Source: an uncultured Clostridia bacterium
Lineage (GTDB): Bacteria > Bacillota > Clostridia > UBA1381 > UMGS1253
NCBI GenBank assembly: GCA_934456295.1
Contig: CAKSHB010000002.1
Location: 12,513-76,512 of the forward strand
Reading direction: 5' to 3'
Length of the DNA: 64,000 nt
Below the pieces are notes generated by a model. The model did not search any database. It was given only the letters and a program-made list of their open reading frames with translations, and was not told where the DNA came from. Positions within the stretch are counted from its first letter, which is position 1; the number at the start of each line of letters is the position of its first letter. The translations under genes were made by a program, and so were the position numbers. Below, piece after piece: positions 1-64,000 of this stretch.

Positions 1-2078
1 GCAAGCCGGCTCTTGGCGTAGGTCCGGGAAACACACCGGCAATAATAGATGAAAGCGCCGACATAATCATGGCGGTAAGCTCGATTATTCATTCAAAAAC
101 CTTTGATAACGGCGTAATATGTGCCTCAGAGCAGTCGGTTATAGTGCCGGATACGATTTATGACGCAGTTAAAGCCGAGTTTGAAGAGCGCGGGTGTTAT
201 TTTCTAAGCCCGAAGGAAACGGAAATGGTGCGGAAAACTATAATCATAAACGGTTCGCTCAATGCAAAAATTGTCGGTCAGACAGCGCACACAATTGCAA
301 AGCTGGCAGGGATAGACGTGGCAGAAAGCACAAAAATACTGATAGGCGAGGTTGAGTCGGTCGATATATCCGAGGAATTTGCCCATGAAAAGCTTTCGCC
401 CGTACTTGCTATGTATAAAGCGAAAAATATCACCGACGCATTTGATAAGGCGCAGAGGCTTATTGAGGACGGCGGCTACGGACACACGTCATCAATATAT
501 CTGAACGCTTCTGAGGCAGGCGCAGTACTTGATGAATTTGCACGGCGTATGCAAACCTGCCGTATTCTTGTAAATACACCGTCCTCACAGGGCGGAATAG
601 GCGATTTGTATAACTTTAAGCTTGCTCCGTCGCTCACATTGGGCTGCGGCTCATGGGGAGGAAATTCAGTAAGCGATAATGTTGGCGTAATGAATCTTTT
701 AAACATTAAGACGGTTGCTGAAAGGAGAGAAAATATGCTTTGGTTCAGAGCGCCCGAAAAGATATATATGAAAAGAGGCTGTCTGCCGGCTGCGCTTGAT
801 GAATTAAAGCGTGTTATGGGCAAACAGAGAGCATTTATCGTAACTGACAGCTTTCTTTACAATAACGGCTATACAAAAGCCGTTACAGACCGGCTTGATG
901 AACTGGAAATACAGCATGCGGTGTTTTTTGACGTTGAACCCGATCCGACGCTTGCATGCGCAAGAGCCGGAGCAGAACGCATGAAATCCTTCCGCCCCGA
1001 CTGTATAATTGCGCTCGGCGGCGGTTCTGCGATGGACGCGGCAAAAATAATGTGGGTGCTCTATGAACACCCCGATGCCGATTTTATGGATATGGCAATG
1101 CGTTTTATAGACATAAGAAAAAGAGTGTATACCTTTCCGAAGATGGGAGAAAAAGCATATTTTACAGCAATACCGACATCTGCCGGCACAGGCTCGGAGG
1201 TTACGCCGTTTGCGGTCATAACCGATGAACAGACAGGTATAAAATATCCGCTGGCGGATTATGAGCTTCTGCCGAATATGGCGATTATCGACACAGATTT
1301 TCACATGTCTGCGCCGAAAGGGCTTACTGCGGCGTCGGGTATTGATGCTGCAACACATGCTCTGGAGGCATATGCGTCGATGCTTGCAACCGATTACACA
1401 GATTCTCTTGCACTCGGAGCGCTTAAAATTATATTTGAATATTTGCCGCGCGCATATGATAACGGCGAAAAAGACCCCGTTGCGCGTGAAAAAATGGCAA
1501 ATGCGGCAACTATGGCAGGTATGGCGTTTGCAAATGCATTTTTGGGTGTGTGCCATTCAATGGCGCATAAGCTCGGCGCGTTCTGTCATCTGCCGCACGG
1601 TGTTGCAAACGCGCTTATGATAGATGAAGTACTCAGATTTAACGCGAGCGAAGTGCCTGTAAAAATGGGAACATTTTCACAGTATGACCATCCGCACACG
1701 CTTGAGCGCTACGGTGAGATTGCAAAACACCTGGGGTTGGGCGGGGACAGTGATGAGGAACGGCTCGAAAAGCTTATAGAAGCGCTTGACGGGCTTAAAA
1801 GAAAGGTTGGAATTAAGGACACCATTAAAGCTTACGGCGTTGACGAGAAGGATTTTCTTGCAGGGCTTGATGAAATGACCGAGCAGGCGTTTGACGACCA
1901 GTGCACGGGCGCAAATCCCAGATATCCTCTTATGAGCGAGATAAGACAGATGTATCTTGACGCATATTACGGAAACGGGCATTTCGGCGATGAGCAAATG
2001 CCGAAATCGGAAACAGTTGTTCCGAAGGAAGATGCTGTCAAAAAGATTTACCGTAAAAAAGCAAACGAAAAACAGTAG
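1..2078 (+). CDS. adhE: bifunctional acetaldehyde-CoA/alcohol dehydrogenase AdhE (5' end cut by window edge)
   Basis: The reading frame is open from nt 3 (KPALGVGPGNTPAIIDESADI...). It covers the ALDH-domain C-terminus (FDNGVICASEQS) and a complete Fe-ADH domain (GGGSAMDAAK, HSMAHKLG), and ends in a Lys-rich tail. Confidence 0.93.
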   Translation, partial: KPALGVGPGNTPAIIDESADIIMAVSSIIHSKTFDNGVICASEQSVIVPDTIYDAVKAEFEERGCYFLSPKETEMVRKTIIINGSLNAKIVGQTAHTIAKLAGIDVAESTKILIGEVESVDISEEFAHEKLSPVLAMYKAKNITDAFDKAQRLIEDGGYGHTSSIYLNASEAGAVLDEFARRMQTCRILVNTPSSQGGIGDLYNFKLAPSLTLGCGSWGGNSVSDNVGVMNLLNIKTVAERRENMLWFRAPEKIYMKRGCLPAALDELKRVMGKQRAFIVTDSFLYNNGYTKAVTDRLDELEIQHAVFFDVEPDPTLACARAGAERMKSFRPDCIIALGGGSAMDAAKIMWVLYEHPDADFMDMAMRFIDIRKRVYTFPKMGEKAYFTAIPTSAGTGSEVTPFAVITDEQTGIKYPLADYELLPNMAIIDTDFHMSAPKGLTAASGIDAATHALEAYASMLATDYTDSLALGALKIIFEYLPRAYDNGEKDPVAREKMANAATMAGMAFANAFLGVCHSMAHKLGAFCHLPHGVANALMIDEVLRFNASEVPVKMGTFSQYDHPHTLERYGEIAKHLGLGGDSDEERLEKLIEALDGLKRKVGIKDTIKAYGVDEKDFLAGLDEMTEQAFDDQCTGANPRYPLMSEIRQMYLDAYYGNGHFGDEQMPKSETVVPKEDAVKKIYRKKANEKQ

Positions 2079-2099
2079 TGTGCGAGGAGGTAAGAAAAG

Positions 2100-2849
2100 A
2101 TGAAGCTTGACAGAGTAATTGCCGTAAGAAATAATAAAACGATATACCGTGACGGGGATTTGTGTGTGAAGGTATTTGACGGAGATTTTTCAAAAGCCGA
2201 TGTATTAAATGAGGCGCTTAACCAGGCGCGTATAGAGGAAACAGGGCTGAACGTGCCGAAGATAAAAGAAGTTATGACAATTGACGGCAAATGGGCGATA
2301 GTGTCCGAATATATTTCGGGAAAAACGCTTGCACAGCTTATGGCGGAAAATCCCGACAAAAAAGAGCAGTATATGAATTTGTTTGTTGATTTGCAGCTTG
2401 ATATGCATTCAAAAAAATGTCCGCTGTTAAACAAGCTGCGCGATAAGATGAACTCGAAGATAGATATGACAAATCTCGATGCGACAACGCGCTACGATTT
2501 GCATACAAGGCTTGAGGCAATGCCGTATCATTCAAAAGTGTGCCATGGGGATTTTAACCCGAGCAACATTATAATTACAGATGAAGGCAGAGAGTATATT
2601 TTAGACTGGTCGCATGCAACGCAGGGCAATGCTTCTGCCGACGCAGCGAGAACATACCTTCTGTTCTGGCTTGGGGGCGATATTGACAGTGCGGAAAAAT
2701 ATCTTGAGCTGTTTTGTAAAAAGAGCGATACGGCAAAACAGTATGTTCAGAAATGGATGCCGATAGTTGCCGCGTCACAGTCGGTAAAAGGGAATGAAAA
2801 AGAACGCGAGTTTCTGCTGTCATGGGTAGATGTTGTTGATTATCAATAG
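2100..2849 (+). CDS. APH/choline-kinase-like phosphotransferase (ePK fold) family protein
   Basis: 249 aa with the catalytic-loop motif CHGDFNPSNIII and a downstream ILDWS (Brenner/APH-type). GGAGG RBS; starts 21 nt after the adhE stop. Confidence 0.7.
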   Translation: MKLDRVIAVRNNKTIYRDGDLCVKVFDGDFSKADVLNEALNQARIEETGLNVPKIKEVMTIDGKWAIVSEYISGKTLAQLMAENPDKKEQYMNLFVDLQLDMHSKKCPLLNKLRDKMNSKIDMTNLDATTRYDLHTRLEAMPYHSKVCHGDFNPSNIIITDEGREYILDWSHATQGNASADAARTYLLFWLGGDIDSAEKYLELFCKKSDTAKQYVQKWMPIVAASQSVKGNEKEREFLLSWVDVVDYQ

Positions 2850-2908
2850 CCGAAAAGGCTGTAAATAAAAAATTAAAAGCTTGATATAAGCTGAAAGGAA
2901 GGTTTGTT

Positions 2909-3148
2909 ATGAAAATTACCGTGTGTATAGGGAGCTCATGTCATATAAAGGGCTCAAGGCAGGTTGTGGAGCAGCTTCAATACCTGATTGCAAAAAATGA
3001 ACTTAAAGATAAGGTGGACCTGGGCGGCACTTTCTGCATGGGAAAGTGCCAGGAGGGTGTCTGTGTTACGGTTGACGATGTATTTCATTCGGTATCGCCG
3101 GAAACCGTTGATGAATTTTTTGAAAAAGAGGTTATGGCAAAGCTGTAA
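2909..3148 (+). CDS. thioredoxin-like [2Fe-2S] ferredoxin (HfsA-like small protein)
   Basis: 79 aa with Cys pattern C-x4-C...C-x3-C (VCIGSSC ... FCMGKC), as in NuoE/HydC-type Trx-like ferredoxin domains. GGAAGG RBS. Confidence 0.75.
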   Translation: MKITVCIGSSCHIKGSRQVVEQLQYLIAKNELKDKVDLGGTFCMGKCQEGVCVTVDDVFHSVSPETVDEFFEKEVMAKL

Positions 3149-3248
3149 GACAGACGAAGGTTTTGAGTGTGTGAGAACTTTGACTGTATGAGATTTTGAC
3201 AGAAAAGATTGTGAGGGATATTTAAGAATACTGTATGAGAGAAAGGAT

Positions 3249-4934
3249 GTGACGAAGGTGCCGGATTGTCTTACACTGAAAAAATCAAACTGCAAAAACT
3301 GTTATAAGTGTATTCGCCACTGTCCCGTAAAATCAATACGCTTTTCGGGAAATCAGGCACACATAGTCGGAGATGAATGTGTTTTGTGCGGACATTGTTT
3401 TGTGGTCTGTCCGCAGAACGCCAAGCAGATTGTAAACGAAACAGAGAAGGTGCGCGTGCTGCTTCAGAGCGGCGACCCTGTGATAGTAAGTCTTGCGCCG
3501 TCATTTGTTGCAAACTATGACGGAGTGGGAATTGAATCAATGCGTGCGGCGCTGAAAAAGCTTGGTTTTTATGACGCGGAGGAAACGGCAGTCGGAGCGA
3601 CAATTGTTAAAAACGAGTATGAGCGTATGCTTAGAGAGGAGAATAGGAATATTATAATATCTTCATGCTGCCATTCGATAAATCTGCTTATACAGAAATA
3701 TTTTCCGTCAGAACTGCCGTATCTTGCTGATGTTGTTTCGCCGATGCAGGCACATTGCAGTGATATCAAAAAGAGATATCCGAATGCAAAAACTGTTTTT
3801 ATCGGGCCATGCGTTGCAAAAAAGGACGAGGCAGAGAGATATTATGGTATAGTTGATGCCGTGCTCACATTTGAGGAACTCACAAAATGGTTTGAGGACG
3901 AAAAAATTGAACCTGAAAAGATGATTGATAATTATGAGGAAAGCCGAGCAAGATTTTTCCCGACAACGGGCGGCATACTGAAAACCATGCGCGAAAGACT
4001 GCCGGAATATACATATATGGCGATTGACGGTATTGATAACTGTATTACCGCACTTAAAGATATTGAGGAAGGAAATATACATAACTGTTTTATTGAAATG
4101 TCGGCATGTACAGGGAGCTGTATAGGCGGTCCCGTTATGGAAAAATACCATCGCCTGCCTGTGCGCGATTATATGTCGGTTGCAAAATTTGCGGGCAATA
4201 AAGACTTTGACGTAAAACAGCCCGACGCACTTGAAGTGCACAAGAATTTTGAAATAATTAACCACAGACAGCAAATGCCGAGTGAGCAGGAAATACACGA
4301 TATTCTCAGACAAATGGGCAAAATGAAACCGTCGGACGAATTGAACTGCGGTTCATGCGGATATAACACATGCCGCGAAAAGGCTGTGGCAATATATCAG
4401 GGCAAAGCCGAAATATCGATGTGTCTGCCGTTTTTGAAGGATAAAGCAGAGAGCTTTTCCGACAATATTGTAAACAACACTCCAAACGGCATTATTGTTT
4501 TAAACGAGAAGCTGGAGGTGCAGCAGATAAATACGGCTGCCAGAAAAATTATGAATATACGCTCAAGCGGCGATGTTCTGGGCTCACAGGTTGTACGGAT
4601 ACTTGACCCGGGAATATTTGCCGAGGTTTTGCAGAGCGGAAGGGATATAAGAGATCACAGAACATATCTTGCGGAGTATGGAAAATATGTTGAGCAGACG
4701 GTTATCTATGACAGCGGCTACCGCTTGCTTATATGCATTATGCGTGATGTGACAGATGAGGAGAAGGCGCGCGAAAAGAAGGAACGCATAGGGCGCCAGA
4801 CGGTTGAAACGGCGGATAAGGTTGTGGATAAGCAAATGCGTATAGTTCAGGAGATTGCATCGCTTCTGGGCGAAACTGCCGCAGAAACAAAGATTGCGCT
4901 TTCAAAGCTGAAGGAGTCGATTTCTGATGAATAA
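3249..4934 (+). CDS. hydS: putative sensory [FeFe]-hydrogenase (HydS/HfsB-like, group C) with C-terminal PAS domain
   Basis: Contains two N-terminal 4Fe-4S ferredoxin motifs and an H-cluster domain (SSCCHS, GPCVAKKDE, EMSACTGSCIGG). These are followed by an extra Cx2Cx4Cx16C motif (CGSCGYNTC...C), a PAS-like region and a coiled-coil tail. The true start may be GTG 3258, which has better spacing to AAAGGA. Confidence 0.85.
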   Translation: MTKVPDCLTLKKSNCKNCYKCIRHCPVKSIRFSGNQAHIVGDECVLCGHCFVVCPQNAKQIVNETEKVRVLLQSGDPVIVSLAPSFVANYDGVGIESMRAALKKLGFYDAEETAVGATIVKNEYERMLREENRNIIISSCCHSINLLIQKYFPSELPYLADVVSPMQAHCSDIKKRYPNAKTVFIGPCVAKKDEAERYYGIVDAVLTFEELTKWFEDEKIEPEKMIDNYEESRARFFPTTGGILKTMRERLPEYTYMAIDGIDNCITALKDIEEGNIHNCFIEMSACTGSCIGGPVMEKYHRLPVRDYMSVAKFAGNKDFDVKQPDALEVHKNFEIINHRQQMPSEQEIHDILRQMGKMKPSDELNCGSCGYNTCREKAVAIYQGKAEISMCLPFLKDKAESFSDNIVNNTPNGIIVLNEKLEVQQINTAARKIMNIRSSGDVLGSQVVRILDPGIFAEVLQSGRDIRDHRTYLAEYGKYVEQTVIYDSGYRLLICIMRDVTDEEKAREKKERIGRQTVETADKVVDKQMRIVQEIASLLGETAAETKIALSKLKESISDE

Positions 4935-6099
4935 TTTATGTGCCGACATAGGCTACAAAAGCATAAACCACTATGGCGAGCAGCTTTGCGGCGACCATGT
5001 TGACATAGTTGAACAGGATGAAAATTCGTCGGTGATTGTTTTGGCGGACGGTCTGGGAAGCGGAGTAAAAGCAAGTATCCTTTCAACACTTACATCAAAA
5101 ATTATTTCCACAATGATGTCGGAAGGGCTTGCGCTTGAGGATTGCGTCGAAACGATAGCGATGGCTTTACCCGTATGCTCGGTGCGCGGAGTTGCGTATT
5201 CAACCTTCACGATTATTCATTTGATAAACAATGAAACGGCGGAGGTAATTCAGTACGATAACCCCATGCTGATTTTAATTCGTGACGGCAGCAATTATGA
5301 CTATCCGAAAACAGAGCTTAATATCGGCGGCAAAAAAATATATAAATCTTCAATAAGCCTTATGGAAAATGATATTTTTGTTGCAATGAGCGACGGCTGT
5401 CCGCATGCGGGGATTGGAATTGCATATAATTTCGGCTGGAAGCGCGAGGATATCATATCGTTTCTTGAGCCTATATCCATGGCAGGATATACGGCAAAAA
5501 CAATATCGACAATGCTGGTTGATGAATGTAACAAGCTCTATGGCGAAAGACCGGGAGATGACGCAACGGCATGCGTTGTGCGTGTGCGCAGGCGTGAACC
5601 GATGAATTTGCTGTTCGGTCCGCCGTCAAACCGCGATGACTGTGACCGTATGATGTCTTTGTTCTTCTCAAAGGAGGGCAAACATATCATATGCGGAGGA
5701 ACCACATCATCAATTGCGGCAAAATATCTGAGAAAGCCGCTCAGGGCAAGCTTGAATTTTGAACAGTCCGATGTGCCGCCGATTGCACATATTGACGGAG
5801 TTGATTTGGTAACGGAGGGCGTTATAACAATAAACAAAGTGCTTGAATACGCAAAGGATTATTTGCAGGATAACGAGAGCTATAAGCAGTGGAACTATAA
5901 AAAGGACGGAGCCTCGCTTATATGTCAGCTTTTGTTTGAGGAGGCAACGGATATAAACTTCTATGTTGGCCGTGCAATTAACCCTGCACATCAAAATCCG
6001 GAGCTTCCGATTAATTTCAATATTAAAATGAATTTGGTGAAAGAACTGTCGGAATGTCTTAAAATGATGGGAAAGCGAATTAAGATAAGCTATTTTTAA
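4927..6099 (+). CDS. PP2C/SpoIIE-family serine phosphatase with an uncharacterised C-terminal domain
   Basis: The N-terminal ~220 aa carry PP2C-type motifs (LADGLGSGVKASILS, MSDG, GDDATA). About 165 aa with no motif I recognise follow. The start overlaps the hydS stop by 8 nt. Confidence 0.8.
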   Translation: MNNLCADIGYKSINHYGEQLCGDHVDIVEQDENSSVIVLADGLGSGVKASILSTLTSKIISTMMSEGLALEDCVETIAMALPVCSVRGVAYSTFTIIHLINNETAEVIQYDNPMLILIRDGSNYDYPKTELNIGGKKIYKSSISLMENDIFVAMSDGCPHAGIGIAYNFGWKREDIISFLEPISMAGYTAKTISTMLVDECNKLYGERPGDDATACVVRVRRREPMNLLFGPPSNRDDCDRMMSLFFSKEGKHIICGGTTSSIAAKYLRKPLRASLNFEQSDVPPIAHIDGVDLVTEGVITINKVLEYAKDYLQDNESYKQWNYKKDGASLICQLLFEEATDINFYVGRAINPAHQNPELPINFNIKMNLVKELSECLKMMGKRIKISYF

Positions 6100-6132
6100 A
6101 TATGTTATTTATAAGATATAGGAGGACGGCAA

Positions 6133-7575
6133 ATGCGGAAGTTTGATACAAAGGTGCAGCACTTGAAATATAAGGTTCTGCGGGAGGTTGCAAGACAAGC
6201 CTGGAATAATTCGCTTACCGAAAACATACTTGATATTCCGAAAACGATTATACCCGGAAACACGCCGACAATGCGCTGCTGTGTATATAAAGAGAGGGCA
6301 ATCGTGGCAGAAAGGGTTAAACTGGCAATGGGCGGAAACAGGGAAAATCCGAACGTGATTGAGGTTATAGAGATTGCGTGCGATGAGTGTCCCGTCGGCG
6401 GATACGAGGTCACAAATGCTTGCCGCGGCTGTCTTGCGCACCGCTGTGAGGATGTATGCAGAAGAGGTGCCATTTCGTTTGACCACAACCATGTTGCGCA
6501 CATAGATAAAACAAAGTGTGTGGAGTGCGGAGCATGCGCAAAGGTGTGCCCGTATACGGCGATTGTGAGCCAGAAAAGACCTTGCCAGAATGCATGTAAA
6601 ATCAAGGCGATTGAGATGAATGAGAACAAGGCGGCAAAGATTGACAATGATAAATGCATATCGTGCGGAGCATGCGTATATCAGTGCCCGTTCGGCGCAA
6701 TTATGGATAAATCCTACATACTTGATGTTATTGATTTGCTTAAAGACGCTCTGAAGTCAAAAAATGAGGACGGTGGCGAAAAAACGAAGCTTTATGCCGT
6801 GGTTGCACCATCGATATCAAGCCAGTTTCGCTATGCAAAGCTCGGACAGGTCATAACGGGGCTTAAAGAGCTTGGTTTTCACACTGTAATCGAGGCGGCG
6901 CTCGGCGCTGACATGGTTGCACATGCCGAGTCGAAGGAGCTTGCCGAAAAAGGCTTTCTGACAAGTTCGTGCTGTCCGGCGTTTGTGAGCTATATCGAGA
7001 AAAAATTTCCCGAACTGACGCCTTTTATATCGCACAATCTTTCACCGATGGCAACGATTTCAAAATATATAAAAGAAACAACGAAAAACGCAAAAGTTGT
7101 ATTTATCGGACCTTGTACGGCAAAAAAAGCCGAGGTGCAGAAAGACGAAGTGAAACCTTATGTTGATGCGGCGCTTACCTTTGAGGAATTGCAGGCATTG
7201 TTTGACAGCCGCGATATTGATATAACAACGCTCGGCGAGGGCGTTTTGGATAACGCTTCATATTTCGGCAGAATATTTGCGCGCTGCGGCGGACTTGCCG
7301 ATGCTGTTGCGGAAGGTCTGAAGGAACAGGGGATAGACGATTTTGACCTGAAGGCGGTTTCATGTGACGGCATAGAGCAGTGCAGAACGGCGCTGCTGAA
7401 AAAAAGCAGAAATGTGCTCGATGCCAACTTTATTGAGGGAATGGCATGCACGGGCGGCTGTATAGGCGGCGCAGGATGCCTTACGCACGGAGAGAAAAAT
7501 AAAGCCGAAGTTGATAAATACGGCAAAGAGGCGCTTGAAAAAACCATATCCGATGCGATATCGGTTCTGAAATAA
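6133..7575 (+). CDS. monomeric [FeFe]-hydrogenase (group B-like architecture; HfsD/HydA2 analogue)
   Basis: Cys-rich N-terminus (MRCCVYKERA, CDECP, CRGC..C), two 4Fe-4S ferredoxin motifs and H-cluster motifs TSSCCPAF, GPCTAKKAE and EGMACTGGCIGG. GGAGG RBS. Confidence 0.85.
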   Translation: MRKFDTKVQHLKYKVLREVARQAWNNSLTENILDIPKTIIPGNTPTMRCCVYKERAIVAERVKLAMGGNRENPNVIEVIEIACDECPVGGYEVTNACRGCLAHRCEDVCRRGAISFDHNHVAHIDKTKCVECGACAKVCPYTAIVSQKRPCQNACKIKAIEMNENKAAKIDNDKCISCGACVYQCPFGAIMDKSYILDVIDLLKDALKSKNEDGGEKTKLYAVVAPSISSQFRYAKLGQVITGLKELGFHTVIEAALGADMVAHAESKELAEKGFLTSSCCPAFVSYIEKKFPELTPFISHNLSPMATISKYIKETTKNAKVVFIGPCTAKKAEVQKDEVKPYVDAALTFEELQALFDSRDIDITTLGEGVLDNASYFGRIFARCGGLADAVAEGLKEQGIDDFDLKAVSCDGIEQCRTALLKKSRNVLDANFIEGMACTGGCIGGAGCLTHGEKNKAEVDKYGKEALEKTISDAISVLK

Positions 7576-7599
7576 AAACATATAAAAAACGGATTAACT

Positions 7600-7633
7600 A
7601 TAGCCGCCGGTTCAGCCTGCGGCTATGATTTTT
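7600..7633 (+). terminator. rho-independent terminator after the hydrogenase gene
   Basis: Perfect 8-bp stem ATAGCCGC/GCGGCTAT with an 11-nt loop, followed by GATTTTT. Confidence 0.7.
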
Positions 7634-7728
7634 ATAAATATTTTGTTTATCACAAATTTTTTCGTGCATTTTTAGGCATTATATGATATTATATAAATTA
7701 TACAATCTTTTTTGCGAAAGGACTGACT

Positions 7729-8658
7729 TTGTTAATGTACGATACGATAATTATAGGCGGAGGTCCGGCAGGACTGAACGCCGCACTGTACAGCATGCGC
7801 AGCGGTATGAAAACACTTCTTGCCGAAAAGCTTTTCTGCGGCGGACAGGCGGCAACGACCTATGAGGTTGAAAACTATATAGGCTTTCCCGAGCCGATTT
7901 CGGGACCTGAGCTTGTTATGAATATGGAAAAACAAGTAAGGCGTTTCGGAGTGGAAATAGTAAACATACCTGTTGTTTCGCTCGGCTTTGGGGATAAAAT
8001 TAAAACAGTTTCTTTTGCCGATGGGAAAACATATGAAACAAAAACCGTAATCATATGTACCGGCGCAGCGCCGCGCACACTCGGGCTTGAAGGCGAGGAC
8101 GCGCTGCGCGGTGCGGGTGTTTCGTATTGCGCGACATGTGACGGGGCATTTTACAGGGGGAAAAATGTTGCCGTGATAGGCGGCGGCGATACGGCTCTTG
8201 AGGACGCATTATTTCTTGCAAATCTGTGCAAAGAGGTCTATCTTGTTCACAGACGTGACAGCTTCCGTGCGGCGAAGGTTCTTTGCGATAAAGCTGTTTC
8301 AAATGAGAAAATAAAAGTTATTTACGATACCGTTGCCGAAAATATCGGAATAAATTCGGACGGCATGGTAGACTTTCTTGACTTAAAAAATGTAAAAACC
8401 GGCGAAAAACAGACTGTGTTTGTATCGGGGATTTTTGTGGCAGTAGGGACAAAAGCCGAAAACGGGCTTTTCAAAGATAAGCTGCAATGTGACGAAAGCG
8501 GTTACATCATAACCGATGAAACGATGAAAACGAGTGTTGAGGGCGTATATGCTGCTGGCGACATACGCAAAAAACCGCTTCGCCAGATTATAACCGCAGC
8601 AGCGGACGGTGCAGTTGCGGCAAACTCGGCGGCATCATTTGTCATGAGTTTGTCATAA
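7729..8658 (+). CDS. trxB: thioredoxin-disulfide reductase
   Basis: GGGPAG FAD motif, redox-active CATC, GGGDTA NADPH motif and HRRD. ATG 7735 is an alternative start. Confidence 0.92.
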   Translation: MLMYDTIIIGGGPAGLNAALYSMRSGMKTLLAEKLFCGGQAATTYEVENYIGFPEPISGPELVMNMEKQVRRFGVEIVNIPVVSLGFGDKIKTVSFADGKTYETKTVIICTGAAPRTLGLEGEDALRGAGVSYCATCDGAFYRGKNVAVIGGGDTALEDALFLANLCKEVYLVHRRDSFRAAKVLCDKAVSNEKIKVIYDTVAENIGINSDGMVDFLDLKNVKTGEKQTVFVSGIFVAVGTKAENGLFKDKLQCDESGYIITDETMKTSVEGVYAAGDIRKKPLRQIITAAADGAVAANSAASFVMSLS

Positions 8659-8677
8659 TGTCTGCCGCGTGATGTAT

Positions 8678-8706
8678 TTGCAATTTTTTTACTTTTGTGT
8701 TATACT
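8678..8706 (+). promoter_or_regulatory. sigma-A-like promoter upstream of PBP1A gene
   Basis: TTGCAA, 17 nt, TATACT, with TGT immediately upstream of the -10 (extended -10). Confidence 0.45.
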
Positions 8707-8746
8707 GTGAAAAAGGATTTCTGTCTTGCACAAAGGAGGCTTTTTT

Positions 8747-10984
8747 GTGAGTAAAGGACTAAAAATATTTCTTAAGCTGTTTTTGGGGGCATTTCTTGTC
8801 GGAGCTTTGCTGGTTGCGGCGCTTGTAATTGCAGGCTGCTTCGGCTTTTTCGGCATGGATAAGGACTTTGATGTGAACGCTCTTGATTTAAACTTTACAT
8901 CTGTTATTTATTACGTAGATGATAACGGAGAGGCTCATGAGCTTGAACGTCTTTATAAATCCCAAAACAGAGTGTGGGCAGATATAAGCAAAATACCGAA
9001 GCATTTGCAGGACGCATTTGTGGCTATTGAAGATGAACGCTTTTATAACCATAACGGCGTAGACCTTCCGCGTACCATTAAGGCTACCGCTACCTATATT
9101 TTTCAGGGCGGAAGCTCTTTCGGCGGCTCTACGATAACGCAGCAGCTTGTAAAAAATATTACGAATGATAAAGATGTGCGACCCGACCGTAAAATACGCG
9201 AGATGTGGCGCGCTATGGAGATTGAGCGGAAATATTCAAAAGAGCAAATTCTTGAACTGTACCTTAACACGATATACCTTGCGAATAACTGTAACGGTGT
9301 GCAGGCGGCGGCAAACAAATATTTCGGCAAAGACGTGAGCGAGCTTTCGCTTGCGGAATGTGCCTCAATTGCGGGAATTACCCAGTATCCGTCAAAATAT
9401 GACCCGCTTGCAAATCCTGACAGCAATATAGAAAAACAGCGAGTTGTTCTGAAGAAAATGCTTGAACTTGAAAAAATTTCGCAGGAGGAGTATGACGCTG
9501 CGGTTGCCGAAAAGCTTGCATTTTCCGACCATGCGCTGAAAACAGACGGACATGTTCAGTCATATTTCATAGACCAGCTCATAAATGACCTTATTGCGGA
9601 TTTTCAGAAGAAAAAGGGATATTCTGCCGAATTTGCAGAAAAAACCATATACAACAGCGGTCTGAAAATATATGCCACAATAGACCCGACTGTTCAGAAG
9701 GCAATGGAAAATGTTTATGAAAATACAGCAAACTTCCCCGGCATGTCGGGCAAGACAACACCGCAGTCATCAATGGTGGTGCTTGATCCGCACACAGGCG
9801 GCATAAAGGGGATTGTCGGCGGCATCGGGAAAAAGAGCGGCGACAGAATACTTAACCGTGCGTCACAGACATACCGCCAGCCCGGTTCTACAATAAAACC
9901 GCTCGCAGTGTATGCGCCGGCAATCGAGCAGGGAAAGCTTATGCCTTCAACAATCGTTGAGGACGCACCTATAGACATAAACGGATGGAAACCGACAAAC
10001 TATTACAGCGGCTACAAAGGCAAGGTTACTGCGCGTACTGCTCTGAAGGAGTCGATGAATACACCTGCGGTACGCGTACTGCAAGATGTCGGCGTTGACT
10101 ATTCGTATGATTTTCTTACAAAAAAACTCGGGTTTACCTCGCTTGTTAGCGGCGAAACGCGAAACGGAAACAGATATTCGGACAAAAACCTCAGTTCCCT
10201 TGCTCTCGGCGGTCTTACGGACGGCATGAGCGCGACACAGATGGCTGCGGCATATGCAACTTTTGCAAACAACGGTTTATATAACAAGCCTCATTCGTAT
10301 ACAAGAGTTGTAAACAGTTCGGGAAAAATCGTCCTCGAAAATAACGATGAGCCGAGCGTGGCAATGAGCGAATCAACGGCATATCTGACAAATACAATGC
10401 TTCAGAGCGTTATAAAGAACGGTACGGGTACTGCGGCAAAGCTTGCAAGCAATATGCCTGCCGGAGGAAAAACCGGTACGACTGATGAACAGAATGACAG
10501 ATGGTTTGCCGGATTTACATCGTATTATGTCGGCGTTGTTTGGTACGGATATGACCAGCCGAAGTCGCTGGAGTTTCTGACATATCATCCGTGCATGCCG
10601 ATATGGAAAAAAGTCATGGATGCAATTCACACAAATCTGCCGGTTAAGGATTTTATCATGCCCAATACCGTGGAAACGGCGAAGGTATGCTCTGTTACGG
10701 GCAAGCTTGCTTCGGCCGGATGCCCGACTGCGGACGAATATTTCAAGGTCGGGAAAAAGCCGTCGTCATACTGTTCGGGACACGGAGGAACTCAGCCGGC
10801 ACCTGAGATAAAGGAAAGTCCAAATCCCTCGTCGGAGCCGACTTCGACTCCTTCAACAGCCGCTCCCGAAAATCCGGCGGCGCCAAATCCGACATCAACG
10901 CCTAACACAAAACCTACGGCAGTACCTATTCCGACGCATACGCCGACACCCGGTAAGGGTGACGATGTTATTGTAATTGAGTAA
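8747..10984 (+). CDS. class A penicillin-binding protein (PBP1A; transglycosylase/transpeptidase) with Pro/Thr-rich C-terminal tail
   Basis: GT51 motifs (EDERFYNHNGVD, GGSTITQQL, RKIRE), transpeptidase motifs (STIKP, SMN, KTGTT) and an N-terminal TM helix. Start placed at GTG 8747, 7 nt after AAAGGAGG; the ORF is open from 8726. Confidence 0.92.
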   Translation: MSKGLKIFLKLFLGAFLVGALLVAALVIAGCFGFFGMDKDFDVNALDLNFTSVIYYVDDNGEAHELERLYKSQNRVWADISKIPKHLQDAFVAIEDERFYNHNGVDLPRTIKATATYIFQGGSSFGGSTITQQLVKNITNDKDVRPDRKIREMWRAMEIERKYSKEQILELYLNTIYLANNCNGVQAAANKYFGKDVSELSLAECASIAGITQYPSKYDPLANPDSNIEKQRVVLKKMLELEKISQEEYDAAVAEKLAFSDHALKTDGHVQSYFIDQLINDLIADFQKKKGYSAEFAEKTIYNSGLKIYATIDPTVQKAMENVYENTANFPGMSGKTTPQSSMVVLDPHTGGIKGIVGGIGKKSGDRILNRASQTYRQPGSTIKPLAVYAPAIEQGKLMPSTIVEDAPIDINGWKPTNYYSGYKGKVTARTALKESMNTPAVRVLQDVGVDYSYDFLTKKLGFTSLVSGETRNGNRYSDKNLSSLALGGLTDGMSATQMAAAYATFANNGLYNKPHSYTRVVNSSGKIVLENNDEPSVAMSESTAYLTNTMLQSVIKNGTGTAAKLASNMPAGGKTGTTDEQNDRWFAGFTSYYVGVVWYGYDQPKSLEFLTYHPCMPIWKKVMDAIHTNLPVKDFIMPNTVETAKVCSVTGKLASAGCPTADEYFKVGKKPSSYCSGHGGTQPAPEIKESPNPSSEPTSTPSTAAPENPAAPNPTSTPNTKPTAVPIPTHTPTPGKGDDVIVIE

Positions 10985-11010
10985 TAAAACAAATTTATCT
11001 TTTGTTTTTC

Positions 11011-11039
11011 TTGTAATGTGCGGACAAATAGTGTATAAT
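11011..11039 (+). promoter_or_regulatory. sigma-A-like promoter for the CrtO-like/GT2 pair
   Basis: TTGTAA (11011-11016), 17 nt, TATAAT (11034-11039). Confidence 0.45.
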
Positions 11040-11075
11040 TAATACAATTGCTTTAAAACAACATAAGATGAAACG

Positions 11076-11612
11076 GTGGATACGATGATAATCGATTTTG
11101 CTGTAAAGTTTGTGTGGAACGGACTGATTGCACTTATAATAGGCGTTTCAAGCACAATCATAGGAAATTTTATACCGCGCACATGGGTGCGATGCGACCG
11201 TTTTCCGTTTAAAGAATATCGGTTTGAGAAAAACGGAAAGCTGTATGACATGTTCGGTATCGAAAGATGGAAGGGAAAGCTTCCGGACATAAGTGAATAT
11301 ATAAAAAGTGTTTTTCCGAAAAAGGTAACCGGAGATCTGATGAAAGAGGGTTATTTTGAGCGGTTTGCAAAGGAAACATGCATATCGGAACTAATTCATT
11401 TTGTGCTCATATGTATATCTCCGCTGTATCTTTTGTTTAACTGGGATATACACTGGGGTATTGCGGTAATGTTCATTGATATAATGGTGAACATACCGTT
11501 TATAATGGTTCAGCGTTATAACCGTCCGCGGCTTTTGCGTATAGCGCAAAGAAGCAGTAAGCTTCATAATACACATATTATGGAGAAAACGGCTGACGGA
11601 ACAGCTGATTAA
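11076..11612 (+). CDS. CrtO-like membrane protein (glycosyl-4,4'-diaponeurosporenoate acyltransferase family)
   Basis: 178 aa, polytopic. It matches the S. aureus CrtO sequence as I recall it: FEKNGKLY..ERWKGKLPD, ELIHF and the near-identical VQRYNRPRL block. ATG 11085 is an alternative start. Confidence 0.65.
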   Translation: MDTMIIDFAVKFVWNGLIALIIGVSSTIIGNFIPRTWVRCDRFPFKEYRFEKNGKLYDMFGIERWKGKLPDISEYIKSVFPKKVTGDLMKEGYFERFAKETCISELIHFVLICISPLYLLFNWDIHWGIAVMFIDIMVNIPFIMVQRYNRPRLLRIAQRSSKLHNTHIMEKTADGTAD

Positions 11613-11651
11613 CGGCTGCAAACTATTCAGGAAAGGCTTGGTCTTTGGCGA

Positions 11652-12914
11652 ATGCAGATTTTATATACGGTAATATATATATTAGGCATTATATTGATGG
11701 TCTGTTTAAATGCCTATGGGTTATATTATTTTGTGACAGCGCTCAATGCATACAGAAAAATTCCAAAAATACCGGAGAGCGGTGAAAAGAAACGGTTTGC
11801 GGTTATAATACCGGCAAGAAATGAGGGCGGTATTATCAGCGGACTTATTGACTCTTTAAATGAACAGAATTATCCTCGGGACAGATTTGACATTATTGTT
11901 GTGCCGAATAACTGCACTGATAACACGGAGAAAGTTGCCCGTGAGCGCGGAGCAAAAATTATGGAGTGCAAAAGGCATGTTAAGTCAAAAGGGGAGGTTC
12001 TCTCCGAAATTTTTGACAGAATGACGAAAGATGAAGCTGAAAAGTACGATGCTGTATTAATTTTTGATGCCGATAACCTCGTGCATCCTGATTTTATATC
12101 GAAGATGAATGACGCCCTTGTAAGCGGAGCAATGGTTGCACAGGGATACCGTGACAGTAAAAATCCGTCCGATACATGGATATCGGGCTGTCACAGTGTA
12201 TATTATTATATAGTAAACGGCTTTTTCAATAAAGCGAGAATGGCGCTCGGTTGGTCTGCGGCGCTTAACGGAACCGGTTTTATGATAAGCATGGAGGTTC
12301 TCAGAAATCATGAGTTCAGGACATATTCGATGACTGAGGATATAGAGTACAGCTCGATTGTTATTTCGCAGTATAAGGAAAGAATTGTGTGGGTGCCGGA
12401 GGCAATAACCTATGATGAGCAGCCGCTTTTGTTTTCGGAATCGGTGACACAAAGACGCAGATGGACGGTGGGCACGGTACAGTGCTTTAAAAGGTATGCC
12501 GCCTCATTGCTGAAAAACACATTTTTGGATAAAAGTGCGTCATGTTTTGATATGTTTGTGCTTTACAGCGCGCCGTATATGCAGATTGTGGGACTTGTGC
12601 CGCTTATAATGTCGGTTTTCAGCTTTATGCACATGATGATTTTAAGTATTGCGGAGAGCTATCTCTTTTTGTTTCTCGGTGCAACTGTTGCATACGCTGT
12701 GCTGGCATATCTGGCAACGATGGTTGCGGCATATCTTGTGCTGAAGCTTGAAGGCAAGGATATACGCAAGCATATAAAAGCCATATTCGGATTTGGACTG
12801 TTTTTGCTGAGCTGGCTTCCGATTGGCATATGGGCGCTTATAAAGCCGGATTGCAAATGGCGCGAAATAAAGCATACCAGAAGTGTTGATTTGGAGGAGC
12901 TTATAAATCAGTAG
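11652..12914 (+). CDS. membrane-embedded processive family-2 glycosyltransferase (cellulose/PNAG/chitin-synthase-like)
   Basis: IIPARNE, NCTDNT, FDADN (DxD), TED (MTEDIEYS) and QxxRW (QRRRW) motifs. One N-terminal TM helix and a C-terminal TM bundle. Confidence 0.85.
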   Translation: MQILYTVIYILGIILMVCLNAYGLYYFVTALNAYRKIPKIPESGEKKRFAVIIPARNEGGIISGLIDSLNEQNYPRDRFDIIVVPNNCTDNTEKVARERGAKIMECKRHVKSKGEVLSEIFDRMTKDEAEKYDAVLIFDADNLVHPDFISKMNDALVSGAMVAQGYRDSKNPSDTWISGCHSVYYYIVNGFFNKARMALGWSAALNGTGFMISMEVLRNHEFRTYSMTEDIEYSSIVISQYKERIVWVPEAITYDEQPLLFSESVTQRRRWTVGTVQCFKRYAASLLKNTFLDKSASCFDMFVLYSAPYMQIVGLVPLIMSVFSFMHMMILSIAESYLFLFLGATVAYAVLAYLATMVAAYLVLKLEGKDIRKHIKAIFGFGLFLLSWLPIGIWALIKPDCKWREIKHTRSVDLEELINQ

Positions 12915-12984
12915 TTATTTGGCGTGCGAAGGCAAGATACAGTGCAGCGGATTGAAAAATATTTGAAAAAAAGCAAAAAATGTA

Positions 12985-13013
12985 TTGCAATGTAAATATT
13001 TATGTGATATAAT
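12985..13013 (+). promoter_or_regulatory. strong sigma-A-like promoter (extended -10) upstream of rimP operon leader
   Basis: TTGCAA (12985-12990), 17 nt, TATAAT (13008-13013), preceded by TGA (TGnTATAAT). Confidence 0.5.
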
Positions 13014-13041
13014 AAAAAAAGTTATGGAAGATACTTATTGT

Positions 13042-13078
13042 GAAAGAGTGGGAAATGTCCCACTCTTTCATCTTTGTT
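13042..13078 (+). terminator. leader hairpin / intrinsic-terminator-like element upstream of rimP-nusA-infB
   Basis: Perfect 11-bp stem GAAAGAGTGGG/CCCACTCTTTC with a 6-nt loop, followed by the T-rich ATCTTTGTT. Confidence 0.55.
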
Positions 13079-13147
13079 GACACGAAATTGCTTTTTGAAT
13101 ACCATGTATAACACAAAATATTAAATATTATTATGATATAAAAAGAG

Positions 13148-13618
13148 GTGACAATATTGTCAAAAACGGAACAGCTTGCATATGAGCTTGCACTGCCTTT
13201 TGCAGAGCAGATTGGCTGTGAGGTAATTGAGGCCGAATATAAAAAAGAGGGCGGAGAATATTACCTTCGGATATATCTTGACAGGGAGGACGGCTCGGTA
13301 AGCATAGACGACTGTGAAACAGTGTCGAGAAAGCTTGAGACAGAGCTTGACAGGATTGACCCGATTAAAGAGGCATATTACCTTGAGGTATGTTCGCCCG
13401 GAATTGACCGTGCGCTGAAAAGGGAAAAGGATTTTGTGCGTTTTACGGGACATGACGTAGATGTGAAGTTTTTTGCGCCGCATGACGGAAGAAAAGAGCT
13501 TTGCGGAAAGCTTGCGTCATATGATAACGGTATCGTAACGGTTGAGGAGGACAACGGGACAAAAACGGTATTTGACGTAAAGGATACGGCATATATAAAA
13601 TTAGCCGTAAAATTTTAA
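13148..13618 (+). CDS. rimP: ribosome maturation factor RimP
   Basis: Size, position ahead of nusA, and motifs (YLRIYLD, LEVCSPGIDRALK). TTG 13157, 6 nt after AAGAGGTG, is the more likely start. Confidence 0.9.
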   Translation: MTILSKTEQLAYELALPFAEQIGCEVIEAEYKKEGGEYYLRIYLDREDGSVSIDDCETVSRKLETELDRIDPIKEAYYLEVCSPGIDRALKREKDFVRFTGHDVDVKFFAPHDGRKELCGKLASYDNGIVTVEEDNGTKTVFDVKDTAYIKLAVKF

Positions 13619-13705
13619 TTGCACAGGTTTGTGTTTTCTATAGGTTTATGTTTTTTGAAATTTATATTCTCGGTTTATTAAAACGGAAAGGATTGGTTAT
13701 AAAAA

Positions 13706-14785
13706 ATGAAGAAGAAAGTCAGTGCAGTAAACAAAAACGAAGAGCTTATGCTCGCAATTAACGCATTATGCGCCGAAAAACAGATAAGCAAAGATGTTCT
13801 TATCGATGCACTTACGGCGGCACTCGTGTCGGCATATAAGAGAAATTTCAACTCTGCGCAGAATGTTGCCGTAAACATCAATGAAAACACGGGAGAAATA
13901 AAGGTATATTCGCAGAAAGAGGTTGTGGACGAAGTTGAAAACGACCTTGAGCAAATTGGGCTTGACGATGCGCGTCTGATAGATGCCGCATATACGGTGG
14001 GTGATATTGTAAATATCGAGGTTACACCGGCAAACTTCGGCCGAATTGCCGCGCAGACAGCAAAACAGGTTGTTATGCAGCGTATACGTGAGGCAGAAAG
14101 AGGAATGATTTTGTCGGAATATTCGGACAAAGAAAATGATGTTATCACAGGAGTAATCCAGCGTATAGAAAAAGGAAAAATATTCCTTGAGGCGTCAAAT
14201 ACAGAGGTTCTCTTGCCGTCAAACGAGCAGGTGCCGAATGAAACATATAACTTCCATGACAGATTGAAGGTATATGTGTTAAAGGTTGAGAGCGGAACAA
14301 AGGGAGTTCAGATTATTGTTTCGCGCGCACACCCGGGGCTTGTTAAAAAGCTTTTTGAGCAGGAAGTTCCCGAAATTGCCCAGGGAATAGTTGAAATCAA
14401 GGGCATATGCCGTGAGGCAGGCTCAAGAACGAAAATAGCTGTATATTCAAATGATGAAAATGTTGACGCACAGGGAGCCTGCATAGGGGCGCAGGGGCGC
14501 AGAGTGCAGGTTATAAGCGATGAAATATGCGGCGAAAAAATAGACATAATAAAATGGAGCGAGGACCCTGCGGAATATATCGCAGCGAGCCTCAGCCCGT
14601 CGAGTGTTGTCAGCGTAGAGGTTGATGAGGAAAGTAAATCGGCGCGCGTTGTGGTTCCGGATTTACAGCTTTCGCTTGCAATCGGCAAAGCGGGACAGAA
14701 TGCACGTCTTGCCGCAAAGCTGACAGGCTGGAAAATAGACATAAAGAGCGAGAGCGGTGCACAGAACGTCGAGGAGCTTTTGTAA
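13706..14785 (+). CDS. nusA: transcription termination/antitermination factor NusA
   Basis: N-terminal domain, S1 domain and two KH domains (LAIGKAGQNARLAAKLTGWKIDI). Confidence 0.96.
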   Translation: MKKKVSAVNKNEELMLAINALCAEKQISKDVLIDALTAALVSAYKRNFNSAQNVAVNINENTGEIKVYSQKEVVDEVENDLEQIGLDDARLIDAAYTVGDIVNIEVTPANFGRIAAQTAKQVVMQRIREAERGMILSEYSDKENDVITGVIQRIEKGKIFLEASNTEVLLPSNEQVPNETYNFHDRLKVYVLKVESGTKGVQIIVSRAHPGLVKKLFEQEVPEIAQGIVEIKGICREAGSRTKIAVYSNDENVDAQGACIGAQGRRVQVISDEICGEKIDIIKWSEDPAEYIAASLSPSSVVSVEVDEESKSARVVVPDLQLSLAIGKAGQNARLAAKLTGWKIDIKSESGAQNVEELL

Positions 14786-14828
14786 AATAAACAAAAAATA
14801 CGTAAAGCGGTTATGGGAGTGCGTGTTT

Positions 14829-15146
14829 ATGAATAACAAGCTTGCAAAAAAGGCGAAAATGCCGGAAAGAATGTGTGCCGCATGCAGGAAGCATGGCGCA
14901 AAAAATGCTCTCATGCGTGTTGTGAAAAATAAAGAAGGCAGAGTGGCGATAGATAAAAGCAATAAAGCGGAAGGGCGCGGAGCATATATCTGTGCAGACG
15001 AAAAATGTATCGCTGCTGCCGAAAAGAAAAATTCACTTGCACGTGCACTGAAAACCAATGTTGACAGAAATATATATTTGCAGCTTATGGAGGAAATACA
15101 GAAGCGGCATATTTTGGAAGAGGGTAAGAACGATGGCAAATTATAA
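14829..15146 (+). CDS. ylxR: YlxR/RnpM family (DUF448) RNA-binding protein
   Basis: The PERMCAACRK...GRGAYIC motif and the conserved position between nusA and the L7Ae gene. ATG 14829 chosen; the ORF is open from 14757. Confidence 0.85.
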   Translation: MNNKLAKKAKMPERMCAACRKHGAKNALMRVVKNKEGRVAIDKSNKAEGRGAYICADEKCIAAAEKKNSLARALKTNVDRNIYLQLMEEIQKRHILEEGKNDGKL

Positions 15147-15465
15147 GCTTTTGAGCATGATAGGGCTTGCAAGACGTGCCGGTGCGGCGCAGACGGGAGC
15201 GTTTCTGACCGAGCGGTGTATACATGACGGGAGATGTGAGCTGATAATTATGGCGGCAGACACTGCCCCGAATAACCGCAAAAAGTTTCTCAGCAGCAGC
15301 AAACATTACGGAATACCGCTCATAGAGTATTCGACAAAAGATGAGCTGTCACATGCACTCGGCAAGGAAAATGTCGTTGTGGTCGGAATTGATGATAAAA
15401 ATTTTGCAAAAGGTATTTTGGACAAATATAATACTATTTGCAGTGCGGATACGGATAAAAAATAA
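15133..15465 (+). CDS. L7Ae/YlxQ-family ribosomal-protein-like RNA-binding protein
   Basis: LSMIGLARRAG...G motif and its position before infB. Overlaps the ylxR stop by 14 nt. Confidence 0.8.
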   Translation: MANYKLLSMIGLARRAGAAQTGAFLTERCIHDGRCELIIMAADTAPNNRKKFLSSSKHYGIPLIEYSTKDELSHALGKENVVVVGIDDKNFAKGILDKYNTICSADTDKK

Positions 15466-15570
15466 CTGCGCACGGATTTTGGTTATCGGACGCATAAGTC
15501 CTTTATATAGATGAATTTTGATTGCGGATAAATTTGATTTATGAGCCTATCGGCGGAACGGAGGTCATAT

Positions 15571-17889
15571 ATGTTACAGAAAATAAGAGTACATGAGGTT
15601 GCAAAGGATTTAAAGCTTAAAAGTACAGAGCTTTTGGAGATGTTTACACAGCATGGGATAACGCTGAAAAATCATATGGCTACGCTTGACGAAAAGCAGC
15701 TTAGTCTGATTTTTGAGGTATATACACAGAAATATGCATTGCCCGAAGGCGAAGTTGATATGTCGATTTTCGGCGACCTGATAAAAAAGGAAGAGCCTGT
15801 TAAGGAAAAAGTTTCAATGGAGCCGCAGGATAAGGGCAAAGAAACGAAGAGTGAAGCCCAAGGCGGCGAAAAGACAGAAAAGGAAAATAAAGACAGTGAA
15901 AAAAGCGAGGTTGTGTCGCGTAAAATGCGTCATGTTGATACGCGCCAGACTGTTGTTGACCTTGAAAAACTCGACACAGAGCGTATAGAAGATGAGCTTG
16001 TGCCGGAAAATATCAAGGCTCAGCAGGGACCGAAGAAACAAAAAATCAAAAAACAGTCGCAGCGCCAGCGTGACAGCAGAAATTCGTTCAAAAAACAGCC
16101 GGAACCGGCAAAGAGAGTTATGCCGAAGCCGCAGCCTATTGTTGTAAGCATACCCGACGAAATATCGGTGGGAGAGCTTGCAAGCCGTATGAAAAAGACT
16201 GCTTCGGAGATAATAAAAAAGCTTATGCTTCTGGGTGTGATGGCATCTGTGAGCCAGCTCATAGATTATGATACGGCAGCGATTGTTGCCGAAGAACTCG
16301 GAGCAAAGGTTGAGCATGAGGTTGTGCTTTCGGATGAGGATATACTTCTGAAGGAGTTTTCGGAAGAGGATAAAAAGGAGGATCTCGTACCGCGTTCGCC
16401 TGTAGTTGTTGTAATGGGTCATGTTGACCATGGTAAAACATCGCTTTTGGACGCAATACGCGAAACGCATGTTGCAAGCGGTGAGGCAGGCGGAATTACG
16501 CAGCACATAGGTGCTTACCGTGTGCGCATAAATGACCGCGAAATAACCTTCCTCGATACGCCGGGACATGAGGCGTTTACGGCGATGCGTGCCAGAGGCG
16601 CACAGGTTACGGATATCGCAATACTGGTTGTTGCGGCAGATGACGGGATTATGCCGCAGACAATAGAAGCAATCAACCACGCAAAAGATGCGAACGTGGA
16701 AATAATTGTGGCGATAAATAAAATCGACAAAGAAGGCGCAAACCCCGACAGAATAAAGCAGGAGATGACTGAGTACGGCATTGTACCGGAGGAATGGGGC
16801 GGAAGCACGATTTTTGTTGAGGTTTCGGCAAAACAGAGGACAAATATAGACGAATTGCTTGAGATGGTGCTCCTTACAGCAGATGTGCAGGAACTAAAAG
16901 CAAATCCGAACCGTCATGCAAAAGGTACGGTTATAGAGGCACGTCTTGACCGTTCGCGCGGTCCGATTGCAACAGTTCTGGTTCAGAACGGAACGTTAAA
17001 GACGGGCGATATAATTGTTGCGGGAACCGCTACGGGCAAAGTGCGTGCAATGATGGATGACCGCGGCAAAACTGTCACAAAAGCAGGTCCGTCAATGCCT
17101 GTTGAAATTCTGGGTCTTTCGGAAACACCGGACGGCGGCGACGTATTTTACGCCGTTGATGATGAAAGAAGGGCAAAATCGGTTGTTGAGGCACGCAAAT
17201 TTGCGGCAAAAGAAGAACACTTTAATGCACGCAAGGTTGTTTCTCTCGATAATCTGTTTGAGCAGATACATGAGGGCGAAGTTAAAGAACTGAAAATTAT
17301 AGTAAAGGCGGACGTACAAGGCTCGGTAGAGGCTGTGCGCCAGTCGCTTGAAAAGCTGTCAAACGAAGAAGTGAGAGTAAAAATTATCCATGGCGGTGTC
17401 GGTGCGGTAAATGAAACCGATATAATGCTTGCATCGGCGTCAAACGCAATTATAGTAGGCTTTAATGTACGTCCGGATACTGTGGCACGCGGAGCATATG
17501 AACGCGGTGATGTTGACATCAGACTTTACAGGGTAATTTATGATGCGATAGAAGAAATTGAAGCGGCTATGAAGGGTATGCTTGAGCCGAAGTTTAAAGA
17601 GGCGATACTTGGTCATGCAGAGGTAAGACAGACATTCAAGGTTTCGGGTGTAGGAACGATAGCCGGCGGATATGTTACGGACGGAAAAATTGCGCGTAAC
17701 GCACAGGTACGTGTTGTACGTGACGGCGTTGTGTTCCATGAAGGCGTACTCAACAGCTTAAAGCGTTTCAAAGATGACGCAAAAGAGGTTGCAAGCGGCT
17801 ATGAATGCGGTATAGGCATAGAAAACTTTAACGACATAAAAGACGGCGATGTAATAGAATGCTTTATAATGGAAGAGATAAAGCAGTAA
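15571..17889 (+). CDS. infB: translation initiation factor IF-2
   Basis: [20 protein letters not shown] and NKID GTPase motifs, plus a Lys/Glu-rich N-terminal region. ATG 15571 follows GGAGG. Confidence 0.97.
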
Positions 17890-17917
17890 TGCAGCCCGCT
17901 TTTATACGGAGGTTGTT

Positions 17918-18280
17918 ATGGCACAGAACAGAATAAATAAAATAAACGAACAGCTTATGCGTGAAATAAGCACAATAATACGTGAGCTTAAGGATAAGCG
18001 TATTCCGATGATGACGAGTGTTGTTTATGTATCGGCGACGAATGATTTGCGTTATGCAAAGGTGCGTGTCAGCATAATGGGCGACGATGATACGAAAAAA
18101 CGTGCAATTGAAGGGCTTCGCGCCGCGGCAGGTTATGTGCGGCGTGAGGTTGGGCACAGAATGGATATACGTTACACACCGGAGCTGATATTTGAGCTTG
18201 ATACATCAATTGAGCATGGAGCAACAATAAATAAAATAATTCATGAAGTAATAAAGGAAGACAAAAAAGAAGATGAATAA
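17918..18280 (+). CDS. rbfA: ribosome-binding factor A
   Basis: 120 aa. RINKINEQLMREIS, RYTPEL.FE.D, and operon position. Confidence 0.93.
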   Translation: MAQNRINKINEQLMREISTIIRELKDKRIPMMTSVVYVSATNDLRYAKVRVSIMGDDDTKKRAIEGLRAAAGYVRREVGHRMDIRYTPELIFELDTSIEHGATINKIIHEVIKEDKKEDE

Positions 18281-19256
18281 TTTGAATAAAAAAGCTGTTG
18301 CTGATATACTGAAAGAGAATATGTCTTTCATCATTTTGCCCCATATAAGCCCCGACGCTGACGCAATCGGTTCGTGTTATGCAATGAAGCGCATTCTTGA
18401 GCATATGGGCAAAAGTGCCGGGGTTTGTGTGCAGGAAAGTATTTCGGAGTATTTGTCGTTTATCCCGGGAGAGGCTGTTTTATATGAGCAGATACCGAAA
18501 GACGGCAAATATGACGTTTGCCTGTGTATAGACTGCGGAGATATAAAAAGAGTTGACAGACGTGCGGAATTGTTTGACAGAGCAAAAATAAGCGTTAATG
18601 TTGACCATCATTATTCAAATACAAATTATGCAGATGTAAACTTTGTGGACGCAAATGCATGCTCGGCGGGTGAAATTTGTTTCGGCATTATAAAAGAACT
18701 GGAGCAGGAAATCGACACGGAAACGGCAGTGTGCTTATACAGTGCAATTTGCGGCGATACGGGCGGCTTTCGGTATTCCAACACGACACCGGCGACAATG
18801 CGGATTGCGGCGGAGCTGCTGGAAAAGAAAATCGATTCGGCAAAAATCAACCGGCTTTTGTTTGACTGCGAAAATTTTGATACAGTGCGGCTCAAGGGCG
18901 AAATAGGCAGCAGGGCGGAGTTGTTTTTCGGCGGCCTTATAGGCACTGCATGCGTAGATAAGAATATGTTGGAAAAGTACGGAGTTGAGCCGGAGGAGGC
19001 AGACAACATAGTTGATATTGTCCGCAGAATAAAAGGTGTTGAGGTTGCGGTTTCTTTTAAGGAATCTGACATCGGTATAAAAATCAGCCTTCGTTCAAAC
19101 GACCGTATCGATGTTTCAAAAATTGCCGCAAAGTTTGGCGGCGGCGGACATATCCGTGCCTCGGGAGTTTTGATGAAATGCGGTATGGACGAGGCAAAAA
19201 AATGTATAATTAAAGCGATAACGGAAGAATTTGAAGAACAGGGCAAAAAGATATAA
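18273..19256 (+). CDS. nrnA: DHH-family phosphoesterase (NrnA-like oligoribonuclease/pAp phosphatase)
   Basis: DADAIGS, DHH (NVDHH) and DHHA1 GGGGH motifs. Overlaps rbfA by 8 nt. Confidence 0.85.
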   Translation: MNNLNKKAVADILKENMSFIILPHISPDADAIGSCYAMKRILEHMGKSAGVCVQESISEYLSFIPGEAVLYEQIPKDGKYDVCLCIDCGDIKRVDRRAELFDRAKISVNVDHHYSNTNYADVNFVDANACSAGEICFGIIKELEQEIDTETAVCLYSAICGDTGGFRYSNTTPATMRIAAELLEKKIDSAKINRLLFDCENFDTVRLKGEIGSRAELFFGGLIGTACVDKNMLEKYGVEPEEADNIVDIVRRIKGVEVAVSFKESDIGIKISLRSNDRIDVSKIAAKFGGGGHIRASGVLMKCGMDEAKKCIIKAITEEFEEQGKKI

Positions 19257-19287
19257 AGCTGATATAAAAGGCAGAGGAATTTATAAT

Positions 19288-20169
19288 ATGAACGGTATAG
19301 CGGTGCTTAATAAGCCGAAAGGCAAAACATCTCATGATATGATTTCTGTGTGCAGAAAAATTTTCGGCACACGCAGAGTCGGACACACGGGAACACTTGA
19401 CCCGAATGCAACGGGAGTTTTGCCGATATGTGTCGGAAACGCAACGAAGGCATCACAATATATCATGGATTCAAAAAAGCGATATACGGCACAGCTTATT
19501 TTGGGGAGAAAAACAGATACACTTGACTGCACAGGGACAGTTACGCAGATTGGCAATATTGACGTTTCACGCGATGTGCTCTGTGAGGCATGCAGCCGCT
19601 TTCTGGGAGAGATAAGCCAAATTCCGCCAATGTACTCAGCCGTAAAAGTCAACGGAAAGAAGCTGTATGAGTATGCACGCAGCGGAGCTGAGGTTGAGAG
19701 AAAGCCGCGTAAGGTTAACATATATTCGATTGATGTTTTGGATTATGATGAAGATAAGGGCTTTGGTGAAATTGAGATAGTATGCTCAAAAGGCACATAC
19801 ATCAGAACGCTGTGTGATGATATAGGAGAATATCTCGGCTGTTATGCTCATATGGGCGAGCTTGTACGTACATACAGCGGCGGTTTTGACATATCGCAGA
19901 GTCGCACCGTTGAAGAGCTGTGTAAACTCGGAGAAAGCGGAAATGCGGAAAAAGCGCTTATGGCAACGGACAGCGTTTTTTCGCAGTATGATGCGCTGTA
20001 CCTCAGCGAAGGTGAAACATTAAAGGTAAAAAACGGCGTGCCGATTGTGAGAAAAGATACAGAAGAAAACAAAACCTACCGCCTTTATGATGAAAACGGC
20101 GGATTTTTGTGTGTTTCAAGACAGACAGACGGCAAATTAAAAATGCTGACATCTTTTTGGACAGATTGA
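19288..20169 (+). CDS. truB: tRNA pseudouridine(55) synthase TruB
   Basis: GHTGTLDP catalytic motif and PPMYSAVK. ATG 19288 chosen; the ORF is open from 19231. Confidence 0.94.
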   Translation: MNGIAVLNKPKGKTSHDMISVCRKIFGTRRVGHTGTLDPNATGVLPICVGNATKASQYIMDSKKRYTAQLILGRKTDTLDCTGTVTQIGNIDVSRDVLCEACSRFLGEISQIPPMYSAVKVNGKKLYEYARSGAEVERKPRKVNIYSIDVLDYDEDKGFGEIEIVCSKGTYIRTLCDDIGEYLGCYAHMGELVRTYSGGFDISQSRTVEELCKLGESGNAEKALMATDSVFSQYDALYLSEGETLKVKNGVPIVRKDTEENKTYRLYDENGGFLCVSRQTDGKLKMLTSFWTD

Positions 20170-20211
20170 AAATAATTGACATTAAAAAAGCTGAAATCGG
20201 GTGATGTAAGA

Positions 20212-21147
20212 ATGAAGGTGTATACAGATGGACAATTTGATAAAAAAGGCGGCTGTGTACTTGCACTCGGAAGCTTTGACGCACTTCATTTTGCACATAT
20301 AAAGCTGTTTTGCGAGACTGTGGATAAAGCGAAAGAATACGGTGTCCGTGCAGGAGTTCATCTGTTTGACAGGCGTATTGAAAATGTAATTTTTCCGGGG
20401 TCAGACCATAAAAGTGTATATAAAAATTCCAAGCGTGCAGAAATAATCAGTGAAACCGGAATGGATTTTGTATATTTTGAAAAATTTGATAAAGCGTTTA
20501 TGGAAATGAGTGCCTTTGATTTCGCAAAAATGCTGAAAGATAAATTCGGCGCAGTATGTGTTGTCACAGGTTTTCATTACAGCTTCGGCTATATGGGCAG
20601 CGGCGGTATTGACGAACTGAAAAAGTTTGGCAGACAGCTCGGCTTTGAGGTTATAAGTGTTGCTCCCATAATGCTTGATGGAGAGCTTGTGAGCTCGACG
20701 CGCGTCAGAGAATGTATCAAAAGCGGAAATATTTTTGAAGTGAACCGACTTTTGGGAAGAGAATACGCGCTTTGCGGAAAGATAATATCCGACCGCGGTG
20801 TGGGCAGCAGCATGGGAATGCCGACAGCGAACACGGAAATAAGCAGCGATATACTGCTTCCGAAGAACGGCGTGTATGCAGCATATGTAAAGATAAACGG
20901 CAGACTGTATCCGGCGGTCACAAATATTGGCATAAGACCGACTTTCGGGCTTGATAAAATCTCTGTCGAAACGCATATAATTGATTTTGACGGTGATTTA
21001 TATGGGACGGAAATGGAAATACGTTTTCTGGACAGATTGCGCGATGAAAAAAAGTTTACCACAAAAGAGGATTTGCTGAAGCAAATTTTAAGCGATATAA
21101 ACAAAACAAAGCAAATTTTTTCTGCTGTTTTAATAAAAAAAGAGTAA
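20212..21147 (+). CDS. ribF: bifunctional riboflavin kinase/FMN adenylyltransferase
   Basis: GSFDALHFAH, PTAN and a C-terminal riboflavin kinase domain (VETHIIDFDGDLYG). Confidence 0.92.
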   Translation: MKVYTDGQFDKKGGCVLALGSFDALHFAHIKLFCETVDKAKEYGVRAGVHLFDRRIENVIFPGSDHKSVYKNSKRAEIISETGMDFVYFEKFDKAFMEMSAFDFAKMLKDKFGAVCVVTGFHYSFGYMGSGGIDELKKFGRQLGFEVISVAPIMLDGELVSSTRVRECIKSGNIFEVNRLLGREYALCGKIISDRGVGSSMGMPTANTEISSDILLPKNGVYAAYVKINGRLYPAVTNIGIRPTFGLDKISVETHIIDFDGDLYGTEMEIRFLDRLRDEKKFTTKEDLLKQILSDINKTKQIFSAVLIKKE

Positions 21148-21256
21148 AAAACTGTATTTTTTTGAAAAAAACATAAATAAGCCTTGAAAAATAGTTAAAA
21201 ACATGAGAAAATTATAATGTAAGATATACAGCATATCAGACAGAGGGGGACGTTAT

Positions 21257-22636
21257 ATGTCAAGAGAACTGATTTCTGTAATTTTGGCAGCGGGTAAAAG
21301 CGAAGCTATGAAATCAGAGAAACCGTGCGCGGTATTTCCTGTGCTCGGCAGACCTATGGCATCATATGTGATTGATGCGGTTACAAAAGCAGGTTCGGAT
21401 AAAAATGTTATGGTTGTCGGAAATGACAGCGAATGCATAAAAGAAGCGTTTGGCGAAACGGTTGATTATGTTTGTCAGCCGGAGCCTCTCGGAACATTTG
21501 ACGCGGTTTTGAAAGCGCGTGAATATTTTGAGAAAAGCAGCTCATATGTTATTGTTCTGCCTGTTGACGCACCGCTTATTGATGAACAGACAATAAGGCA
21601 TGCATTAGAATATCATAAGGAATTTGATAATCAGGTAACAATTATTACCGCGATTGTGAATAATCCCGAGGGCTACGGAAGAATTATAAGAAACGGCGCC
21701 GGAGATGTGGCGGCGATTGTTGAAGAAAAATACGCAAACAGAAACGAGCTTGATATAAACGAAATAAATTCAAGCATGTATATATTCAACTCGGAGGCTC
21801 TTTTATATGCTATCGACCATTATGAGTCGCTGTCGGACAGTTATGACAAAAATAACCTCATACATTCGGTGGAGGTTCTGATTAAAGCGGGACGCAGAGT
21901 CGGAGCATATGACGCAGATGAGCCGGAAACCATACTCGGTATAAATGACCGTATTCAGCTTTTTGAGGCAGAAGCCGTAATGCGTGCAAAAATAAACAGC
22001 ATGCATATGAGAAACGGAGTTACAATAATGGCTCCTGCGGTAACATATATAGACCCTGATGTTGTAATCGGAAGCGATACTGTTATAGAGCCGAATGTGC
22101 ATTTGCGCAAGGGCGCTGTTATAGGGAAAAATGTCCGTGTCGGCGCAAATTCAATAATAACAAGCTCCATAGTGCATGACGGAGTTGACATATTAAGTTC
22201 GGTAATGATTGACAGCGAAGTTTGCGAGGGTGCGCACATAGGACCGTTTGCATATCTTCGTCCGAACAGCAAAATCGGTAAAAATGTTAAAATCGGCGAT
22301 TTTGTTGAAATTAAAAATGCAACGCTTGATGAGGGCACAAAGGTGTCGCATCTCACATATGTGGGTGACACAGATGTCGGCAAGCATGTTAATTTCGGCT
22401 GCGGCTGTGTTACTGTAAACTATGACGGAAAGAAAAAATACCGTTCGACTATCGGCGATAATGCCTTTATCGGGTGCAATACCAACCTGGTATCACCTGT
22501 TACGGTAAAGGATAATGCATATATTGCTGCCGGCTCCACAATTACCGATGAGGTGCCGGAAAGCGCGCTTGCAATTGCAAGAAGCAGACAAATAAATAAG
22601 CTGGACTGGAAGGATAGGAGGAAACAGGAGAAATGA
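21257..22636 (+). CDS. glmU: bifunctional UDP-GlcNAc pyrophosphorylase / GlcN-1-P N-acetyltransferase GlmU
   Basis: N-terminal LAAGKS nucleotidyltransferase fold and a C-terminal left-handed beta-helix of hexapeptide repeats. Confidence 0.93.
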
Positions 22637-23589
22637 TAACGCACGGTAAGAACATTAAGATTTTTGCGGCAAATTCCAATCCTGACCTTGCGGCGAAAAT
22701 CGCAGAGAGATTGGAACTTCCCGTAGGTAAATCGAGTGTCGGTATGTTTAGTGACGGAGAGATTTCGGTAAACCTTTATGAAACTGTAAGAGGTTCCGAT
22801 GTATTTGTTGTACAGTCGACGTCTGAACCCGTAAACGACCATCTCATGGAGCTTTTGATTATGATAGATGCACTCAAGCGTGCATCGGCGGGACGTATTA
22901 CGGCGGTAATCCCCTATATGGGATATGCAAGACAGGACAGAAAGGCAAAGGCACGTGACCCGATTTCGGCAAAGCTTGTTGCAGACCTTATTTCAACTGC
23001 GGGCGCAGACAGAGTTCTTACCATGGACCTGCATGCGGCTCAGATACAGGGATTTTTCAACATTCCTGTTGACCATTTGCTCGGTGTACCGATTTTGGCG
23101 CCGTATTATGCAAAACAGTTCGGACGTGACCGTGACGATGTTGTCGTGGTATCGCCGGATTTGGGGAGCGTTACGCGTGCGCGTAATTTTGCACAAAGAC
23201 TTAATGTACCGCTTGCAATTATAGATAAACGCCGTCCGAAGGCGAATGTGTCTGAGGTTATGAATATAATCGGCGACATAAAAGATAAGACGGTTATTCT
23301 TGTTGATGACATGATTGATACAGCAGGCACAATAACACACGGTGCACAGGCGCTTGTTGACCATGGTGCAAAAGAGGTGTATGCATGCTGTACGCATCCT
23401 GTTTTGTCGGGACCGGCTATTGAGCGCATAGAGGCTTCGCCGATAAAAGAACTTTTGGTTCTTGATACAATATCTATGCCTGAAGAAAAGAAAATTTCCA
23501 AGATTAAAACGATTTCTGTGGCTCCTGTATTTGCAGAAGCAATTGAAAGAATTTATGAGGATTTGTCTGTAAGCACATTGTTTGTATAA
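22633..23589 (+). CDS. prs: ribose-phosphate pyrophosphokinase
   Basis: YARQDRK, VSPDLG and [13 protein letters not shown]-binding motifs. The ATGA overlap with glmU suggests translational coupling. Confidence 0.96.
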
Positions 23590-23638
23590 GATATACATAA
23601 TAAAAAAGTTTTATTGCGCTATACATAAAACCGTACAT

Positions 23639-23670
23639 AAAAGGTCAGGTATATATTGCCCGGCCTTTTT
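23639..23670 (+). terminator. probable rho-independent terminator after prs
   Basis: AAAAGGTCAGG / CCCGGCCTTTT stem (one mismatch, one G-U) ending in a T-run. Confidence 0.45.
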
Positions 23671-23731
23671 GCCTTGCGGTATTTATGCTTTACAAAAAAA
23701 CATAAAAAGAGCTGAAACAGGAGGCGGAAAT

Positions 23732-24328
23732 ATGTTTTTGATTGCAGGTCTGGGAAATCCGGGCAGACAGTATGAAATGACAAGACACAATATAGGTTTT
23801 GAGGTTATAGATTATATATCAAAAGAGTACAATATAAAAGTAAACAAAATAAAGCATAAGGCGCTTATAGGCGAGGGTTTTTTGCAGGGCGAACGTGTAA
23901 TTCTGGCAAAACCGCAGACATATATGAATTTGAGCGGTGAGAGTATACGTGAAATTTGTGACCATTATAAGCTCGGTGCGGAAAATATAATAATAATTTA
24001 TGACGATATAGCCATTCCGTCCGGTTCTGTGCGAATTCGGGCAAAAGGCTCGGCGGGCGGACATAACGGAATGAAGTCGATTATATACCAGCTTCAGACG
24101 GACGAATTTATGCGCTTGCGTATAGGTGTCGGAGCGCCTGCGCACAAAGACTATGATTTAAAGGATTATGTTCTCGGCCACTTTGGCAATGATGAGGCTG
24201 ACGACATAATTTCAGCGGTTAAAAGCTGCCCAGATGCACTTGTTGAAATGATGCGTTCGGGAGCAAATGCCGCAGCGTCAAAGTTTAACAGAACCATAAA
24301 AAGGACTGATGAGAACGGCGGGGAGTGA
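23732..24328 (+). CDS. pth: peptidyl-tRNA hydrolase
   Basis: MFLIAGLGNPG...TRHNIGF and GGHNG motifs. ATG 23732 follows AGGAGG. Confidence 0.95.
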   Translation: MFLIAGLGNPGRQYEMTRHNIGFEVIDYISKEYNIKVNKIKHKALIGEGFLQGERVILAKPQTYMNLSGESIREICDHYKLGAENIIIIYDDIAIPSGSVRIRAKGSAGGHNGMKSIIYQLQTDEFMRLRIGVGAPAHKDYDLKDYVLGHFGNDEADDIISAVKSCPDALVEMMRSGANAAASKFNRTIKRTDENGGE

Positions 24329-24332
24329 TACT

Positions 24333-27300
24333 GTGCCATTCGATACGATATTTGACAAATACAGCGAATTTAATGAATTTATGCGGTGTATGAACGAAGG
24401 AATTACGCCGGTAAATGTAATTACAGGGGTGGGTGCCCAGCGCGCGCACCTTATTTTTGCTGCTTATAAAAAAATGGAGGCAGATGTTTTTGTTCTGACC
24501 GCAACAGATGTTGAGGCGCAGACGCTTGCCGATGACCTTGAGTTTTTTGCGCCGGACAGTGTTCTGCTGTTTCCGTCAAAGGATTATGTGTATTATGATG
24601 TGGACAGCGTAAGCCGCGAAATGTCCGAAAAACGCATACATGTACTGTCAAAGCTTCTGGACAGGGGAAGAAAGTATATTATTGTTGCAAGTGTTGCGGC
24701 AGCACTGAGCTATTGTGCCGAAAAGGAAGTTTTTTCAAAAAATGTTGTGCGTCTGGCTATGGGCGATATTGTTGACACGGCTCAGTTGTGTGAAAAACTT
24801 GTGGTGATGGGATATGTGCGCGAGGATATCGTTGAGGGCTGCGGACAGTTCTCAGTCAGGGGCGGCATAGTTGATATTTTCGGAGCAGGCGAGGAAAACC
24901 CTGTGCGCATTGAATTTTTTGATGATGAGATAGATTCAATCAGAACATTTGACAAAGTTTCACAGCTTTCGCTCGATAAACTTGAACAGGCGGTAATCTA
25001 TCCGTGCCGTGAAATAATATTTGATGACGGCGGACGCGAAAAGCTGATTGAGTATATGAAAAAATCACTTGTAGGATTGAAACGTAAAAAGGGTGATTTT
25101 TCAGATGCGGCAGAGCATTTGGAGGCAGATATCGAAAAACTTAATGAAAAGTATTATTTTGCCTCACTCGATAAGTACATTTTTAATATATACGGTAAAA
25201 TACCGACTGTGTTTGACTGGCTTGATGAAAATACGGTGTTTTTTGCCGATGAACCGCGCAAACTGCACGAGAGTGCATCGGGATTTGAGAGCGACATGAA
25301 CGAAACAATTGCATCGCTTATGGAAAAAGGGATTATTCTACCTGGCAAAAGCCAGTTTTTTGCGTCATATAAAGACATAATCGGAAATATGGCAAAAAAG
25401 CGTCTTGCAGGCATGTGCGGAGTATCGTTTGCCGGCACGGGATACCGAGCAAAGCAGAATATTGACCTTGGTGCAAAGGGCATGAACTCATTTCACGGTA
25501 AAATTGATTTTTTGTGCGATGATTTGCAGATGTGGCACCAAAAGAAAGCAACGGTCGTAATACTTGCCGGCGGACAAAGCCGTGCGCAAAATTTATGCAC
25601 GGAGCTTAACAACAGAGGCATTGAGTGTGTTTATTCTGAGGATACCGGTTATATGTCGCAGGGTAAAACGGTTGTTACGCATGGCAGCCTGTCATGCGGC
25701 TTTGAGTATCCGCTTATTAATTTTGTTCTGATAAGCGACCGTGAAATATTTGTTGAAAAGCGGCGCAGAAGGTATAAAACACAGGATAAAAGTGCGTCTA
25801 AAATACATTCATTTACAGATATATCCGTGGGAGATTACGTTGTACACCAAATGCATGGCATAGGGCGCTATGACGGAATACAAAAGCTTACGGTTGATAA
25901 TGTTACAAAGGATTATCTGAAAATTTCATATCAGGGAACGGACAATCTTTATGTGCCGATTGACCAGCTTGATATGCTGTATAAATATATCGGCGGAACC
26001 GACAGAAAGGTTCATGTAAATAAGCTCGGCGGAACAGATTGGAATAAGACAAAAGCAAGGGTTAAGCAGTCAACAGCCGATTTGGCGCAGTATCTTATAA
26101 AGCTGTATGCCGAGCGTGAACGTACAAAGGGCTTTGCCTTCAGTGAGGATACGCCGTGGCAGCGCGATTTTGAGGATCGCTTCGGATATGTTGAAACGCC
26201 CGACCAGATGCGTTCAATAAATGAAGTAAAAAAGGACATGGAAGCGCCAAGACCCATGGACAGGCTTTTATGCGGTGATGTGGGATACGGAAAAACAGAA
26301 GTTGCAATGCGTGCCGCATTCAAGGCAGTCATGGATTCAAAACAGGTGGCATATCTTGTGCCGACAACGATACTTGCAATGCAGCACTACAATAATTTTA
26401 TGCAGCGTATGAGCGATTTTCCGGTGCGCGTTGAAATGATGTCGCGCTTTCGTACGCCGGCACAGCAGAAAGAAACGCTGAAACGTTTAAAAACGGGAGA
26501 AACCGATATTGTAATCGGAACGCACAGGATTTTACAGAAGGATATAGAGTTTCGCGATTTGGGACTGCTTATTATAGATGAGGAACAGAGATTTGGCGTT
26601 GCACATAAGGAAGCCATAAAGGAAATGCGCAAAAATGTTGATGTGCTGACGCTGACGGCAACACCCATACCGCGCACACTGCATATGGCGATGGTGAATA
26701 TACGTGATATGAGCGTTATAACACAGCCACCGGAGAACAGATATCCCGTTCAGACATATGTTATGGAGCAGAATGACGCTATACTTGCCGATGCAATAAG
26801 GAAAGAAATCGGCAGAGGCGGACAGGTATATTATCTCTATAACCGTGTGTCGGGGATAAACGGGGTTGCAAAAAGGATACAGGACATGGTCTCCGAGGCA
26901 CGTGTGGGAGTGGGGCACGGGAAAATGCGCGAGGAAGAGCTTGAAGATGTGATGATGAGCCTTCTGGACGGAGATATAAATGTGCTTGTGTGCACCACTA
27001 TTATTGAAACGGGGCTTGACGTTCCGAATGTGAATACAATTATAATTGAAAACGCCGACAAAATGGGCTTGTCGCAGCTGTATCAGCTTCGCGGCAGAGT
27101 GGGACGCTCGAACAGAGCGGCATATGCATATCTCACGTACAAGCGTGATAAGATGATTACAGATGTTGCCCAAAAAAGACTAAGTGCAATAAGAGAATTT
27201 ACAGAGTTTGGTTCGGGATTTAAAATTGCGATGCGTGACCTCGAAATACGCGGCGCCGGAAATCTGCTCGGCGCTCAGCAGCACGGACATATGGACGCTG

Positions 27301-27821
27301 TGGGATATGATATGTACTGCAAAATATTAAAAGAAAGTGTCAGTGAGCTGAAGGGCGATAGTGCGCAGGAGGAGATAAGCACTGTTGTTGAGCTTCCGAT
27401 AGATGCGCACATTCCCGAAAGTTACATCAGAAATCAAAATCTTAGAATTGATATTTACAAAAAAATTGCCGCTATCGGTTCTTTGCAGGAAAGCTATGAT
27501 GTGGAGGAGGAGATCGAGGACAGATTTGGCACAATCCCGCACACGGTGCAGAATGTAATCGATATCGCACTTATAAAAGCTGAGGCAAACAGTATGGGAA
27601 TAACCGAAATATCGCAGAATGACAAGGGACTGACGATTGTGTTTGAGGCAAAGCGTGTTGATATGAAGGTTATATCAAAAATGATTTCACAAAGCAAGGG
27701 AAGCGCGCTCTTTTCGGCAGGCGAAAGGCCGTATCTGATATACAGAAAGATGCCCGGTTCGCAAAAGGAGATACTTTTTAATATTAAATTTTTGTTACAG
27801 AGCATGAAAGAATTGAAGTAG
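24333..27821 (+). CDS. mfd: transcription-repair coupling factor Mfd
   Basis: CarD-like domain, DEAD/H helicase motifs (GDVGYGKTEVA, DEEQRFG, LTLTATPIPRT) and TRCF domain. Start placed at GTG 24333, 7 nt after GGGGAG; the ORF is open from ATG 24309. Confidence 0.95.
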   Translation: MPFDTIFDKYSEFNEFMRCMNEGITPVNVITGVGAQRAHLIFAAYKKMEADVFVLTATDVEAQTLADDLEFFAPDSVLLFPSKDYVYYDVDSVSREMSEKRIHVLSKLLDRGRKYIIVASVAAALSYCAEKEVFSKNVVRLAMGDIVDTAQLCEKLVVMGYVREDIVEGCGQFSVRGGIVDIFGAGEENPVRIEFFDDEIDSIRTFDKVSQLSLDKLEQAVIYPCREIIFDDGGREKLIEYMKKSLVGLKRKKGDFSDAAEHLEADIEKLNEKYYFASLDKYIFNIYGKIPTVFDWLDENTVFFADEPRKLHESASGFESDMNETIASLMEKGIILPGKSQFFASYKDIIGNMAKKRLAGMCGVSFAGTGYRAKQNIDLGAKGMNSFHGKIDFLCDDLQMWHQKKATVVILAGGQSRAQNLCTELNNRGIECVYSEDTGYMSQGKTVVTHGSLSCGFEYPLINFVLISDREIFVEKRRRRYKTQDKSASKIHSFTDISVGDYVVHQMHGIGRYDGIQKLTVDNVTKDYLKISYQGTDNLYVPIDQLDMLYKYIGGTDRKVHVNKLGGTDWNKTKARVKQSTADLAQYLIKLYAERERTKGFAFSEDTPWQRDFEDRFGYVETPDQMRSINEVKKDMEAPRPMDRLLCGDVGYGKTEVAMRAAFKAVMDSKQVAYLVPTTILAMQHYNNFMQRMSDFPVRVEMMSRFRTPAQQKETLKRLKTGETDIVIGTHRILQKDIEFRDLGLLIIDEEQRFGVAHKEAIKEMRKNVDVLTLTATPIPRTLHMAMVNIRDMSVITQPPENRYPVQTYVMEQNDAILADAIRKEIGRGGQVYYLYNRVSGINGVAKRIQDMVSEARVGVGHGKMREEELEDVMMSLLDGDINVLVCTTIIETGLDVPNVNTIIIENADKMGLSQLYQLRGRVGRSNRAAYAYLTYKRDKMITDVAQKRLSAIREFTEFGSGFKIAMRDLEIRGAGNLLGAQQHGHMDAVGYDMYCKILKESVSELKGDSAQEEISTVVELPIDAHIPESYIRNQNLRIDIYKKIAAIGSLQESYDVEEEIEDRFGTIPHTVQNVIDIALIKAEANSMGITEISQNDKGLTIVFEAKRVDMKVISKMISQSKGSALFSAGERPYLIYRKMPGSQKEILFNIKFLLQSMKELK

Positions 27822-27912
27822 ATAAAAAAATTTGCTATAATAATTTTATAATATGTAAATATATACTTTGAAAAGCGCTTTGTGCGGAAAGAACAAAGGG
27901 GTGTGAAATTTT

Positions 27913-28959
27913 ATGAAAAATAGGAAAGTTATATTTAAAGCAGCGGCAGTAACGGCTGCGGTATGCATGCTTTTGACTATGCTCGCGGGGTGCCGGAACA
28001 ACAGCGCCGAGGTTTTCAGTGTAAACGGAGAAAAGGTTACACTGGGAGAGTTTACGTTTTATCTTGAGAGCATGAAGGAAATGATTGCGCAGGAGTCAAA
28101 TCTTGACATAACTGATGAAAATTCATGGTCAACGATTGAAATTGATAACAAAAAAGCAATAGATGTTGCAAAGGAAAAAGCTCTTGACGATGCCGTATCA
28201 ATTATGGTACAGGTGCAGAAAGCAAAAGAAGAGGGCATTACCCTTACAAATGATGACAAAAAAAGTATAGGAAAGCAGAAGAGCAGCATTATTCAGCAAT
28301 ATGGCGGAGAAAGCGGGTTTAATGCGCAGCTTAAAAAGTGGAATATATCTTCGGAAATTTTTGATACTATCATGCAGAACTATATGTACGCATCAAAACT
28401 TCAGACAAAATACACAAACGAAGATGAGAAAATAAACAACATAAGCGATGAAGATATTCTGGCAAAGTATAATGTCATGAAAGATGAAGCCGTGCAGGAA
28501 TCAATTTTTGTAAAGCATATACTGATAATGCCGAAAGAGGCAACGGAAACAACGCCGGAGGTTACAGATGATGAGGCTGCGGCAAAGGCACAGCAGGTGC
28601 TTGACAGACTGAACGCCGGTGAGGACTTTGATACCTTGATGCGCGAGGTGTCGGATGATGCGGAAACCTCGTATGACGGATACAGCTTTACGCATAATGA
28701 CGGTCAGATGGACGCAGATTTTGACAATGCGGCATATGCGCTTGCGGTGGGTGAAACGAGCGGTGTTGTTAAGACGCGTTTCGGCTACCATATAATCAAA
28801 AGACTGCCGTCGTCTGTTGATATACCGGCTATGGACGATATGCGTGGTACACTTATTTCGCAGATAAAGTCGGAGCGGTATCGTACGATGGTGACAGATG
28901 AATGGGTAAGCAGCGCTGTAATCGTGAAAAACGAGGCTGTATTTAATGCAATGAAATAA
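27913..28959 (+). CDS. PrsA/SurA-like peptidyl-prolyl isomerase lipoprotein
   Basis: Signal peptide with lipobox LAGC and a parvulin (PpiC) domain (HILI..., FGYHIIK). Confidence 0.85.
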   Translation: MKNRKVIFKAAAVTAAVCMLLTMLAGCRNNSAEVFSVNGEKVTLGEFTFYLESMKEMIAQESNLDITDENSWSTIEIDNKKAIDVAKEKALDDAVSIMVQVQKAKEEGITLTNDDKKSIGKQKSSIIQQYGGESGFNAQLKKWNISSEIFDTIMQNYMYASKLQTKYTNEDEKINNISDEDILAKYNVMKDEAVQESIFVKHILIMPKEATETTPEVTDDEAAAKAQQVLDRLNAGEDFDTLMREVSDDAETSYDGYSFTHNDGQMDADFDNAAYALAVGETSGVVKTRFGYHIIKRLPSSVDIPAMDDMRGTLISQIKSERYRTMVTDEWVSSAVIVKNEAVFNAMK

Positions 28960-28979
28960 AAAAGATAAATTTACAAAAG

Positions 28980-29016
28980 CAAGCTGTGTTTCAAAGTGAC
29001 ATGGCTTGTTTTTTTA
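28980..29016 (+). terminator. rho-independent terminator after prsA-like gene
   Basis: CAAGCTGTG/CATGGCTTG 9-bp stem (two G-U pairs) followed by TTTTTTT. Confidence 0.65.
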
Positions 29017-29079
29017 TATCGGAGAAGATATTTTTTGTTTAGATGAAAAATTTGTGTATAATTAACAAACAGATAGGTA

Positions 29080-29108
29080 TTGCGTTTGGTATTTTGGCGT
29101 GATATAAT
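29080..29108 (+). promoter_or_regulatory. sigma-A-like promoter (extended -10) for the hydrogenase-associated regulatory module
   Basis: TTGCGT (29080-29085), 17 nt, TATAAT (29103-29108), preceded by TGA. Confidence 0.5.
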
Positions 29109-29186
29109 ATATACTATATGATATATCACATATGCATATTTGGTTATGGTTTGTGCAATGCAAAAAGAAGTATGGAGTTGATGTTT

Positions 29187-29537
29187 ATGAAACTGTCGGA
29201 AATCAGGAGTCTTTTGGAAGCAGAAGTGAAAACAGTGCCGTATGGCGATGATATCGAAATAAAAAGCGCATGCGGAAGCGACCTGATGAGTGATGTTCTT
29301 GCGTTTGTAAAGGAACAGGGAATACTGCTGACAGGTCTTGTAAACCCGCAGGTGGTTCGTACGGCTGAGATGATGGATATACGCGTCATTGTGTTTGTGC
29401 GCGGAAAAGAGCCCGACGAAGCTATGATAAAGCTGGCGGACAGCAAAGGGATTGTTTTGCTGACAACGCGGAAGGCAATGTTTGTGGCATGTGGTATATT
29501 GTATTCAAACGGACTTGTTCCGGATAACATTATATAG
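29187..29537 (+). CDS. DRTGG domain protein
   Basis: About 116 aa. The layout (ACGSDLMSDVL...ILLTGL...VVRTA...IVF..G) fits a DRTGG-type domain. ATG 29187 follows GGAG; the ORF is open from 29118. Confidence 0.65.
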   Translation: MKLSEIRSLLEAEVKTVPYGDDIEIKSACGSDLMSDVLAFVKEQGILLTGLVNPQVVRTAEMMDIRVIVFVRGKEPDEAMIKLADSKGIVLLTTRKAMFVACGILYSNGLVPDNII

Positions 29538-29551
29538 CCGGAGGATGTTAT

Positions 29552-29974
29552 ATGGATAATATAATAAAACTTCATTTTGATGTTGCCGGAGGAGATTTTG
29601 TGGAAGCGGGAACAGCGTCCGGCAATGTAAAAAAGGTTTTAAATCAGATAGGAATATCACCGGCAGCAATAAGAAGAGCAGCCATAGCGATGTATGAAGG
29701 GGAAATCAATATGGTTATACATGCTGACGGAGGGACGGCAGATGTGGAGGTTACGCCGGAGAAAATTAAAATAATATTAAGCGATAACGGACCGGGAATA
29801 AAAGATATTTCTATGGCGATGAGGGAAGGCTTTTCTACGGCATCGCAGGAGGCGCGCGATATGGGCTTCGGAGCCGGAATGGGGCTGCCGAACATGAAAA
29901 GATATACAGATACGATGGATATAAAAAGTGAGATAGGAGTCGGAACCACGGTTGAAATGACGATTAATCTGTAA
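29552..29974 (+). CDS. GHKL-type ATPase, SpoIIAB/RsbW-size (anti-sigma-factor-like Ser kinase)
   Basis: 140 aa with N-box (EGEINMVIH), G1 (DNGPGI) and G2 (GFGAGMGLPN). No DHp/His domain. Confidence 0.75.
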   Translation: MDNIIKLHFDVAGGDFVEAGTASGNVKKVLNQIGISPAAIRRAAIAMYEGEINMVIHADGGTADVEVTPEKIKIILSDNGPGIKDISMAMREGFSTASQEARDMGFGAGMGLPNMKRYTDTMDIKSEIGVGTTVEMTINL

Positions 29975-30042
29975 TATGAGCTGTGTGTGCAGTGTTTTTT
30001 TATGTGTATTTACATTAAAAACAAAGGCGGTGACGGGTAATA

Positions 30043-31356
30043 TTGGAAAAGACATATTTTCATTCTGTAACGCTTGATAAAGATAAATGCATGGGTTGTA
30101 CAAACTGTCTGAAACGCTGTCCGACTGAGGCAATACGTGTGCGCAGCGGCAAAGCTCGGATTATAAAAGAAAGGTGCATTGACTGCGGAGAATGTATACG
30201 GGTCTGTCCGTATCATGCAAAAAAAGCTGTCACAGACCCTTTTGCAAAAACGGAAGAATATAAATATAAAATTGCGCTTCCGGCACCGAGTTTGTACGGA
30301 CAGTTTAATCAGCTTGATGATATAAACATAGTATTAAACGGATTGAAGAAAATAGGATTTGACGATGTGTATGAAGTCGCACGTGCGGCAGAAATTGTCA
30401 CAATTGCTTCAAAGGATTTTATTTTTAAAAAAAAGCTTCAGTATCCGATAATTTCGTCGGCATGTCCTGCCGTTGTGAGGCTGATACGTGTCAGATTTCC
30501 GAATTTGATAAAAAATCTGCTGCCGGTGCTTTCTCCGATGGAAGTTGCGGCAAAGCTTGCAAAAAAAGAGGCACAGAAGAAAACAGGACTTTCTCTTGAT
30601 GAAATAGGAGCATTTTTTATAACACCGTGTGCGGCGAAAATGACTGTCATAAAAGACCCGCTCGGTCAGGAAAAATCATATGTTGACGGTGCGATATCCA
30701 TGTCGGATATATATATGCGGCTTGTCAGTGCGATGAGCAAGGTTGATAATCCCGAAAACCTTGTGCGCTCGGGGCTTAAGGGCGTAGGCTGGGCGAGCAG
30801 CGGCGGTGAGGCATACGCTTTGGGAAAAGATGAGTACATAGCGGTAGACGGTATCGATAATGTTATAAAAGTGTTTGAGGGGCTTGAGGACGAACAGTTT
30901 CATAATATAAAATTTATTGAGGCGGGCGCATGCGTCGGGGGCTGTGTCGGAGGTCCGCTGGCTGTTGAGAACGGATTTGTTGCGGAAACAAAAATTAAGC
31001 TTCTTACAAAAATGCTTACCAGTTATGAGATGGAAAAAGCGTTTCCTTGTATAGATATGGAGGATGTAAGTTTTACTAAAGATATAGAGTATATTCCGGT
31101 AATGAAGCTTGACAGCGATATTTCGGAGGCAATGAAAAAGATGGAACGGCTTGAAAGAATATATAATTCAATGCCGAAAATAGATTGCGGCAGCTGCGGA
31201 GCGCCGTCATGCCGTGCACTTGCCGAAGATATTGTGCGCGGCTTCGGAAAAGAGATGGACTGTGTGCATAAATTGCGTGAACGAGTGTTTTCACTGGCAA
31301 AAGAAATGGTTGAAATACAGGAAAATATAACATTGTCCGAAAAAGGCGGCAAATAA
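30043..31356 (+). CDS. HydS-like [FeFe]-hydrogenase-domain protein without PAS/output domain
   Basis: Two 4Fe-4S motifs; H-cluster-domain motifs SSACPAV, TPCAAK and EAGACVGGCVGG; and a C-terminal Cx2Cx4Cx16C (CGSCGAPSC...C). TTG start. Confidence 0.8.
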   Translation: MEKTYFHSVTLDKDKCMGCTNCLKRCPTEAIRVRSGKARIIKERCIDCGECIRVCPYHAKKAVTDPFAKTEEYKYKIALPAPSLYGQFNQLDDINIVLNGLKKIGFDDVYEVARAAEIVTIASKDFIFKKKLQYPIISSACPAVVRLIRVRFPNLIKNLLPVLSPMEVAAKLAKKEAQKKTGLSLDEIGAFFITPCAAKMTVIKDPLGQEKSYVDGAISMSDIYMRLVSAMSKVDNPENLVRSGLKGVGWASSGGEAYALGKDEYIAVDGIDNVIKVFEGLEDEQFHNIKFIEAGACVGGCVGGPLAVENGFVAETKIKLLTKMLTSYEMEKAFPCIDMEDVSFTKDIEYIPVMKLDSDISEAMKKMERLERIYNSMPKIDCGSCGAPSCRALAEDIVRGFGKEMDCVHKLRERVFSLAKEMVEIQENITLSEKGGK

Positions 31357-31373
31357 GAAAAAGGGGTGGAAAT

Positions 31374-31700
31374 ATGACGGCGAAACAGCTTGCAAAGGAG
31401 CTTGAACTGACCGCACTTACAGACTGCGGCGATGATAAAGAAGTTGACGGCTGTTATATATGTGATTTGCTGAGTTATGTAATGAGTCATGCATCAAAGG
31501 GGAATGTGTGGATTACCGTGCAAACAAATATAAACGTTGTTGCCGTGGCTTCTCTGACGGAGGTCAGCTGTGTTATAATCCCCGAAAATATTGTAGTTGA
31601 GGATATCACGCTGAAGAAGGCTGCTGCTGAAAATATCACATTCTTTTCTTCGCAGCATACAGCATATGAGCTTGCCGGAAAGCTTTCGGAAATTATTTAA
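31374..31700 (+). CDS. DRTGG domain protein (second copy)
   Basis: 108 aa with the same domain layout as 29187-29537. GGGGTGG RBS. Confidence 0.6.
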   Translation: MTAKQLAKELELTALTDCGDDKEVDGCYICDLLSYVMSHASKGNVWITVQTNINVVAVASLTEVSCVIIPENIVVEDITLKKAAAENITFFSSQHTAYELAGKLSEII

Positions 31701-31720
31701 ACAGCGGGGAAGGTTTAAAT

Positions 31721-32446
31721 ATGAGATATTATTATGACTTCCACATACATTCATGTCTTTCGCCGTGCGGCGATGATGATATGACACCGAATAACATAGT
31801 AAACATGTCAATCTTGAAAGGGCTTGATATAATTGCCCTGACAGATCATAACTGCGCTGCAAATATTCCGGCTGTTTTAAAATGTGCCAAAGGCAGAATT
31901 ACTGTTTTATGCGGCATGGAAATTGAGAGCTGCGAAGAAGTTCATATGATATGTCTTTTTGACGAATGGAATAAATGCAGAAAGATGTGGGAGATTGTTC
32001 ATGCCGAGATGAATCCAATAAAAAATGATGCTGAAATTTTCGGCGAGCAGCTGATAATGAATGAAAATGATGAGATATCGGGAAAGATAGATAATTTGCT
32101 GGTTACCGCAACGCGCATGTCGGTATATGATATATGCAGAAGAGTACATGAAATGGGCGGAGTGTGCATAGCGGCACATGTGGATAAAAGCTCGTACAGT
32201 ATTTTATCGAACTTAGGTTTTATTCCCGATGACCTGAACATAGACTGTATTGAGATATCGCGCAGAGGAGATTGCGATAGCTTGTTTTCATCGAACGAAT
32301 ATCTGAAAAAATACATGGCTTTGTTCTCATCGGATGCACATTATTTGGAGGATATTTCAGAGAGAGAAAATTTTATGGAGATCGACGAAAATGTACATTT
32401 GAGCGCAAAATCGGTAGTTGAATTTCTCAAAAGAGAAAAACAATGA
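31721..32446 (+). CDS. PHP-domain phosphoesterase
   Basis: N-terminal YDFHIHSCLSPCGD, LTDHN and C-terminal SDAH metal-binding motifs typical of PHP. Confidence 0.8.
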   Translation: MRYYYDFHIHSCLSPCGDDDMTPNNIVNMSILKGLDIIALTDHNCAANIPAVLKCAKGRITVLCGMEIESCEEVHMICLFDEWNKCRKMWEIVHAEMNPIKNDAEIFGEQLIMNENDEISGKIDNLLVTATRMSVYDICRRVHEMGGVCIAAHVDKSSYSILSNLGFIPDDLNIDCIEISRRGDCDSLFSSNEYLKKYMALFSSDAHYLEDISERENFMEIDENVHLSAKSVVEFLKREKQ

Positions 32447-32514
32447 AAAAATATAAAAAACGAAAAAATTTTTTGAAAAAATTTGAGAAAATTGTAGATT
32501 TTTATAAATTAAAG

Positions 32515-32523
32515 TGATACAAT
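32515..32523 (+). promoter_or_regulatory. candidate extended -10 element (TGATACAAT) upstream of hydC
   Basis: TGnTACAAT preceded by phased A-tracts (GAAAAAATT x2 and GAGAAAATT, 32462-32493). No good -35. Confidence 0.35.
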
Positions 32524-32548
32524 ATTACCCGATGTGTTATTAAAATGA

Positions 32549-32566
32549 TTGTTAAATTTGTAACAA
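32549..32566. promoter_or_regulatory. candidate Rex (redox-sensing repressor) operator
   Basis: TTGTTAA-ATTT-GTAACAA has 1 mismatch to the clostridial Rex consensus TTGTTAAnnnnTTAACAA. It lies 86 nt upstream of the hydC start. Confidence 0.55.
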
Positions 32567-32577
32567 TGTGACAGCGT

Positions 32578-32598
32578 ATGATATTAATATGATATTAA
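32578..32598 (+). repeat. tandem 10-nt direct repeat ATGATATTAA-T-ATGATATTAA in hydC leader
   Basis: Read directly from the sequence. Each copy resembles an extended -10 (TGATATTAA). Confidence 0.6.
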
Positions 32599-32651
32599 AC
32601 CGTATGTACTACTTTTGCGGTTAAAATATAAATAACGTAGGAGGACCTAAA

Positions 32652-33140
32652 ATGAGTGAGAAAAAAGCAAGTACCTTTAAGGGTACAAAGCAGCAGGAGG
32701 AGCAGCTTTTGCAGGTTATTGAAAACCACAAAGGTCAGCCGGGAGCACTGATGCCGATACTTCAGGAGGCTCAGGAAATTTACGGTTATCTTCCGCTTGA
32801 AGTGCAGCAGATTATTGCTGAGAAAACAGGCATTACAATGGCTGAAATTTACGGTGTTGTAACATTTTACGCACAGTTTTCGCTTTATCCGAAGGGCGAG
32901 TACAAAATTGCAGTCTGTCTTGGTACGGCATGCTATGTAAAGGGTTCGGGAGATATTCTCGAGCGCATTAAGCAGCGCCTTGGGGTTGAAGTCGGACAGT
33001 GCAGTGCCGACGGAAAGTATTCACTTGACGCAACAAGATGTATCGGCGCATGCGGACTTGCTCCGGTATTGACTGTAAACGATGAGGTTTACGGCAGACT
33101 TACCGTAGATGATGTAGACGGTATTCTGGCGAAATATTGA
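32652..33140 (+). CDS. hydC: NuoE-like [2Fe-2S] subunit of NAD(P)-linked/bifurcating [FeFe]-hydrogenase (HydC/HndA)
   Basis: LPILQEAQ...GYL, CLGTACYVKGS and CIGACGLAP motifs. AGGAGG RBS. Confidence 0.9.
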   Translation: MSEKKASTFKGTKQQEEQLLQVIENHKGQPGALMPILQEAQEIYGYLPLEVQQIIAEKTGITMAEIYGVVTFYAQFSLYPKGEYKIAVCLGTACYVKGSGDILERIKQRLGVEVGQCSADGKYSLDATRCIGACGLAPVLTVNDEVYGRLTVDDVDGILAKY

Positions 33141-33144
33141 TACC

Positions 33145-33693
33145 ATGCAGGAATTATCGCTGCATATACTTGACATAGCTCAGAATTCGGTCGCGGCAAA
33201 AGCATCGCTGATAGAAATTGTTATTGATGAAAATGAGGCAAATGATACTCTCGATATAACAATCAGGGATAACGGCTGCGGAATGGACGAGGAAAAAGTA
33301 AAGAAAGTGCTTGACCCGTTTTATACAACAAGAACGACAAGAAAAGTCGGGCTTGGAGTACCGATGTATCGCGAGGCGGCGGTTTCGACAGGCGGAGATT
33401 TCAGGATTGAGAGCGTTGTCGGGGAAGGCACGGCGGTGTTTGCGCGTTTTGGTTATTCGCATATAGACAGACAGCCTATGGGCGATATCGGCAGTGTTAT
33501 ACATATTTTGATAACGGGAAATCCCGATATCGATTTTGTGTACAGGCATACGGTAAACGGCAGACAATTTGAGCTTGATACCCGCGAAATAAAAAAAATT
33601 CTCGGCGGTGTTCAGGTTTCCGATATGAGCGTCGGTATATGGCTTAAAGAATATATCAGTGAAGGAATTTCAAATTTATACGGAGGTGTTTAG
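33145..33693 (+). CDS. GHKL/histidine-kinase-like ATPase domain protein embedded in the hydrogenase operon
   Basis: N-box (LDIAQNS), G1 (DNGCGM) and G2 (GLGVPM). No DHp or phospho-acceptor His domain. Confidence 0.75.
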   Translation: MQELSLHILDIAQNSVAAKASLIEIVIDENEANDTLDITIRDNGCGMDEEKVKKVLDPFYTTRTTRKVGLGVPMYREAAVSTGGDFRIESVVGEGTAVFARFGYSHIDRQPMGDIGSVIHILITGNPDIDFVYRHTVNGRQFELDTREIKKILGGVQVSDMSVGIWLKEYISEGISNLYGGV

Positions 33694-33696
33694 ATA

Positions 33697-34068
33697 ATGA
33701 AATCATTGGAGGAATTGGCGGCTATAAGAGAAAAGGCTTTGAGCAGTATCCATATGCGCCATGACAGAATGGACGGCATAAGAATTGTTGTCGGCATGGC
33801 AACATGCGGTATAGCAGCAGGTGCACGTCCCGTACTCAATGCATTTGTTGAGGAGGTTGGCAAAAGAAAGCTTACAGATGTTGTGGTTACACAAACAGGC
33901 TGCATAGGTATGTGCCGTCTTGAGCCTATCGTTGAGGTTTACATGCCCGGCAAAGAAAAGGTTACATATGTAAAGCTTGATGCTGATAAAGCACGTAAGA
34001 TTGTTTCTGACCATATTGTGAACGGCAAGATTTGTACAGAGTATACAATCGGTGAGGCTGACAAGTAA
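33697..34068 (+). CDS. thioredoxin-like [2Fe-2S] ferredoxin (HndB/HydD-like)
   Basis: 123 aa with the MATCGIAAGA ... GCIGMCRLEP pattern. GGAGG RBS. Confidence 0.8.
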   Translation: MKSLEELAAIREKALSSIHMRHDRMDGIRIVVGMATCGIAAGARPVLNAFVEEVGKRKLTDVVVTQTGCIGMCRLEPIVEVYMPGKEKVTYVKLDADKARKIVSDHIVNGKICTEYTIGEADK

Positions 34069-34126
34069 TATAAAAACAAGATATTATTCAAAAGCGTTTA
34101 AATAAAACAGAGGAGGACACAGAAAT

Positions 34127-35920
34127 ATGGATTTGTATAGAAGCCATGTGTTGGTCTGCGGCGGTACCGGTTGTACTTCGTCGGGTTCTGCAAAAATTAT
34201 AGAAGAACTTAAGACACAGCTTAAGGCACAGGGAATTGATAAAGAGGTTATGGTTGTAAAGACCGGCTGTTTCGGTCTTTGCGCATTGGGTCCGATTATG
34301 GTCGTATATCCCGAAGGCGCATTTTACAGCATGGTGCAGCCCGAAGATGTAAAGGAAATCGTTGAAGAGCACCTTGTAAAGGGCAGAATTGTAAAAAGAC
34401 TGCTTTATTCGGAAACAGTGCATGAAGATGACAACATAAAGTCTTTAAATGAGGTTGATTTTTACAAAAAGCAGATGCGTATAGCGCTGCGTAACTGCGG
34501 TGTAATCAATCCCGAGAAGATTGAAGAGTACATAGCATTTGACGGATATAAAGCACTCGGCAAGGTGCTTACGGAAATGACACCCGAGCAGCTTATTGCA
34601 GAGATGAAGGCTTCGGGACTTCGCGGCCGCGGCGGCGCAGGTTTCCCGACAGGCGTAAAGTGGGAGTTTGCATCAAAATCGGTTTCGGATCAGAAATATG
34701 TCTGTTGTAACGCCGACGAAGGCGACCCCGGCGCATTCATGGACAGAAGCGTACTTGAGGGCGACCCGCACTCGGTAATTGAGGCTATGGCAATCGCAGG
34801 TTATGCAATCGGCGCAAACCAAGGCTATATTTATATCAGAGCTGAGTACCCGATTGCTGTTGAAAGACTCAGAATTGCAATCGGACAGGCTCGCGAATAC
34901 GGCTTGCTCGGTAAAAATATTTTCGGAACAGACTTTGACTTTGACCTTGACATAAGACTTGGCGCCGGCGCATTTGTGTGCGGCGAGGAAACGGCTCTTA
35001 TGACATCTATCGAAGGCAAGCGCGGTGAGCCGAGATGCCGTCCGCCTTTCCCGGCAGTAAAAGGACTTTTCGGTCAGCCTACTGTTCTTAACAATGTTGA
35101 AACATATGCAAACATTCCGGTTATTATCAATAAGGGTGCTGAATGGTTTGCATCAATCGGCACAGAAAAGAGCCATGGTACAAAGGTATTTGCACTTGGC
35201 GGAAAAATTAACAATACAGGCCTTGTTGAGGTTCCCATGGGAACAACGCTGCGTGAAATCGTTGAGGAAATCGGCGGCGGTATTCCGAACGGCAAGAAGT
35301 TCAAGGCTGCACAGACAGGTGGACCTTCGGGCGGATGTATTCCGGCATCACTTATTGATACACCGATTGATTATGACTCACTCATAAGCATCGGTTCAAT
35401 GATGGGCTCGGGCGGACTTATTGTTATGGACGAAAATACATGTATGGTTGATATTGCAAAGTTCTTCCTTGAGTTTACGGTTGATGAGTCGTGCGGAAAA
35501 TGCGCACCGTGCAGAATTGGAACAAAGAGAATGCTTGAAATTCTCGAAAAAATAACAAGAGGCACAGGAACGCTTGAAGATATAGACAGACTTGAAACTT
35601 TGTGCAACAATGTTAAGCAGTCGGCTCTGTGCGGTCTCGGACAGACGGCGCCCAATCCTATTTTAAGCACACTGCGTTACTTCAGAGATGAATATATTGC
35701 TCACGTTGTTGACAAAAAATGTCCTGCCGGCGTATGCAAACACCTTCTCAGCTACAGCATAGACCCCGAGAAGTGCAGAGGCTGCGGACTTTGCGCAAAA
35801 CAGTGCCCTGTTGAAGCAATCAGCGGCGAAATTAAGTCGCCGTTCAGCATTAATACAACAAAATGTATTAAGTGCGGCGCTTGTGAGAGCAAATGTCCGT
35901 TTAAGGCAATTTCTAAATAA
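34127..35920 (+). CDS. hydB: NuoF-like FMN/NAD(P)H-binding subunit (HydB/HndC)
   Basis: N-terminal Trx-like 2Fe-2S, GRGGAGFPTG (FMN), ESCGKCAPCR (N3-type cluster) and two C-terminal 4Fe-4S motifs. Confidence 0.93.
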   Translation: MDLYRSHVLVCGGTGCTSSGSAKIIEELKTQLKAQGIDKEVMVVKTGCFGLCALGPIMVVYPEGAFYSMVQPEDVKEIVEEHLVKGRIVKRLLYSETVHEDDNIKSLNEVDFYKKQMRIALRNCGVINPEKIEEYIAFDGYKALGKVLTEMTPEQLIAEMKASGLRGRGGAGFPTGVKWEFASKSVSDQKYVCCNADEGDPGAFMDRSVLEGDPHSVIEAMAIAGYAIGANQGYIYIRAEYPIAVERLRIAIGQAREYGLLGKNIFGTDFDFDLDIRLGAGAFVCGEETALMTSIEGKRGEPRCRPPFPAVKGLFGQPTVLNNVETYANIPVIINKGAEWFASIGTEKSHGTKVFALGGKINNTGLVEVPMGTTLREIVEEIGGGIPNGKKFKAAQTGGPSGGCIPASLIDTPIDYDSLISIGSMMGSGGLIVMDENTCMVDIAKFFLEFTVDESCGKCAPCRIGTKRMLEILEKITRGTGTLEDIDRLETLCNNVKQSALCGLGQTAPNPILSTLRYFRDEYIAHVVDKKCPAGVCKHLLSYSIDPEKCRGCGLCAKQCPVEAISGEIKSPFSINTTKCIKCGACESKCPFKAISK

Positions 35921-35944
35921 AACGTCGGAAGGGAGAAAAGATAA

Positions 35945-37690
35945 ATGGAAATGGTTAATATTAAAATTAACGGCTTAGATGTAAGCGCGCCCAAAGGTTC
36001 TACAATACTTGAAGCCGCACGTCTTGCCAATATAGATATACCCACGCTCTGCTATCTGAAAGATGTAAACCAAATCGGTTCGTGCAGAATGTGCGTAGTT
36101 GAAATAAAAGGCGCAAGAAGCCTTCAGGCTGCTTGTGTTTACCCCATAAACGAGGGTATGGAAATATTTACAAATTCACCGGTTGTTCGTTCGGCAAGAA
36201 AGACAACACTGGAGCTTATACTTTCAAATCACGATAAAAAGTGTCTGACATGCGTACGAAACAGAAATTGTGAACTTCAGAAGCTTTCGGACGAACTTGG
36301 TATCACGGAACTGCCGTATGAACCTGTTCATGAGGAGGAAAAGGCTGCAATTGACGATTTGTCACCGTCAATCGTTCGCGATAACAATAAATGTATTCTT
36401 TGCCGCCGCTGCGTAAGCGTATGTAAGAACATACAGACAGTCGGCGTTATCGATGCAAAGGAAAGAGGTATTGCGACAAATATCGGATGTGCATTTGATA
36501 AATCACTCAGCGAGGTTGCATGTGTAAACTGCGGTCAGTGTATAACGGCATGTCCTGTCGGTGCTCTGACAGAAAAGGACGATACGAAAAAAGTTTGGGA
36601 AGCAATCCATGATGACGACAAGTATGTTGTTGTTCAGACTGCGCCTGCTGTAAGAGCGGCTCTCGGCGAAGAATTCGGCATTGAGATGGGCAAGGCTGTA
36701 ACGGGCAAAATGGTTGCGGCGCTTCGCAGACTTGGTTTCAACAAAGTATTTGATACAGATACAGGTGCCGACCTTACAATCATGGAAGAAGGCACAGAGG
36801 TAATTGACAGAATTACAAACGGCGGAAAGCTGCCTGTAATTACATCATGCAGCCCTGGCTGGGTAAAATTCTGTGAGCATAATTATCCCGAGTTTTTGGA
36901 CAATCTTTCAACGGCAAAATCGCCTCATGAGATGTTTGGCGCTGTTATAAAGACATATTACGCAGAAAAACAGGGTATTGACCCCAAGAGCATTGTAAAT
37001 GTATCGGTTATGCCGTGTACGGCAAAGAAGTTTGAGGCTGCAAGAGAGGAGCTTGCCAACGGTGAACTGCGCGATGTAGATGTTGTAATCACAACGCGCG
37101 AACTTGCAAGAATGATTAAAGAAGCAGGTATTGATTTTGCGGCTTTGCCTGATGAGGAGTTTGAAAATCCGTTCGGTGCAGCTACGGGCGCAGGCGTAAT
37201 TTTTGGCGCTACAGGCGGCGTTATGGAGGCTGCTCTGCGTACAGTTGCGGAGATTTTGTCCGGAGAAACTGTTCCCGAGGACAGCTACAGTGTTGTTCGC
37301 GGAACCGATGGCATAAAGCGTGCTGAGGTTGAAATTGCAGGCAAAAAGATAAAGGCTGCCGTTGCACATGGTCTCGGCAATGCAAGAAAGCTTCTTGACG
37401 CCATAAAAGCAGGCGAGGAGAGCTATGATTTTGTTGAGATAATGGCTTGTCCCGGTGGCTGTGTAACCGGCGGCGGTCAGCCTATCGTTTCGGCAAAAAC
37501 GCAGATGGATATTGATGTAAAGGCTACACGTGCAAAGGCGCTTTATGACGAGGATAAGTCGCTTCCGCTCAGAAAGTCGCATGAAAACCCCGTTATCAAA
37601 ACTCTGTATGATGAGTATTTTGAAAAGCCCGGTTCGCATAAGGCACATGAGCTTTTGCACACACATTACCATAAGAGAAATTTGTATTAA
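35945..37690 (+). CDS. hydA: [FeFe]-hydrogenase catalytic subunit, multimeric NAD(P)-linked type (HydA/HndD, group A3-like)
   Basis: N-terminal 2Fe-2S, His-ligated 4Fe-4S and 2x[4Fe-4S]. H-cluster motifs are MPCTAKKFE and EIMACPGGCVTGGG, but L1 reads TSCSPGW (see findings). Confidence 0.93.
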   Translation: MEMVNIKINGLDVSAPKGSTILEAARLANIDIPTLCYLKDVNQIGSCRMCVVEIKGARSLQAACVYPINEGMEIFTNSPVVRSARKTTLELILSNHDKKCLTCVRNRNCELQKLSDELGITELPYEPVHEEEKAAIDDLSPSIVRDNNKCILCRRCVSVCKNIQTVGVIDAKERGIATNIGCAFDKSLSEVACVNCGQCITACPVGALTEKDDTKKVWEAIHDDDKYVVVQTAPAVRAALGEEFGIEMGKAVTGKMVAALRRLGFNKVFDTDTGADLTIMEEGTEVIDRITNGGKLPVITSCSPGWVKFCEHNYPEFLDNLSTAKSPHEMFGAVIKTYYAEKQGIDPKSIVNVSVMPCTAKKFEAAREELANGELRDVDVVITTRELARMIKEAGIDFAALPDEEFENPFGAATGAGVIFGATGGVMEAALRTVAEILSGETVPEDSYSVVRGTDGIKRAEVEIAGKKIKAAVAHGLGNARKLLDAIKAGEESYDFVEIMACPGGCVTGGGQPIVSAKTQMDIDVKATRAKALYDEDKSLPLRKSHENPVIKTLYDEYFEKPGSHKAHELLHTHYHKRNLY

Positions 37691-37711
37691 TTTTTGTATA
37701 AAAAGATGTAT

Positions 37712-37742
37712 GAGAGGCGGAATAAAAACCGTCTCTCTTTTT
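37712..37742 (+). terminator. rho-independent terminator after hydA
   Basis: GAGAGGCGG/CCGTCTCTC 9-bp stem (one G-U) followed by TTTTT. Confidence 0.7.
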
Positions 37743-37877
37743 ATATTAGAATGATAAATAAATTCGGCAATTATAAAAAATATTGGGCACACCCCTTTTA
37801 TTTTTTGCTGAAATGATGTATTATATATATAGTCTGCATTGATGCGGATGATTGAACCGAGGGAGGAAAAGACGAAA

Positions 37878-40130
37878 ATGAACGAGGTTTCACAAAATTT
37901 ATATGAAAAACTCAACTCGATGCAGAAAAAAGCAGTTATGCATACTGAGGGACCGCTGCTGATACTGGCAGGCGCAGGGAGCGGAAAAACCACTGTGCTC
38001 GTCAACAGAATAGCATATTTGCTTACACAAAAAAATGTTCGTCCTTATAATATACTTGCAATAACGTTTACAAATAAGGCAGCAAATGAAATGAAGAGCC
38101 GCGTTGAGGAAATATTCGGCGAAGGAGCGGGCGATATGTGGATATCGACCTTTCATTCAATGTGCGTAAAAATTCTGCGCCGATATATAACAAGAATAGG
38201 ATATGACAGCAGTTTTGTTATTTATGACTCGGCAGATTCGCAGACGGTAATAAAGGATTGCCTTAAGCAATATAATTTGTCGGATACAAATTTTAAACCA
38301 CGCAGCGTTCTTGCCGAAATAAGCAATGCGAAAGATGATCTCATTGACCCGCAGGAGTTTGAAAAGATGTATGCCGGCGACTTTCGTATGAGCAAAATCT
38401 CGAAGCTGTATGCAACATATCAAAACATATTAAAAGCAAATAATGCGCTTGATTTTGATGATATAATTGTAAAAACAATACAGCTTTTTGAGGAAAATCC
38501 TGATGTGCTGGAATATTATCAGAAAAAATTTCATTATATTATGGTTGATGAGTATCAGGACACAAATAACGCACAGTATCGTCTTGTGTCGCTGTTGTCG
38601 GCAGCGCGCAGAAACTTATGCGTTGTTGGCGACGATGACCAGAGCATTTATAAATTCAGAGGGGCAAATATACGCAATATTCTCGATTTTGAGCATGAAT
38701 TTCCCGATGCCGAGGTTATTAAGCTGGAACAGAATTACCGTTCGACCCAAACTATTTTAAACGCCGCAAATGATGTTATATCAAATAATCGCAAGCGTAA
38801 GGGCAAAAGGCTTTGGACGGGAGGCGCAGAGGGCGATAAAATTTATTTCTACGATGCGGAAAATGAACACGACGAAGGAAAGTTTATCGCACGTGAGATT
38901 GATCGCTTGGTGTCCGAGAGAAACCGCAGCTTTAATGATTTTGTTATTCTGTACAGAACAAATGCGCAGTCACGTGTGCTTGAAGAAATGCTGCTGCGTC
39001 AGGGAATACCGTATAGAGTTCTTGCGGGACTGAGGTTTTATGACAGAAAAGAAATCAAGGATATTATCGCATATTTGCGCGTAATACATAACTCGTCAGA
39101 CAGTGTAAGCCTGAGAAGGATTATAAATGAGCCGAAAAGAGGAATCGGAAATACTACGCTTTCGCATGCGCAGGATATTGCAGAGAGTATAAATTCAAGC
39201 ATGTATGATGTGATATGCGATGCAAACCTGTATTCGGAACTTAGCCGTGCCGCTGTAAAGCTGAAAGAGTTTACAGCAATGATTGACACACTGAGGCATG
39301 CGCAGAAAAGTATGAAGCTGACAGACTTTGTGGATTTTGTGCTCGAAAGAACATCATACAGACAGTCGCTCGTGCTTGAAAATTCGATTGAGGCACAAAG
39401 CAGGCTCGAAAATCTCGACGAGTTTATGTCAGTCGTAAAGGAATATGAAGCAACCGCGGAAGAACCGTCGCTGGCAGATTTTTTGGAGAATGTGTCGCTT
39501 GTTGCCGATATTGATAATTATGATGAAGAACAGCCGACAGTCGTACTTATGACAATCCATTCGGCGAAAGGACTTGAGTTTCCGATTGTGTTCATTGCAG
39601 GAATGGAAGAGGGGCTATTTCCCGGGACGCGTTCGATGCTTGATATGGAGGAAATTGAGGAAGAAAGAAGACTGTGTTATGTTGCAATAACGCGTGCAAA
39701 GGAAATTTTGTATATAACAAAAGCTCAGATGCGAATGTTGTTCGGACAGACATCATATCCGCAGGTATCGCGCTTTGTGAGAGAAATTCCGCAGGAACTT
39801 ATAATGGAGTTTGGGACAAAAAAACGAAAGGCAGCTGCGTCATCTTCATTCGGACACGGAAACGGAGGAGGCAAAATACATACAAAAGTTTCAAAAGAGT
39901 ATGATGCAATGTCAAAAGCTAACCTGTTTTCGGCGTTTGATGTGCGTAAAAATACTTCTGCCGCAAGCATAGATTATTCTGCCGGAGATACGGTTATGCA
40001 TAAAAAATTCGGCAGGGGAAAGGTTTTGTCGGTAACTCCGCTCGGAAATGACAGCAAAGTTCAGGTACAGTTTGAAAACGGCGATGTTAAAAACCTGATG
40101 GCAATGTTTGCAAATCTGAAAAAAGTGTGA
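37878..40130 (+). CDS. pcrA: ATP-dependent DNA helicase PcrA (UvrD family)
   Basis: AGAGSGKT, TFTNKAA, VDEYQDTN, QNYRS and TIHSAKGLEF motifs. ATG 37878 follows GGGAGG. Confidence 0.94.
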   Translation: MNEVSQNLYEKLNSMQKKAVMHTEGPLLILAGAGSGKTTVLVNRIAYLLTQKNVRPYNILAITFTNKAANEMKSRVEEIFGEGAGDMWISTFHSMCVKILRRYITRIGYDSSFVIYDSADSQTVIKDCLKQYNLSDTNFKPRSVLAEISNAKDDLIDPQEFEKMYAGDFRMSKISKLYATYQNILKANNALDFDDIIVKTIQLFEENPDVLEYYQKKFHYIMVDEYQDTNNAQYRLVSLLSAARRNLCVVGDDDQSIYKFRGANIRNILDFEHEFPDAEVIKLEQNYRSTQTILNAANDVISNNRKRKGKRLWTGGAEGDKIYFYDAENEHDEGKFIAREIDRLVSERNRSFNDFVILYRTNAQSRVLEEMLLRQGIPYRVLAGLRFYDRKEIKDIIAYLRVIHNSSDSVSLRRIINEPKRGIGNTTLSHAQDIAESINSSMYDVICDANLYSELSRAAVKLKEFTAMIDTLRHAQKSMKLTDFVDFVLERTSYRQSLVLENSIEAQSRLENLDEFMSVVKEYEATAEEPSLADFLENVSLVADIDNYDEEQPTVVLMTIHSAKGLEFPIVFIAGMEEGLFPGTRSMLDMEEIEEERRLCYVAITRAKEILYITKAQMRMLFGQTSYPQVSRFVREIPQELIMEFGTKKRKAAASSSFGHGNGGGKIHTKVSKEYDAMSKANLFSAFDVRKNTSAASIDYSAGDTVMHKKFGRGKVLSVTPLGNDSKVQVQFENGDVKNLMAMFANLKKV

Positions 40131-40179
40131 TACAATATGAAAAACGTTTTTATAAAATAAAGAAAAGGCGATGGTCAGT

Positions 40180-41619
40180 ATGAAAAGAGAAAATTTAACT
40201 ATGCTTACGGACTTTTATGAGTTCACAATGGCAAACGGATATCTTGAGCATGGTTTCGGCGATAAAATAGCTTATTTTGATATGTTTTTTCGCAAAGTGC
40301 CCGATGACGGCGGATATGCAATAATGGTGGGTGTTGAACAGCTGATAGAATATCTTGAAGATTTACACTTCGGTGATGAGGATATTGAATATCTGCGTGC
40401 AAAAGGAATGTTTTGCGAAGAGTTTTTAGAATATCTCAAAAACTTTGAGTTTAAATGCGATGTATGGGCAATTCCCGAAGGAATGCCGATTTTTCCGGGC
40501 GAGCCGATTGTTACGGTAAGAGGTCCTGTTATACAGGCGCAGTTTGTTGAAACGATGATACTTCTTACAGTAAATCACCAGAGCCTTATTGCAACAAAGG
40601 CAAACAGGATAGTACGTGCTGCTGCGGGCAGACCGATAATGGAGTTTGGCTCAAGACGCGCCCAGGGATATAATGCAGCAATTATGGGCGCGCGCGCGGC
40701 ATATATAGCAGGCTGTGCAGGAACAGCATGCGCAATTGCCGAAAGAAAGTACGGTGTACCGGCACTCGGAACGATGGCACATAGCTGGATACAGCTTTTT
40801 GATAACGAATATGACGCTTTTGTGGCATATGCAAAAACTTATCCGAATGATTGCACCTTGCTTGTTGATACGTATAACGTTTTAAAAAGCGGTATACCGA
40901 ATGCGATAAAAGTATTTAAAGAAGTGCTTTTGCCGAAGGGTTTCAGACCGAAGGGCATACGGATTGACAGCGGAGACATAACATATTTATCGAAAAAAGC
41001 GCGTAAAATGCTTGATGAGGCAGGGTTTGAGGACTGCGGCATTGTAGCGTCAAACTCTCTTGATGAATTTATAATAAGAGATACGCTTATGCAGGGAGCG
41101 CAGATAAATTCCTTCGGTGTCGGAGAAAGACTTATAACATCAAGCTCCGAACCGGTTTTCGGCGGTGTTTATAAGGTTGCGGCAGTCGAAGAGAACGGAG
41201 AAATTGTGCCGAAAATTAAACTGAGTGAAAATGTGAGCAAAATTACCACGCCTTGCTTTAAACAGGTATACAGACTGTTTTCGAGAGAAAATGATAAAGC
41301 TATAGCTGATGTAATCACTCTTCACGGTGAAAAAATCAATGATAATGAGCCGTATGAAATATTTGATCCGGAGCATGTATGGAAGAGGAAAATTGTTGAT
41401 AATTTTTATGCCAAACCAATTCTCACAAAGATATTTGAAAACGGTAAATGCATATATAAATCACCATCTATAGAAGAAATAAAATCCTTCTGTAAAGAGC
41501 AGGTTGACACGCTTTGGGACGAAGTTAAGCGTTTTGAAAACCCGCATAACTATTATGTTGATTTATCACAGAGTTTGTGGGATATAAAAAATGAATTGCT
41601 TAAAAAGTATTCCAAATAA
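40180..41619 (+). CDS. pncB: nicotinate phosphoribosyltransferase
   Basis: LTDFYEFTMANGY, EFGSRRA, GTMAHSW and IRIDSGD motifs. ATG 40171 is an alternative start. Confidence 0.92.
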   Translation: MKRENLTMLTDFYEFTMANGYLEHGFGDKIAYFDMFFRKVPDDGGYAIMVGVEQLIEYLEDLHFGDEDIEYLRAKGMFCEEFLEYLKNFEFKCDVWAIPEGMPIFPGEPIVTVRGPVIQAQFVETMILLTVNHQSLIATKANRIVRAAAGRPIMEFGSRRAQGYNAAIMGARAAYIAGCAGTACAIAERKYGVPALGTMAHSWIQLFDNEYDAFVAYAKTYPNDCTLLVDTYNVLKSGIPNAIKVFKEVLLPKGFRPKGIRIDSGDITYLSKKARKMLDEAGFEDCGIVASNSLDEFIIRDTLMQGAQINSFGVGERLITSSSEPVFGGVYKVAAVEENGEIVPKIKLSENVSKITTPCFKQVYRLFSRENDKAIADVITLHGEKINDNEPYEIFDPEHVWKRKIVDNFYAKPILTKIFENGKCIYKSPSIEEIKSFCKEQVDTLWDEVKRFENPHNYYVDLSQSLWDIKNELLKKYSK

Positions 41620-41645
41620 AAATTAATTTTGAAACGGGGAGCATT

Positions 41646-42353
41646 ATGGCACTTTTTACGATATCGGATTTACATTTGCCTCTCGGAGTTGATAAACCGA
41701 TGGACATATTCGGGGGTCCGTGGGAAAACTACATTGAAAAGCTTGAAAAAAATTGGAATGAAACAGTAAATGACGGAGATTGGGTTGTTATGCCGGGGGA
41801 TTTTTGCTGGGCAATGCACCTTCGGGAGTCATTTCGGGATTTTGAGTTTTTAAATAAGCTGACGGGTATAAAAGTGCTTTTAAAGGGTAATCATGACTAC
41901 TGGTGGGACACTGTGAGCAAGTTAAGGCGTTTTATGAGTGAAAACGGTTTTGAAAACATACTGTTTTTGCAGAATAATTCTTTTATGTATAAAAATACGG
42001 CACTGTGCGGAACCAGGTTCTGGACTTGCCCGAATGCGCCGTCATTTTCGGCGGAGGACAGAAAAATTTATATGCGAGAGCTTGGCAGAGCAGAGTTGTC
42101 GCTTTGTGATGCGGTAAAAAATAACCCTGATGAAATCCTGTTTTTTACACACTATCCTCCGATTGCAAATGCGCAGACAGTGGATGAAGGTTTTGCAAAA
42201 CTTATGAATAAGTACGGAGTGAAACGTGTTATTTACGGACATATTCACGGAAATGCGGCACACAGGGCGTTTGTCGGTGGGTATAATGGCATAAATTTTG
42301 AGCTTGTTTCATGTGATTATTTGGGATTTACGCCAAAAAAACTGTGCGATTAA
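41646..42353 (+). CDS. calcineurin-like metallophosphoesterase
   Basis: SDLHL, PGDF, GNHDYWW and GHIHG motifs. Confidence 0.8.
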   Translation: MALFTISDLHLPLGVDKPMDIFGGPWENYIEKLEKNWNETVNDGDWVVMPGDFCWAMHLRESFRDFEFLNKLTGIKVLLKGNHDYWWDTVSKLRRFMSENGFENILFLQNNSFMYKNTALCGTRFWTCPNAPSFSAEDRKIYMRELGRAELSLCDAVKNNPDEILFFTHYPPIANAQTVDEGFAKLMNKYGVKRVIYGHIHGNAAHRAFVGGYNGINFELVSCDYLGFTPKKLCD

Positions 42354-42372
42354 AAGTTTTTTTGAAAAAAGG

Positions 42373-42400
42373 TTGCAAATTTTTGCATATATGTTATAAT
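42373..42400 (+). promoter_or_regulatory. sigma-A-like promoter (extended -10) for tig
   Basis: TTGCAA, 16 nt, TATAAT, preceded by TGT. Confidence 0.5.
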
Positions 42401-42467
42401 ATTTTAATGACTGTTTATAATTTAACAAGGGCAAAGCAGCTAAATTAAAGTTGGAGGAAAGATAAAA

Positions 42468-43817
42468 ATGAGTGTTAAGGTTGAAAAAACAGAAAAAAAC
42501 ATGGTTGAACTTGAATTTGAGGTAAGCAAGGAAGATTTCGAATCGGCAGTTCAGCGTTCGTACATAAAAAACGTTAAGAGCATAAATATTCCCGGATTTC
42601 GTAAGGGAAAAGCTCCCAGAAAGATAATTGAGGGAATGTACGGCAAAGAGGTATTTTACGATGATGCCATTAACTTTGTATTTCCCGATGCTTATGAGGC
42701 GGCAATAAAAGAGGCAAAGCTGGAGCCTGTATCGCGCCCCGAGGTTGATATTAAGCAGTTCCCGACAGATGAACTTAACCTTATTCTCAGTGCAAAGGTT
42801 ACGGTTAAACCCGATGTGAAGATTGCTAAATTTGATAAGATAGAAACTGAAAAGCCCGAATATCCCGTAAGTGATGAAGATGTTGATGCAGAACTTAAAA
42901 GACGCCAGAGCCAGAATGCTCGTGTTATCACGGTAGAAGATCGCGCAGCCGAAAAGGGTGATACTGTTGTTGTTGACTTTGAAGGCTTCTGCGACGGTGT
43001 TGCATTTGAAGGCGGAAAAGGTGAAAACTACAGTCTTGAGCTTGGTTCGGGTCAGTTCATACCCGGCTTTGAAGATCAGCTTATAGGTGCGAATGCAGGC
43101 GATGACGTTGAGGTAAATGTTACGTTCCCCGAAGAATATCATGCACCCGAGCTTGCAGGAAAGCCTGCACTGTTTAAGGTTAAAGTGCATAGCATAACAA
43201 CAAAGGAACTTCCTGAAATTGATGACGAATTTGCTAAAGATGTTAGCGAGTTTGATACAATTGACGAGCTTAAAAAGGATATAAAGACAAAACTTGAAGA
43301 GAATAATGACAAGCGCGCAAAGCAGGAATTTGAAAATAACGTAATAGATTTCATAATTTCAAAGATGAAAGCTGATATTCCCGAAATTATGTATGAAAAC
43401 CGCATTGATGACATGGTTCGCGATTTTGAAATGCGTCTTTCATATCAGGGCATGAACATTGACAAGTATCTTGAGTATACAGGCATGGATATGACAGCCT
43501 TCAGAGGTCAGTTTAAAGAGCAGGCCGAAAAGCAGGTAAAGGGTATGCTTGCGCTTGAGGCTATGGCTAAGAAAGAGAAGATAAAAGCGCTCAAAGACGA
43601 TGTTAAAAAAGAATATGAAAAGCTTGCGGAACAGTACAAGATGGACGTTGAGAAAATCAAGAGCTTTGTAAGCGAAGATGACCTCAAAAAGGACATTGTG
43701 ACAAATAAGACAATAGATGCTCTTCTTGCTATGGCAAGCGGTGAAACTGCGCCGGCTGATGAAAAGGAAGAGAAAGAAACAAAGAAAAAGAGTGCAGCAA
43801 AGAAAGCTGATGAATAA
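42468..43817 (+). CDS. tig: trigger factor
   Basis: N-terminal GFRKGKAP ribosome-binding motif, central FKBP PPIase domain and acidic/Lys-rich tail. Confidence 0.96.
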   Translation: MSVKVEKTEKNMVELEFEVSKEDFESAVQRSYIKNVKSINIPGFRKGKAPRKIIEGMYGKEVFYDDAINFVFPDAYEAAIKEAKLEPVSRPEVDIKQFPTDELNLILSAKVTVKPDVKIAKFDKIETEKPEYPVSDEDVDAELKRRQSQNARVITVEDRAAEKGDTVVVDFEGFCDGVAFEGGKGENYSLELGSGQFIPGFEDQLIGANAGDDVEVNVTFPEEYHAPELAGKPALFKVKVHSITTKELPEIDDEFAKDVSEFDTIDELKKDIKTKLEENNDKRAKQEFENNVIDFIISKMKADIPEIMYENRIDDMVRDFEMRLSYQGMNIDKYLEYTGMDMTAFRGQFKEQAEKQVKGMLALEAMAKKEKIKALKDDVKKEYEKLAEQYKMDVEKIKSFVSEDDLKKDIVTNKTIDALLAMASGETAPADEKEEKETKKKSAAKKADE

Positions 43818-43893
43818 TAAGCGGCAGCTTTTATATAAATCAGTTTTAAAGTAATGGCAGACAACAAAATATGTGTTAATGGGAGTGAAACGT

Positions 43894-44490
43894 ATGAATA
43901 TGAGTTTAGTGCCTACAGTTATTGAACAGACAAACCGCGGAGAGCGTGCATACGATATATTCTCGCGTTTGTTAAAAGAGCGAATTGTATTTTTGGGCGA
44001 GGACGTAAATGATGTAACGTCGTCACTCATTGTTGCACAGATGTTGTTTTTAGAGAGTGAAGATCCGGATAAGGATATTCAGTTCTATATCAATAGCCCG
44101 GGCGGCTCAATTACCGCAGGAATGGCGATTTATGATACGATGCAGTATATTAAGTGTGATGTGTCCACGATTTGCATAGGTATGGCAGCGAGCATGGGAG
44201 CGTTTTTGCTTGCAGCCGGCGAGAAAGGCAAGCGTTTTGCGCTGCCGAACAGCGAAATAATGATACATCAGCCGCTTATAAGCGGGGGTCTCAGCGGGCA
44301 GACAACCGATATAAAAATATACTCGGATCATTTGGTATCAACAAAGGAAAAGATGAACAGAATTCTTTCAGAACGTTCGGGGCAGCCGTATGAAAAGGTT
44401 TGCGCGGATACGGAAAGAGATAATTTTATGAGCGCTGATGCGGCAAAGGCTTATGGACTTATAGACGAGGTTATTACACGTAAGGCGTAA
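43894..44490 (+). CDS. clpP: ATP-dependent Clp protease proteolytic subunit
   Basis: [13 protein letters not shown], catalytic GMAASMG, IMIHQP. Confidence 0.97.
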
Positions 44491-44516
44491 TGACCATTTG
44501 AGTGAGAGGTGATATT

Positions 44517-45815
44517 ATGTCCGGCAGCAAATCATCGAACAATACGAAACAGTTAAAATGCTCATTCTGCGGAAAGCCGCAGGATTCTGTGAAGAAGCTT
44601 GTGGCAGGTCCGGGTGTGTATATTTGCAATGAATGTATTTCATTATGCCAGAGCGTGCTTGACGGTGAATATGAAGTTGAATCAATGGATTTGGATTTGG
44701 CAAATGTGCCGAAGCCCAAGAAAATAAAAGAAATTCTCGACCAGTATGTAATCGGGCAGGATCAGGCGAAAAAGGCAATGTCGGTTGCCGTGTATAATCA
44801 CTATAAGCGTATTGAGCACGAAAATCACATTGATGATGTCGAGCTTCAGAAGAGCAATATACTTTTGCTCGGACCTACCGGTTCGGGAAAAACTTTTCTT
44901 GCACAGACTCTTGCGAGAATATTAAATGTACCGTTTGCAATTGCTGACGCCACATCTCTTACAGAGGCCGGATATGTCGGCGAAGATGTTGAAAATATCT
45001 TGCTGAAGCTTATTCAGGCAGCAGATTATGATATTGATATGGCAGAACGCGGAATTGTATACATTGATGAAATCGATAAAATAACAAAGAAATCGGAAAA
45101 TGTGTCGATTACGCGCGATGTAAGCGGCGAAGGCGTTCAGCAGGCACTTTTGAAAATCCTTGAGGGAACGGTTGCGTCTGTTCCACCGCAGGGAGGACGC
45201 AAACATCCGCATCAGGAATTTATACAGATTGACACGACGAACATCTTGTTTATATGCGGCGGCGCATTTGATGGAATTGAGAAGATTATTAACAGCAGAA
45301 TTGGTAAAAACTCGATTGGCTTTGGAGCAAAGGTTGAAAGTAAAAAAGAGGTTGAGCTTGGCAGTGCGCTGAAGAATATAACGCCGCAGGATTTGCTGAA
45401 GTATGGACTTATACCTGAGTTTATCGGACGCTTGCCTGTAATATCAACGTTGGATAACCTTGACCGTGATGCATTGGTACGAATTTTAACAGAGCCGAAG
45501 AATGCACTTGTGAAGCAATATCAGAAGCTTTTTGAGATGGACGATGTGTACCTTGAGTTTGACCGTGAGGCGATTGAGGCAATTGCCGAAAAGGCAGGCG
45601 AGAGGAATACGGGTGCAAGAGGTCTTCGTTCGATTGTAGAGGAAACAATGATGGATATTATGTTTGAAATTCCGTCAGACGAAACAATCGAAAGATGTAT
45701 CATACATGCAGATACTGTGCTTGAAAAAAAGCCCCCTGAGATAATTCGAAATATGGACAGGAAAAATAAAGTACCCTACAGCGGAGAAAAAATGATTGAC
45801 CGTGATATTGGCTGA
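44517..45815 (+). CDS. clpX: ATP-dependent Clp protease ATP-binding subunit ClpX
   Basis: Zn-finger CSFCGK...CNEC, Walker A GPTGSGKT and IVYIDEIDK. Confidence 0.97.
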
Positions 45816-45832
45816 TTATTTGATTTTAAAAG

Positions 45833-45858
45833 GCGTTCTTTTACAGGACGCTTTTTTT
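45833..45858 (+). terminator. rho-independent terminator after clpX
   Basis: GCGTTC/GGACGC stem followed by TTTTTTT. Confidence 0.55.
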
Positions 45859-45871
45859 ATTTGAAAATTGC

Positions 45872-45900
45872 TTGTAAATGACACAAAAATATCGTATAAT
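45872..45900 (+). promoter_or_regulatory. sigma-A-like promoter for lon
   Basis: TTGTAA (45872-45877), 17 nt, TATAAT (45895-45900). Confidence 0.5.
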
Positions 45901-46053
45901 AAATAATATGACGATTCAAAACGGAATTTGTCTGCGTATATGAATTAAATATGTATACAGTCCCATATAATACCGTACATTCATACGCCTTATCTGCCCG
46001 CGATAAGATTATGCGTATTAATTTAGATTGTGGGCAGAAAGGTCGGAAAATTT

Positions 46054-48471
46054 ATGCCGAATGTTACTGAAAATACAATGCATTTGCCGCTGATGGCAAT
46101 GCGCGGAATAGTTGTTTTCCCATATATGATTACACATTTTGACGTAGGCAGAGTAAAGTCGATAAAGGCACTGGAGGCTGCTATGGCAGGGGAGCAGACT
46201 ATCTTTCTGACTGCACAGAAGGACATAGAAGTTGATCTGCCGAAGGAAAGTGATTTGTATAGGGTAGGAACAGTTGCAAAAATTAAACAGATAGTTAAAC
46301 TTCCGGGAGATTCTGTAAGAGTGCTTGTGGAAGGAATGTATCGCGCAAAATTATGCGAGGTATTGCTGGAGGAGCCTTATTTTGCATGTGTATGCAGCAA
46401 AATCGAAGAAGATGATGACAGCTATGCTGTCAGAGATGCACTTTTGCGCAAATTAAAAGAGGTTTTTGAACGATATTTTTCTTATAACAGCAGAATAAAT
46501 TCGGAATCTATGGTTTCAATAATGGCGATTGATGATGTGGCAAAGCTTACAGACGTAATCGCCTCAAATATAAACTTAAAATACACGGACAAACAGCGTG
46601 TACTTGAGGCAATAAGTCTTACGGAAAGAGTTACGGAGCTTATTGCGATTTTGGAAAACGAAATTGAAATTGTTCGGTTGGAGCAAAATATATCGGAAAA
46701 AGTAAAAACGCAGATTGACAAAAACCAGCGCGAGTACTATCTGAGAGAACAGCTGAAAATTATTTCGGATGAACTTGGCGAAGGCGAAGGAATAAATGCT
46801 GAAATTGCGGAATATAAAAATAGGCTCGAAAAAATTAAAGTATCGGATGAGGTACGCGAGAAGGTATTAAAAGAAATACAGCGTTTATCAAAGATGCCGA
46901 GCGGTTCTCCGGACGGAGTTGTTGTAAGAAATTATCTTGATACTGTATTGGATTTGCCGTGGGGAGTTTTTACAAAAGAAAGATATGATATAAATAAAGC
47001 CGAGCGCATACTGAATGAAGAACATTACGGTTTGACAAAGGTTAAGGAACGAGTGCTGGAATATCTTTCGGTCAGAAAACTTGCAAAGGACATGCCTGCG
47101 CCGATATTATGCTTTGTAGGGCCTCCTGGCGTCGGAAAAACATCTGTTGTAAAATCTATAGCAAAGGCAATAAACCGCAGCTATGTTCGGATTTCGCTCG
47201 GCGGCGTGCGTGATGAGGCAGATATACGCGGACACAGAAAAACGTATATCGGGGCAATGCCGGGAAGAATTATAAATGCATTAAAACTTGCAAAGAGTCA
47301 AAATCCGCTTATGCTTTTTGATGAAATTGATAAAATGGGAAATGACTTCCGCGGAGATCCGTCCGCTGCGATGTTGGAAGCGCTTGATTCTGAACAGAAT
47401 TTTGCGTTCCGCGACCATTATGTCGAAGTGCCGTTTGACTTATCGCATGTAATGTTTGTAACAACCGCAAATACGCTTGACACTATACCGCCGGCGCTGC
47501 TTGACCGCATGGAGGTAATAAATATCAGCGGATACACGTCTGAGGAAAAGCTTAATATTGCTAAAGAGCACATCATACCAAAGCAGCTTAAGCGCCACGG
47601 ACTCAAGCCTGACAAATTTACAATTGACGATAATGCTGTTATCAACCTCATAGAGTATTATACACGTGAGGCCGGTGTAAGAAATATGGAGCGTGAGATT
47701 GCAAATATATGCCGAAAAGCAGCAAAAGAAGTTGTTGCAGATAGAAAGCGCAGCGTTGTTGTATCCGAAAAAACGATAGAAAAATATCTCGGAAAGAAAA
47801 AGTTTTTATTTGATAAAATTAATGAGGAAGATGAAATAGGAATTGTCAGAGGATTGGCGTGGACAAGCGTTGGAGGCGACACACTGTCTGTCGAGGTTAA
47901 CACAATGCCGGGAACGGGCAAAATTGAACTTACGGGCCAGCTAGGAGATGTGATGAAGGAATCGGCGCAGACGGCAATAAGCTATGTCCGTTCAAAAGCG
48001 AACGAGCTTGGAATTGATCCTATGTTTTATAAGGCGATTGACCTTCATATACATGTTCCCGAAGGCGCTGTGCCAAAAGACGGACCATCGGCAGGCATAA
48101 CTATGGCAAGTGCGGTTATATCTGCTTTGAGCGGACGCAGTGCACATTCTGACGTTGCAATGACCGGCGAAATTACCCTTCGCGGACGGGTGCTGCCGAT
48201 AGGCGGTCTGAAGGAAAAATCGCTTGCTGCGTATCGTGCAGGCGTAAAAACGGTCATAATACCTTATGAAAATGAACGTGATTTGGATGAAATATCAGAT
48301 ACGGTAAAGAATGCGATTAAATTTGTGCCGGTCAAGAGCATGGATGAGGTCATACCGATTACCCTGTCAAAAAACAGGAAGCGCGGTTTTAAACTGGATA
48401 TGGCAAAACAAATTCCGTTTCTTCCTGTCTACGACAGCGAAAAGCAGACTTGTGCAGAAATAAAACAATAA
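46054..48471 (+). CDS. lon: endopeptidase La (Lon protease)
   Basis: LON N-domain, AAA+ GPPGVGKTS and the protease catalytic region KDGPSAG. ATG 46054 chosen; the ORF is open from GTG 46030. Confidence 0.96.
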   Translation: MPNVTENTMHLPLMAMRGIVVFPYMITHFDVGRVKSIKALEAAMAGEQTIFLTAQKDIEVDLPKESDLYRVGTVAKIKQIVKLPGDSVRVLVEGMYRAKLCEVLLEEPYFACVCSKIEEDDDSYAVRDALLRKLKEVFERYFSYNSRINSESMVSIMAIDDVAKLTDVIASNINLKYTDKQRVLEAISLTERVTELIAILENEIEIVRLEQNISEKVKTQIDKNQREYYLREQLKIISDELGEGEGINAEIAEYKNRLEKIKVSDEVREKVLKEIQRLSKMPSGSPDGVVVRNYLDTVLDLPWGVFTKERYDINKAERILNEEHYGLTKVKERVLEYLSVRKLAKDMPAPILCFVGPPGVGKTSVVKSIAKAINRSYVRISLGGVRDEADIRGHRKTYIGAMPGRIINALKLAKSQNPLMLFDEIDKMGNDFRGDPSAAMLEALDSEQNFAFRDHYVEVPFDLSHVMFVTTANTLDTIPPALLDRMEVINISGYTSEEKLNIAKEHIIPKQLKRHGLKPDKFTIDDNAVINLIEYYTREAGVRNMEREIANICRKAAKEVVADRKRSVVVSEKTIEKYLGKKKFLFDKINEEDEIGIVRGLAWTSVGGDTLSVEVNTMPGTGKIELTGQLGDVMKESAQTAISYVRSKANELGIDPMFYKAIDLHIHVPEGAVPKDGPSAGITMASAVISALSGRSAHSDVAMTGEITLRGRVLPIGGLKEKSLAAYRAGVKTVIIPYENERDLDEISDTVKNAIKFVPVKSMDEVIPITLSKNRKRGFKLDMAKQIPFLPVYDSEKQTCAEIKQ

Positions 48472-48555
48472 CAAATATGTCATGAAAGGGGATTTTTCTC
48501 AAATGTGCTGTTGCGCTATGTTTCGCTAAAGCATTGAGAAGAGGTAAGTGAAAAG

Positions 48556-49149
48556 ATGAATATTCATAATGCAGATATTACAATCTCGGCAGTATCGCCA
48601 AAGCAATATCCGAATACCAATATACCTGAGTTTGCATTTGCAGGGCGTTCAAATGTGGGCAAATCATCGCTCATAAATAAACTGCTTAATCGAAAGGCTC
48701 TTGCCAGAGTCAGCGGAACACCGGGCAAAACTGTCACAATTAATTTTTATAATATAGATGACACAATTTTTCTTGTTGACTTGCCGGGATATGGATATGC
48801 CAGCCGTTCAAAAGAGGAAATAAAAAAATGGGGGAATATGATTGAGAGCTATCTTAACAACAGAGAGCAGATATATCAGGTATTCCTGCTGGTGGACAGC
48901 CGGCATAAACCGAGCGACCAGGATAAAATGATGCTTGATTGGATACGGGCATGCCAGGAAAGCGTGGTTGTTATTGCAACAAAAACAGATAAATTATCAA
49001 AAAAACAGCTCGAAGAAAATCTTGAGATGATATATGGCGAACTGCATTTGACAGATGATGATATTCTCATTCCTTTTTCGGTAAAAAATGATGAAGGAAA
49101 ATTTACCGTGTGGGATATTATTAACCTCTTGCGCAGTAACGAAGAATAA
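48556..49149 (+). CDS. engB: ribosome biogenesis GTP-binding protein YsxC/EngB
   Basis: GRSNVGKSSLIN, DLPGYGY, TKTDK; conserved position after lon. Confidence 0.94.
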   Translation: MNIHNADITISAVSPKQYPNTNIPEFAFAGRSNVGKSSLINKLLNRKALARVSGTPGKTVTINFYNIDDTIFLVDLPGYGYASRSKEEIKKWGNMIESYLNNREQIYQVFLLVDSRHKPSDQDKMMLDWIRACQESVVVIATKTDKLSKKQLEENLEMIYGELHLTDDDILIPFSVKNDEGKFTVWDIINLLRSNEE

Positions 49150-49243
49150 TTTACCATAATTTTATTATGTAAACAATAGACTCTGCGAAAGTAAAAAAAA
49201 CTTGACTTTGCGGACAAAAAAAGATAAAATATTTAAATAGGAA

Positions 49244-49275
49244 AACTCTCCCGTTTTCGGGGGAGTTTGCTTTGT
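49244..49275 (+). terminator. hairpin with interrupted U-tract between engB and hisS
   Basis: AACTCTCCCG-TTTT-CGGGGGAGTT (10 bp, one G-U) followed by TGCTTTGT. It is either the engB terminator or a hisS leader attenuator. Confidence 0.5.
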
Positions 49276-49323
49276 GAAATATCAGGCATTTTAAAATATT
49301 TTGTTGGTTTTGGAGGAAATATT

Positions 49324-50583
49324 ATGCTTACAAAAGCACCGAGAGGAACAAGCGATATACTTCCGCTTGACAGCTATAAATGGCAGTATATAGAGAGAAA
49401 GGCGCGTGATGTGTGCCGCAGGTTTGGTTATGGCGAAATCCGTACGCCTACGTTTGAACATACAGAGTTATTTTTGCGAGGAGTCGGAGATACTACAGAT
49501 GTTGTGGAAAAACAAATGTATACATTTGATGACAAGGGAGGGCGCAGTATTACATTAAGACCCGAGGGAACGGCATCGGCTGCCCGTGCGTATATTGAGC
49601 ATAACCTTGGCGCGAATACACTTCCCGTGAAGCTTTTTTATACGATACCTTGCTTTAGATATGAAAAACCGCAGGCAGGACGTTTCCGTGAGTTTCATCA
49701 GTTTGGTGTCGAGGTTTTTGGCTCATCTGTGCCGACAGTGGACATCGAAATTATTTCACTGGCAGTAACTCTTTTAAACGAACTGGGGCTTAATGATTTG
49801 GCACTTAAAATTAATTCTATCGGATGTCCTGAGTGCCGTAAAAAGTATAACGAGGTTTTAAAAAGCTATTTTAAAGCGCACTATGACGAATTGTGTGATA
49901 CATGTAAAAACAGATTGGAAAGAAACCCTCTGCGTATACTTGATTGCAAATCGCCGATATGCGGAGCTATAGCGAAAGATGCGCCGAAGCTGATAGATTA
50001 TTTGTGTGATGACTGTAAAACGCATTTTGATAAAGTTAAATCAGGACTTGATAAAATAGGGATTTCATACGAGGTTGACCCTGATATTGTAAGAGGGTTG
50101 GATTATTACACAAAGACAGTGTTTGAAATTTCATCAAACGATATAGGCTCACAGTCAGCAGTGTGCGGCGGCGGGAGATATGATGGACTTATACAAGAGC
50201 TGGGGGGCTCACAGACGCCCGGAATTGGTTTTGCACTCGGAATTGAACGCCTTATCATGGTAATGGAAGGTAAAAATGCAAGTTTCGGAGAGTGCGAGGA
50301 ACCGTTGCTTTTTGTGGCTGCGATAGGCGATTTGGCAGATGCTTATGCTGAAAAACTTGTTTATGATTTGCGCCGCAGCGGTATAGTATGCGAGAAAGAC
50401 AGAATGGGGAAGAGTCTTAAAGCTCAGATGAAATATGCCGATAAACATGGATTTAGATATACTGTTGTGCTCGGAGACAATGAAATATCAACCGGCAGTG
50501 CTGTTTTAAAGAATATGAAGGATGGCGCACAGACTCAGGTTAATCTTTCTGATATTTCTGAATTTTTTACGGAGGTAAAATGA
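49324..50583 (+). CDS. hisS: histidine--tRNA ligase
   Basis: Class II motifs (RPEGTA, FRYE.PQ.GR.REF.Q, GGGRYD). ATG 49324 follows GGAGG. Confidence 0.96.
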   Translation: MLTKAPRGTSDILPLDSYKWQYIERKARDVCRRFGYGEIRTPTFEHTELFLRGVGDTTDVVEKQMYTFDDKGGRSITLRPEGTASAARAYIEHNLGANTLPVKLFYTIPCFRYEKPQAGRFREFHQFGVEVFGSSVPTVDIEIISLAVTLLNELGLNDLALKINSIGCPECRKKYNEVLKSYFKAHYDELCDTCKNRLERNPLRILDCKSPICGAIAKDAPKLIDYLCDDCKTHFDKVKSGLDKIGISYEVDPDIVRGLDYYTKTVFEISSNDIGSQSAVCGGGRYDGLIQELGGSQTPGIGFALGIERLIMVMEGKNASFGECEEPLLFVAAIGDLADAYAEKLVYDLRRSGIVCEKDRMGKSLKAQMKYADKHGFRYTVVLGDNEISTGSAVLKNMKDGAQTQVNLSDISEFFTEVK

Positions 50584-50584
50584 T

Positions 50585-52363
50585 ATGGATACAATGAAGG
50601 GCTTAAAACGTACAAACTATTGCGGCGAAACAAGCGGAGTCGGAAGTGTTGCTGTTGTAGGCGGATATGTGCAAAAAATAAGAGATTTGGGAAACTTGAT
50701 ATTTATTGATTTGCGCGACAGAACGGGAATTGTGCAGCTTGCTTTTGATGATAGTACAGACCGTGAAATTTTCAATAAAGCAAAATCATGCAGAAGCGAA
50801 TATGTGCTTATGGCAAAGGGCACGGTCAGAGAACGTGAAAGCAAAAATCCTGATATGAAAACAGGCGATATAGAAGTGTATGTTGACGATTTGAGAATAC
50901 TTGCGAAAGCGCAGACGCCTCCTTTTGAAATCATTGATAATACAAATGTAAATGAGGAATTGAGGCTTAAATACAGATACCTTGATTTGCGCCGTTCCGT
51001 GCTGCAAAATAATATTATAAAAAGAGGACAGATAGCAAAGGTTGCACGTGATTATTTTTATGAAAACGGGTTTATAGAAATTGAAACACCGATGATGACA
51101 AAATCAACTCCTGAGGGCGCACGTGACTATGTTGTGCCGTCAAGGGTTCATCACGGTAAATTTTATGCTCTGCCGCAGTCGCCGCAGATATACAAGCAGC
51201 TTTTGATGATAGCCGGATATGACAGATATATCCAGCTCGCGCGCTGCTTCAGAGATGAGGATCTGAGGGCGGACAGACAGCCCGAGTTTACACAGATTGA
51301 CTTGGAAATGTCGTTTGTTGATGTTGAGGATATTTTGGAAATCGGAGAAGGTTTTATAAAGAGGCTTTTTAAAGATGTCATGAATGTTGATATTCCGCTG
51401 CCGCTGCCGAGATTAACCTATAAAGATGCCATGGAGCGTTATGGTTCGGATAAGCCTGACACAAGATTTGGCATGGAAATAGTAAATATATCGGATATCG
51501 TTTCGGAATGTGAGTTTGGCGCGTTCAAAGACGCAATCGGAAACGGCGGCTCGGTACGCGCTGTGACGGCAAAAAATGCCGCAGCAATTCTTACACGCAA
51601 GGAAATCGATAAACTGACAGAGTACGTGAAGGGGATAGGCGCACGCGGACTTGCTTATATAAGATGGGTTGATGATGAGCCTAACGCAAGCTTTAAGAAG
51701 TTTATGAAGCCCGAGGAGATTGATAACATAATAAAATGCACAGGTGCCGAGAAGGGCGATGTGGTGTTTATTATTGCCGATAAGGATAAAGTTACTTTGC
51801 CGACACTCGGCGCATTAAGACTTAAAGTTGCCAAACAGCTTGATATAATACCTGGTACATTGAATTTCCTGTGGATTACAGAGTTTCCGTTTTTTGAATA
51901 TGATGAAGAAACGAAAACATGGAATGCAATGCATCATCCGTTCACAATGCCTATGGATGAATGTATACAGTATCTTGATACTGCGCCGGAAAAGGTTACG
52001 GCAAAGGCATATGACCTTGTACTCAACGGCACAGAGCTTTCGAGCGGTTCTATAAGAATAAATGATTATGAATTGCAGCAGAAAATGTTTGAAACGCTCG
52101 GACTCACCGATGAGGAAATTCAGACTAAATTTGGTTTCCTTGTAGACGCGTATAAATATGGTGCTGCGCCGCACGGAGGAATGGGAATTGGACTTGACAG
52201 ATTAGCAATGCTTATGTGCGGGGCTGACAGCCTTAGAGATGTTACAGCTTTTCCGAAGGTGCAGAATGCATCTGAGCTTATGACGAATGCACCTGATGTT
52301 GTATATGATGAGCAGCTGAAGGATTTGGGCATAGCGATTGTTGAAGAAGATAAGCAAAAATAA
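50585..52363 (+). CDS. aspS: aspartate--tRNA ligase
   Basis: OB-fold N-domain, FRDEDLRADRQPEFTQ.D.E and GGMGIGLDR. Starts 1 nt after the hisS stop. Confidence 0.96.
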   Translation: MDTMKGLKRTNYCGETSGVGSVAVVGGYVQKIRDLGNLIFIDLRDRTGIVQLAFDDSTDREIFNKAKSCRSEYVLMAKGTVRERESKNPDMKTGDIEVYVDDLRILAKAQTPPFEIIDNTNVNEELRLKYRYLDLRRSVLQNNIIKRGQIAKVARDYFYENGFIEIETPMMTKSTPEGARDYVVPSRVHHGKFYALPQSPQIYKQLLMIAGYDRYIQLARCFRDEDLRADRQPEFTQIDLEMSFVDVEDILEIGEGFIKRLFKDVMNVDIPLPLPRLTYKDAMERYGSDKPDTRFGMEIVNISDIVSECEFGAFKDAIGNGGSVRAVTAKNAAAILTRKEIDKLTEYVKGIGARGLAYIRWVDDEPNASFKKFMKPEEIDNIIKCTGAEKGDVVFIIADKDKVTLPTLGALRLKVAKQLDIIPGTLNFLWITEFPFFEYDEETKTWNAMHHPFTMPMDECIQYLDTAPEKVTAKAYDLVLNGTELSSGSIRINDYELQQKMFETLGLTDEEIQTKFGFLVDAYKYGAAPHGGMGIGLDRLAMLMCGADSLRDVTAFPKVQNASELMTNAPDVVYDEQLKDLGIAIVEEDKQK

Positions 52364-52382
52364 AAATCATGAACAATAAAAT

Positions 52383-52418
52383 AAAAACGGCTTGGTTTTT
52401 TAGACCGAGCCGTTTTTT
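52383..52418. terminator. bidirectional rho-independent terminator (aspS / ytxC convergent)
   Basis: ACGGCTTGGT/ACCGAGCCGT 10-bp stem, flanked by an A-run on the 5' side and a T-run on the 3' side. Confidence 0.75.
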
Positions 52419-52525
52419 ATATTCGGTTACAGGTGGGGATATTGGTAAAATCCGTATAATTGAATTCAAACTAACTCATATAAATTGTTCTTTATGCGAA
52501 TTAGACACTGCTTTTTTATTATACT

Positions 52526-53284
52526 CTATTTGCATAATACGCACCCGTTGCATACAAATACTCTGTTTTCAAAAACGCTTTTTATAGTATCAAAAAGCTG
52601 TTTGTTTTTTATATTATATTCGCAGTGTATAATTATCTTTTTCGGCGCAATACTTATTAGCGCTGACAGCAGCATGTCATCTTCGCAAAAAATATCTGAG
52701 CCTTCAAATATACCTTCCAGTTCTGCTATATAACTCTTTGAGAGCTCCTCAAAATTTTCGTCACATATAAAATATCGTCCGCTGTTTTCTACTTTTATAT
52801 TAACGACCCGCATAAGCGGTTTTTGTAGCAATATAAATTCTTTCAGCATCAAAATAAAGTTTTTATATTCACATTCTCTGAAATATTCATCTGCGGAATA
52901 ATCAGCTACTTTCTCCAGCTCTTTATAAAAATGCTTTAGCCTGAAACGCGCAAAACCGTCAAGAACAATACTGTCGGAGGCCTCGTAAACAAAATAGTTA
53001 TACAATTTTTTCTCAATATAGTTTTTTATGAAGGTTATTTTATCGGAGTTGGCTTTTTCGAAATAATGTTCTGCTATTTCATGTATTTGATGTCGTTCAT
53101 TTTTTGACAAGGTGTCGTAACTGCTGTTAACAATTGTCCATAGAAAGCTATTGCTGTATTTGTTTATAATATAGTATGCCAAATCACTGCAAAAGCTTGC
53201 CATATCATCAGCATTATTGACACAAAAGTTTATATAATTAATATCGGATGAATTTATAAGTCCCACAGATAACGTTCTTATCAC
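52526..53284 (-). CDS. ytxC: putative sporulation protein YtxC-like
   Basis: 252 aa. The GFARFRLKHFYKELEKV...EY..FI.LLKEF pattern matches my recollection of the YtxC family. GTG start after AGAAGGGTG. Confidence 0.5.
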   Translation of the reverse strand: MIRTLSVGLINSSDINYINFCVNNADDMASFCSDLAYYIINKYSNSFLWTIVNSSYDTLSKNERHQIHEIAEHYFEKANSDKITFIKNYIEKKLYNYFVYEASDSIVLDGFARFRLKHFYKELEKVADYSADEYFRECEYKNFILMLKEFILLQKPLMRVVNIKVENSGRYFICDENFEELSKSYIAELEGIFEGSDIFCEDDMLLSALISIAPKKIIIHCEYNIKNKQLFDTIKSVFENRVFVCNGCVLCK

Positions 53285-53359
53285 ACATTCACACCCTTCT
53301 TTTTGATAAACTTAGTATATCAAAATGCTTTTTATATATTCATTATTTTCAGATGACAT

Positions 53360-54106
53360 TTATTCGTATGTAATCGGTATAATTGACCCGATATCTACAG
53401 GAATATCATCTGTCAAGCAATATAGCTTTACATTATATTTTTCGCAAAATGTGATAATCTTTGCGTAATCCACATGTTTTTCCACATTACCTGTTATTGC
53501 TAATATGTCTTTATCGATTAACCCTACAGAGCCGCCTATAAAGCCATATTCAAAGCCTTCGAACGATATGCCGCCTTTTTTTATCAGCAGAGAATCGATA
53601 TTGCTTTGCAAAGCTGCACAATGTATTGATTCGTCTTCTGTTATAATTGCCTTATCGCTTATAATTGCAGTATTGCATTTGCTGTAACCCTGCGCTACAT
53701 TTACAAAATTTACATTGTCAAGATTTTCGGTAATAAGGTTATCTGTACAAGATAATTTATGAAATGCAACGTTTGAAACGCATGCTATATTATATGCTAT
53801 GTCATATGGATACGTACCGTTTATATAGGTACAGCCTTTTATCAATTCAATACTGTTTATAGTAAGCGTTTTTTTATAATAATCATATGAAGTCGGTTCA
53901 CAGATAAACTTGTTTTTTCCGACGTGGCAAATACTCATATCGGGATGTCCGCATACTGCCGGATAAAGAGATTTTATATTGCAGCTTGGATATGTTGTTA
54001 TATTAAGCTGCTTTAAGGCATCTAATATTTTATCATTACAGCGATAATCAACTATAACGCGCTTAACTTTACTTTTAGGTAAATTTGGCATTTGTATAAA
54101 ATTCAT
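53360..54106 (-). CDS. conserved hypothetical protein (possibly DUF6873-like)
   Basis: 248 aa from ATG 54106 (GGGGAG RBS). Motifs HPDMSICH, GYSKCN, GFIGGS and DIGS. No domain I can assign with confidence. Confidence 0.6.
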   Translation of the reverse strand: MNFIQMPNLPKSKVKRVIVDYRCNDKILDALKQLNITTYPSCNIKSLYPAVCGHPDMSICHVGKNKFICEPTSYDYYKKTLTINSIELIKGCTYINGTYPYDIAYNIACVSNVAFHKLSCTDNLITENLDNVNFVNVAQGYSKCNTAIISDKAIITEDESIHCAALQSNIDSLLIKKGGISFEGFEYGFIGGSVGLIDKDILAITGNVEKHVDYAKIITFCEKYNVKLYCLTDDIPVDIGSIIPITYE

Positions 54107-54210
54107 CGCTAACTCCCCTATTTTTTTACTAATTATACCACTATAAGTATACATAAAATAATTATGGTAAATTAAAGTGTTTTTGTTCTCATGTGTATGA
54201 AATATGTGAT

Positions 54211-54249
54211 AAAAAAAGTATTTGCATAAACACTACGCAAATACTTTTT
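54211..54249 (-). terminator. rho-independent terminator after ireB
   Basis: Perfect 13-bp stem AAAAAGTATTTGC/GCAAATACTTTTT with an 11-nt loop. U-run on the minus-strand reading. Confidence 0.75.
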
Positions 54250-54264
54250 AAAGGTTGTTTAAAA

Positions 54265-54519
54265 TTAAAGTTCTTTTATATAAGTTTTAACGAGCTCTTC
54301 CAGTATTTCATCGCGCTCTATCCGATTTATTATGCTTCTTGCGTTGTTATAATTTGTAATATAAGTGGGGTCGCCCGATAAAATATATCCTACCAGCTGA
54401 CTGACGGGGTTATACCCTTTTACTTTAAGAGCATTATAAACAGCACATATGGTTTCGCGGACTTCCTTTGTGCGTTCGTTGTCCATATTATTAAATTTCA
54501 TTGTCTGATTTATAGGCAT
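54265..54519 (-). CDS. ireB: IreB-family regulatory phosphoprotein (UPF0297/YrzL)
   Basis: TMKFN...[29 protein letters not shown]...[10 protein letters not shown] matches the UPF0297 family. Confidence 0.85.
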
Positions 54520-54612
54520 GTGTTTTCGCCTCCATTAATTATATCACAATAGTTATTATACAATAAATATAAAAATAATTCAAGAAGAAAATATTAATTA
54601 ATTGTTAAATAA

Positions 54613-55077
54613 TCAGCCAAATATTGTGCATATATGCAATGCAACTGCAACCGCAATACCAAGTATAGCGCCTGCGATTACTTCAAACGGCGTATGTCCC
54701 AGAAGCTCCTTGAGTCTTTCGCCCTGAATTTCGGGCGATTCATCATTCCAATGTTCGACAATCTGGTTCAAAATAGAAGCCTGTTTTCCGGCAGCACGTC
54801 TGACACCTGCGGCATCATACATAACAATAAGCGCCAAAACAACGCATACTGCAAACATTGCGCTGTCAAATCCGCAATCAAAACCAATCATGACAGCCAA
54901 TGAGGTTACAAACGATGAATGTGAACTGGGCATGCCGCCCGAACCGACAAAACGGTGAAAATCAAATCTTTTTTCGGTTATCAGTACAAATATAACCTTC
55001 AAACTTTGCGCTATAAACCATGAGAGTATCGCTGCCCACAATACTTGGTTATGAAACAGTTCATAAAAAAATAACAT
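54613..55077 (-). CDS. divergent PAP2-family membrane protein (YuiD-like)
   Basis: GGMPSSHSSFV and YDAAGVRRAAGKQA motifs; 4-5 TM helices. Confidence 0.8.
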   Translation of the reverse strand: MLFFYELFHNQVLWAAILSWFIAQSLKVIFVLITEKRFDFHRFVGSGGMPSSHSSFVTSLAVMIGFDCGFDSAMFAVCVVLALIVMYDAAGVRRAAGKQASILNQIVEHWNDESPEIQGERLKELLGHTPFEVIAGAILGIAVAVALHICTIFG

Positions 55078-55143
55078 TTTATAAAGTTCTCCTCTGCGTT
55101 TAATTGCTTTTATGCTTTATTTGCGTAAAATTTCCCAATTAAT

Positions 55144-56037
55144 TTAATTGCTTCTTTTAAGCAGATAGTCTGTCAGACTGAGCAAAAATTCTGACTTTGT
55201 ACCAAAAGAAGCAATGGCATCTTTTGCCTTATTTGTATGCTCCAAAAGAAGTTCTTTTGCCCTATCTATGCCGTAAATTGAAACATATGTATTCTTGTGT
55301 GCCTCCAAATCTCCGCCGACAGGCTTTCCGAGCTTACTGCTCTCGCCTTCAACATCAAGAATATCATCTTTTATCTGAAAGGCAAGCCCGAGATTTACAG
55401 CGTAATCTTCAAGCGTCTTTATTTGACTGCTGTCTGACCCTGCAATTATAGCGCCGCATACGGCAGCGGCACGAATGAGAGCGCTCGTCTTTTTTTCTTG
55501 CAAAGTCCTAAGTATGTCGCTGCTTATACTGCGGTTTTCGCTCAGTATGTCAATTACCTGTCCGCCTATCATGCCGCCCACTCCGGAGCATTCTGCCATA
55601 TATGCCGAGGCTTTCAATGCTTTAACCGTGTCATCACAAGGCGATGATAAAATCAGTTCAAAAGCGTAGTTTAAAAGACCGTCGCCGGCAAGTATAGCCA
55701 TAGCTTCACCAAACACAATGTGGTTTGTTTTTTTACCTCTACGAAGCGGCGAATTGTCCATAGCCGGCAAATCGTCATGTATAAGGGAGTATGTATGTAT
55801 CATTTCCAATGCGCATGCATACGGAATAACATCTTCTTTTTCTCCGCCGAGCATTTCACAGACTGACAGCATGATAACAGGACGAATTCTTTTTCCGCCG
55901 GCAAAAATGCTGTAACGCATTGCCTCGGATATTTCCTTCGGTGTATCGCTGCGGCCGGTCAAATATTTGTGCAAATATTCATCTATAATATTGATTTTTG
56001 ATGTAAATTCTTCCTTAAAGGTCATTCTTATCATCAT
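55144..56037 (-). CDS. ispA: polyprenyl (farnesyl/geranylgeranyl) diphosphate synthase
   Basis: First and second Asp-rich motifs (LIHDDLPAMDN, FQIKDDILD). Confidence 0.9.
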   Translation of the reverse strand: MMIRMTFKEEFTSKINIIDEYLHKYLTGRSDTPKEISEAMRYSIFAGGKRIRPVIMLSVCEMLGGEKEDVIPYACALEMIHTYSLIHDDLPAMDNSPLRRGKKTNHIVFGEAMAILAGDGLLNYAFELILSSPCDDTVKALKASAYMAECSGVGGMIGGQVIDILSENRSISSDILRTLQEKKTSALIRAAAVCGAIIAGSDSSQIKTLEDYAVNLGLAFQIKDDILDVEGESSKLGKPVGGDLEAHKNTYVSIYGIDRAKELLLEHTNKAKDAIASFGTKSEFLLSLTDYLLKRSN

Positions 56038-56275
56038 CTCCGGCTAAAAAATTTTGCTCCTTTATCCCATTCTCTGTTTTAAGCAGCACAGCCACTTTTT
56101 GCTCTGCCTCATCAATCATTTTGCTGCATTCCGATGACAACTTCACTCCGCGTTCAAAAAGTTTAAGGGATTCATCAAGAGATATGTCATTGTTTTCAAG
56201 TTTTTTCACAATCTCTTCAAGCTCGCTTATGTTTTTTTCAAAGCTGATATCTTCTGCTTTTGTCTTACCGCTCAT
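56015..56275 (-). CDS. xseB: exodeoxyribonuclease VII small subunit
   Basis: FEKNISELEEIVKKLEN..ISLDESLKLFERG. ATG 56275 chosen. The 3' end overlaps the ispA start. Confidence 0.88.
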   Translation of the reverse strand: MSGKTKAEDISFEKNISELEEIVKKLENNDISLDESLKLFERGVKLSSECSKMIDEAEQKVAVLLKTENGIKEQNFLAGDDDKNDL

Positions 56276-56319
56276 ATATATCATTCCTTTCGGCAAAGTA
56301 TCAATCGTTTGGTTTATCA

Positions 56320-57531
56320 TTATTTAATATCTGAAAAATACGCATATGCGGTGCCATCAGACATAACCAGCTCAAATTTTTCTCCGTCGGACGCATCTTT
56401 TACGGAACGGATAACTGTACCGTCGCTCTTTTTTGCGATACTGTAGCCGCGTCCCAAAACAGCCAGAGGACTTACGGCGTTAAGTTTGCCGGCTGAGGCT
56501 TTTAATATATCCGATTTTTTTGAAATTATAAGATTGGTATTTCTTATAAGGTTTTTTGTGAGATCGTCTATATATATTCTATTGTCAGCAAGGCGTGCCT
56601 CCGGACTTTTTACAGCCAGCTTGCTGATAATCGTTTTCTTCAGCTTTATAAGGTTAAGCGTTGCAAATATTACACGCGAACGTAAATCGTTTATTTTTCC
56701 GCCTAATTCGTATATTGACGGAACTGCGATTTCGGCAGCGGCAGACGGTGTCGGCGCACGCATATCAGCAACGAAATCGGCTATTGTAAAGTCTGTTTCA
56801 TGCCCTACGGCTGAAATAACAGGTATTTCTGAGGCAAAAATCGCCCTGACCGTTGCCTCTTCATTAAAAGCCCACAAATCTTCAATCGAGCCGCCACCAC
56901 GCCCAACAATAAGGACATCTGCACCGGAAGTATCGTTAAAATATTTTATACCTTCACATATGCCTGCGCTTGCACCTTCGCCCTGCACAAGCGACGGATA
57001 TATTATAATTTTTGCACATGGGTAGCGTCTTGAAAGCACATTTATGATGTCGCGTATAGCAGCGCCGGTTGTGGCGGTAATTACACCTATTTTTGAAGGG
57101 TATTGCGGAAGCGGCTTTTTATATTTTGTATCAAAAAGCCCTTCTGCCTCAAGCTTGGCTTTAAGCTGCTCATATGCTATGTGCAGAGCGCCGACCCCAT
57201 CGGGCTGCATTTCATCTATATACAACTGATACGAGCCGTCGCGTTCATACACGGACACTCTGCCGCGTGCAAGTACCTTCATTCCGTTTTCGGGAGTAAA
57301 AGAAAGCTTTGAGGCGCTTGATTTAAACATTACTGCCTTTAAAACGCCGCCTTCATCTTTTAATGTCAGGTAACAATGGCCCGAATAATGCAGCTTAAAG
57401 TTTGAAATCTCGCCCTTTATCCATATGTTATTAAGTATCGTTGCACCGTCAAGCACCTGTTTTATAAATTTGTTTAGCTGGGAAACGGTAGCTGTATATA
57501 TTTTTTCTTCCGTATATCCTTTTTCGTCCAT
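56320..57531 (-). CDS. xseA: exodeoxyribonuclease VII large subunit
   Basis: N-terminal OB fold (VSQLN..IK..L, GHCYLTLKD), IGVITATTGAA and GRGGGS. The ORF is open to 57564. Confidence 0.93.
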   Translation of the reverse strand: MDEKGYTEEKIYTATVSQLNKFIKQVLDGATILNNIWIKGEISNFKLHYSGHCYLTLKDEGGVLKAVMFKSSASKLSFTPENGMKVLARGRVSVYERDGSYQLYIDEMQPDGVGALHIAYEQLKAKLEAEGLFDTKYKKPLPQYPSKIGVITATTGAAIRDIINVLSRRYPCAKIIIYPSLVQGEGASAGICEGIKYFNDTSGADVLIVGRGGGSIEDLWAFNEEATVRAIFASEIPVISAVGHETDFTIADFVADMRAPTPSAAAEIAVPSIYELGGKINDLRSRVIFATLNLIKLKKTIISKLAVKSPEARLADNRIYIDDLTKNLIRNTNLIISKKSDILKASAGKLNAVSPLAVLGRGYSIAKKSDGTVIRSVKDASDGEKFELVMSDGTAYAYFSDIK

Positions 57532-57586
57532 AGAAGAAACCGCCTTTATAAAAATATGCTGCAATTCAGATATAATTTACCGCAAT

Positions 57587-58003
57587 TTAATGTTTGGCTT
57601 TTAAAATACTGCTGAGAACTCCGTTTATAAACGAAGGCGCCTCGTCAATATCGTATCTTTTTGCTATCTCAACAGCTTCATTTACAGAAACATTATCCGG
57701 AATATCGTCTATATACATTATTTCATACACAGCAAGGCGCATAACGGCAAGGCTTACTTTTGATATACGTTCCTTGCTCCAGCCCGCTTTAAGATTTTCG
57801 GAAATTTTCTCATCGAGTACATCTTTTTTATCAAAAATACCTTTTGCAGTTGAAACAATATAGTTATACTGCTTTTTATCCGTTTTTTTTAGTTCTGCAT
57901 TTTCGTTTTCAAAAAGTTCCACTACCTCAGGATAAGAATCTTTTTGAGCCGTAATTTGAAACGCAAGCTTAAATGCCTCACATCTGGCTTCACTTCTGTT
58001 CAT
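57587..58003 (-). CDS. nusB: transcription antitermination factor NusB
   Basis: RSEARCEAFKLAFQ, LAV.EI and the INGVL C-terminus. ATG 58003 follows GGAGG. Confidence 0.92.
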   Translation of the reverse strand: MNRSEARCEAFKLAFQITAQKDSYPEVVELFENENAELKKTDKKQYNYIVSTAKGIFDKKDVLDEKISENLKAGWSKERISKVSLAVMRLAVYEIMYIDDIPDNVSVNEAVEIAKRYDIDEAPSFINGVLSSILKAKH

Positions 58004-58016
58004 TTGTGACCTCCGA

Positions 58017-58463
58017 TTATTTTTCAAGCTTCATAATTTTATCTACACGATTAACATGTCTGCCGCCTTCAAAGGACGATGCCATGTAAGAATCCACAAT
58101 ATCAAGAGCAACACCTATGCCCGTTGTACGTGCGCCAAGGCACAGCACATTTGCATCGTTATGCATACGGCTCATTCGTGCGTCAAAACAACTGTGGCAC
58201 AATGCTGCGCGTATACCGTGCATTTTGTTTGCGGCAATACTTATTCCTATGCCCGTGCCGCATATGAGTATGGCACGCTCATATTTGCCCTCCGAAACAC
58301 CTTTGCACACTGTTTCTGCAATGTCGGGATAATCAACAGAATTCGCGCTGTAACAGCCGCAGTCATCAACAGCTATTCCCTTTTCTTCCAAATGCGATAT
58401 GATTTTTGCTTTAAGTTCAAAACCGCCATGGTCACTCCCGACAGCTATTTTTATTTTATCCAT
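58017..58463 (-). CDS. rpiB: ribose-5-phosphate isomerase B
   Basis: IAVGSDHGGFELK, CGTGIGISIAANK, RMHNDANVL. Confidence 0.94.
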   Translation of the reverse strand: MDKIKIAVGSDHGGFELKAKIISHLEEKGIAVDDCGCYSANSVDYPDIAETVCKGVSEGKYERAILICGTGIGISIAANKMHGIRAALCHSCFDARMSRMHNDANVLCLGARTTGIGVALDIVDSYMASSFEGGRHVNRVDKIMKLEK

Positions 58464-58503
58464 AAATATCTCCGTTCCGCCGCTTCGTGCGGCTTTGATT
58501 TAT

Positions 58504-59211
58504 TTATCTTTCCATGTGCTTTTCTTCATATTCACGCTCTGCCTGAGATTTTCTCAAATATACAGGTACAAGCTCACCGCAGGAAACACCCTTCCCTGCC
58601 GCAAAAATTTGCTGTGCTGCTACAGCTACGGATGAGGCACGCTGCATATTGGAATTTGCAAACGCAAAAACTGCCAAATCCCCGAGTATATCGGAAATAT
58701 GTTCACCAAAACGCAAAACACCGTCACCTATAAAAACAGCCTTCTTGTTTTCTTTTTTTACAATATCAATTATAGTATCTATCGATTCCGCACAAGGAGC
58801 TGTATGTGTTAAAAGCACACCGTCTTTCCAATAATACACTGCTCCATATACCTGGTCTCGCCGTGCATCAAGTATCGGAATAATATAATCACAACAATAC
58901 GGCAGATTATACGCCATAGCCTCAAGCGTCGATATGCCTGCTACAGGCTTATTGCATGCATGAGCCAATCCTTTGACTGTTGCAATTCCGATTCTCAGCC
59001 CCGTAAAAGAGCCGGGTCCGACAGAAACCGCAAATGCATCAATTTCACCTATGTCGGTTTCTGTTGCACAAAGCATATCTCTTATGAGGGACAAAAGCGT
59101 CTGAGAATGTGTTTTTTTATGATTTACAGTATATTCACCCGTCAGAACTCCATTACATATAAGCGCGGCAGAGGCTACATTTGACGAGGAATCAATTGCC
59201 AGTATTTTCAA
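58504..59211 (-). CDS. tsaB: tRNA t6A biosynthesis protein TsaB
   Basis: ILAIDSS, VGPGSFTGLRIG. Confidence 0.9.
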   Translation of the reverse strand: MKILAIDSSSNVASAALICNGVLTGEYTVNHKKTHSQTLLSLIRDMLCATETDIGEIDAFAVSVGPGSFTGLRIGIATVKGLAHACNKPVAGISTLEAMAYNLPYCCDYIIPILDARRDQVYGAVYYWKDGVLLTHTAPCAESIDTIIDIVKKENKKAVFIGDGVLRFGEHISDILGDLAVFAFANSNMQRASSVAVAAQQIFAAGKGVSCGELVPVYLRKSQAEREYEEKHMER

Positions 59212-59217
59212 AAAAGT

Positions 59218-59640
59218 CTACTTCCCTTCGATATATATTTCTCTGTAGTCGTCGGAAATATCAGAATTTTTTACAATGTTAACAGTTATCACATTGTCAG
59301 GAAGAATATCCCCTATTTTCTCGGGCCATTCTATTATGCAGATACCGTCGCCGAATAAATAATCATCTATGCCTATATCGTACATTTCGTCACTGCAATC
59401 CACCCTGTATACGTCAAAGTGGTACAGCGGTATATCGGCAGAATATTCGTTTATGAGCGTAAAAGTCGGGCTGCTTGTATACCCTGTATAACCAAGCCCT
59501 TTTGCCACTCCTGACACAAACGCTGTTTTGCCGGCACCGAGTTCGCCGTTTAAACAAACTACGTCGCCGCGTTTTAGCATTTCTGCAAATTTTATGCCTA
59601 TATTCTGGGTATCCTCTCTGCTGTTTGAAATATATTTCAT
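59218..59640 (-). CDS. tsaE: tRNA t6A biosynthesis ATPase TsaE
   Basis: GELGAGKT Walker A, SPTFTL, HFDVYR. ATG 59640 chosen; the ORF is open from TTG 59661. Confidence 0.9.
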   Translation of the reverse strand: MKYISNSREDTQNIGIKFAEMLKRGDVVCLNGELGAGKTAFVSGVAKGLGYTGYTSSPTFTLINEYSADIPLYHFDVYRVDCSDEMYDIGIDDYLFGDGICIIEWPEKIGDILPDNVITVNIVKNSDISDDYREIYIEGK

Positions 59641-59676
59641 ATAATTATCGCTCCATATCAAAGCATATCCGAAATC

Positions 59677-61347
59677 TTAAAACAGACCCACAATCTCCCC
59701 GGTATCGAGTATATCTATATTTTGCGCGGCAGGCTTTTTAGGCAACCCCGGCATAGTCATGATATCTCCTGTCTGCACAACAACAAATCCTGCCCCTGCA
59801 CTTACGCGGACTTCGGAAACTGAAATGCTGAAGTTTTCGGGCCTGCCGAGCAATGCGGGATTATCCGAAAGAGAGTATTGTGTTTTAGCCATGCATACCG
59901 GCATTTTATCGAACCCAAGCTCTGTAAGTGTTTTTATCTGTTTATTTGCCTTGGTGCTGTATTCTACATCATTTCCGCCGTAAATTTGTTTTGTAAGGGT
60001 CATAATTTTATCTTTAATACTCATATTTACATCATATATCGGTGCAAAATTGGATTTTTTTGTGCTGAGAGTTTCAAGAACTGCTTCGGCAAGCTCAATT
60101 CCGCCCTCACCGCCATGTGCAAAAACTTCACTCATGGCACACGGTACGTCCAATTTTTCACATAGCTGCTTTACAGCGTCTGTTTCTGCCTTTGTGTCTG
60201 TATCAAATACGTTCAGAGCCACGACAACAGGCAGTCCGAATTTGCGCATATTTTCAATATGTTTTTCAAGGTTTGGCAATCCCTTTTTCAAAGCTTCAAC
60301 ATTTTCTTCTTTTAAGTTAAGTTTGCTTATACCACCGTTATATTTCAGCGCACGGACAGTAGCAACGATAACAGCTGCGTCCGGTTTTAGGTTTGCCATA
60401 CGGCATTTTATGTCAAGAAACTTTTCTGCCCCCAAATCTGCACCAAAACCTGCCTCGGTAACAACGTAATCGCTCAGCTTTAACGCAAGTTTTGTTGCTC
60501 TGACACTGTTGCAGCCATGCGCGATATTTGCGAACGGACCGCCGTGCATAAGACACGGTGTGTTTTCGAGTGTCTGGACAATATTCGGCATGATTGCGTC
60601 TTTGAGCAGCAGTGTCATAGCGCCCTCAGCCTTTAAATCTTTTGCGGTGACAGGTTCGCCGCTGAGATTATAAGCAACTATGATACGTCCGAGCCTTTCC
60701 TTTAAATCGTCCAAGTCGTCTGCAAGACACAAAATTGCCATAACCTCGGAGGCAACGGTAATCATAAAACCGTCCTCGCGCACAAAGCCGTTAGCTTTTC
60801 CGCCAAGCCCTACCACAACATGACGCAAAGCTCTGTCATTCATATCAAGCACACGTTTCCATACGATTGATCTCGAATCGATATTAAGCTCGTTTCCCTG
60901 CTGAATATGATTATCTATCATGGCGCTTAAAAGATTGTTCGCCGCGGTTATCGCGTGCATATCGCCTGTGAAATGCAGGTTTATGTCCTCCATGGGCACA
61001 ACCTGAGAATAACCGCCGCCTGCCGCACCGCCCTTTATTCCCATAACAGGTCCGAGCGAAGGCTCGCGCAGCGCTATTATCGCATTTTTACCGAGCTTAG
61101 ATAATGCCTGTCCCAAGCCTACGGTTGTGGTCGTTTTTCCTTCACCCGCAGGAGTTGGATTTATTGCTGTAACGAGTATCAGCTTTCCATTTTTGTTGCT
61201 CGACACACGTTTTTCAAGCTTATCTGTAAGCTTTGCTTTATACGGTCCGTACATATAAAGTTCATCTTCGGTTATGCCCGCTTTTGCGGCAACCTCTTTT
61301 ATGGGAAGCATATTTGCGTTTTGTGCAATTTGAATATCCGTAAGCAT
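59677..61347 (-). CDS. fhs: formate--tetrahydrofolate ligase
   Basis: [38 protein letters not shown]. Confidence 0.96.
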
Positions 61348-61371
61348 ACTTATTCCTCCGAAAGTTTTATA

Positions 61372-62349
61372 TTAATGCTTTATGTAAATTTTTGTGTAGA
61401 AGTTAATTTCTTCGCCCGGTTTAAGCGTAATCAGATTAGCAGTTTCCATATCGCTGTTTACGGCGTTGGTACAGCATGTTTGCGGTTCTATCGATAAGAA
61501 CCTTTGCTTTGCGTCCGAGTTATAAAGAACATAGTGCTTGAATTTTTCATCGGCTTCATACACTATCTTTATGTTTGTGCCGGTGTCTGTAATTACAGCA
61601 ACATTTGCTTTTGAGTCATCGGAAAGATACAAATTGTCAAGTGCATATTCATTTACAATACAGCCTTTGTCCGAAACTGCTTTTTTGCCGAATTCATCAA
61701 GAGAAAGAAGCCTGCCTGTAGGAATACATTTATCTGTTTCATACTTGTTTTTCAGGTTAGCCGTAACATAAAATTTGTCTTCGGGCGATGAAGTAAACGG
61801 AACATTAAACGTAGTGTGATATGCAAGAGCAAAAGGCATATTGCGCTCACTTTGGTTTTCAAAAGAAATCCGCTGGAATAACCCGTTTGACGTTATAACA
61901 TTTTCGTAAGTTATTTCAACATTGAAGCCGAAATACGGATATACCTCGCTGTTTTCATCAATAATATGTTTAAACACAATATTTACAAAGCCGTCGGCAA
62001 TTTCCTTTTTTGCAAGTTCCCATTTCGTATAGCCGTCTAAAAGTCCGTGTATATGGTTGTTTTCCGAATCGTTTATCGGAAAGTGATATTCTCTGCCCTC
62101 AAAACTAAACGTTCCGTTTTTTATTCGGTTCGGAAAGAAAAGAATTGGTATTCCGATAACACGCGATGTTCTAAGAGTCTCCAAATTGTCTGTTGTGTGC
62201 AAAATTGAAATATTATCCGGTTCATATACAAATCTTACAAGATTTGCGCCTTCCTGCACAAAAGCGCCGCTATATCCGCCGCACTCAAATTCCACCGTTT
62301 TTAATCCAAGATATTCTCCCTCATATATCTTTGTATCTCCCATTTTCAC
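61372..62349 (-). CDS. aldose 1-epimerase (mutarotase-like) family protein
   Basis: PILFFPNRIKNGTFSFEGREYHFPIN....HIHG pattern and an all-beta composition. Confidence 0.7.
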   Translation of the reverse strand: MKMGDTKIYEGEYLGLKTVEFECGGYSGAFVQEGANLVRFVYEPDNISILHTTDNLETLRTSRVIGIPILFFPNRIKNGTFSFEGREYHFPINDSENNHIHGLLDGYTKWELAKKEIADGFVNIVFKHIIDENSEVYPYFGFNVEITYENVITSNGLFQRISFENQSERNMPFALAYHTTFNVPFTSSPEDKFYVTANLKNKYETDKCIPTGRLLSLDEFGKKAVSDKGCIVNEYALDNLYLSDDSKANVAVITDTGTNIKIVYEADEKFKHYVLYNSDAKQRFLSIEPQTCCTNAVNSDMETANLITLKPGEEINFYTKIYIKH

Positions 62350-62384
62350 ATCTCCTAAATATAAACATAAAAAGCAATACTATA

Positions 62385-62413
62385 TTTATATCATAAAATC
62401 AAACAAAATTCAA
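62385..62413 (-). promoter_or_regulatory. sigma-A-like promoter (extended -10) for epimerase-fhs transcription unit
   Basis: On the minus strand: TTGAAT, 17 nt, TATAAA, preceded by TGA. Confidence 0.4.
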
Positions 62414-62437
62414 CGATTTAAGCAAAATTTGTGCAAA

Positions 62438-62474
62438 TAAAAAGGAACAAGAGGTCTATATCCGTTCCTTTTTG
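62438..62474 (-). terminator. rho-independent terminator after Gfo/Idh/MocA gene
   Basis: AAAAGGAAC/GTTCCTTTT perfect 9-bp stem with a 15-nt loop. T-run on the minus-strand reading. Confidence 0.6.
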
Positions 62475-62486
62475 TAAATCAAAATA

Positions 62487-63518
62487 CTATAAGTGCACAA
62501 TTTTGTGCTCTCTGCCTGATTTTAATATTGCACACATCACTTTATGGGTAGCAAATGCATCATTGAAATCCAACATCATTTTTGTGCCGTTTGCTACGCA
62601 GCTATAGTAATCATTGATTTGCTTTATGTGTGAAATTCCCCAATAATTTTTTGTGTTTCCGTATTCAATAAACTCATTTTTATCATTTTCCGCACTCAAA
62701 ATCTGTCCGTCGCCTAAAATTATTTCAGCTTTGTCGCCTATAAGACTTACAGTGCCGTTTTCGCAAACAAGCTCAATGTCAATCGGAGAATTTGTGCAAT
62801 GGTTGTTTGTAAACCAGAAGTTTGCATGTGTGTTATCTTCAAAAGTAATCATTCCGCTCGCATCATCTTCTACTTCAATATTATGCAGCCTTGTATCAAT
62901 TGATGATTTTACGCATAAAGGCTTTTTGCCGACAAACCAAAGCATCAAATCAAGAGTATGTATCGCCTGATTTACGCATACTCCGCCGCCTTCTTTTTCG
63001 ATAGTTCCGCGCCAGCCGCTTTCGGAATAATACTCATCGCTTCTTTCCCAACATACAACAGCACGTGCACCCATAACTTTGCCGAGCTTTCCCGCCTGAA
63101 GCGTTTGCTTTATAAGCATGCTGCCGCTGTTATAGCGATTTTGAAAAATTATTTCAAGTGTTTTTCCTGTGCGCTTTGAAGCTTCAATCATTTTTTCCGC
63201 ATCGGCGACAGTTGTTGCCATAGGCTTTTCGCAGATGACATTACAGCCGTGCTCAAGCGCATATATGCTGACCGGTGCATGCAGATAATGCGGAAGGCAT
63301 ATATGAACGGAATCGGGTTTTATATCGTTTATCATTGTTTTGTAGTCGGTATAAAATACACAGCCGCATTCATTCGCCCGCATTTTTGCACGTTCTTCGT
63401 CTATATCGCATACAGCCTCAAGCGAGGTATACTCATTATTCATGACGGGTACGGCATGCATCGGAAAAATTGCTCCGCAGCCTATGATTACCGAACGTAG
63501 CTTTTGCATTAATCTCAA
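62487..63518 (-). CDS. Gfo/Idh/MocA-family NAD(P)-dependent oxidoreductase
   Basis: N-terminal Rossmann fold (VIIGCGAI), EKP motif (ICEKPMA) and a C-terminal alpha/beta domain. Confidence 0.85.
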   Translation of the reverse strand: MRLMQKLRSVIIGCGAIFPMHAVPVMNNEYTSLEAVCDIDEERAKMRANECGCVFYTDYKTMINDIKPDSVHICLPHYLHAPVSIYALEHGCNVICEKPMATTVADAEKMIEASKRTGKTLEIIFQNRYNSGSMLIKQTLQAGKLGKVMGARAVVCWERSDEYYSESGWRGTIEKEGGGVCVNQAIHTLDLMLWFVGKKPLCVKSSIDTRLHNIEVEDDASGMITFEDNTHANFWFTNNHCTNSPIDIELVCENGTVSLIGDKAEIILGDGQILSAENDKNEFIEYGNTKNYWGISHIKQINDYYSCVANGTKMMLDFNDAFATHKVMCAILKSGREHKIVHL

Positions 63519-63578
63519 ATCCCTTCTGAAATTGCTTTTTGGTATCCCTCGTCAATATTTACGCAAAAATCTGAGATA

Positions 63579-64000
63579 TCAGTTTTCAACCTTGCGGAAC
63601 CACAGCAATGTATCAATTGGTGCGCTGATTTCTTTTTCACACGGACCTGTAATGCAATCCTTTTCCCCCTGCCATGTACCCTTTGGAAATACGACGCTGC
63701 GTGAATAAGTATTTTTTTCTGTGATCGGCGCAACCAATATATCATTTCCCAGCATAAACTGGTCGGTAACTTTCTCATATCCGCAATTTGGGAAAACATA
63801 TTCCATATAACGCATTATCGGCTCACCTGTAGCCGATGCTTCAACAGCAAGCTTAAATATTTCGTCGCCGCGGTCATGGTGCAGCTTTGCAGCCTCCACA
63901 CAGCAATCCAAATGCTTTTTTGACAATATGCGCCATGGCGAAACGGAAAACTGCATCATCGGGAAAAGTGCCGCGCACTGGGCATACCGTACAACAATCT
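63579..64000 (-). CDS. glycoside hydrolase family 31-like protein, C-terminal part (gene continues beyond window)
   Basis: The C-terminal FMLGNDILVAPI....SRSVVFPKGTWQG pattern is typical of GH31 alpha-glucosidase/xylosidase. The frame is open to the window edge. Confidence 0.55.
   Translation of the reverse strand, partial: IVVRYAQCAALFPMMQFSVSPWRILSKKHLDCCVEAAKLHHDRGDEIFKLAVEASATGEPIMRYMEYVFPNCGYEKVTDQFMLGNDILVAPITEKNTYSRSVVFPKGTWQGEKDCITGPCEKEISAPIDTLLWFRKVEN

Follow-up and report, generated by a model that had tools for sequence, protein, structure and literature searches.

The left end of the window, the whole 64,000-nt stretch analysed here, places an ethanol-forming dehydrogenase directly ahead of genes for a putative H2 sensor and a hydrogenase, raising the question of whether these genes form one regulated unit and, if so, what signal it obeys. 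The block belongs to an uncultured spore-forming Clostridia bacterium of the gut or rumen, and the closest matches of its HydS are found in Oscillospiraceae/Acutalibacteraceae-type MAGs. Six co-directional plus-strand genes occupy positions 1–7575, encoding AdhE, a kinase, a 2Fe-2S protein, HydS, a PP2C phosphatase and an [FeFe] hydrogenase (Table 1), with intergenic distances in that order of 21, 59, 100 (109 from the hydS start at 3258), –8 and 33 nt. These identities, orientations and spacings had been proposed in an earlier note made from the sequence alone, and translations, Pfam and TIGR04105 matches bear them out throughout. The GTG at 3249 chosen there as the hydS start is in frame but lies 1–2 nt past an AGGA ribosome-binding site, and was rejected; public gene calls start at 3258. 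Because adhE is truncated at the window edge, the complete gene (901 aa; L001 7274–9979) was read from contigs L001/L002, whose sequence agrees with the window at 100% identity across 12.8 kb; its product matches the Pfam families Aldedh, Fe-ADH and ADH_Fe_C.

Table 1. Features of the adhE–hydrogenase block, in window coordinates.
Feature	Position	Strand	Basis or remark
adhE 3' part, 692 codons, bifunctional acetaldehyde-CoA/alcohol dehydrogenase	1..2078 (frame 3, bases 3-2078)	+	translation open from base 3
APH-fold (eukaryotic-like) kinase, 249 aa	2100..2849	+	Pfam APH, E 1.8e-11
Promoter-like match TTGACA-17-AATAAT within the kinase ORF	2107..2135	+	promoter scan
Hairpin 3' of the kinase stop codon, A-rich tail	2840..2868	+	fold
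Thioredoxin-like [2Fe-2S] protein, 79 aa, hfsA position	2909..3148	+	PF01257, E 3e-8
Long gap ahead of hydS	3149..3257	+	relatives: second 2Fe-2S gene here
HydS, putative H2-sensing [FeFe] hydrogenase, M2f / group C architecture	3258..4934	+	Pfam, H-cluster motifs
PP2C (SpoIIE/RsbU-type) Ser/Thr phosphatase with C-terminal alpha/beta domain	4927..6099	+	PF07228 SpoIIE
Monomeric group B [FeFe] hydrogenase (HydA2/HfsD type), 480 aa	6133..7575	+	TIGR04105
Intrinsic terminator at block end	7599..7636	+	hairpin-plus-T-run scan, fold

The block is the orthologue of the Ruminococcus albus aad-hydS-hydA2 cluster and of Cthe_0423-0427 in A. thermocellus. AdhE is 73% identical to its R. albus counterpart and 80% to that of A. 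thermocellus, the kinase 71–74% to its orthologues in R. albus and Acetivibrio, HydS 72% identical to R. albus HydS, and the hydrogenase 76% identical to R. albus HydA2, scoring 571.6 bits against TIGR04105 ('monomeric [FeFe] hydrogenase'; cut-off 450). The synteny survey suggested in the earlier note was run, and adhE and the kinase gene precede the sensor genes in 28 of 49 related species loci. Spacing is kept as well, with median gaps over 80 species of 18, 19, 4, 5, –8 and 13 nt. The 8-nt overlap of hydS with the phosphatase gene recurs in all relatives compared (75/75) and probably couples translation of PP2C to that of hydS. The 2Fe-2S protein, with ligand motif C-x4-C ... C-x3-C, shares 80% identity with the first of two R. 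albus copies; most relatives carry two in tandem.

The predicted promoter region of adhE lies beyond the window, where a canonical Rex box, ATGTTAATTTTTTAACAG, occurs at L001 7151, 123 nt 5' of the gene. Such boxes, whose consensus DAP-seq and EMSA have confirmed for Clostridia Rex, are present in 13 of 14 adhE-first clusters versus 1% of random 250-nt segments. In relatives, rex and/or lysR stand 5' of adhE: rex is the first gene in 25 of 69 clusters (the survey loci, the window genome and two Acetivibrio loci), and lysR adjoins the cluster in 37 of 66 survey loci. No rex gene was found in 72 kb of sequence around the block, so Rex control would need a regulator encoded elsewhere. The description of the block as a 'self-contained switch' between H2 and ethanol as electron sinks is therefore not supported: a domain search detected no DNA-binding domain in any of the six proteins, the Rex operator falls outside the window, and regulator genes adjoin the clusters of relatives.

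The reading we consider probable is a Rex-gated operon combined with a phospho-switch formed by HydS, PP2C and the kinase. The block would be one operon that installs a 'high-H2' fermentation mode, in which AdhE serves as a sink for NADH while the group B hydrogenase, presumed to be ferredoxin-dependent, provides a ferredoxin-only H2 outlet. Accumulated H2 would block the NADH-dependent bifurcating hydrogenase, and the resulting rise in NADH/NAD+ would increase expression from the predicted promoter that carries the Rex operator. HydS, a putative H2 sensor, would bind H2 at a tuned, low-activity H-cluster and control the PP2C of the overlapping gene via PAS and the invariant helix at its C-terminus, with the APH-fold kinase opposing PP2C on a common target; no obvious STAS or DNA-binding protein that might be this target is encoded in the block. 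HydS may hold PP2C in check as long as H2 is absent, and active PP2C would favour the expression or activity of adhE; this direction fits published deletion phenotypes. In Thermoanaerobacterium saccharolyticum and C. thermocellum, ethanol rose after deletion of hfsB but not of the whole hfs operon, and single deletions of hfsC or hfsD left ethanol at the wild-type level in T. saccharolyticum; ethanol and adhE transcript increased 2–3 fold in hfsA and hfsB deletions but not in hfsC, hfsD or hfsABCD deletions. We infer the phospho-switch layer from gene order and this published genetics. The combined reading draws on (i) orthology to the R. albus cluster with identical order, published co-regulation and tight spacing in 80 species, and (ii) the Rex box, the sensory H-cluster signature, the M2f architecture, intact PP2C and kinase motifs, and the hfs phenotypes.

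Rex alone could explain H2-dependent co-regulation, leaving HydS without a transcriptional role. On this rather unlikely account, transcription responds to H2 indirectly through NADH/NAD+, and HydS, PP2C and the kinase act post-translationally on AdhE and/or the hydrogenase; phosphorylation of AdhE, for example, may alter its alcohol dehydrogenase activity or filament state. Besides the recurrent Rex box, the attachment of the kinase to adhE speaks for it: of 66 informative metagenome loci, 63 have the kinase gene directly 3' of adhE, four loci have the pair without sensor genes downstream, and the two reading frames share 4 nt in A. thermocellus and 1 nt in A. cellulolyticus. Kinase conservation between the window and A. 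thermocellus (74%) likewise tracks that of AdhE (80%) and not of HydS (56%) or PP2C (59%). Furthermore, T. saccharolyticum hfs mutants showed increased NADH-ADH activity with unchanged ALDH, which their authors ascribed to post-transcriptional control. However, adhE transcript does rise in the hfsA and hfsB deletion strains, 8 of 49 species loci have the kinase together with the sensor genes but no adhE, and no evidence of AdhE phosphorylation was found. In addition, the T. saccharolyticum hfs operon is described as four genes without a kinase, and adhE (tsac_0416) is described there with another neighbour, tsac_0415.

It is unlikely that adhE (with or without the kinase gene) and the FeS-hydS-PP2C-hydA genes have separate promoters and are adjacent only through a common regulon, although the two modules are evolutionarily separable: 13 of 49 species have FeS-HydS-PP2C-HydA with neither adhE nor kinase, as does Monoglobus, and the adhE–kinase-only metagenome loci are the converse case. 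The gaps of 59 and 109 nt in the window also exceed the relatives' medians of 19 and 5 nt. Nevertheless, no terminator or promoter was called in the 109-nt gap, which folds no better than shuffled sequence (z = +1.06). The only hairpin with a T-run in the block closes it, as the earlier note had recognized: the hairpin at 7599–7627 (centroid –17.9 kcal/mol, z = –2.4) has a stem with 10 of 11 bp paired and a 5-nt loop, and is followed by ATTTTTAT. A stock terminator scanner missed this element because of the one stem mismatch; a custom hairpin-plus-T-run scan recovered it and detected no such element in the four gaps inside the block. Similarly, 41 of 57 relatives have a terminator-like element 3' of hydA, and few have internal ones. 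The sequence after the kinase stop codon also folds stably (2840–2915, –13.7 kcal/mol, z = –2.3), but its 6-bp hairpin at 2846–2862 was rejected as a terminator, having an A-rich rather than U-rich tail and being called by neither scan; it could act in RNA processing or stability. The sole internal promoter candidate, the match within the kinase gene, is probably due to chance: promoter-like matches overall do not exceed the shuffled expectation, and its –10 hexamer, which encodes Asn-Asn, is not kept in three other aligned orthologues, which have NT or TD there. Together with the atypical 109-nt gap, this site could let the sensor genes be expressed separately; the entire orthologous cluster, however, co-varies in the transcriptomes of R. 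albus and C. thermocellum.

In HydS, Pfam identifies Fer4, Fe_hyd_lg_C, PF04060 and PAS domains, arranged as two N-terminal [4Fe-4S] sites, the H-cluster domain, a C-terminal four-cysteine cluster, PAS and the invariant helix. The H-cluster motifs SSCCHS, GPCVAKKDE (M353 to G) and EMSACTGSC (M497 to S) agree with the described sensory signature (PMC10055695). A quite improbable alternative makes HydS the redox subunit of an Hfs hydrogenase composed of the FeS protein, HydS and HydA, with PP2C and kinase adjusting the enzyme and adhE as a passenger. In T. saccharolyticum the hfs operon was originally identified as encoding the main H2-producing hydrogenase, the proton-relay cysteine (SSCC), lost from TmHydS, is present in this HydS, and sensory hydrogenases retain measurable activity (PMC10055695). 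The C-terminal cluster of the group D sensor TamHydS is moreover unresponsive to H2, a point against the proposed signalling through HydS as well. Yet the two methionine replacements and the PAS domain agree with the low-activity sensory class, hfsB deletion raised hydrogenase activity without slowing growth, and single deletions differ in phenotype from deletion of the whole operon. The Acetivibrio sensor head is also joined to a different, trimeric hydrogenase, which speaks for a regulator that is portable and against a fixed subunit.

The catalytic motifs of the kinase (HGDFNPSN and IDW) are intact, and the family catalytic motifs of kinase and PP2C are invariant across alignments. The earlier assignment of the kinase to the APH fold stands, but a protein-kinase function is only putative: the AF2 model (pLDDT 83) comes closest in fold to small-molecule APH kinases, with APH(3') the top Foldseek matches (TM about 0.6). 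The PP2C protein comprises a phosphatase domain (aa 1–222; AF2 model pLDDT 86, Foldseek matches to SpoIIE/RsbU/RsbX at E 1e-13) and an uncharacterised alpha/beta domain (aa 225–390) with an invariant HIVCGGTTS loop and no Pfam match. We found no paper testing phosphatase or kinase, and neither word occurs in a text-searched 2026 sensory-hydrogenase paper. The least probable reading, and a very unlikely one, is a metabolite-plus-H2 switch: the APH-fold protein would phosphorylate a small molecule, and the PP2C C-terminal domain would sense the resulting product or a phosphosugar. The kinase's best structural matches (aminoglycoside, choline and fructosamine kinases), the invariant strand-GGTTS-helix loop of the PP2C C-terminal domain, whose one sequence resemblance is to the part of the SIS-domain enzyme GmhA that binds phosphate, and the lack of a protein substrate such as a STAS domain encoded nearby would suit it. 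Against it, the resemblance to SIS is not significant (E 0.15), similar motifs occur in RIO, Bud32 and CotI-type proteins, which are protein kinases or ATPases, the very high conservation of the entire kinase surface suggests protein partners, and no candidate metabolite was identified.

The gene layout of the block has close counterparts in known systems. The last four genes, as the earlier note stated, share the hfsABCD layout, whose HfsB, HfsC and HfsD are described as a PAS hydrogenase, a Ser phosphatase and a HydA2-like protein, respectively (PMC11837493). The linkage of adhE to the sensor is physically real, but it is not particular to this window and had already been published for R. 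albus, a species that the earlier note cites. Plasmid pRUMAL01 of R. albus 7 carries rex-adhE-kinase-FeS-FeS-hydS-PP2C-hydA2, encoding proteins 72–80% identical to those of the window, and this eight-gene cluster was 111-fold down-regulated in co-culture with an H2-removing partner, and a sensing role was proposed in that study (Greening et al. 2019, PMC6776011). In A. thermocellus, Cthe_0422-0430 reads rex-adhE-kinase-FeS-hydS-PP2C followed by the trimeric hydrogenase, Cthe_0422-0432 having been published as co-regulated, and A. cellulolyticus has the same head. The block thus represents a gut-bacterium copy of a widespread layout already described in R. albus and C. thermocellum.

All six co-directional genes named in the earlier note were recovered on the + strand of window 1-7636, with intergenic distances of 21, 59, 100/109, -8 and 33 nt and a single convincing terminator; its description of the sequence is correct, and the biology that it proposed is plausible. 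The two values for the third distance arise from alternative hydS starts: an in-frame GTG at 3249 gives the 100-nt gap reported earlier, but the ribosome-binding site is better placed for 3258, which is also the start called in public contigs. The hydrogenase that closes the cluster scores 571.6 bits against TIGR04105 (curated cut-off 450), with residues 4-452 covered. Downstream of it, a hairpin at 7599-7627 (-17.9 kcal/mol, z = -2.4) followed by ATTTTTAT constitutes a credible predicted intrinsic terminator, which a stock terminator scanner missed because of one mismatch in the stem. A custom scan for hairpins followed by T-runs recovered this element and detected no terminator in the four internal gaps; the tail of the hairpin that follows the kinase gene is A-rich, not U-rich. 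A promoter-like match at 2107-2135 lies within the kinase ORF, where its -10 hexamer coincides with two Asn codons that are absent from three other aligned orthologues. A promoter hidden in the 109-nt gap before hydS was rejected, the only match there being a weak TTGACA-17-TATTTA that the promoter scan did not call. At the gathering threshold, an Rfam search of the window and the overlapping metagenome contig L001 returned no riboswitch or leader RNA.

Features of the cluster, its regulatory regions and the second hydrogenase locus. Coordinates refer to the window unless a contig or locus is named.
Feature	Position	Strand	Remarks
adhE	3-2078	+	open at window edge; full protein of 901 aa from L001/L002
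APH-fold kinase gene	2100-2849	+	
Thioredoxin-like 2Fe-2S protein gene	2909-3148	+	
HydS, PAS-containing [FeFe] hydrogenase homologue	3258-4934	+	
SpoIIE/PP2C phosphatase gene	4927-6099	+	
Monomeric group B [FeFe] hydrogenase, 480 aa	6133-7575	+	NCBIfam TIGR04105
Near-consensus extended -10 promoter, TTGACT-17-(TG)TATAAT	L001 6999-7027		about 245 nt upstream of adhE
ATATCGATAT palindrome copies	L007 4276-4308; L090 3855-3910; L091 3815-3838		
Sensory-type [FeFe] hydrogenase, group D / M2e-like	30043-31356		C-terminal 4-Cys cluster, no PAS
PHP-domain protein gene	31721-32446		
Near-perfect Rex box TTGTTAAATTTGTAACAA	32549		
NuoE-like gene	32652-33140		
HATPase_c gene	33145-33693		
NuoF-like gene	34127-35920		
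A3-type HydA with small-subunit domain	35945-37690		

Ten public metagenome contigs encode a kinase of identical sequence, and two of these, L001 and L002, which supply the 5′ end of adhE, match the window at 100% identity across 12.8 kb. Upstream of adhE, both contigs carry the spoIIIA operon and genes for Asp23, purine nucleoside phosphorylase and adenosine deaminase, and the host is therefore an uncultured spore-former. A bidirectional terminator and then a 341-nt gap lie between the adenosine deaminase gene and adhE. No rex or lysR homologue was detected by tblastn across L001 1-7901 and the 64-kb window (72 kb).

The promoter region was tested against the Rex operator consensus TTGTTAANNNNTTAACAA. 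The sequence ATGTTAATTTTTTAACAG, at L001 7151 and 123 nt upstream of adhE, differs from it by two mismatches, both at the outermost positions, and is predicted to be a canonical Clostridia Rex operator. Cis-elements were scanned in 69 clusters (survey loci L007 and L010-L089, together with L001 and the two Acetivibrio loci L090 and L091), counting as Rex boxes those matches with no more than two mismatches. The first gene is adhE in 14 of the 69, and the canonical box was found in 13/14 adhE-first clusters, compared to 3/25 rex-first clusters and 1% of random 250-nt segments. Rex-first clusters are characterized by two to four upstream copies of the 10-bp palindrome ATATCGATAT, which was present in 21 of the 25 as against 6 of the 44 other clusters (Fisher p = 8e-9; background 3.5%), although the clusters are related in sequence and the counts of both elements therefore overstate independence. 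In Acetivibrio thermocellus (Clostridium thermocellum), four near-identical copies spaced by 14 nt lie just downstream of a consensus promoter, and A. cellulolyticus also carries the palindromes. The canonical box is bound by the housekeeping Rex; the cluster-borne Rex, represented by Clo1313_1799 and R. albus RUMAL_RS17350, is a divergent paralogue with 34-36% identity to characterised Rex proteins, and the ATATCGATAT palindromes may be the operator of this Rex_1799 type. We infer two alternative regulatory heads for the cluster, of which the window probably carries the rex-less one, served in trans by a housekeeping Rex.

Upstream of the Rex box, the palindrome region survives in the window genome as a degenerate remnant, and the near-consensus sigma-70 promoter predicted on L001 precedes both. 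If this promoter is the real one, the palindrome remnant and the Rex box would sit in a long leader. Of 66 related clusters, 37 are immediately preceded by a co-directional lysR gene (e.g. L007 3273-4205), which in R. albus, the locus examined for this, ends in a separate terminator; none lies near the window's cluster, and we found no discussion of a LysR-family regulator as a component of the system in the literature examined. A LysR (LTTR) box was dropped as the leading reading of the conserved upstream dyad, given that the palindrome follows rex-first clusters, not lysR, and is present in Acetivibrio and in three loci that lack lysR.

To place the cluster among its relatives, genomes were scanned with a HydS alignment, which identified relatives in at least 568 species, and synteny was analysed for the 80 best of these (74-80% identity). 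Almost all of these 80 share the order FeS(1-2)-HydS-PP2C-HydA, where FeS denotes the thioredoxin-like 2Fe-2S protein. The hydS and PP2C genes overlap by 8 nt in 75/75 loci, other median gaps are 4-19 nt, and a terminator-like element follows hydA in 41/57. The linkage emphasized in the earlier note recurred in the survey. Upstream sequence sufficed to judge 49 species loci: adhE and the kinase gene precede the sensor genes in 28, the kinase gene does so without adhE in 8, and both are missing in 13. A complementary scan of metagenomes, anchored on the kinase, yielded at least 538 stretches with a close kinase relative. The upstream neighbour of the kinase gene was adhE in 63 of 66 informative loci, and FeS(-FeS)-HydS lay downstream in 71 of 77. 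In addition, four metagenome loci (L130, L160, L164 and L170) contain adhE next to the kinase gene, sometimes accompanied by lysR, but lack any FeS or HydS gene within 3-8 kb downstream; the pair can therefore exist without the sensor. Judged from these neighbourhoods, the kinase thus behaves as a hinge between an adhE module and a sensor module, staying with adhE. Its 74% identity between the window and A. thermocellus is likewise nearer to that of AdhE (80%) than to that of HydS (56%) or PP2C (59%).

HydS contains Fer4, Fe_hyd_lg_C, PF04060 and PAS domains in Pfam. Its two N-terminal [4Fe-4S] clusters, H-cluster cysteine ligands, C-terminal 4-Cys cluster and PAS domain correspond to the group C (M2f) architecture, as distinguished from group D in PMC13104023, and C138, C185, C284, C288, C364, C367, C372 and C389 are invariant in the alignment. 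Sensory enzymes were recognised by replacement of M353 (CpI numbering) by Gly, Ser or Thr and by a residue other than Met at M497; frequencies of such second-sphere substitutions are given in PMC10055695. The HydS motifs IGPC and EMSAC place Gly and Ser, respectively, at these positions, and the equivalent of C299, which is variable across the class, is Cys. HydS is thus a putative group C (M2f) sensory [FeFe] hydrogenase; in the literature examined, we found no demonstration of H2-dependent signalling by this group. The last roughly 30 residues (window 4840-4931; KQMR.VQEIASLLGETTAETKI.L..LK) show almost no variation, even in a homologue with just 39% overall identity, and are far more conserved than the preceding PAS domain, which suggests that this segment is a docking helix.

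The PP2C model (pLDDT 86) has an N-terminal SpoIIE/RsbU-type domain (PF07228), with Foldseek matches to 5mqh, 3pu9, 5ucg and 3w40 (best E 1e-13 to 1e-11). This is followed by a C-terminal alpha/beta domain of 165 aa (residues 224-390, window 5596-6099) with an invariant HIVCGGTTS loop. The domain has no Pfam match even at E 10, and a PDB profile search gave only hits at E 0.038-0.15, with a weak SIS-like similarity. Matches to the domain comprise 1083 clusters at 50% identity, among them proteins of ~160 aa that seem to stand alone and likewise have no Pfam match. For the kinase (model pLDDT 83), the nearest folds are APH(3′), choline, fructosamine and CotI-type kinases, and the catalytic loop, HGDFNPSN, is of the kind seen in APH, RIO and Bud32 proteins. 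The protein does not conform to the Hanks Ser/Thr pattern (HRDxKxxN loop, activation segment) and scores 20.6 bits against Pkinase, below the cut-off of 31.7. From the sequence and the model, it is most readily assigned as an APH-fold kinase and is not classed as a Hanks-type Ser/Thr protein kinase. Most adhE-bearing relatives (C-termini of L010-L084) share an extra AdhE tail of ~35 aa after ...AYYGKHF. The tail (L001 9870-9979, equal to window 1969-2078) is semi-conserved as ...MPT..D....DAVK..YRKGKKA, is absent from A. thermocellus, L011, L044, L059 and L079, and could be a docking or modification site.

For the signalling, the earlier note had proposed a self-contained switch; this is not supported, as none of the six cluster proteins contains a DNA-binding domain (nor a STAS or GHKL (HATPase_c) domain), and the predicted Rex operator lies beyond the window. 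The best-supported reading, from sequence, gene order and published genetics, is a Rex-gated operon over which a HydS-PP2C/kinase phospho-switch would be layered. Specifically, Rex gating would bring in AdhE and a ferredoxin-only hydrogenase when NADH accumulates, and HydS would restrain PP2C until H2 is sensed, PP2C activity favouring ethanol. [quoted passage not shown] The main rival holds that Rex alone explains transcription and that the switch acts directly on AdhE. The coupling of adhE to the kinase gene favours direct action, as does a published increase in ADH activity, with none in ALDH activity, in T. saccharolyticum hfs mutants. In a bolder form that we regard as improbable, the APH-fold kinase and HydS-coupled PP2C would form an H2-gated phospho-switch whose target is the AdhE enzyme rather than a transcription factor, with the basic C-terminal tail specific to the clade as one conceivable site. 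Transcription would fall to Rex, through the housekeeping protein at the canonical box (as in the window) or the divergent cluster-borne Rex at the ATATCGATAT palindromes. Such a switch, if real, would redirect electrons rapidly and post-translationally between H2 and ethanol.

The window also contains a second hydrogenase locus (30043-37690), so that the genome has a putative sensor for each of its two hydrogenases. Both loci lie behind predicted Rex boxes. Further along the window, the sign of GC skew and the gene orientation (+ to -) switch at about 52.4 kb (window about 52400-54500), adjoining a low-GC stretch (0.29-0.35). Either a replication terminus or a strand-switch point could account for this flip; a dif site search nearby gave nothing convincing, with one 3-mismatch match that was equalled by 12/100 shuffles.

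The choice between H2 and ethanol governs the transfer of hydrogen between species in guts and rumens, on which methane output depends, as well as ethanol yield in engineered thermophiles, and the adhE-sensor cluster is the best candidate device for this decision. For experiments, the window copy offers no handle that is missing from R. albus or from C. thermocellum, which is genetically tractable. The gains are comparative: the link between adhE, kinase and sensor is very common, the kinase behaves as a hinge that stays with adhE, the cluster probably has two alternative regulatory heads, and the block does not encode the sensor's output. Each result limits the set of experiments that would resolve the signalling mechanism.

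Among known systems, the closest is that of R. albus 7, whose plasmid pRUMAL01 was matched in a plasmid protein search (HydS identity 71.5%) and is annotated in the order lysR, rex, adhE, phosphotransferase, two 2Fe-2S genes, HydS homologue, overlapping SpoIIE phosphatase and HydA2. The adhE-to-hydA2 genes are identical in kind and order, co-directional and 72-80% identical in protein sequence, the hydS/PP2C overlap is also 8 nt, and the catalytic partner is likewise a monomeric hydrogenase. The window differs in lacking rex directly upstream and lysR nearby, in having one 2Fe-2S gene rather than two, and in the gap before hydS (109 versus about 10 nt). It has a canonical Rex box, whereas R. 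albus has ATATCGATAT palindromes upstream of rex, and it belongs to a chromosome-like contig of a spore-former rather than to a plasmid of a non-sporulating rumen coccus. The R. albus cluster has been recognised since 2014 (Zheng et al. 2014, as cited in later papers). Its published eight-gene form is headed by rex, whereas the window's cluster begins with adhE, a common variation (14/69). Expression of this rex-headed cluster fell 111-fold when an H2 consumer was co-cultured, and the sensor was proposed to induce both enzymes at high H2 (Greening et al. 2019, PMC6776011).

The Acetivibrio clusters are similar. A. thermocellus Cthe_0422-0430 / Clo1313_1799-1791, published as a co-regulated redox region, shares with the window the order rex-adhE-kinase-FeS-hydS-PP2C from adhE onwards and the hydS/PP2C overlap, with identities of 80% (AdhE), 74% (kinase), 61% (FeS), 56% (HydS) and 59% (PP2C); A. 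cellulolyticus has the same rex-adhE-kinase-FeS-hydS-PP2C series. In contrast to the window's group B monomer, the downstream hydrogenase of both is a NuoE/NuoF/HydA trimer, and the A. thermocellus cluster has its own divergent Rex paralogue and overlapping adhE and kinase genes. Since the pRUMAL01 and Acetivibrio clusters are published, the adhE-sensor link offered as an inference in the earlier note is the known state of its own reference organism. It is not a discovery, and the window adds small differences: rex and lysR are missing, there is a single FeS gene and the Rex box is canonical.

The hfsABCD operon of T. saccharolyticum (Shaw 2009, Eminoglu 2017) comprises a small gene, the PAS hydrogenase HfsB, the Ser phosphatase HfsC and the HydA2-like ferredoxin hydrogenase HfsD. 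The HfsB-HfsC-HfsD part of the match drawn earlier stands, the domains and order described in PMC11837493 being found in the window. That operon is described as four genes without a kinase, and adhE (tsac_0416) as having a different neighbour, tsac_0415. HfsA, known here by description only, is said to align poorly with known proteins (PMC11837493). The C. thermocellum hfs genes are Clo1313_1796-1793, with more ethanol on deletion of hfsB (Clo1313_1795), and Clo1313_1796, which gene order places at the hfsA position, encodes a Trx-like 2Fe-2S protein. The PP2C gene there is Clo1313_1794, and gene order makes the kinase gene Clo1313_1797. TmHydS of T. maritima (group C, M2f) resembles the window HydS in its two [4Fe-4S] clusters, H-domain, C-terminal [4Fe-4S] cluster, PAS domain and M353-to-Gly and M497-to-Ser replacements; it differs in having Ala rather than Cys at the C299 equivalent, and in the window, unlike in T. 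maritima, a PP2C gene overlaps the hydS 3′ end. In HoxBC-HoxJ-HoxA of Ralstonia/Cupriavidus, a low-activity hydrogenase senses H2 and a phosphorylation step controls hydrogenase expression, a role that is putative for the window. The proteins are unrelated ([NiFe] enzyme, histidine kinase and response regulator versus [FeFe] enzyme, PP2C and APH-fold kinase), and the Hox output regulator is known. Finally, RsbU/RsbV/RsbW and SpoIIE/SpoIIAA/SpoIIAB similarly pair a SpoIIE/RsbU-type PP2C with an opposing kinase. The window kinase is of the APH rather than GHKL type, and the block has no STAS substrate, sigma factor or anti-sigma factor; the system is not a member of the partner-switching family but, by analogy, may work like a partner switch.

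Follow-up and report, generated by a model that had tools for sequence, protein, structure and literature searches.

The window, a 64,000-nucleotide stretch of DNA from an uncultured Clostridia bacterium, carries a two-gene unit on its forward strand between the genes for PBP1A and rimP. The following features were located:

11011..11039, + strand: candidate sigma-70-like promoter, TTGTAA-17-TATAAT, a consensus match lying 37 nt 5′ of the gene 1 open reading frame (ORF)

11076..11612, + strand: gene 1 (ORF), small membrane protein of the CrtO family (PF18927, assigned with Pfam), putative sugar O-acyltransferase

11652..12914, + strand: gene 2, membrane-integrated family 2 glycosyltransferase (GT2, assigned with Pfam) of the QxxRW (synthase-like) class

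13040..13071, + strand: GC-rich 14-bp hairpin followed by a T-run (terminator scan), 126 nt past the gene 2 stop

The promoter and the two ORFs were present as the original prediction had described them. TTGTAA-17-TATAAT gave the best score in the promoter scan of the region, but promoter-like sites were over-abundant there (20 found against 8.4 expected), so it ranks as a consensus match only. When read from the GTG at 11076, gene 1 encodes 178 aa; the ATG at 11085 is probably the likelier start, with GGTGG (11075-11079) as its ribosome-binding site, and gives a protein of 175 aa, the same length as a 99%-identical database protein (P0001). A gap of 40 nt separates the two genes. The hairpin may terminate the pair or may instead belong to the rimP leader; an Rfam scan of positions 10900-13250 returned no credible match, with no family reaching its gathering score or matching convincingly. 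The pair had been described as inserted between PBP1A and rimP. We found that it also adjoins Pyr_redox/PBP1A and/or rimP in three relatives (L001, L091 and L092) whose GT2 proteins are 52-71% identical, and that its GC content is slightly below that of the flanks and close to that of rimP. On conserved synteny and composition we reject a recent insertion, and this part of the description was not supported.

A PF18927 profile search confirmed that gene 1 belongs by sequence to the CrtO family, as had been proposed, with a score of 105 bits (cut-off 27.3, E 4e-30) over profile positions 5-123 of 123. Aligned over 119 aa, the protein shared 41% identity with the CrtO from a bona fide C30 carotenoid cluster (L100). 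The FEK.GK, ELIH and VQRYNRPRL blocks noted earlier were all located (FEKNGK at 11223-11240, ELIH at 11388-11399 and VQRYNRPRL at 11508-11534), and in an alignment of 23 family members they fell on invariant columns. The residues invariant in this alignment were E51, G54, Y57, W65, P70, E100, E105, H108, N139 and QRYNR146-150 (gene 1 numbering), and the candidate catalytic residues of the family were unchanged across every type of partner gene. The AlphaFold2 model (pLDDT 89) contained three transmembrane helices (2-32, 93-121 and 125-173), and together with hydropathy it revealed the architecture of the family, a small (roughly 160-180 aa) three-helix membrane protein with the E..H block where TM2 begins and QRYNRPR following TM3. 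Fifteen K/R residues were counted in the loop 36-100 and six in the C-terminal tail 148-178. Because loop and tail are K/R-rich, and because the tail runs into a cytoplasmic nucleotide-sugar glycosyltransferase domain in fusion proteins, the conserved residues are predicted to lie on the cytoplasmic side of the membrane, which would be the side where lipid-linked sugars, and not extruded polymers, are made. The model had no significant structural match (best E 1.2), so this fold, for which there is no solved structure, gives no hint on the acyl donor; NCBIfam held no model for the protein. Fatty-acyl transfer to a sugar hydroxyl is a putative activity of gene 1. The acyltransferase activity of CrtO itself reportedly comes from Staphylococcus genetics and heterologous reconstitution, and to our knowledge it is not based on in vitro enzymology.

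Gene 2 encodes a protein of 420 aa that matched the Pfam GT2 models PF13641 (85 bits), PF13632 and PF00535, in agreement with its earlier description as a GT2 with several transmembrane helices and DxD, TED and QRRRW motifs. These motifs were placed at D139-x-D141 (12066-12074), T228-E229-D230 (12333-12341) and Q267RRRW271 (12450-12464). Their residues were invariant among 45 homologues, except for the variable third residue of QRxRW, and all 100 family members examined had retained a QRxRW motif. Hydropathy and an AlphaFold2 model (pLDDT 91) indicated one N-terminal and three to four C-terminal transmembrane helices, which Foldseek comparison showed to be packed on the glycosyltransferase domain as in solved synthases. 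The best structural matches in the PDB, full-length with a TM-score of 0.69, were hyaluronan synthases of Xenopus and a Chlorella virus (E 1e-15 for 8smn), and BcsA (4p00) matched with E 2e-14; identity to solved structures was ~15%. BcsA was also matched by sequence (E about 4e-10). When the protein was compared with NCBIfam, no equivalog-level match to any characterised synthase was found. The best curated model, EpsU of Myxococcus xanthus (NF041865), scored 129 bits over residues 16-324 against an equivalog cut-off of 700, and sub-threshold scores were obtained with PgaC/IcaA (49.8 bits against 422), CelA (23 against 699) and NodC (18 against 550), along with partial matches to exosortase-associated EPS glycosyltransferases. 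EpsU acts in a Wzx/Wzy pathway, whereas no gene of that pathway was identified in the window. A plasmid tblastn search with gene 2 matched nothing more specific than proteins annotated generically as "glycosyltransferase family 2".

Lipid glycosyltransferases that make no polymer, such as ceramide glucosyltransferase and Agrobacterium Pgt (GT21), carry the D,D,D,QxxRW motif set as well, and gene 2 and several homologues gave weak matches to the GT21 model PF13506, that of gene 2 being 14 bits and below the cut-off. No MGDG_synth/GT28 or GT4 domain was detected in gene 2 with Pfam, and a phmmer search of the window with a UgtP-like protein yielded no match. The DxD, TED and QxxRW motifs with a hyaluronan-synthase-like fold are not proof of processivity, and we regard it as a candidate property of gene 2. 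The tryptophan of QRxRW, classically an acceptor-sugar binding site, suggests that the product would be at least a disaccharide or oligosaccharide.

We found that the two genes are a real operon-like unit, as the original prediction had it, and that this unit is conserved and co-inherited. In 17 divergent loci a CrtO gene and a GT2 gene were same-strand neighbours, separated by a short gap or overlapping slightly, with spacing in relatives ranging from a gap of 1-82 nt to an overlap of 1-20 nt, and the pair was conserved down to about 32% CrtO identity. In a neighbour-joining tree the GT2-paired CrtO genes formed one broad clade, and sub-clades matched between the GT2 and CrtO trees, indicating that the pair is an old, co-inherited module. 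No third gene was general to the paired loci, where we found an ABC exporter in 4 of 11, a PHP-like ORF in two, an LCP gene in one and an amidase gene in one. The exporters, which were MsbA-type, lay directly upstream of the pair (L036, L061, L066 and L071), the wall-polymer-type neighbours were LytR-CpsA-Psr in L036 and Amidase_3 in L072, and the pair-bearing relative L091 has a PL8 polysaccharide lyase gene. Most gene 2 homologues were stand-alone genes; of the 62 loci at 40-46% identity, only two had CrtO beside the GT2. MsbA-type ABC exporters were found beside solo homologues in Acetobacterium and a GGDEF-EAL gene beside one solo homologue, and the wider GT2 family had no conserved polysaccharide modification or export partner. 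A GT2 that mostly stands alone and has no such conserved partner is consistent with a lipid glycosyltransferase that works autonomously and for which a modifier is optional. Small ORFs beside solo homologues were tested as divergent CrtO genes and proved not to be CrtO.

The partners of the CrtO family were then examined more widely. With a threshold of E≤1e-10 the PF18927 profile retrieved about 1,350 cluster representatives, and neighbours were surveyed at 80 species-representative genome loci, nearly all from Clostridia, retained from at least 554 species-level loci. A UgtP/MGDG-synthase-type (MGDG_synth/GT28) gene was directly beside the CrtO-like gene on the same strand in 54 of the 80; it lay upstream in four of these, and elsewhere CrtO came first. 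Stop/start overlaps between CrtO and its partner were frequent. All 53 GT28 neighbours tested matched PF06925, and their best NCBIfam match was the diglucosyl-diacylglycerol synthase UgtP. A QxxRW GT2 of the gene 2 family occupied the adjacent position at 11 loci and a PAP2 lipid phosphatase at five. Further neighbours included a DAG kinase (L038), MGDG-synthase–DAG-kinase fusions (L070, L074 and L079), a DegV/FakB fatty-acid-binding protein (L020) and a PlsC-type acyltransferase (L067). Among the top 150 CrtO cluster representatives, 12 were 524-583 aa long, and the six of these that were scanned were all fusions of an N-terminal CrtO with a C-terminal MGDG_synth domain; two more were CDP-alcohol phosphatidyltransferase–CrtO fusions, and no CrtO-GT2 fusion was seen. 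In L100, which served as positive control for a carotenoid cluster, the partner was again a lipid-glycosylating enzyme, a CrtQ-like GT2.

These data showed that the CrtO family is systematically coupled and fused with glycerolipid and glycolipid enzymes, supporting the view that in Clostridia it is embedded in diacylglycerol and glycolipid metabolism. The family has three kinds of glycosyltransferase partner, and in the two that have known relatives a membrane lipid is the acceptor. The neighbours and fusions strongly support a role for PF18927 in Clostridia as a glycerolipid/glycolipid head-group enzyme, coupled or fused to UgtP-type synthases, PAP2, DAG kinase and CDP-alcohol phosphatidyltransferases, and they gave the same strong support to the non-carotenoid role proposed for the family at the outset. 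The CrtO–GT28 pairs and fusions, which are themselves uncharacterised, share with the pair in the window the CrtO family and its invariant residues, the gene order with CrtO mostly in front, the close coupling and the class of host, whereas the partner folds are unrelated, a GT-B GT28 there and a membrane GT-A GT2 here. The GT2-partnered CrtO proteins form their own clade and could act on a different substrate from the majority, whose partner is an MGDG synthase.

We think it somewhat probable that the pair is a two-gene membrane-lipid module in which the GT2 glycosylates a membrane lipid and the CrtO-like protein acylates the sugar. Gene 2 would act at the cytoplasmic face of the membrane, using a nucleotide sugar to add one sugar or a few to a membrane lipid acceptor, most plausibly diacylglycerol, and would fill the role of the UgtP/MGDG-synthase-type enzyme of most other Clostridia. 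The conserved E/H/QRYNR residues of gene 1, at the cytoplasmic membrane interface, would then esterify a fatty acyl chain to a hydroxyl of the sugar head group, the reaction that Staphylococcus CrtO carries out on glucosyl-diaponeurosporenoate. This would supply the cytoplasmic membrane or envelope with an acyl-glycosyl lipid, a glycolipid of three chains. In this scheme the topology, the acyl donor, the acceptor lipid and both the identity and the number of the sugars are inferred. The scheme draws on a positional analogy, gene 2 holding the operon position that glycolipid-synthase homologues hold in related genomes. The original prediction had named a minimal synthase-dependent system making either an acylated glycan or a glycolipid; "glycolipid" is the better of the two because about two thirds of the species have a UgtP/MGDG-synthase-type gene at the position of gene 2. 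That half of the proposal is the better supported, whereas the emphasis on a processive, synthase-dependent glycan was weakened, there being no equivalog match and no accessory or export gene identified in the window. Cyanobacteria and plants reach glycosyl-diacylglycerol by different enzymes, GT2 and GT28, respectively, and the cyanobacterial monoglucosyl-diacylglycerol synthase is a precedent for a GT2 membrane enzyme making this lipid where others use GT28 (PMC3276260). In Clostridioides difficile about 50% of the polar lipids are glycolipids (PMC11898633).

In the literature searched, PF18927 was not mentioned, "diaponeurosporenoate acyltransferase" appeared only in carotenoid/Staphylococcus or annotation-list contexts, work on acylated glycolipids covered plant acyl-MGDG and unrelated lipidomics only, and no bacterial enzyme was found assigned to sugar-head-group acylation. 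We nominate PF18927 as a family for this step. As the family is annotated everywhere as a staphyloxanthin (carotenoid) enzyme, its probable role in Clostridia corrects a widespread annotation. The glycolipid reading predicts that fatty-acylated glycolipids occur in many gut Clostridia, where they would be potential immune ligands and determinants of membrane stress. The variant in the window adds a second, unrelated glycosyltransferase class as CrtO partner, a QxxRW GT2 without a characterised close relative, and the pairing gives a starting point for working out what a large orphan GT2 family of Bacillota does.

Several observations go against the glycolipid reading. The nearest relatives of gene 2 in sequence and structure are polymer synthases (BcsA and hyaluronan synthases), it has no detectable kinship to GT28/GT4 glycolipid synthases or, beyond the nucleotide-binding region, to CrtQ, and wall-polymer-type neighbours, MsbA-type exporters and a PL8 lyase occur at some paired loci. 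The invariant QRxRW tryptophan, with the longer sugar product it suggests, the separate clade of the GT2-partnered CrtO proteins and the genetic and reconstitution basis of the CrtO acyltransferase assignment weigh on the same side. Gene 2 might instead be processive in the full sense, both polymerising a beta-glycan and moving it across the membrane like IcaA/PgaC, HasA and pneumococcal Cps3S, the CrtO-like protein O-acylating the polymer or its lipid primer. The GT-A domain, the DxD, TED and QxxRW motifs and the N- and C-terminal transmembrane layout are indeed shared with hyaluronan synthase, BcsA, PgaC/IcaA, NodC and chitin synthase, the fold match to the hyaluronan synthases is full-length, and partial NCBIfam matches point the same way. 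HasA and Cps3S are single-protein synthases and so provide precedents, and the LCP, amidase, ABC-exporter or PL8-lyase neighbours at some loci and the GGDEF-EAL gene beside one solo homologue would also fit. We nevertheless consider a polymer product unlikely, though a serious alternative. The scores for PgaC/IcaA and CelA were far below the equivalog cut-offs, and no synthase accessory or export gene, be it an IcaD/PgaD, BcsB, PilZ or deacetylase-type partner or a c-di-GMP module, was found when the 58 non-overlapping ORFs of the window were read through and ten ambiguous ones were scanned with Pfam; no such partner was conserved in relatives. The partners of the CrtO family elsewhere are lipid enzymes, and its conserved residues, predicted to be cytoplasmic, would be on the wrong side for an extruded polymer. 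The polymer O-acyltransferases known to us are MBOAT or AT3 proteins with extracytoplasmic partners.

Less likely still is a combination in which a processive gene 2 product works with a CrtO-like protein that O-acylates the nascent chain. A lipo-oligosaccharide or lipid-anchored glycan would then be assembled by these two genes with no need for a diacylglycerol or polyprenol primer, and PF18927 would be the long-unassigned family behind the acyl-sugar (three-chain) glycolipids that have been described in several Gram-positive bacteria and in mollicutes. If true, gut Clostridia would have a minimal way of making an envelope lipoglycan that was not known before, conceptually parallel to NodC/NodA. 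Lower again we place a Nod-factor-like route, in which gene 2 synthesises a short oligosaccharide, either free or on a primer, and the CrtO-like protein adds the only fatty chain, giving a sugar-ester glycolipid or short-glycan anchor without diacylglycerol. The size and topology of gene 2 are NodC/IcaA-like, its QRxRW motif is invariant, sugar-hydroxyl acylation is CrtO chemistry, and MsbA-type exporters lie upstream of four paired loci and beside solo homologues in Acetobacterium. Against this, the NodC match was 18 bits with a cut-off of 550, and diacylglycerol-based enzymes are the family-wide associates of CrtO.

By comparison with these routes and the glycolipid module, it is highly improbable that the pair is part of a carotenoid (staphyloxanthin-like) pathway with its remaining genes in another part of the genome. 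The Pfam family does take its name from the staphyloxanthin enzyme, and L100 demonstrates that genuine carotenoid clusters with a CrtO member exist. In both the staphyloxanthin module (S. aureus crtOPQMN) and L100-type C30 clusters a glycosyltransferase gene likewise lies beside a PF18927 membrane protein, the shared logic being to glycosylate a membrane lipid and then fatty-acylate the sugar. In the window, by contrast, no squalene/phytoene-synthase, CrtN/CrtP-type amine-oxidase or AldH-type gene was found among the 58 ORFs, bearing out the reported lack of crtM/N/P-like genes, and the only isoprenoid gene was a polyprenyl synthase in an xseA/xseB/nusB context. No crtM/N/P-type genes were found in the annotated relatives L001, L091 and L092 either. 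Gene 2 is also unlike CrtQ: it aligned with the 360-aa CrtQ-like GT2 of L100 over 98 N-terminal residues only (the nucleotide-binding region; 31%, E 4e-8) and the best NCBIfam families of the two differ, which excludes CrtQ orthology and places gene 2 in a different, QRRRW synthase-like GT2 subfamily. The hosts are uncultured, anaerobic gut Clostridia, unlike the staphyloxanthin producers, and Clostridia, as anaerobes, are not expected to synthesise carotenoids; their CrtO-family neighbours are glycerolipid enzymes. There is likewise very little chance that the two genes are functionally unrelated neighbours, since, although most GT2 homologues at 40-46% identity have no CrtO neighbour, the closely spaced, same-strand adjacency recurs in 17 divergent loci with the same sub-clades in both trees.

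The CrtO-like gene and its glycosyltransferase neighbour were both found as plus-strand ORFs between the PBP1A gene and the rimP operon, in line with the two-gene unit proposed in the original prediction. The region is laid out as follows.

8726..10984, class A penicillin-binding protein gene (PBP1A), flanking the pair
11011-11039, candidate promoter TTGTAA-17-TATAAT
11076..11612, + strand, gene 1 (CrtO-like), ORF from GTG 11076, 178 aa
11652..12914, + strand, gene 2 (GT2), 420 aa, 40 nt 3' of gene 1
13040-13071, GC-rich 14-bp hairpin with T-run, between gene 2 and rimP
from 13148, rimP-nusA-ylxR-L7Ae-infB-rbfA operon, flanking the pair on the other side

No other site in the region matched the consensus as well as the promoter predicted for the pair, but such sites are common in this AT-rich DNA (20 found versus 8.4 expected). 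For gene 1, the likelier start is not GTG 11076 but ATG 11085, which has GGTGG ahead of it (11075-11079) and gives a 175-aa product equal in length to P0001, a database protein 99% identical to gene 1. The hairpin, which matched no Rfam family, is a plausible terminator of the pair. Upstream of it lies TTGCAA-17-TATAAT (12985-13013), a promoter-like element whose -10 is extended by TG, and downstream, ahead of rimP, TTGACA-17-TACCAT (13077-13105). The elements in 12985-13105 could form a terminator of the pair followed by a rimP promoter, or a short leader/attenuator.

The profile search placed gene 1 in the CrtO family as expected, with a nearly end-to-end match to Pfam PF18927 (105 bits, E 4e-30); there was no NCBIfam model for it. 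Alignment of 23 diverse members revealed the invariant residues E51, Y57, W65, P70, E100, E105, H108, N139 and Q146-R-Y-N-R150, among which fall the FEK.GK, ELIH and VQRYNRPRL blocks picked out originally. The AlphaFold2 model (pLDDT 89) contained three long helices and had no significant match among solved structures (best E 1.2). Hydropathy analysis placed TM1 at 3-35, followed by a loop of 65 residues that includes 15 K/R; then come a helical hairpin (101-147) and a tail containing 6 K/R. By the positive-inside rule, loop and tail are predicted to be cytoplasmic. Furthermore, in natural CrtO–MGDG_synth fusions the CrtO tail runs into a GT-B domain that depends on a nucleotide sugar and has to lie in the cytoplasm. 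The K/R-rich loop and tail, together with the fusion to a cytoplasmic GT-B domain, suggest that the invariant residues gather where the membrane meets the cytoplasm. Glycolipid head groups are assembled on that side.

A scan of a single genome for each species gave at least 554 loci with CrtO-like relatives, and custom HMMs were used to classify the gene directly coupled to CrtO in the best 80. These 80 were almost all from uncultured Clostridia, the closest being an uncultured Clostridiales genome (UMGS1253) and Candidatus Aphodoplasma. The coupled partners were as follows.

MGDG_synth/GT28 gene, 54/80 loci (upstream of CrtO in four)
GT2 of the gene 2 family, 11/80 loci
PAP2 lipid phosphatase, 5/80 loci
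none of these three types, 10/80 loci

All 53 GT28 neighbours tested matched PF06925, and their best curated match was the diglucosyl-diacylglycerol synthase UgtP. Other CrtO neighbours included a DAG kinase (locus L038), a DegV/FakB fatty-acid-binding protein (L020), a PlsC-type acyltransferase (L067) and, in three loci (L070:10438-12489, L074:10462-12516 and L079:6250-8301), an MGDG-synthase-type gene fused to a DAG kinase (DAGK_cat + YegS_C, ~683 aa). L074 (CAVGWF010000080.1) is titled an Escherichia coli isolate ("cleanbin") yet carries this Clostridia-type locus, and the bin is probably mislabelled or contaminated. When 1.84 billion representatives were searched exhaustively with a profile, 2,773 CrtO-family members passed E≤1e-3, and 1,347 of them also passed E≤1e-10. 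Twelve of the top 150 representatives were 524-583 aa long, and all six of those scanned were fusions of an N-terminal CrtO to a C-terminal MGDG_synth domain (P0187, P0192, P0194, P0222, P0243, P0316); two further top-150 representatives were CDP-alcohol-phosphatidyltransferase–CrtO fusions (P0284, P0285), and one protein was a CrtO–HD domain fusion (P0266). Counting the CrtQ-like GT2 of a carotenoid cluster (L100, below), the glycosyltransferases that accompany CrtO are of three kinds; for the two that have characterised relatives, the acceptor is a membrane lipid. More than the single locus, what stands out is that across the family, in Clostridia, "CrtO" is tied to enzymes of glycerolipids and glycolipids.

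The CrtO–GT2 pair is a real, old unit. CrtO followed by GT2 was kept in three relatives' loci, L001, L091 and L092 (GT2 71%, 59% and 52% identical), in a neighbourhood with Pyr_redox, amidohydrolase and PBP1A, and also rimP in L001 and L091. In 17 loci the two genes shared a strand, either separated by 1-82 nt or overlapping by 1-20 nt, and neighbour-joining trees of the two proteins contained matching sub-clades for the paired loci, which indicates long co-inheritance. The shared neighbourhood, and a GC content slightly under that of the flanks and similar to that of rimP, contradict a recent insertion; the pair had originally been described as inserted between PBP1A and rimP. An MsbA-type ABC exporter gene was directly upstream in 4/11 paired loci; LCP, amidase and PL8 lyase genes each occurred in single ones. 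The polysaccharide lyase family 8 gene (hyaluronate/chondroitin/xanthan lyase type; L091:8461-10632) lies between GT2 and rimP, and may point to a glycosaminoglycan-like product, or else reflect unrelated host-glycan foraging. In two loci only (L036:11784-12653 and L061:11807-12691), a ~290-aa ORF without Pfam match overlaps the stop codon of the paired GT2; its HxH…DH pattern recalls PHP-type phosphoesterases.

We favour, with moderate confidence, a glycolipid module, in which gene 2 would first glycosylate a membrane lipid, diacylglycerol being the simplest candidate; the sugar would then be fatty-acylated by the CrtO-like protein. This reading draws on the positional equivalence with UgtP-type synthases, on the fusions and lipid-enzyme neighbours, and on the shared invariant residues and cytoplasmic topology. 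As precedents, GT2 and GT28 enzymes serve as alternatives to each other in glycosyl-diacylglycerol synthesis (PMC3276260), and clostridia have glycolipid-rich membranes (PMC11898633). In the literature searched, we found no paper tying PF18927 to non-carotenoid lipids.

An O-acylated, synthase-dependent polysaccharide, one of the products proposed originally, is unlikely, though the motifs and fold of gene 2 back it. Gene 2 matched the GT2 models PF13641, PF13632 and PF00535, and the DxD, TED and QRRRW hallmarks first noticed (D139-x-D141, T228-E-D230, Q267-R-R-R-W271) were invariant in 45 homologues, save the variable third residue of QRxRW, a motif retained in 100/100 family members examined. 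Its model (pLDDT 91) superposed full length on hyaluronan synthases (TM-score 0.69) and BcsA. Gene 2 therefore looks synthase-like in sequence and predicted fold, but orthology to any processive synthase fails, with scores far below every NCBIfam equivalog cut-off (EpsU, 129 bits versus 700; PgaC/IcaA, 50 versus 422; CelA, 23 versus 699). The known O-acylation of extruded polysaccharides takes place on the outer side, via MBOAT or AT3 machinery. A Nod-factor-like lipo-oligosaccharide is more doubtful still, gene 2 reaching 18 bits against a NodC cut-off of 550.

A split carotenoid pathway is highly improbable. The staphyloxanthin CrtQ/CrtO step is alike in glycosylating a lipid and then acylating the sugar. 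However, none of the window's 58 non-overlapping ORFs (ten ambiguous ones Pfam-scanned) could be identified as a squalene/phytoene synthase or as an amine oxidase of CrtN type, in agreement with the absence reported originally. The positive control, a distant CrtO member (P0062, locus L100), sat in a textbook C30 carotenoid cluster (L100:3553-10934) of a MerR/B12-binding regulator, two amine oxidases, DUF2141, a CrtQ-like 360-aa GT2, CrtO and an aldehyde dehydrogenase. Gene 2 is not of the CrtQ type: only the nucleotide-binding region aligned with this GT2 (31% over 98 aa), and their best curated families differed. With neither the defining carotenoid context nor a CrtQ-type partner found in the window, the pair is not a member of the staphyloxanthin pathway. 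Adjacency of CrtO and GT2 by chance is scarcely credible for a pair with matching trees.

Gene 2 falls within a large orphan GT2 family found in Bacillota (>2,000 matches), and by context it reads as an autonomous membrane enzyme, at times with an exporter. Homologues at 40-46% identity were almost always solo: of 62 metagenome loci with sufficient flanking sequence, only 2 had CrtO upstream. These loci showed no conserved polysaccharide partner, and solo examples adjoined unrelated genes. In Acetobacterium and Eubacteriaceae, the GT2 follows a pair of ABC exporter genes and a gene for a small, conserved single-TM protein (L008:7569-7790, L096:4503-4763, L114:163-372; 70-86 aa, KWWL.LWS.LLWP.GL.MLW…NELPRT). 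This protein is not a CrtO relative, and may be an IcaD/PgaD-like accessory subunit accompanied by an exporter; in L008 and L096 the two exporter genes, of MsbA type, are found farther upstream. In Oscillospiraceae bacterium PP1C4, a DedA/VTT-domain membrane protein (L093:8277-8915), of a family linked to lipid and polyprenyl-phosphate flipping, is encoded 17 nt 3' of a solo homologue (45% identity). The window's only other lipid-phosphatase-like gene, unrelated to the pair, encodes a DUF212 "divergent PAP2" membrane protein (54613-55077, - strand); it adjoins a polyprenyl (farnesyl) diphosphate synthase gene (55144-56037, - strand) in an apparent xseB/xseA/nusB block, as judged from ORF translations alone.

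Follow-up and report, generated by a model that had tools for sequence, protein, structure and literature searches.

The canonical H-cluster motifs (Meyer/Vignais) are L1 (TSCCPxW), L2 (MPCxxKxxE) and L3 (ExMxCxxGCxxGGGQP). In CpI, the monomeric, ferredoxin-dependent hydrogenase of Clostridium pasteurianum, four residues ligate the [4Fe-4S] subcluster of the H-cluster ([4Fe-4S]H); these include C300, the second Cys of TSCCP. Residue C503 acts as the bridging Cys.

In HydA1 of Acetobacterium woodii, residue Ser301 replaces the Cys ligand of [4Fe-4S]H that corresponds to C300, as reported by Katsyv et al. (2023; PMC10021017). The enzyme belongs to the electron-bifurcating complex HydABC(D), and the infrared (FTIR) signatures and catalytic activities of A. 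woodii HydABC were similar to those of its Thermoanaerobacter kivui counterpart (PMC10021017). The anaerobic A. woodii cryo-EM map has a resolution of 3.4 Å, and the Fe–O(Ser) bond is thus a modelled assignment that is not spectroscopically proven.

The same substitution has been engineered into the algal enzyme CrHydA1. Kertess et al. (2017; PMC5855289) observed that the variant C170S keeps its [4Fe-4S] cluster and inserts the [2Fe] subcluster slowly. After long maturation, C170S reached 231 µmol H2/min/mg, compared with 728 µmol H2/min/mg for the unmodified enzyme, and showed a bias towards H2 evolution (PMC5855289). The variant C170A was dead, and [2Fe] was not inserted (PMC5855289).

A natural Ser at this position was also remarked upon by Di Rienzi et al. 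(2013; PMC3787301), who found TSCSPGW in the trimeric ‘confurcating’ hydrogenases of Melainabacteria ACD20 and noted it as a departure from TSCCP. Both ACD20 proteins also lose the Cys of motif 3, and may be non-catalytic. Apart from this remark and the work of Katsyv et al. in 2023, no dedicated study of a natural Ser ligand was found in the literature searched.

The hydA gene and its L1 motif

The 64,000-nucleotide stretch of DNA analysed here (the window) derives from an uncultured gut Clostridia lineage, with Candidatus Aphodoplasma (88%) as its nearest named relative. On its forward strand, positions 35945–37690 encode a 581-residue protein, identified from its translation, NCBIfam and Pfam matches and structural relatives as the catalytic [FeFe]-hydrogenase subunit (HydA) of a HydABC-type complex. 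The product scored 934.9 bits (cut-off 765) with NF040763, which NCBIfam names ‘NADH-dependent [FeFe] hydrogenase, group A6’, and the match spanned the entire model (1–571 of 571); with the group A model TIGR02512 it scored 552.7 bits (cut-off 405.95). The Pfam domains Fer2_4, NADH-G_4Fe-4S_3, Fer4_Nqo3, Fe_hyd_lg_C and Fe_hyd_SSU together make up a full F-domain and H-domain. Judged by score, motifs, domains and operon, hydA is a HydABC-type [FeFe]-hydrogenase of group A (HydDB A3; NCBIfam ‘A6’). Some HydABC-type operons encode non-bifurcating NADH-dependent enzymes.

The L1 motif lies at positions 36842–36856 (+), where the DNA reads ACA TCA TGC AGC CCT and encodes T300-S301-C302-S303-P304 within ...GGKLPVITSCSPGWVKFCEHNYPE... 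of the translated ORF; the L1 region of the translation reads ...GGKLPVITSCSPGWVKFCEHNYPEFLDNLSTAKSP.... Sequence and translation thus bear out the reading of the earlier note, including its remark that the Ser303 codon AGC (36851–36853, +) is a single base away from TGC. In HMMER alignments to solved structures, residue C302 pairs with the proton-relay Cys (CpI C299), which is therefore kept, and residue S303 faces C300 of CpI and C299 of T. kivui HydA (TkHydA), the second Cys of their TSCCP motifs.

The other two motifs are canonical, as the earlier note had also stated. L2, (V)MPCTAKKFE, contains residues C358 (CpI C355) and K361, and its segment PCTAKKFE is encoded at 37013–37036 (+). L3 (EIMACPGGCVTGGG) is encoded at 37448–37471 (+), and its C502-PGG-C506-VTG core aligns residues C502 and C506 with CpI C499 and C503. 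Only L1 departs from the canonical form, as the Ser variant TSCSPGW that is also present in the active, structurally solved A. woodii member.

The best match among solved structures was indeed A. woodii HydA1 (7Q4V, 7Q4W and 8A5E), with an E-value of 1.7e-240 for 7Q4V and 61% identity over 575 residues. The two enzymes share the L1 motif ITSCSPGW (ITSCSPGWIKF in A. woodii), the domain order, L2, L3, and NuoE-like and NuoF-like partners; they differ seven residues downstream of the Ser, where A. woodii HydA1 has KFIET (Ile) and hydA has KFCEH (Cys310). T. kivui HydA (8A6T) and CpI (3C8Y, 4XDC) are 52% and 47% identical to hydA, respectively, and resemble it in F-domain, H-domain and proton pathway, but both have TSCCP and all-Cys ligation of [4Fe-4S]H. 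The Ser variant itself is therefore already known, having been described in an active orthologue of solved structure.

The remainder of the active site is intact. The three other H-cluster cysteines (C358, C502 and C506) and K361 are all kept. The proton-transfer pathway of CpI (C299, E279, S319, E282 and R286) maps by alignment onto residues C302, E282, S322, E285 and R289 of hydA, all of which are present. In the F-domain, the accessory-cluster residues C50, H96, C100, C103, C109, C150, C153, C156, C160, C193, C196, C199 and C203 are invariant, and correspond to one [2Fe-2S], one His-ligated [4Fe-4S] and two further [4Fe-4S] clusters. Residue S303 aside, the predicted protein shows no sign of decay.

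Conservation of the Ser state

As a single residue is untestable against chance, conservation was used as the relevant test. TSCSP was present in all 120 of the closest database homologues (protein clusters; 72–100% identity), which share the pattern TSCSPGW[IV]KFCEHN[FY]. A genome scan, which took one genome per species and used patterns that permitted either Ser or Cys at site 303, gave TSCSP in 80 of the 80 best species-level loci (58–72% identity). The hosts of these loci include Lachnospiraceae, Oscillospiraceae, Ruminococcus, Blautia, Faecalicatena contorta, Thermoanaerobacter thermocopriae and Thermovenabulum.

All six Ser codons are used at the homologous loci: TCA 30 times, TCT 15, AGC 14, TCC 8, TCG 8 and AGT 6 (n = 81, including L001, a copy of the window's own contig). 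The nearest genomes, at 72% identity, have TCA at the site, compared with AGC in the window, and an NJ tree of the locus proteins shows at least 8 changes between TCN and AGY codons. Each such change needs two substitutions, so it is the amino acid, rather than the codon, that is maintained by selection.

The earlier note had considered a sequencing or assembly error, with TGC as the true codon, and the single-base difference between AGC and TGC is what such an error would produce. However, a protein identical to the hydA product is recorded on at least three contigs, and Ser occupies the site in 120/120 homologues and in 80/80 loci of different species through six different codons, which rules out an error and leaves it with virtually no probability.

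It had likewise raised an inactivating point mutation, which would make hydA a decaying or non-catalytic copy. A canonical cluster-ligand residue is replaced by Ser, and engineered C170S does reduce the activity of CrHydA1. Against this, the ORF is full-length and matches the whole of NF040763, all other catalytic and cluster residues are intact, and the operon is conserved; Ser has been kept over 58–100% identity despite the codon-family switches, which indicates selection for Ser, and the A. woodii enzyme with an identical motif is active. An inactivated hydA is thus extremely improbable.

The frequency of the Ser state was estimated from the top 150 cluster representatives (clustered at 50% identity), counting only those that keep the proton-relay Cys. 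Site 303 was Ser in 20 and Cys in 99 of these (Ser ~17%), with the Ser forms concentrated in those clusters that are closest. An H-domain NJ tree, constructed with the L1 columns masked and no bootstrap, placed the window protein and 7Q4V within a clade in which 14 of 14 members have Ser. In the wider neighbourhood of this tree, for which there are no support values and the deep nodes are unreliable, Ser- and Cys-type enzymes interleave. Because of this interleaving, a single origin of the Ser state is not claimed, and no number of Cys/Ser transitions is drawn from a tree that carries no support values.

On this distribution, Ser at the site is a trait of a broad subfamily and is probably not confined to one lineage. 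The suggestion of a genuine clade variant has accordingly stood up, given TSCSP across the 120 close homologues, the 80 loci and A. woodii HydA1. The earlier note had also held that TSCSP would be a family trait if it proved to be the norm in active bifurcating orthologues; this is the case for the Ser-type subfamily, and TSCSP is therefore a family trait and not an anomaly.

For annotation, this means that TSCSP in L1 should not be read as the mark of a broken or non-catalytic protein, contrary to the implication of the 2013 Melainabacteria analysis; unlike the ACD20 proteins, hydA keeps L3. TSCSP is instead the signature of a functional HydABC subfamily that is widely distributed and often encountered in acetogens and in gut Lachnospiraceae, Oscillospiraceae and Ruminococcus.

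Ligation of the [4Fe-4S] subcluster

It is proposed that hydA encodes a functional HydABC catalytic subunit, linked to NAD(P)H and ferredoxin, in which Ser303 is most likely the fourth ligand of [4Fe-4S]H, with a normal H-cluster and activity expected; by analogy with A. woodii, this reading is very probably correct. The O-gamma of Ser303 would supply an O-donor ligand, as in A. woodii HydA1, residues C358, C502 and C506 would provide the other three ligands, and C302 would remain the proton relay. By comparison with A. woodii and CrHydA1, a normal H-cluster would be assembled and the enzyme would be active. The present analysis shows the residue, its conservation, an active site that is otherwise intact, and an intact operon. 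The literature contributes Ser ligation, normal FTIR signatures and activity for A. woodii, and tolerance of a Cys-to-Ser exchange for CrHydA1.

CrHydA1 C170S resembles hydA in having the Cys-to-Ser exchange at the identical ligand position. It differs in being an artificial single mutant of an M1-type enzyme, with slow maturation and lowered activity, whereas the natural Ser-type enzyme is reported to be fully active. As the engineered C170S is slow to mature and less active, natural Ser-type enzymes must have a compensating context. The contrast between the failing C170A and the working C170S suggests that the hydroxyl is the functional group.

The variant could also be genuine with Ser303 as a bystander, the fourth iron being ligated by Cys310, Cys302 or solvent; the earlier note had proposed that ligation passes to C302 or to the Cys of KFCEH. 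Residue Cys310 (TGT codon, 36872–36874, +), seven residues past Ser303, is kept in 120/120 close homologues and in 74 of the 81 genome loci. In addition, the ligands cannot be told apart in a 3.4 Å map, and Kertess et al. deemed coordination by OH− or H2O possible for Ala variants (PMC5855289).

However, position 310 is Ile in A. woodii HydA1, in which Ser is the assigned ligand, and varies between Ile, Cys, Met and Val across the Ser-type representatives; conversely, Cys is found there in 9 of the 99 Cys-type representatives. Assuming a helix downstream of P304, position 310 would lie about two turns from position 303. Residue C302 is the invariant proton relay, and the inability of C170A to insert [2Fe], which C170S can do, indicates that the hydroxyl matters. 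Since Ser-type enzymes do not uniformly keep Cys310, and A. woodii lacks it, this residue is unlikely to substitute for the missing Cys. The proposal of a Cys taking over ligation is thus unsupported, and a bystander role for Ser303 as a whole is improbable.

With Ser303 as the preferred fourth ligand, O-ligation may tune the potential of the cluster or its catalytic bias, as general Fe-S chemistry and the bias of C170S would suggest. A mutual-information scan of the 20 Ser-type against the 99 Cys-type representatives, aimed at a Cys that might compensate for or replace the lost one, gave no column that clearly co-varied with Ser303. Position 299 leans towards Ile in the Ser-type and towards Phe in the Cys-type members of the same set.

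A more speculative and rather doubtful extension is that the choice between Cys and Ser at the fourth [4Fe-4S]H ligand acts as an adaptive knob, setting potential, H2-evolution bias or maturation kinetics, which has been flipped repeatedly in HydABC-type enzymes, with Cys310 in the gut-Clostridia branch as a possible second-sphere or redox-protective partner. Ser- and Cys-type enzymes are intermixed in the tree, and switches between TCN and AGY could pass via TGY (Cys). No description of this idea was found in the searchable literature. Natural H-clusters with Ser or Cys ligation, set in almost the same scaffold, form a series that could be used to gauge the effect of O-ligation on [4Fe-4S]H potential and catalytic bias; such a comparison would be a modest follow-up and not a discovery.

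The hyd operon

The hydA gene ends a cluster with the order hydC–HATPase–ferredoxin–hydB–hydA, in which all genes are intact, and the same order recurs in most of the related genome loci that have enough flanking sequence. All genes of the cluster lie on the forward strand. The first, hydC (32652–33140), encodes a NuoE-like [2Fe-2S] subunit of 162 residues, identified by PF01257 (172.7 bits), NCBIfam and synteny. It is followed by a 182-residue HATPase_c (histidine-kinase-like ATPase) protein (33145–33693; Pfam and synteny). The hydB gene (34127–35920) encodes the NuoF-like FMN/NAD(P) subunit of 597 residues, with the domains Complex1_51K, NADH_4Fe-4S, SLBB, 2Fe-2S_thioredx and Fer4, a match to TIGR01959, and conserved synteny.

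Between the HATPase gene and hydB, positions 33697–34068 encode a 123-residue protein that has no Pfam match at 1e-5. Its CG...GCxGxC Cys pattern gives it the look of a thioredoxin-like [2Fe-2S] ferredoxin, and it is kept at this place in most of the related loci. It is thus a conserved operon member and a putative ferredoxin, a function suggested by its sequence pattern and synteny. The maturase genes hydE, hydF and hydG were not found among the Pfam-scanned ORFs of the window up to ~56 kb, where the search for them yielded only housekeeping genes.

Other hydrogenase genes and further observations

The window contains three further hydrogenase-domain paralogues, and all of them keep a Cys immediately before the Pro or His of L1, as the earlier note had pointed out. 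Upstream of the hyd operon, positions 30043–31356 (+) encode a HydS-like, putative sensory [FeFe]-hydrogenase paralogue, identified from its motifs, Pfam matches and synteny, with SSACP as L1. Its proton-relay Cys is replaced by Ala, L2 is altered (TPCAAKM), and a CGSCGAPSC Fe-S domain is present. The gene is followed, within 30043–32446 (+), by a 108-residue ORF that has no Pfam match and then by a PHP-domain protein. In more than 20 related loci, the pair of HydS-like and PHP genes keeps its synteny with the hyd operon, and in L001 a HATPase_c_2 gene lies directly upstream of the HydS-like paralogue.

A second hydrogenase module of three genes occupies positions 3249–7575 (+). The first gene (3249–4934, +) encodes a HydS-like protein of 561 residues, recognised by its motifs: L1 is SSCCH, with His for the usual Pro, L2 is GPCVAKKDE and L3 is MSACTGSCIGGP. 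A CGSCGYNTC Fe-S domain (PF04060) is present as well, and the protein carries a long extension at its C-terminus. Overlapping it is a gene for a SpoIIE/PP2C phosphatase (4927–6099, +; Pfam), followed by a monomeric group-B [FeFe] hydrogenase (6133–7575, +) with TSSCCP as L1 and a TIGR04105 score of 571.6 bits against a cut-off of 450. From its gene content, the module looks like a sensory hydrogenase and a phosphatase that regulate a catalytic hydrogenase.

Near the start of the window, a 669-residue ORF (69–2078, +) contains Fe-dependent alcohol dehydrogenase domains that do not begin until residue 229, and its first ~228 residues have no Pfam match at 1e-6. The N-terminus of this ORF may be diverged or truncated AdhE-like sequence.

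Two database entries recovered in the searches are also unusual. The top match of the representative search (P0121) is a protein of 4122 residues with seven separate HydA-matching stretches, and is either a giant fusion of multiple hydrogenase domains or an artefact of gene calling or assembly. A locus binned as Alistipes sp. (Bacteroidota; L068, JAMPAJ010000010.1) has a hydA with TSCSP, 60% identical to that of the window, and clusters with Ruminococcus loci L058, L059 and L073 in the NJ tree of locus proteins; a binning error is the probable cause, with horizontal transfer as the less likely one.
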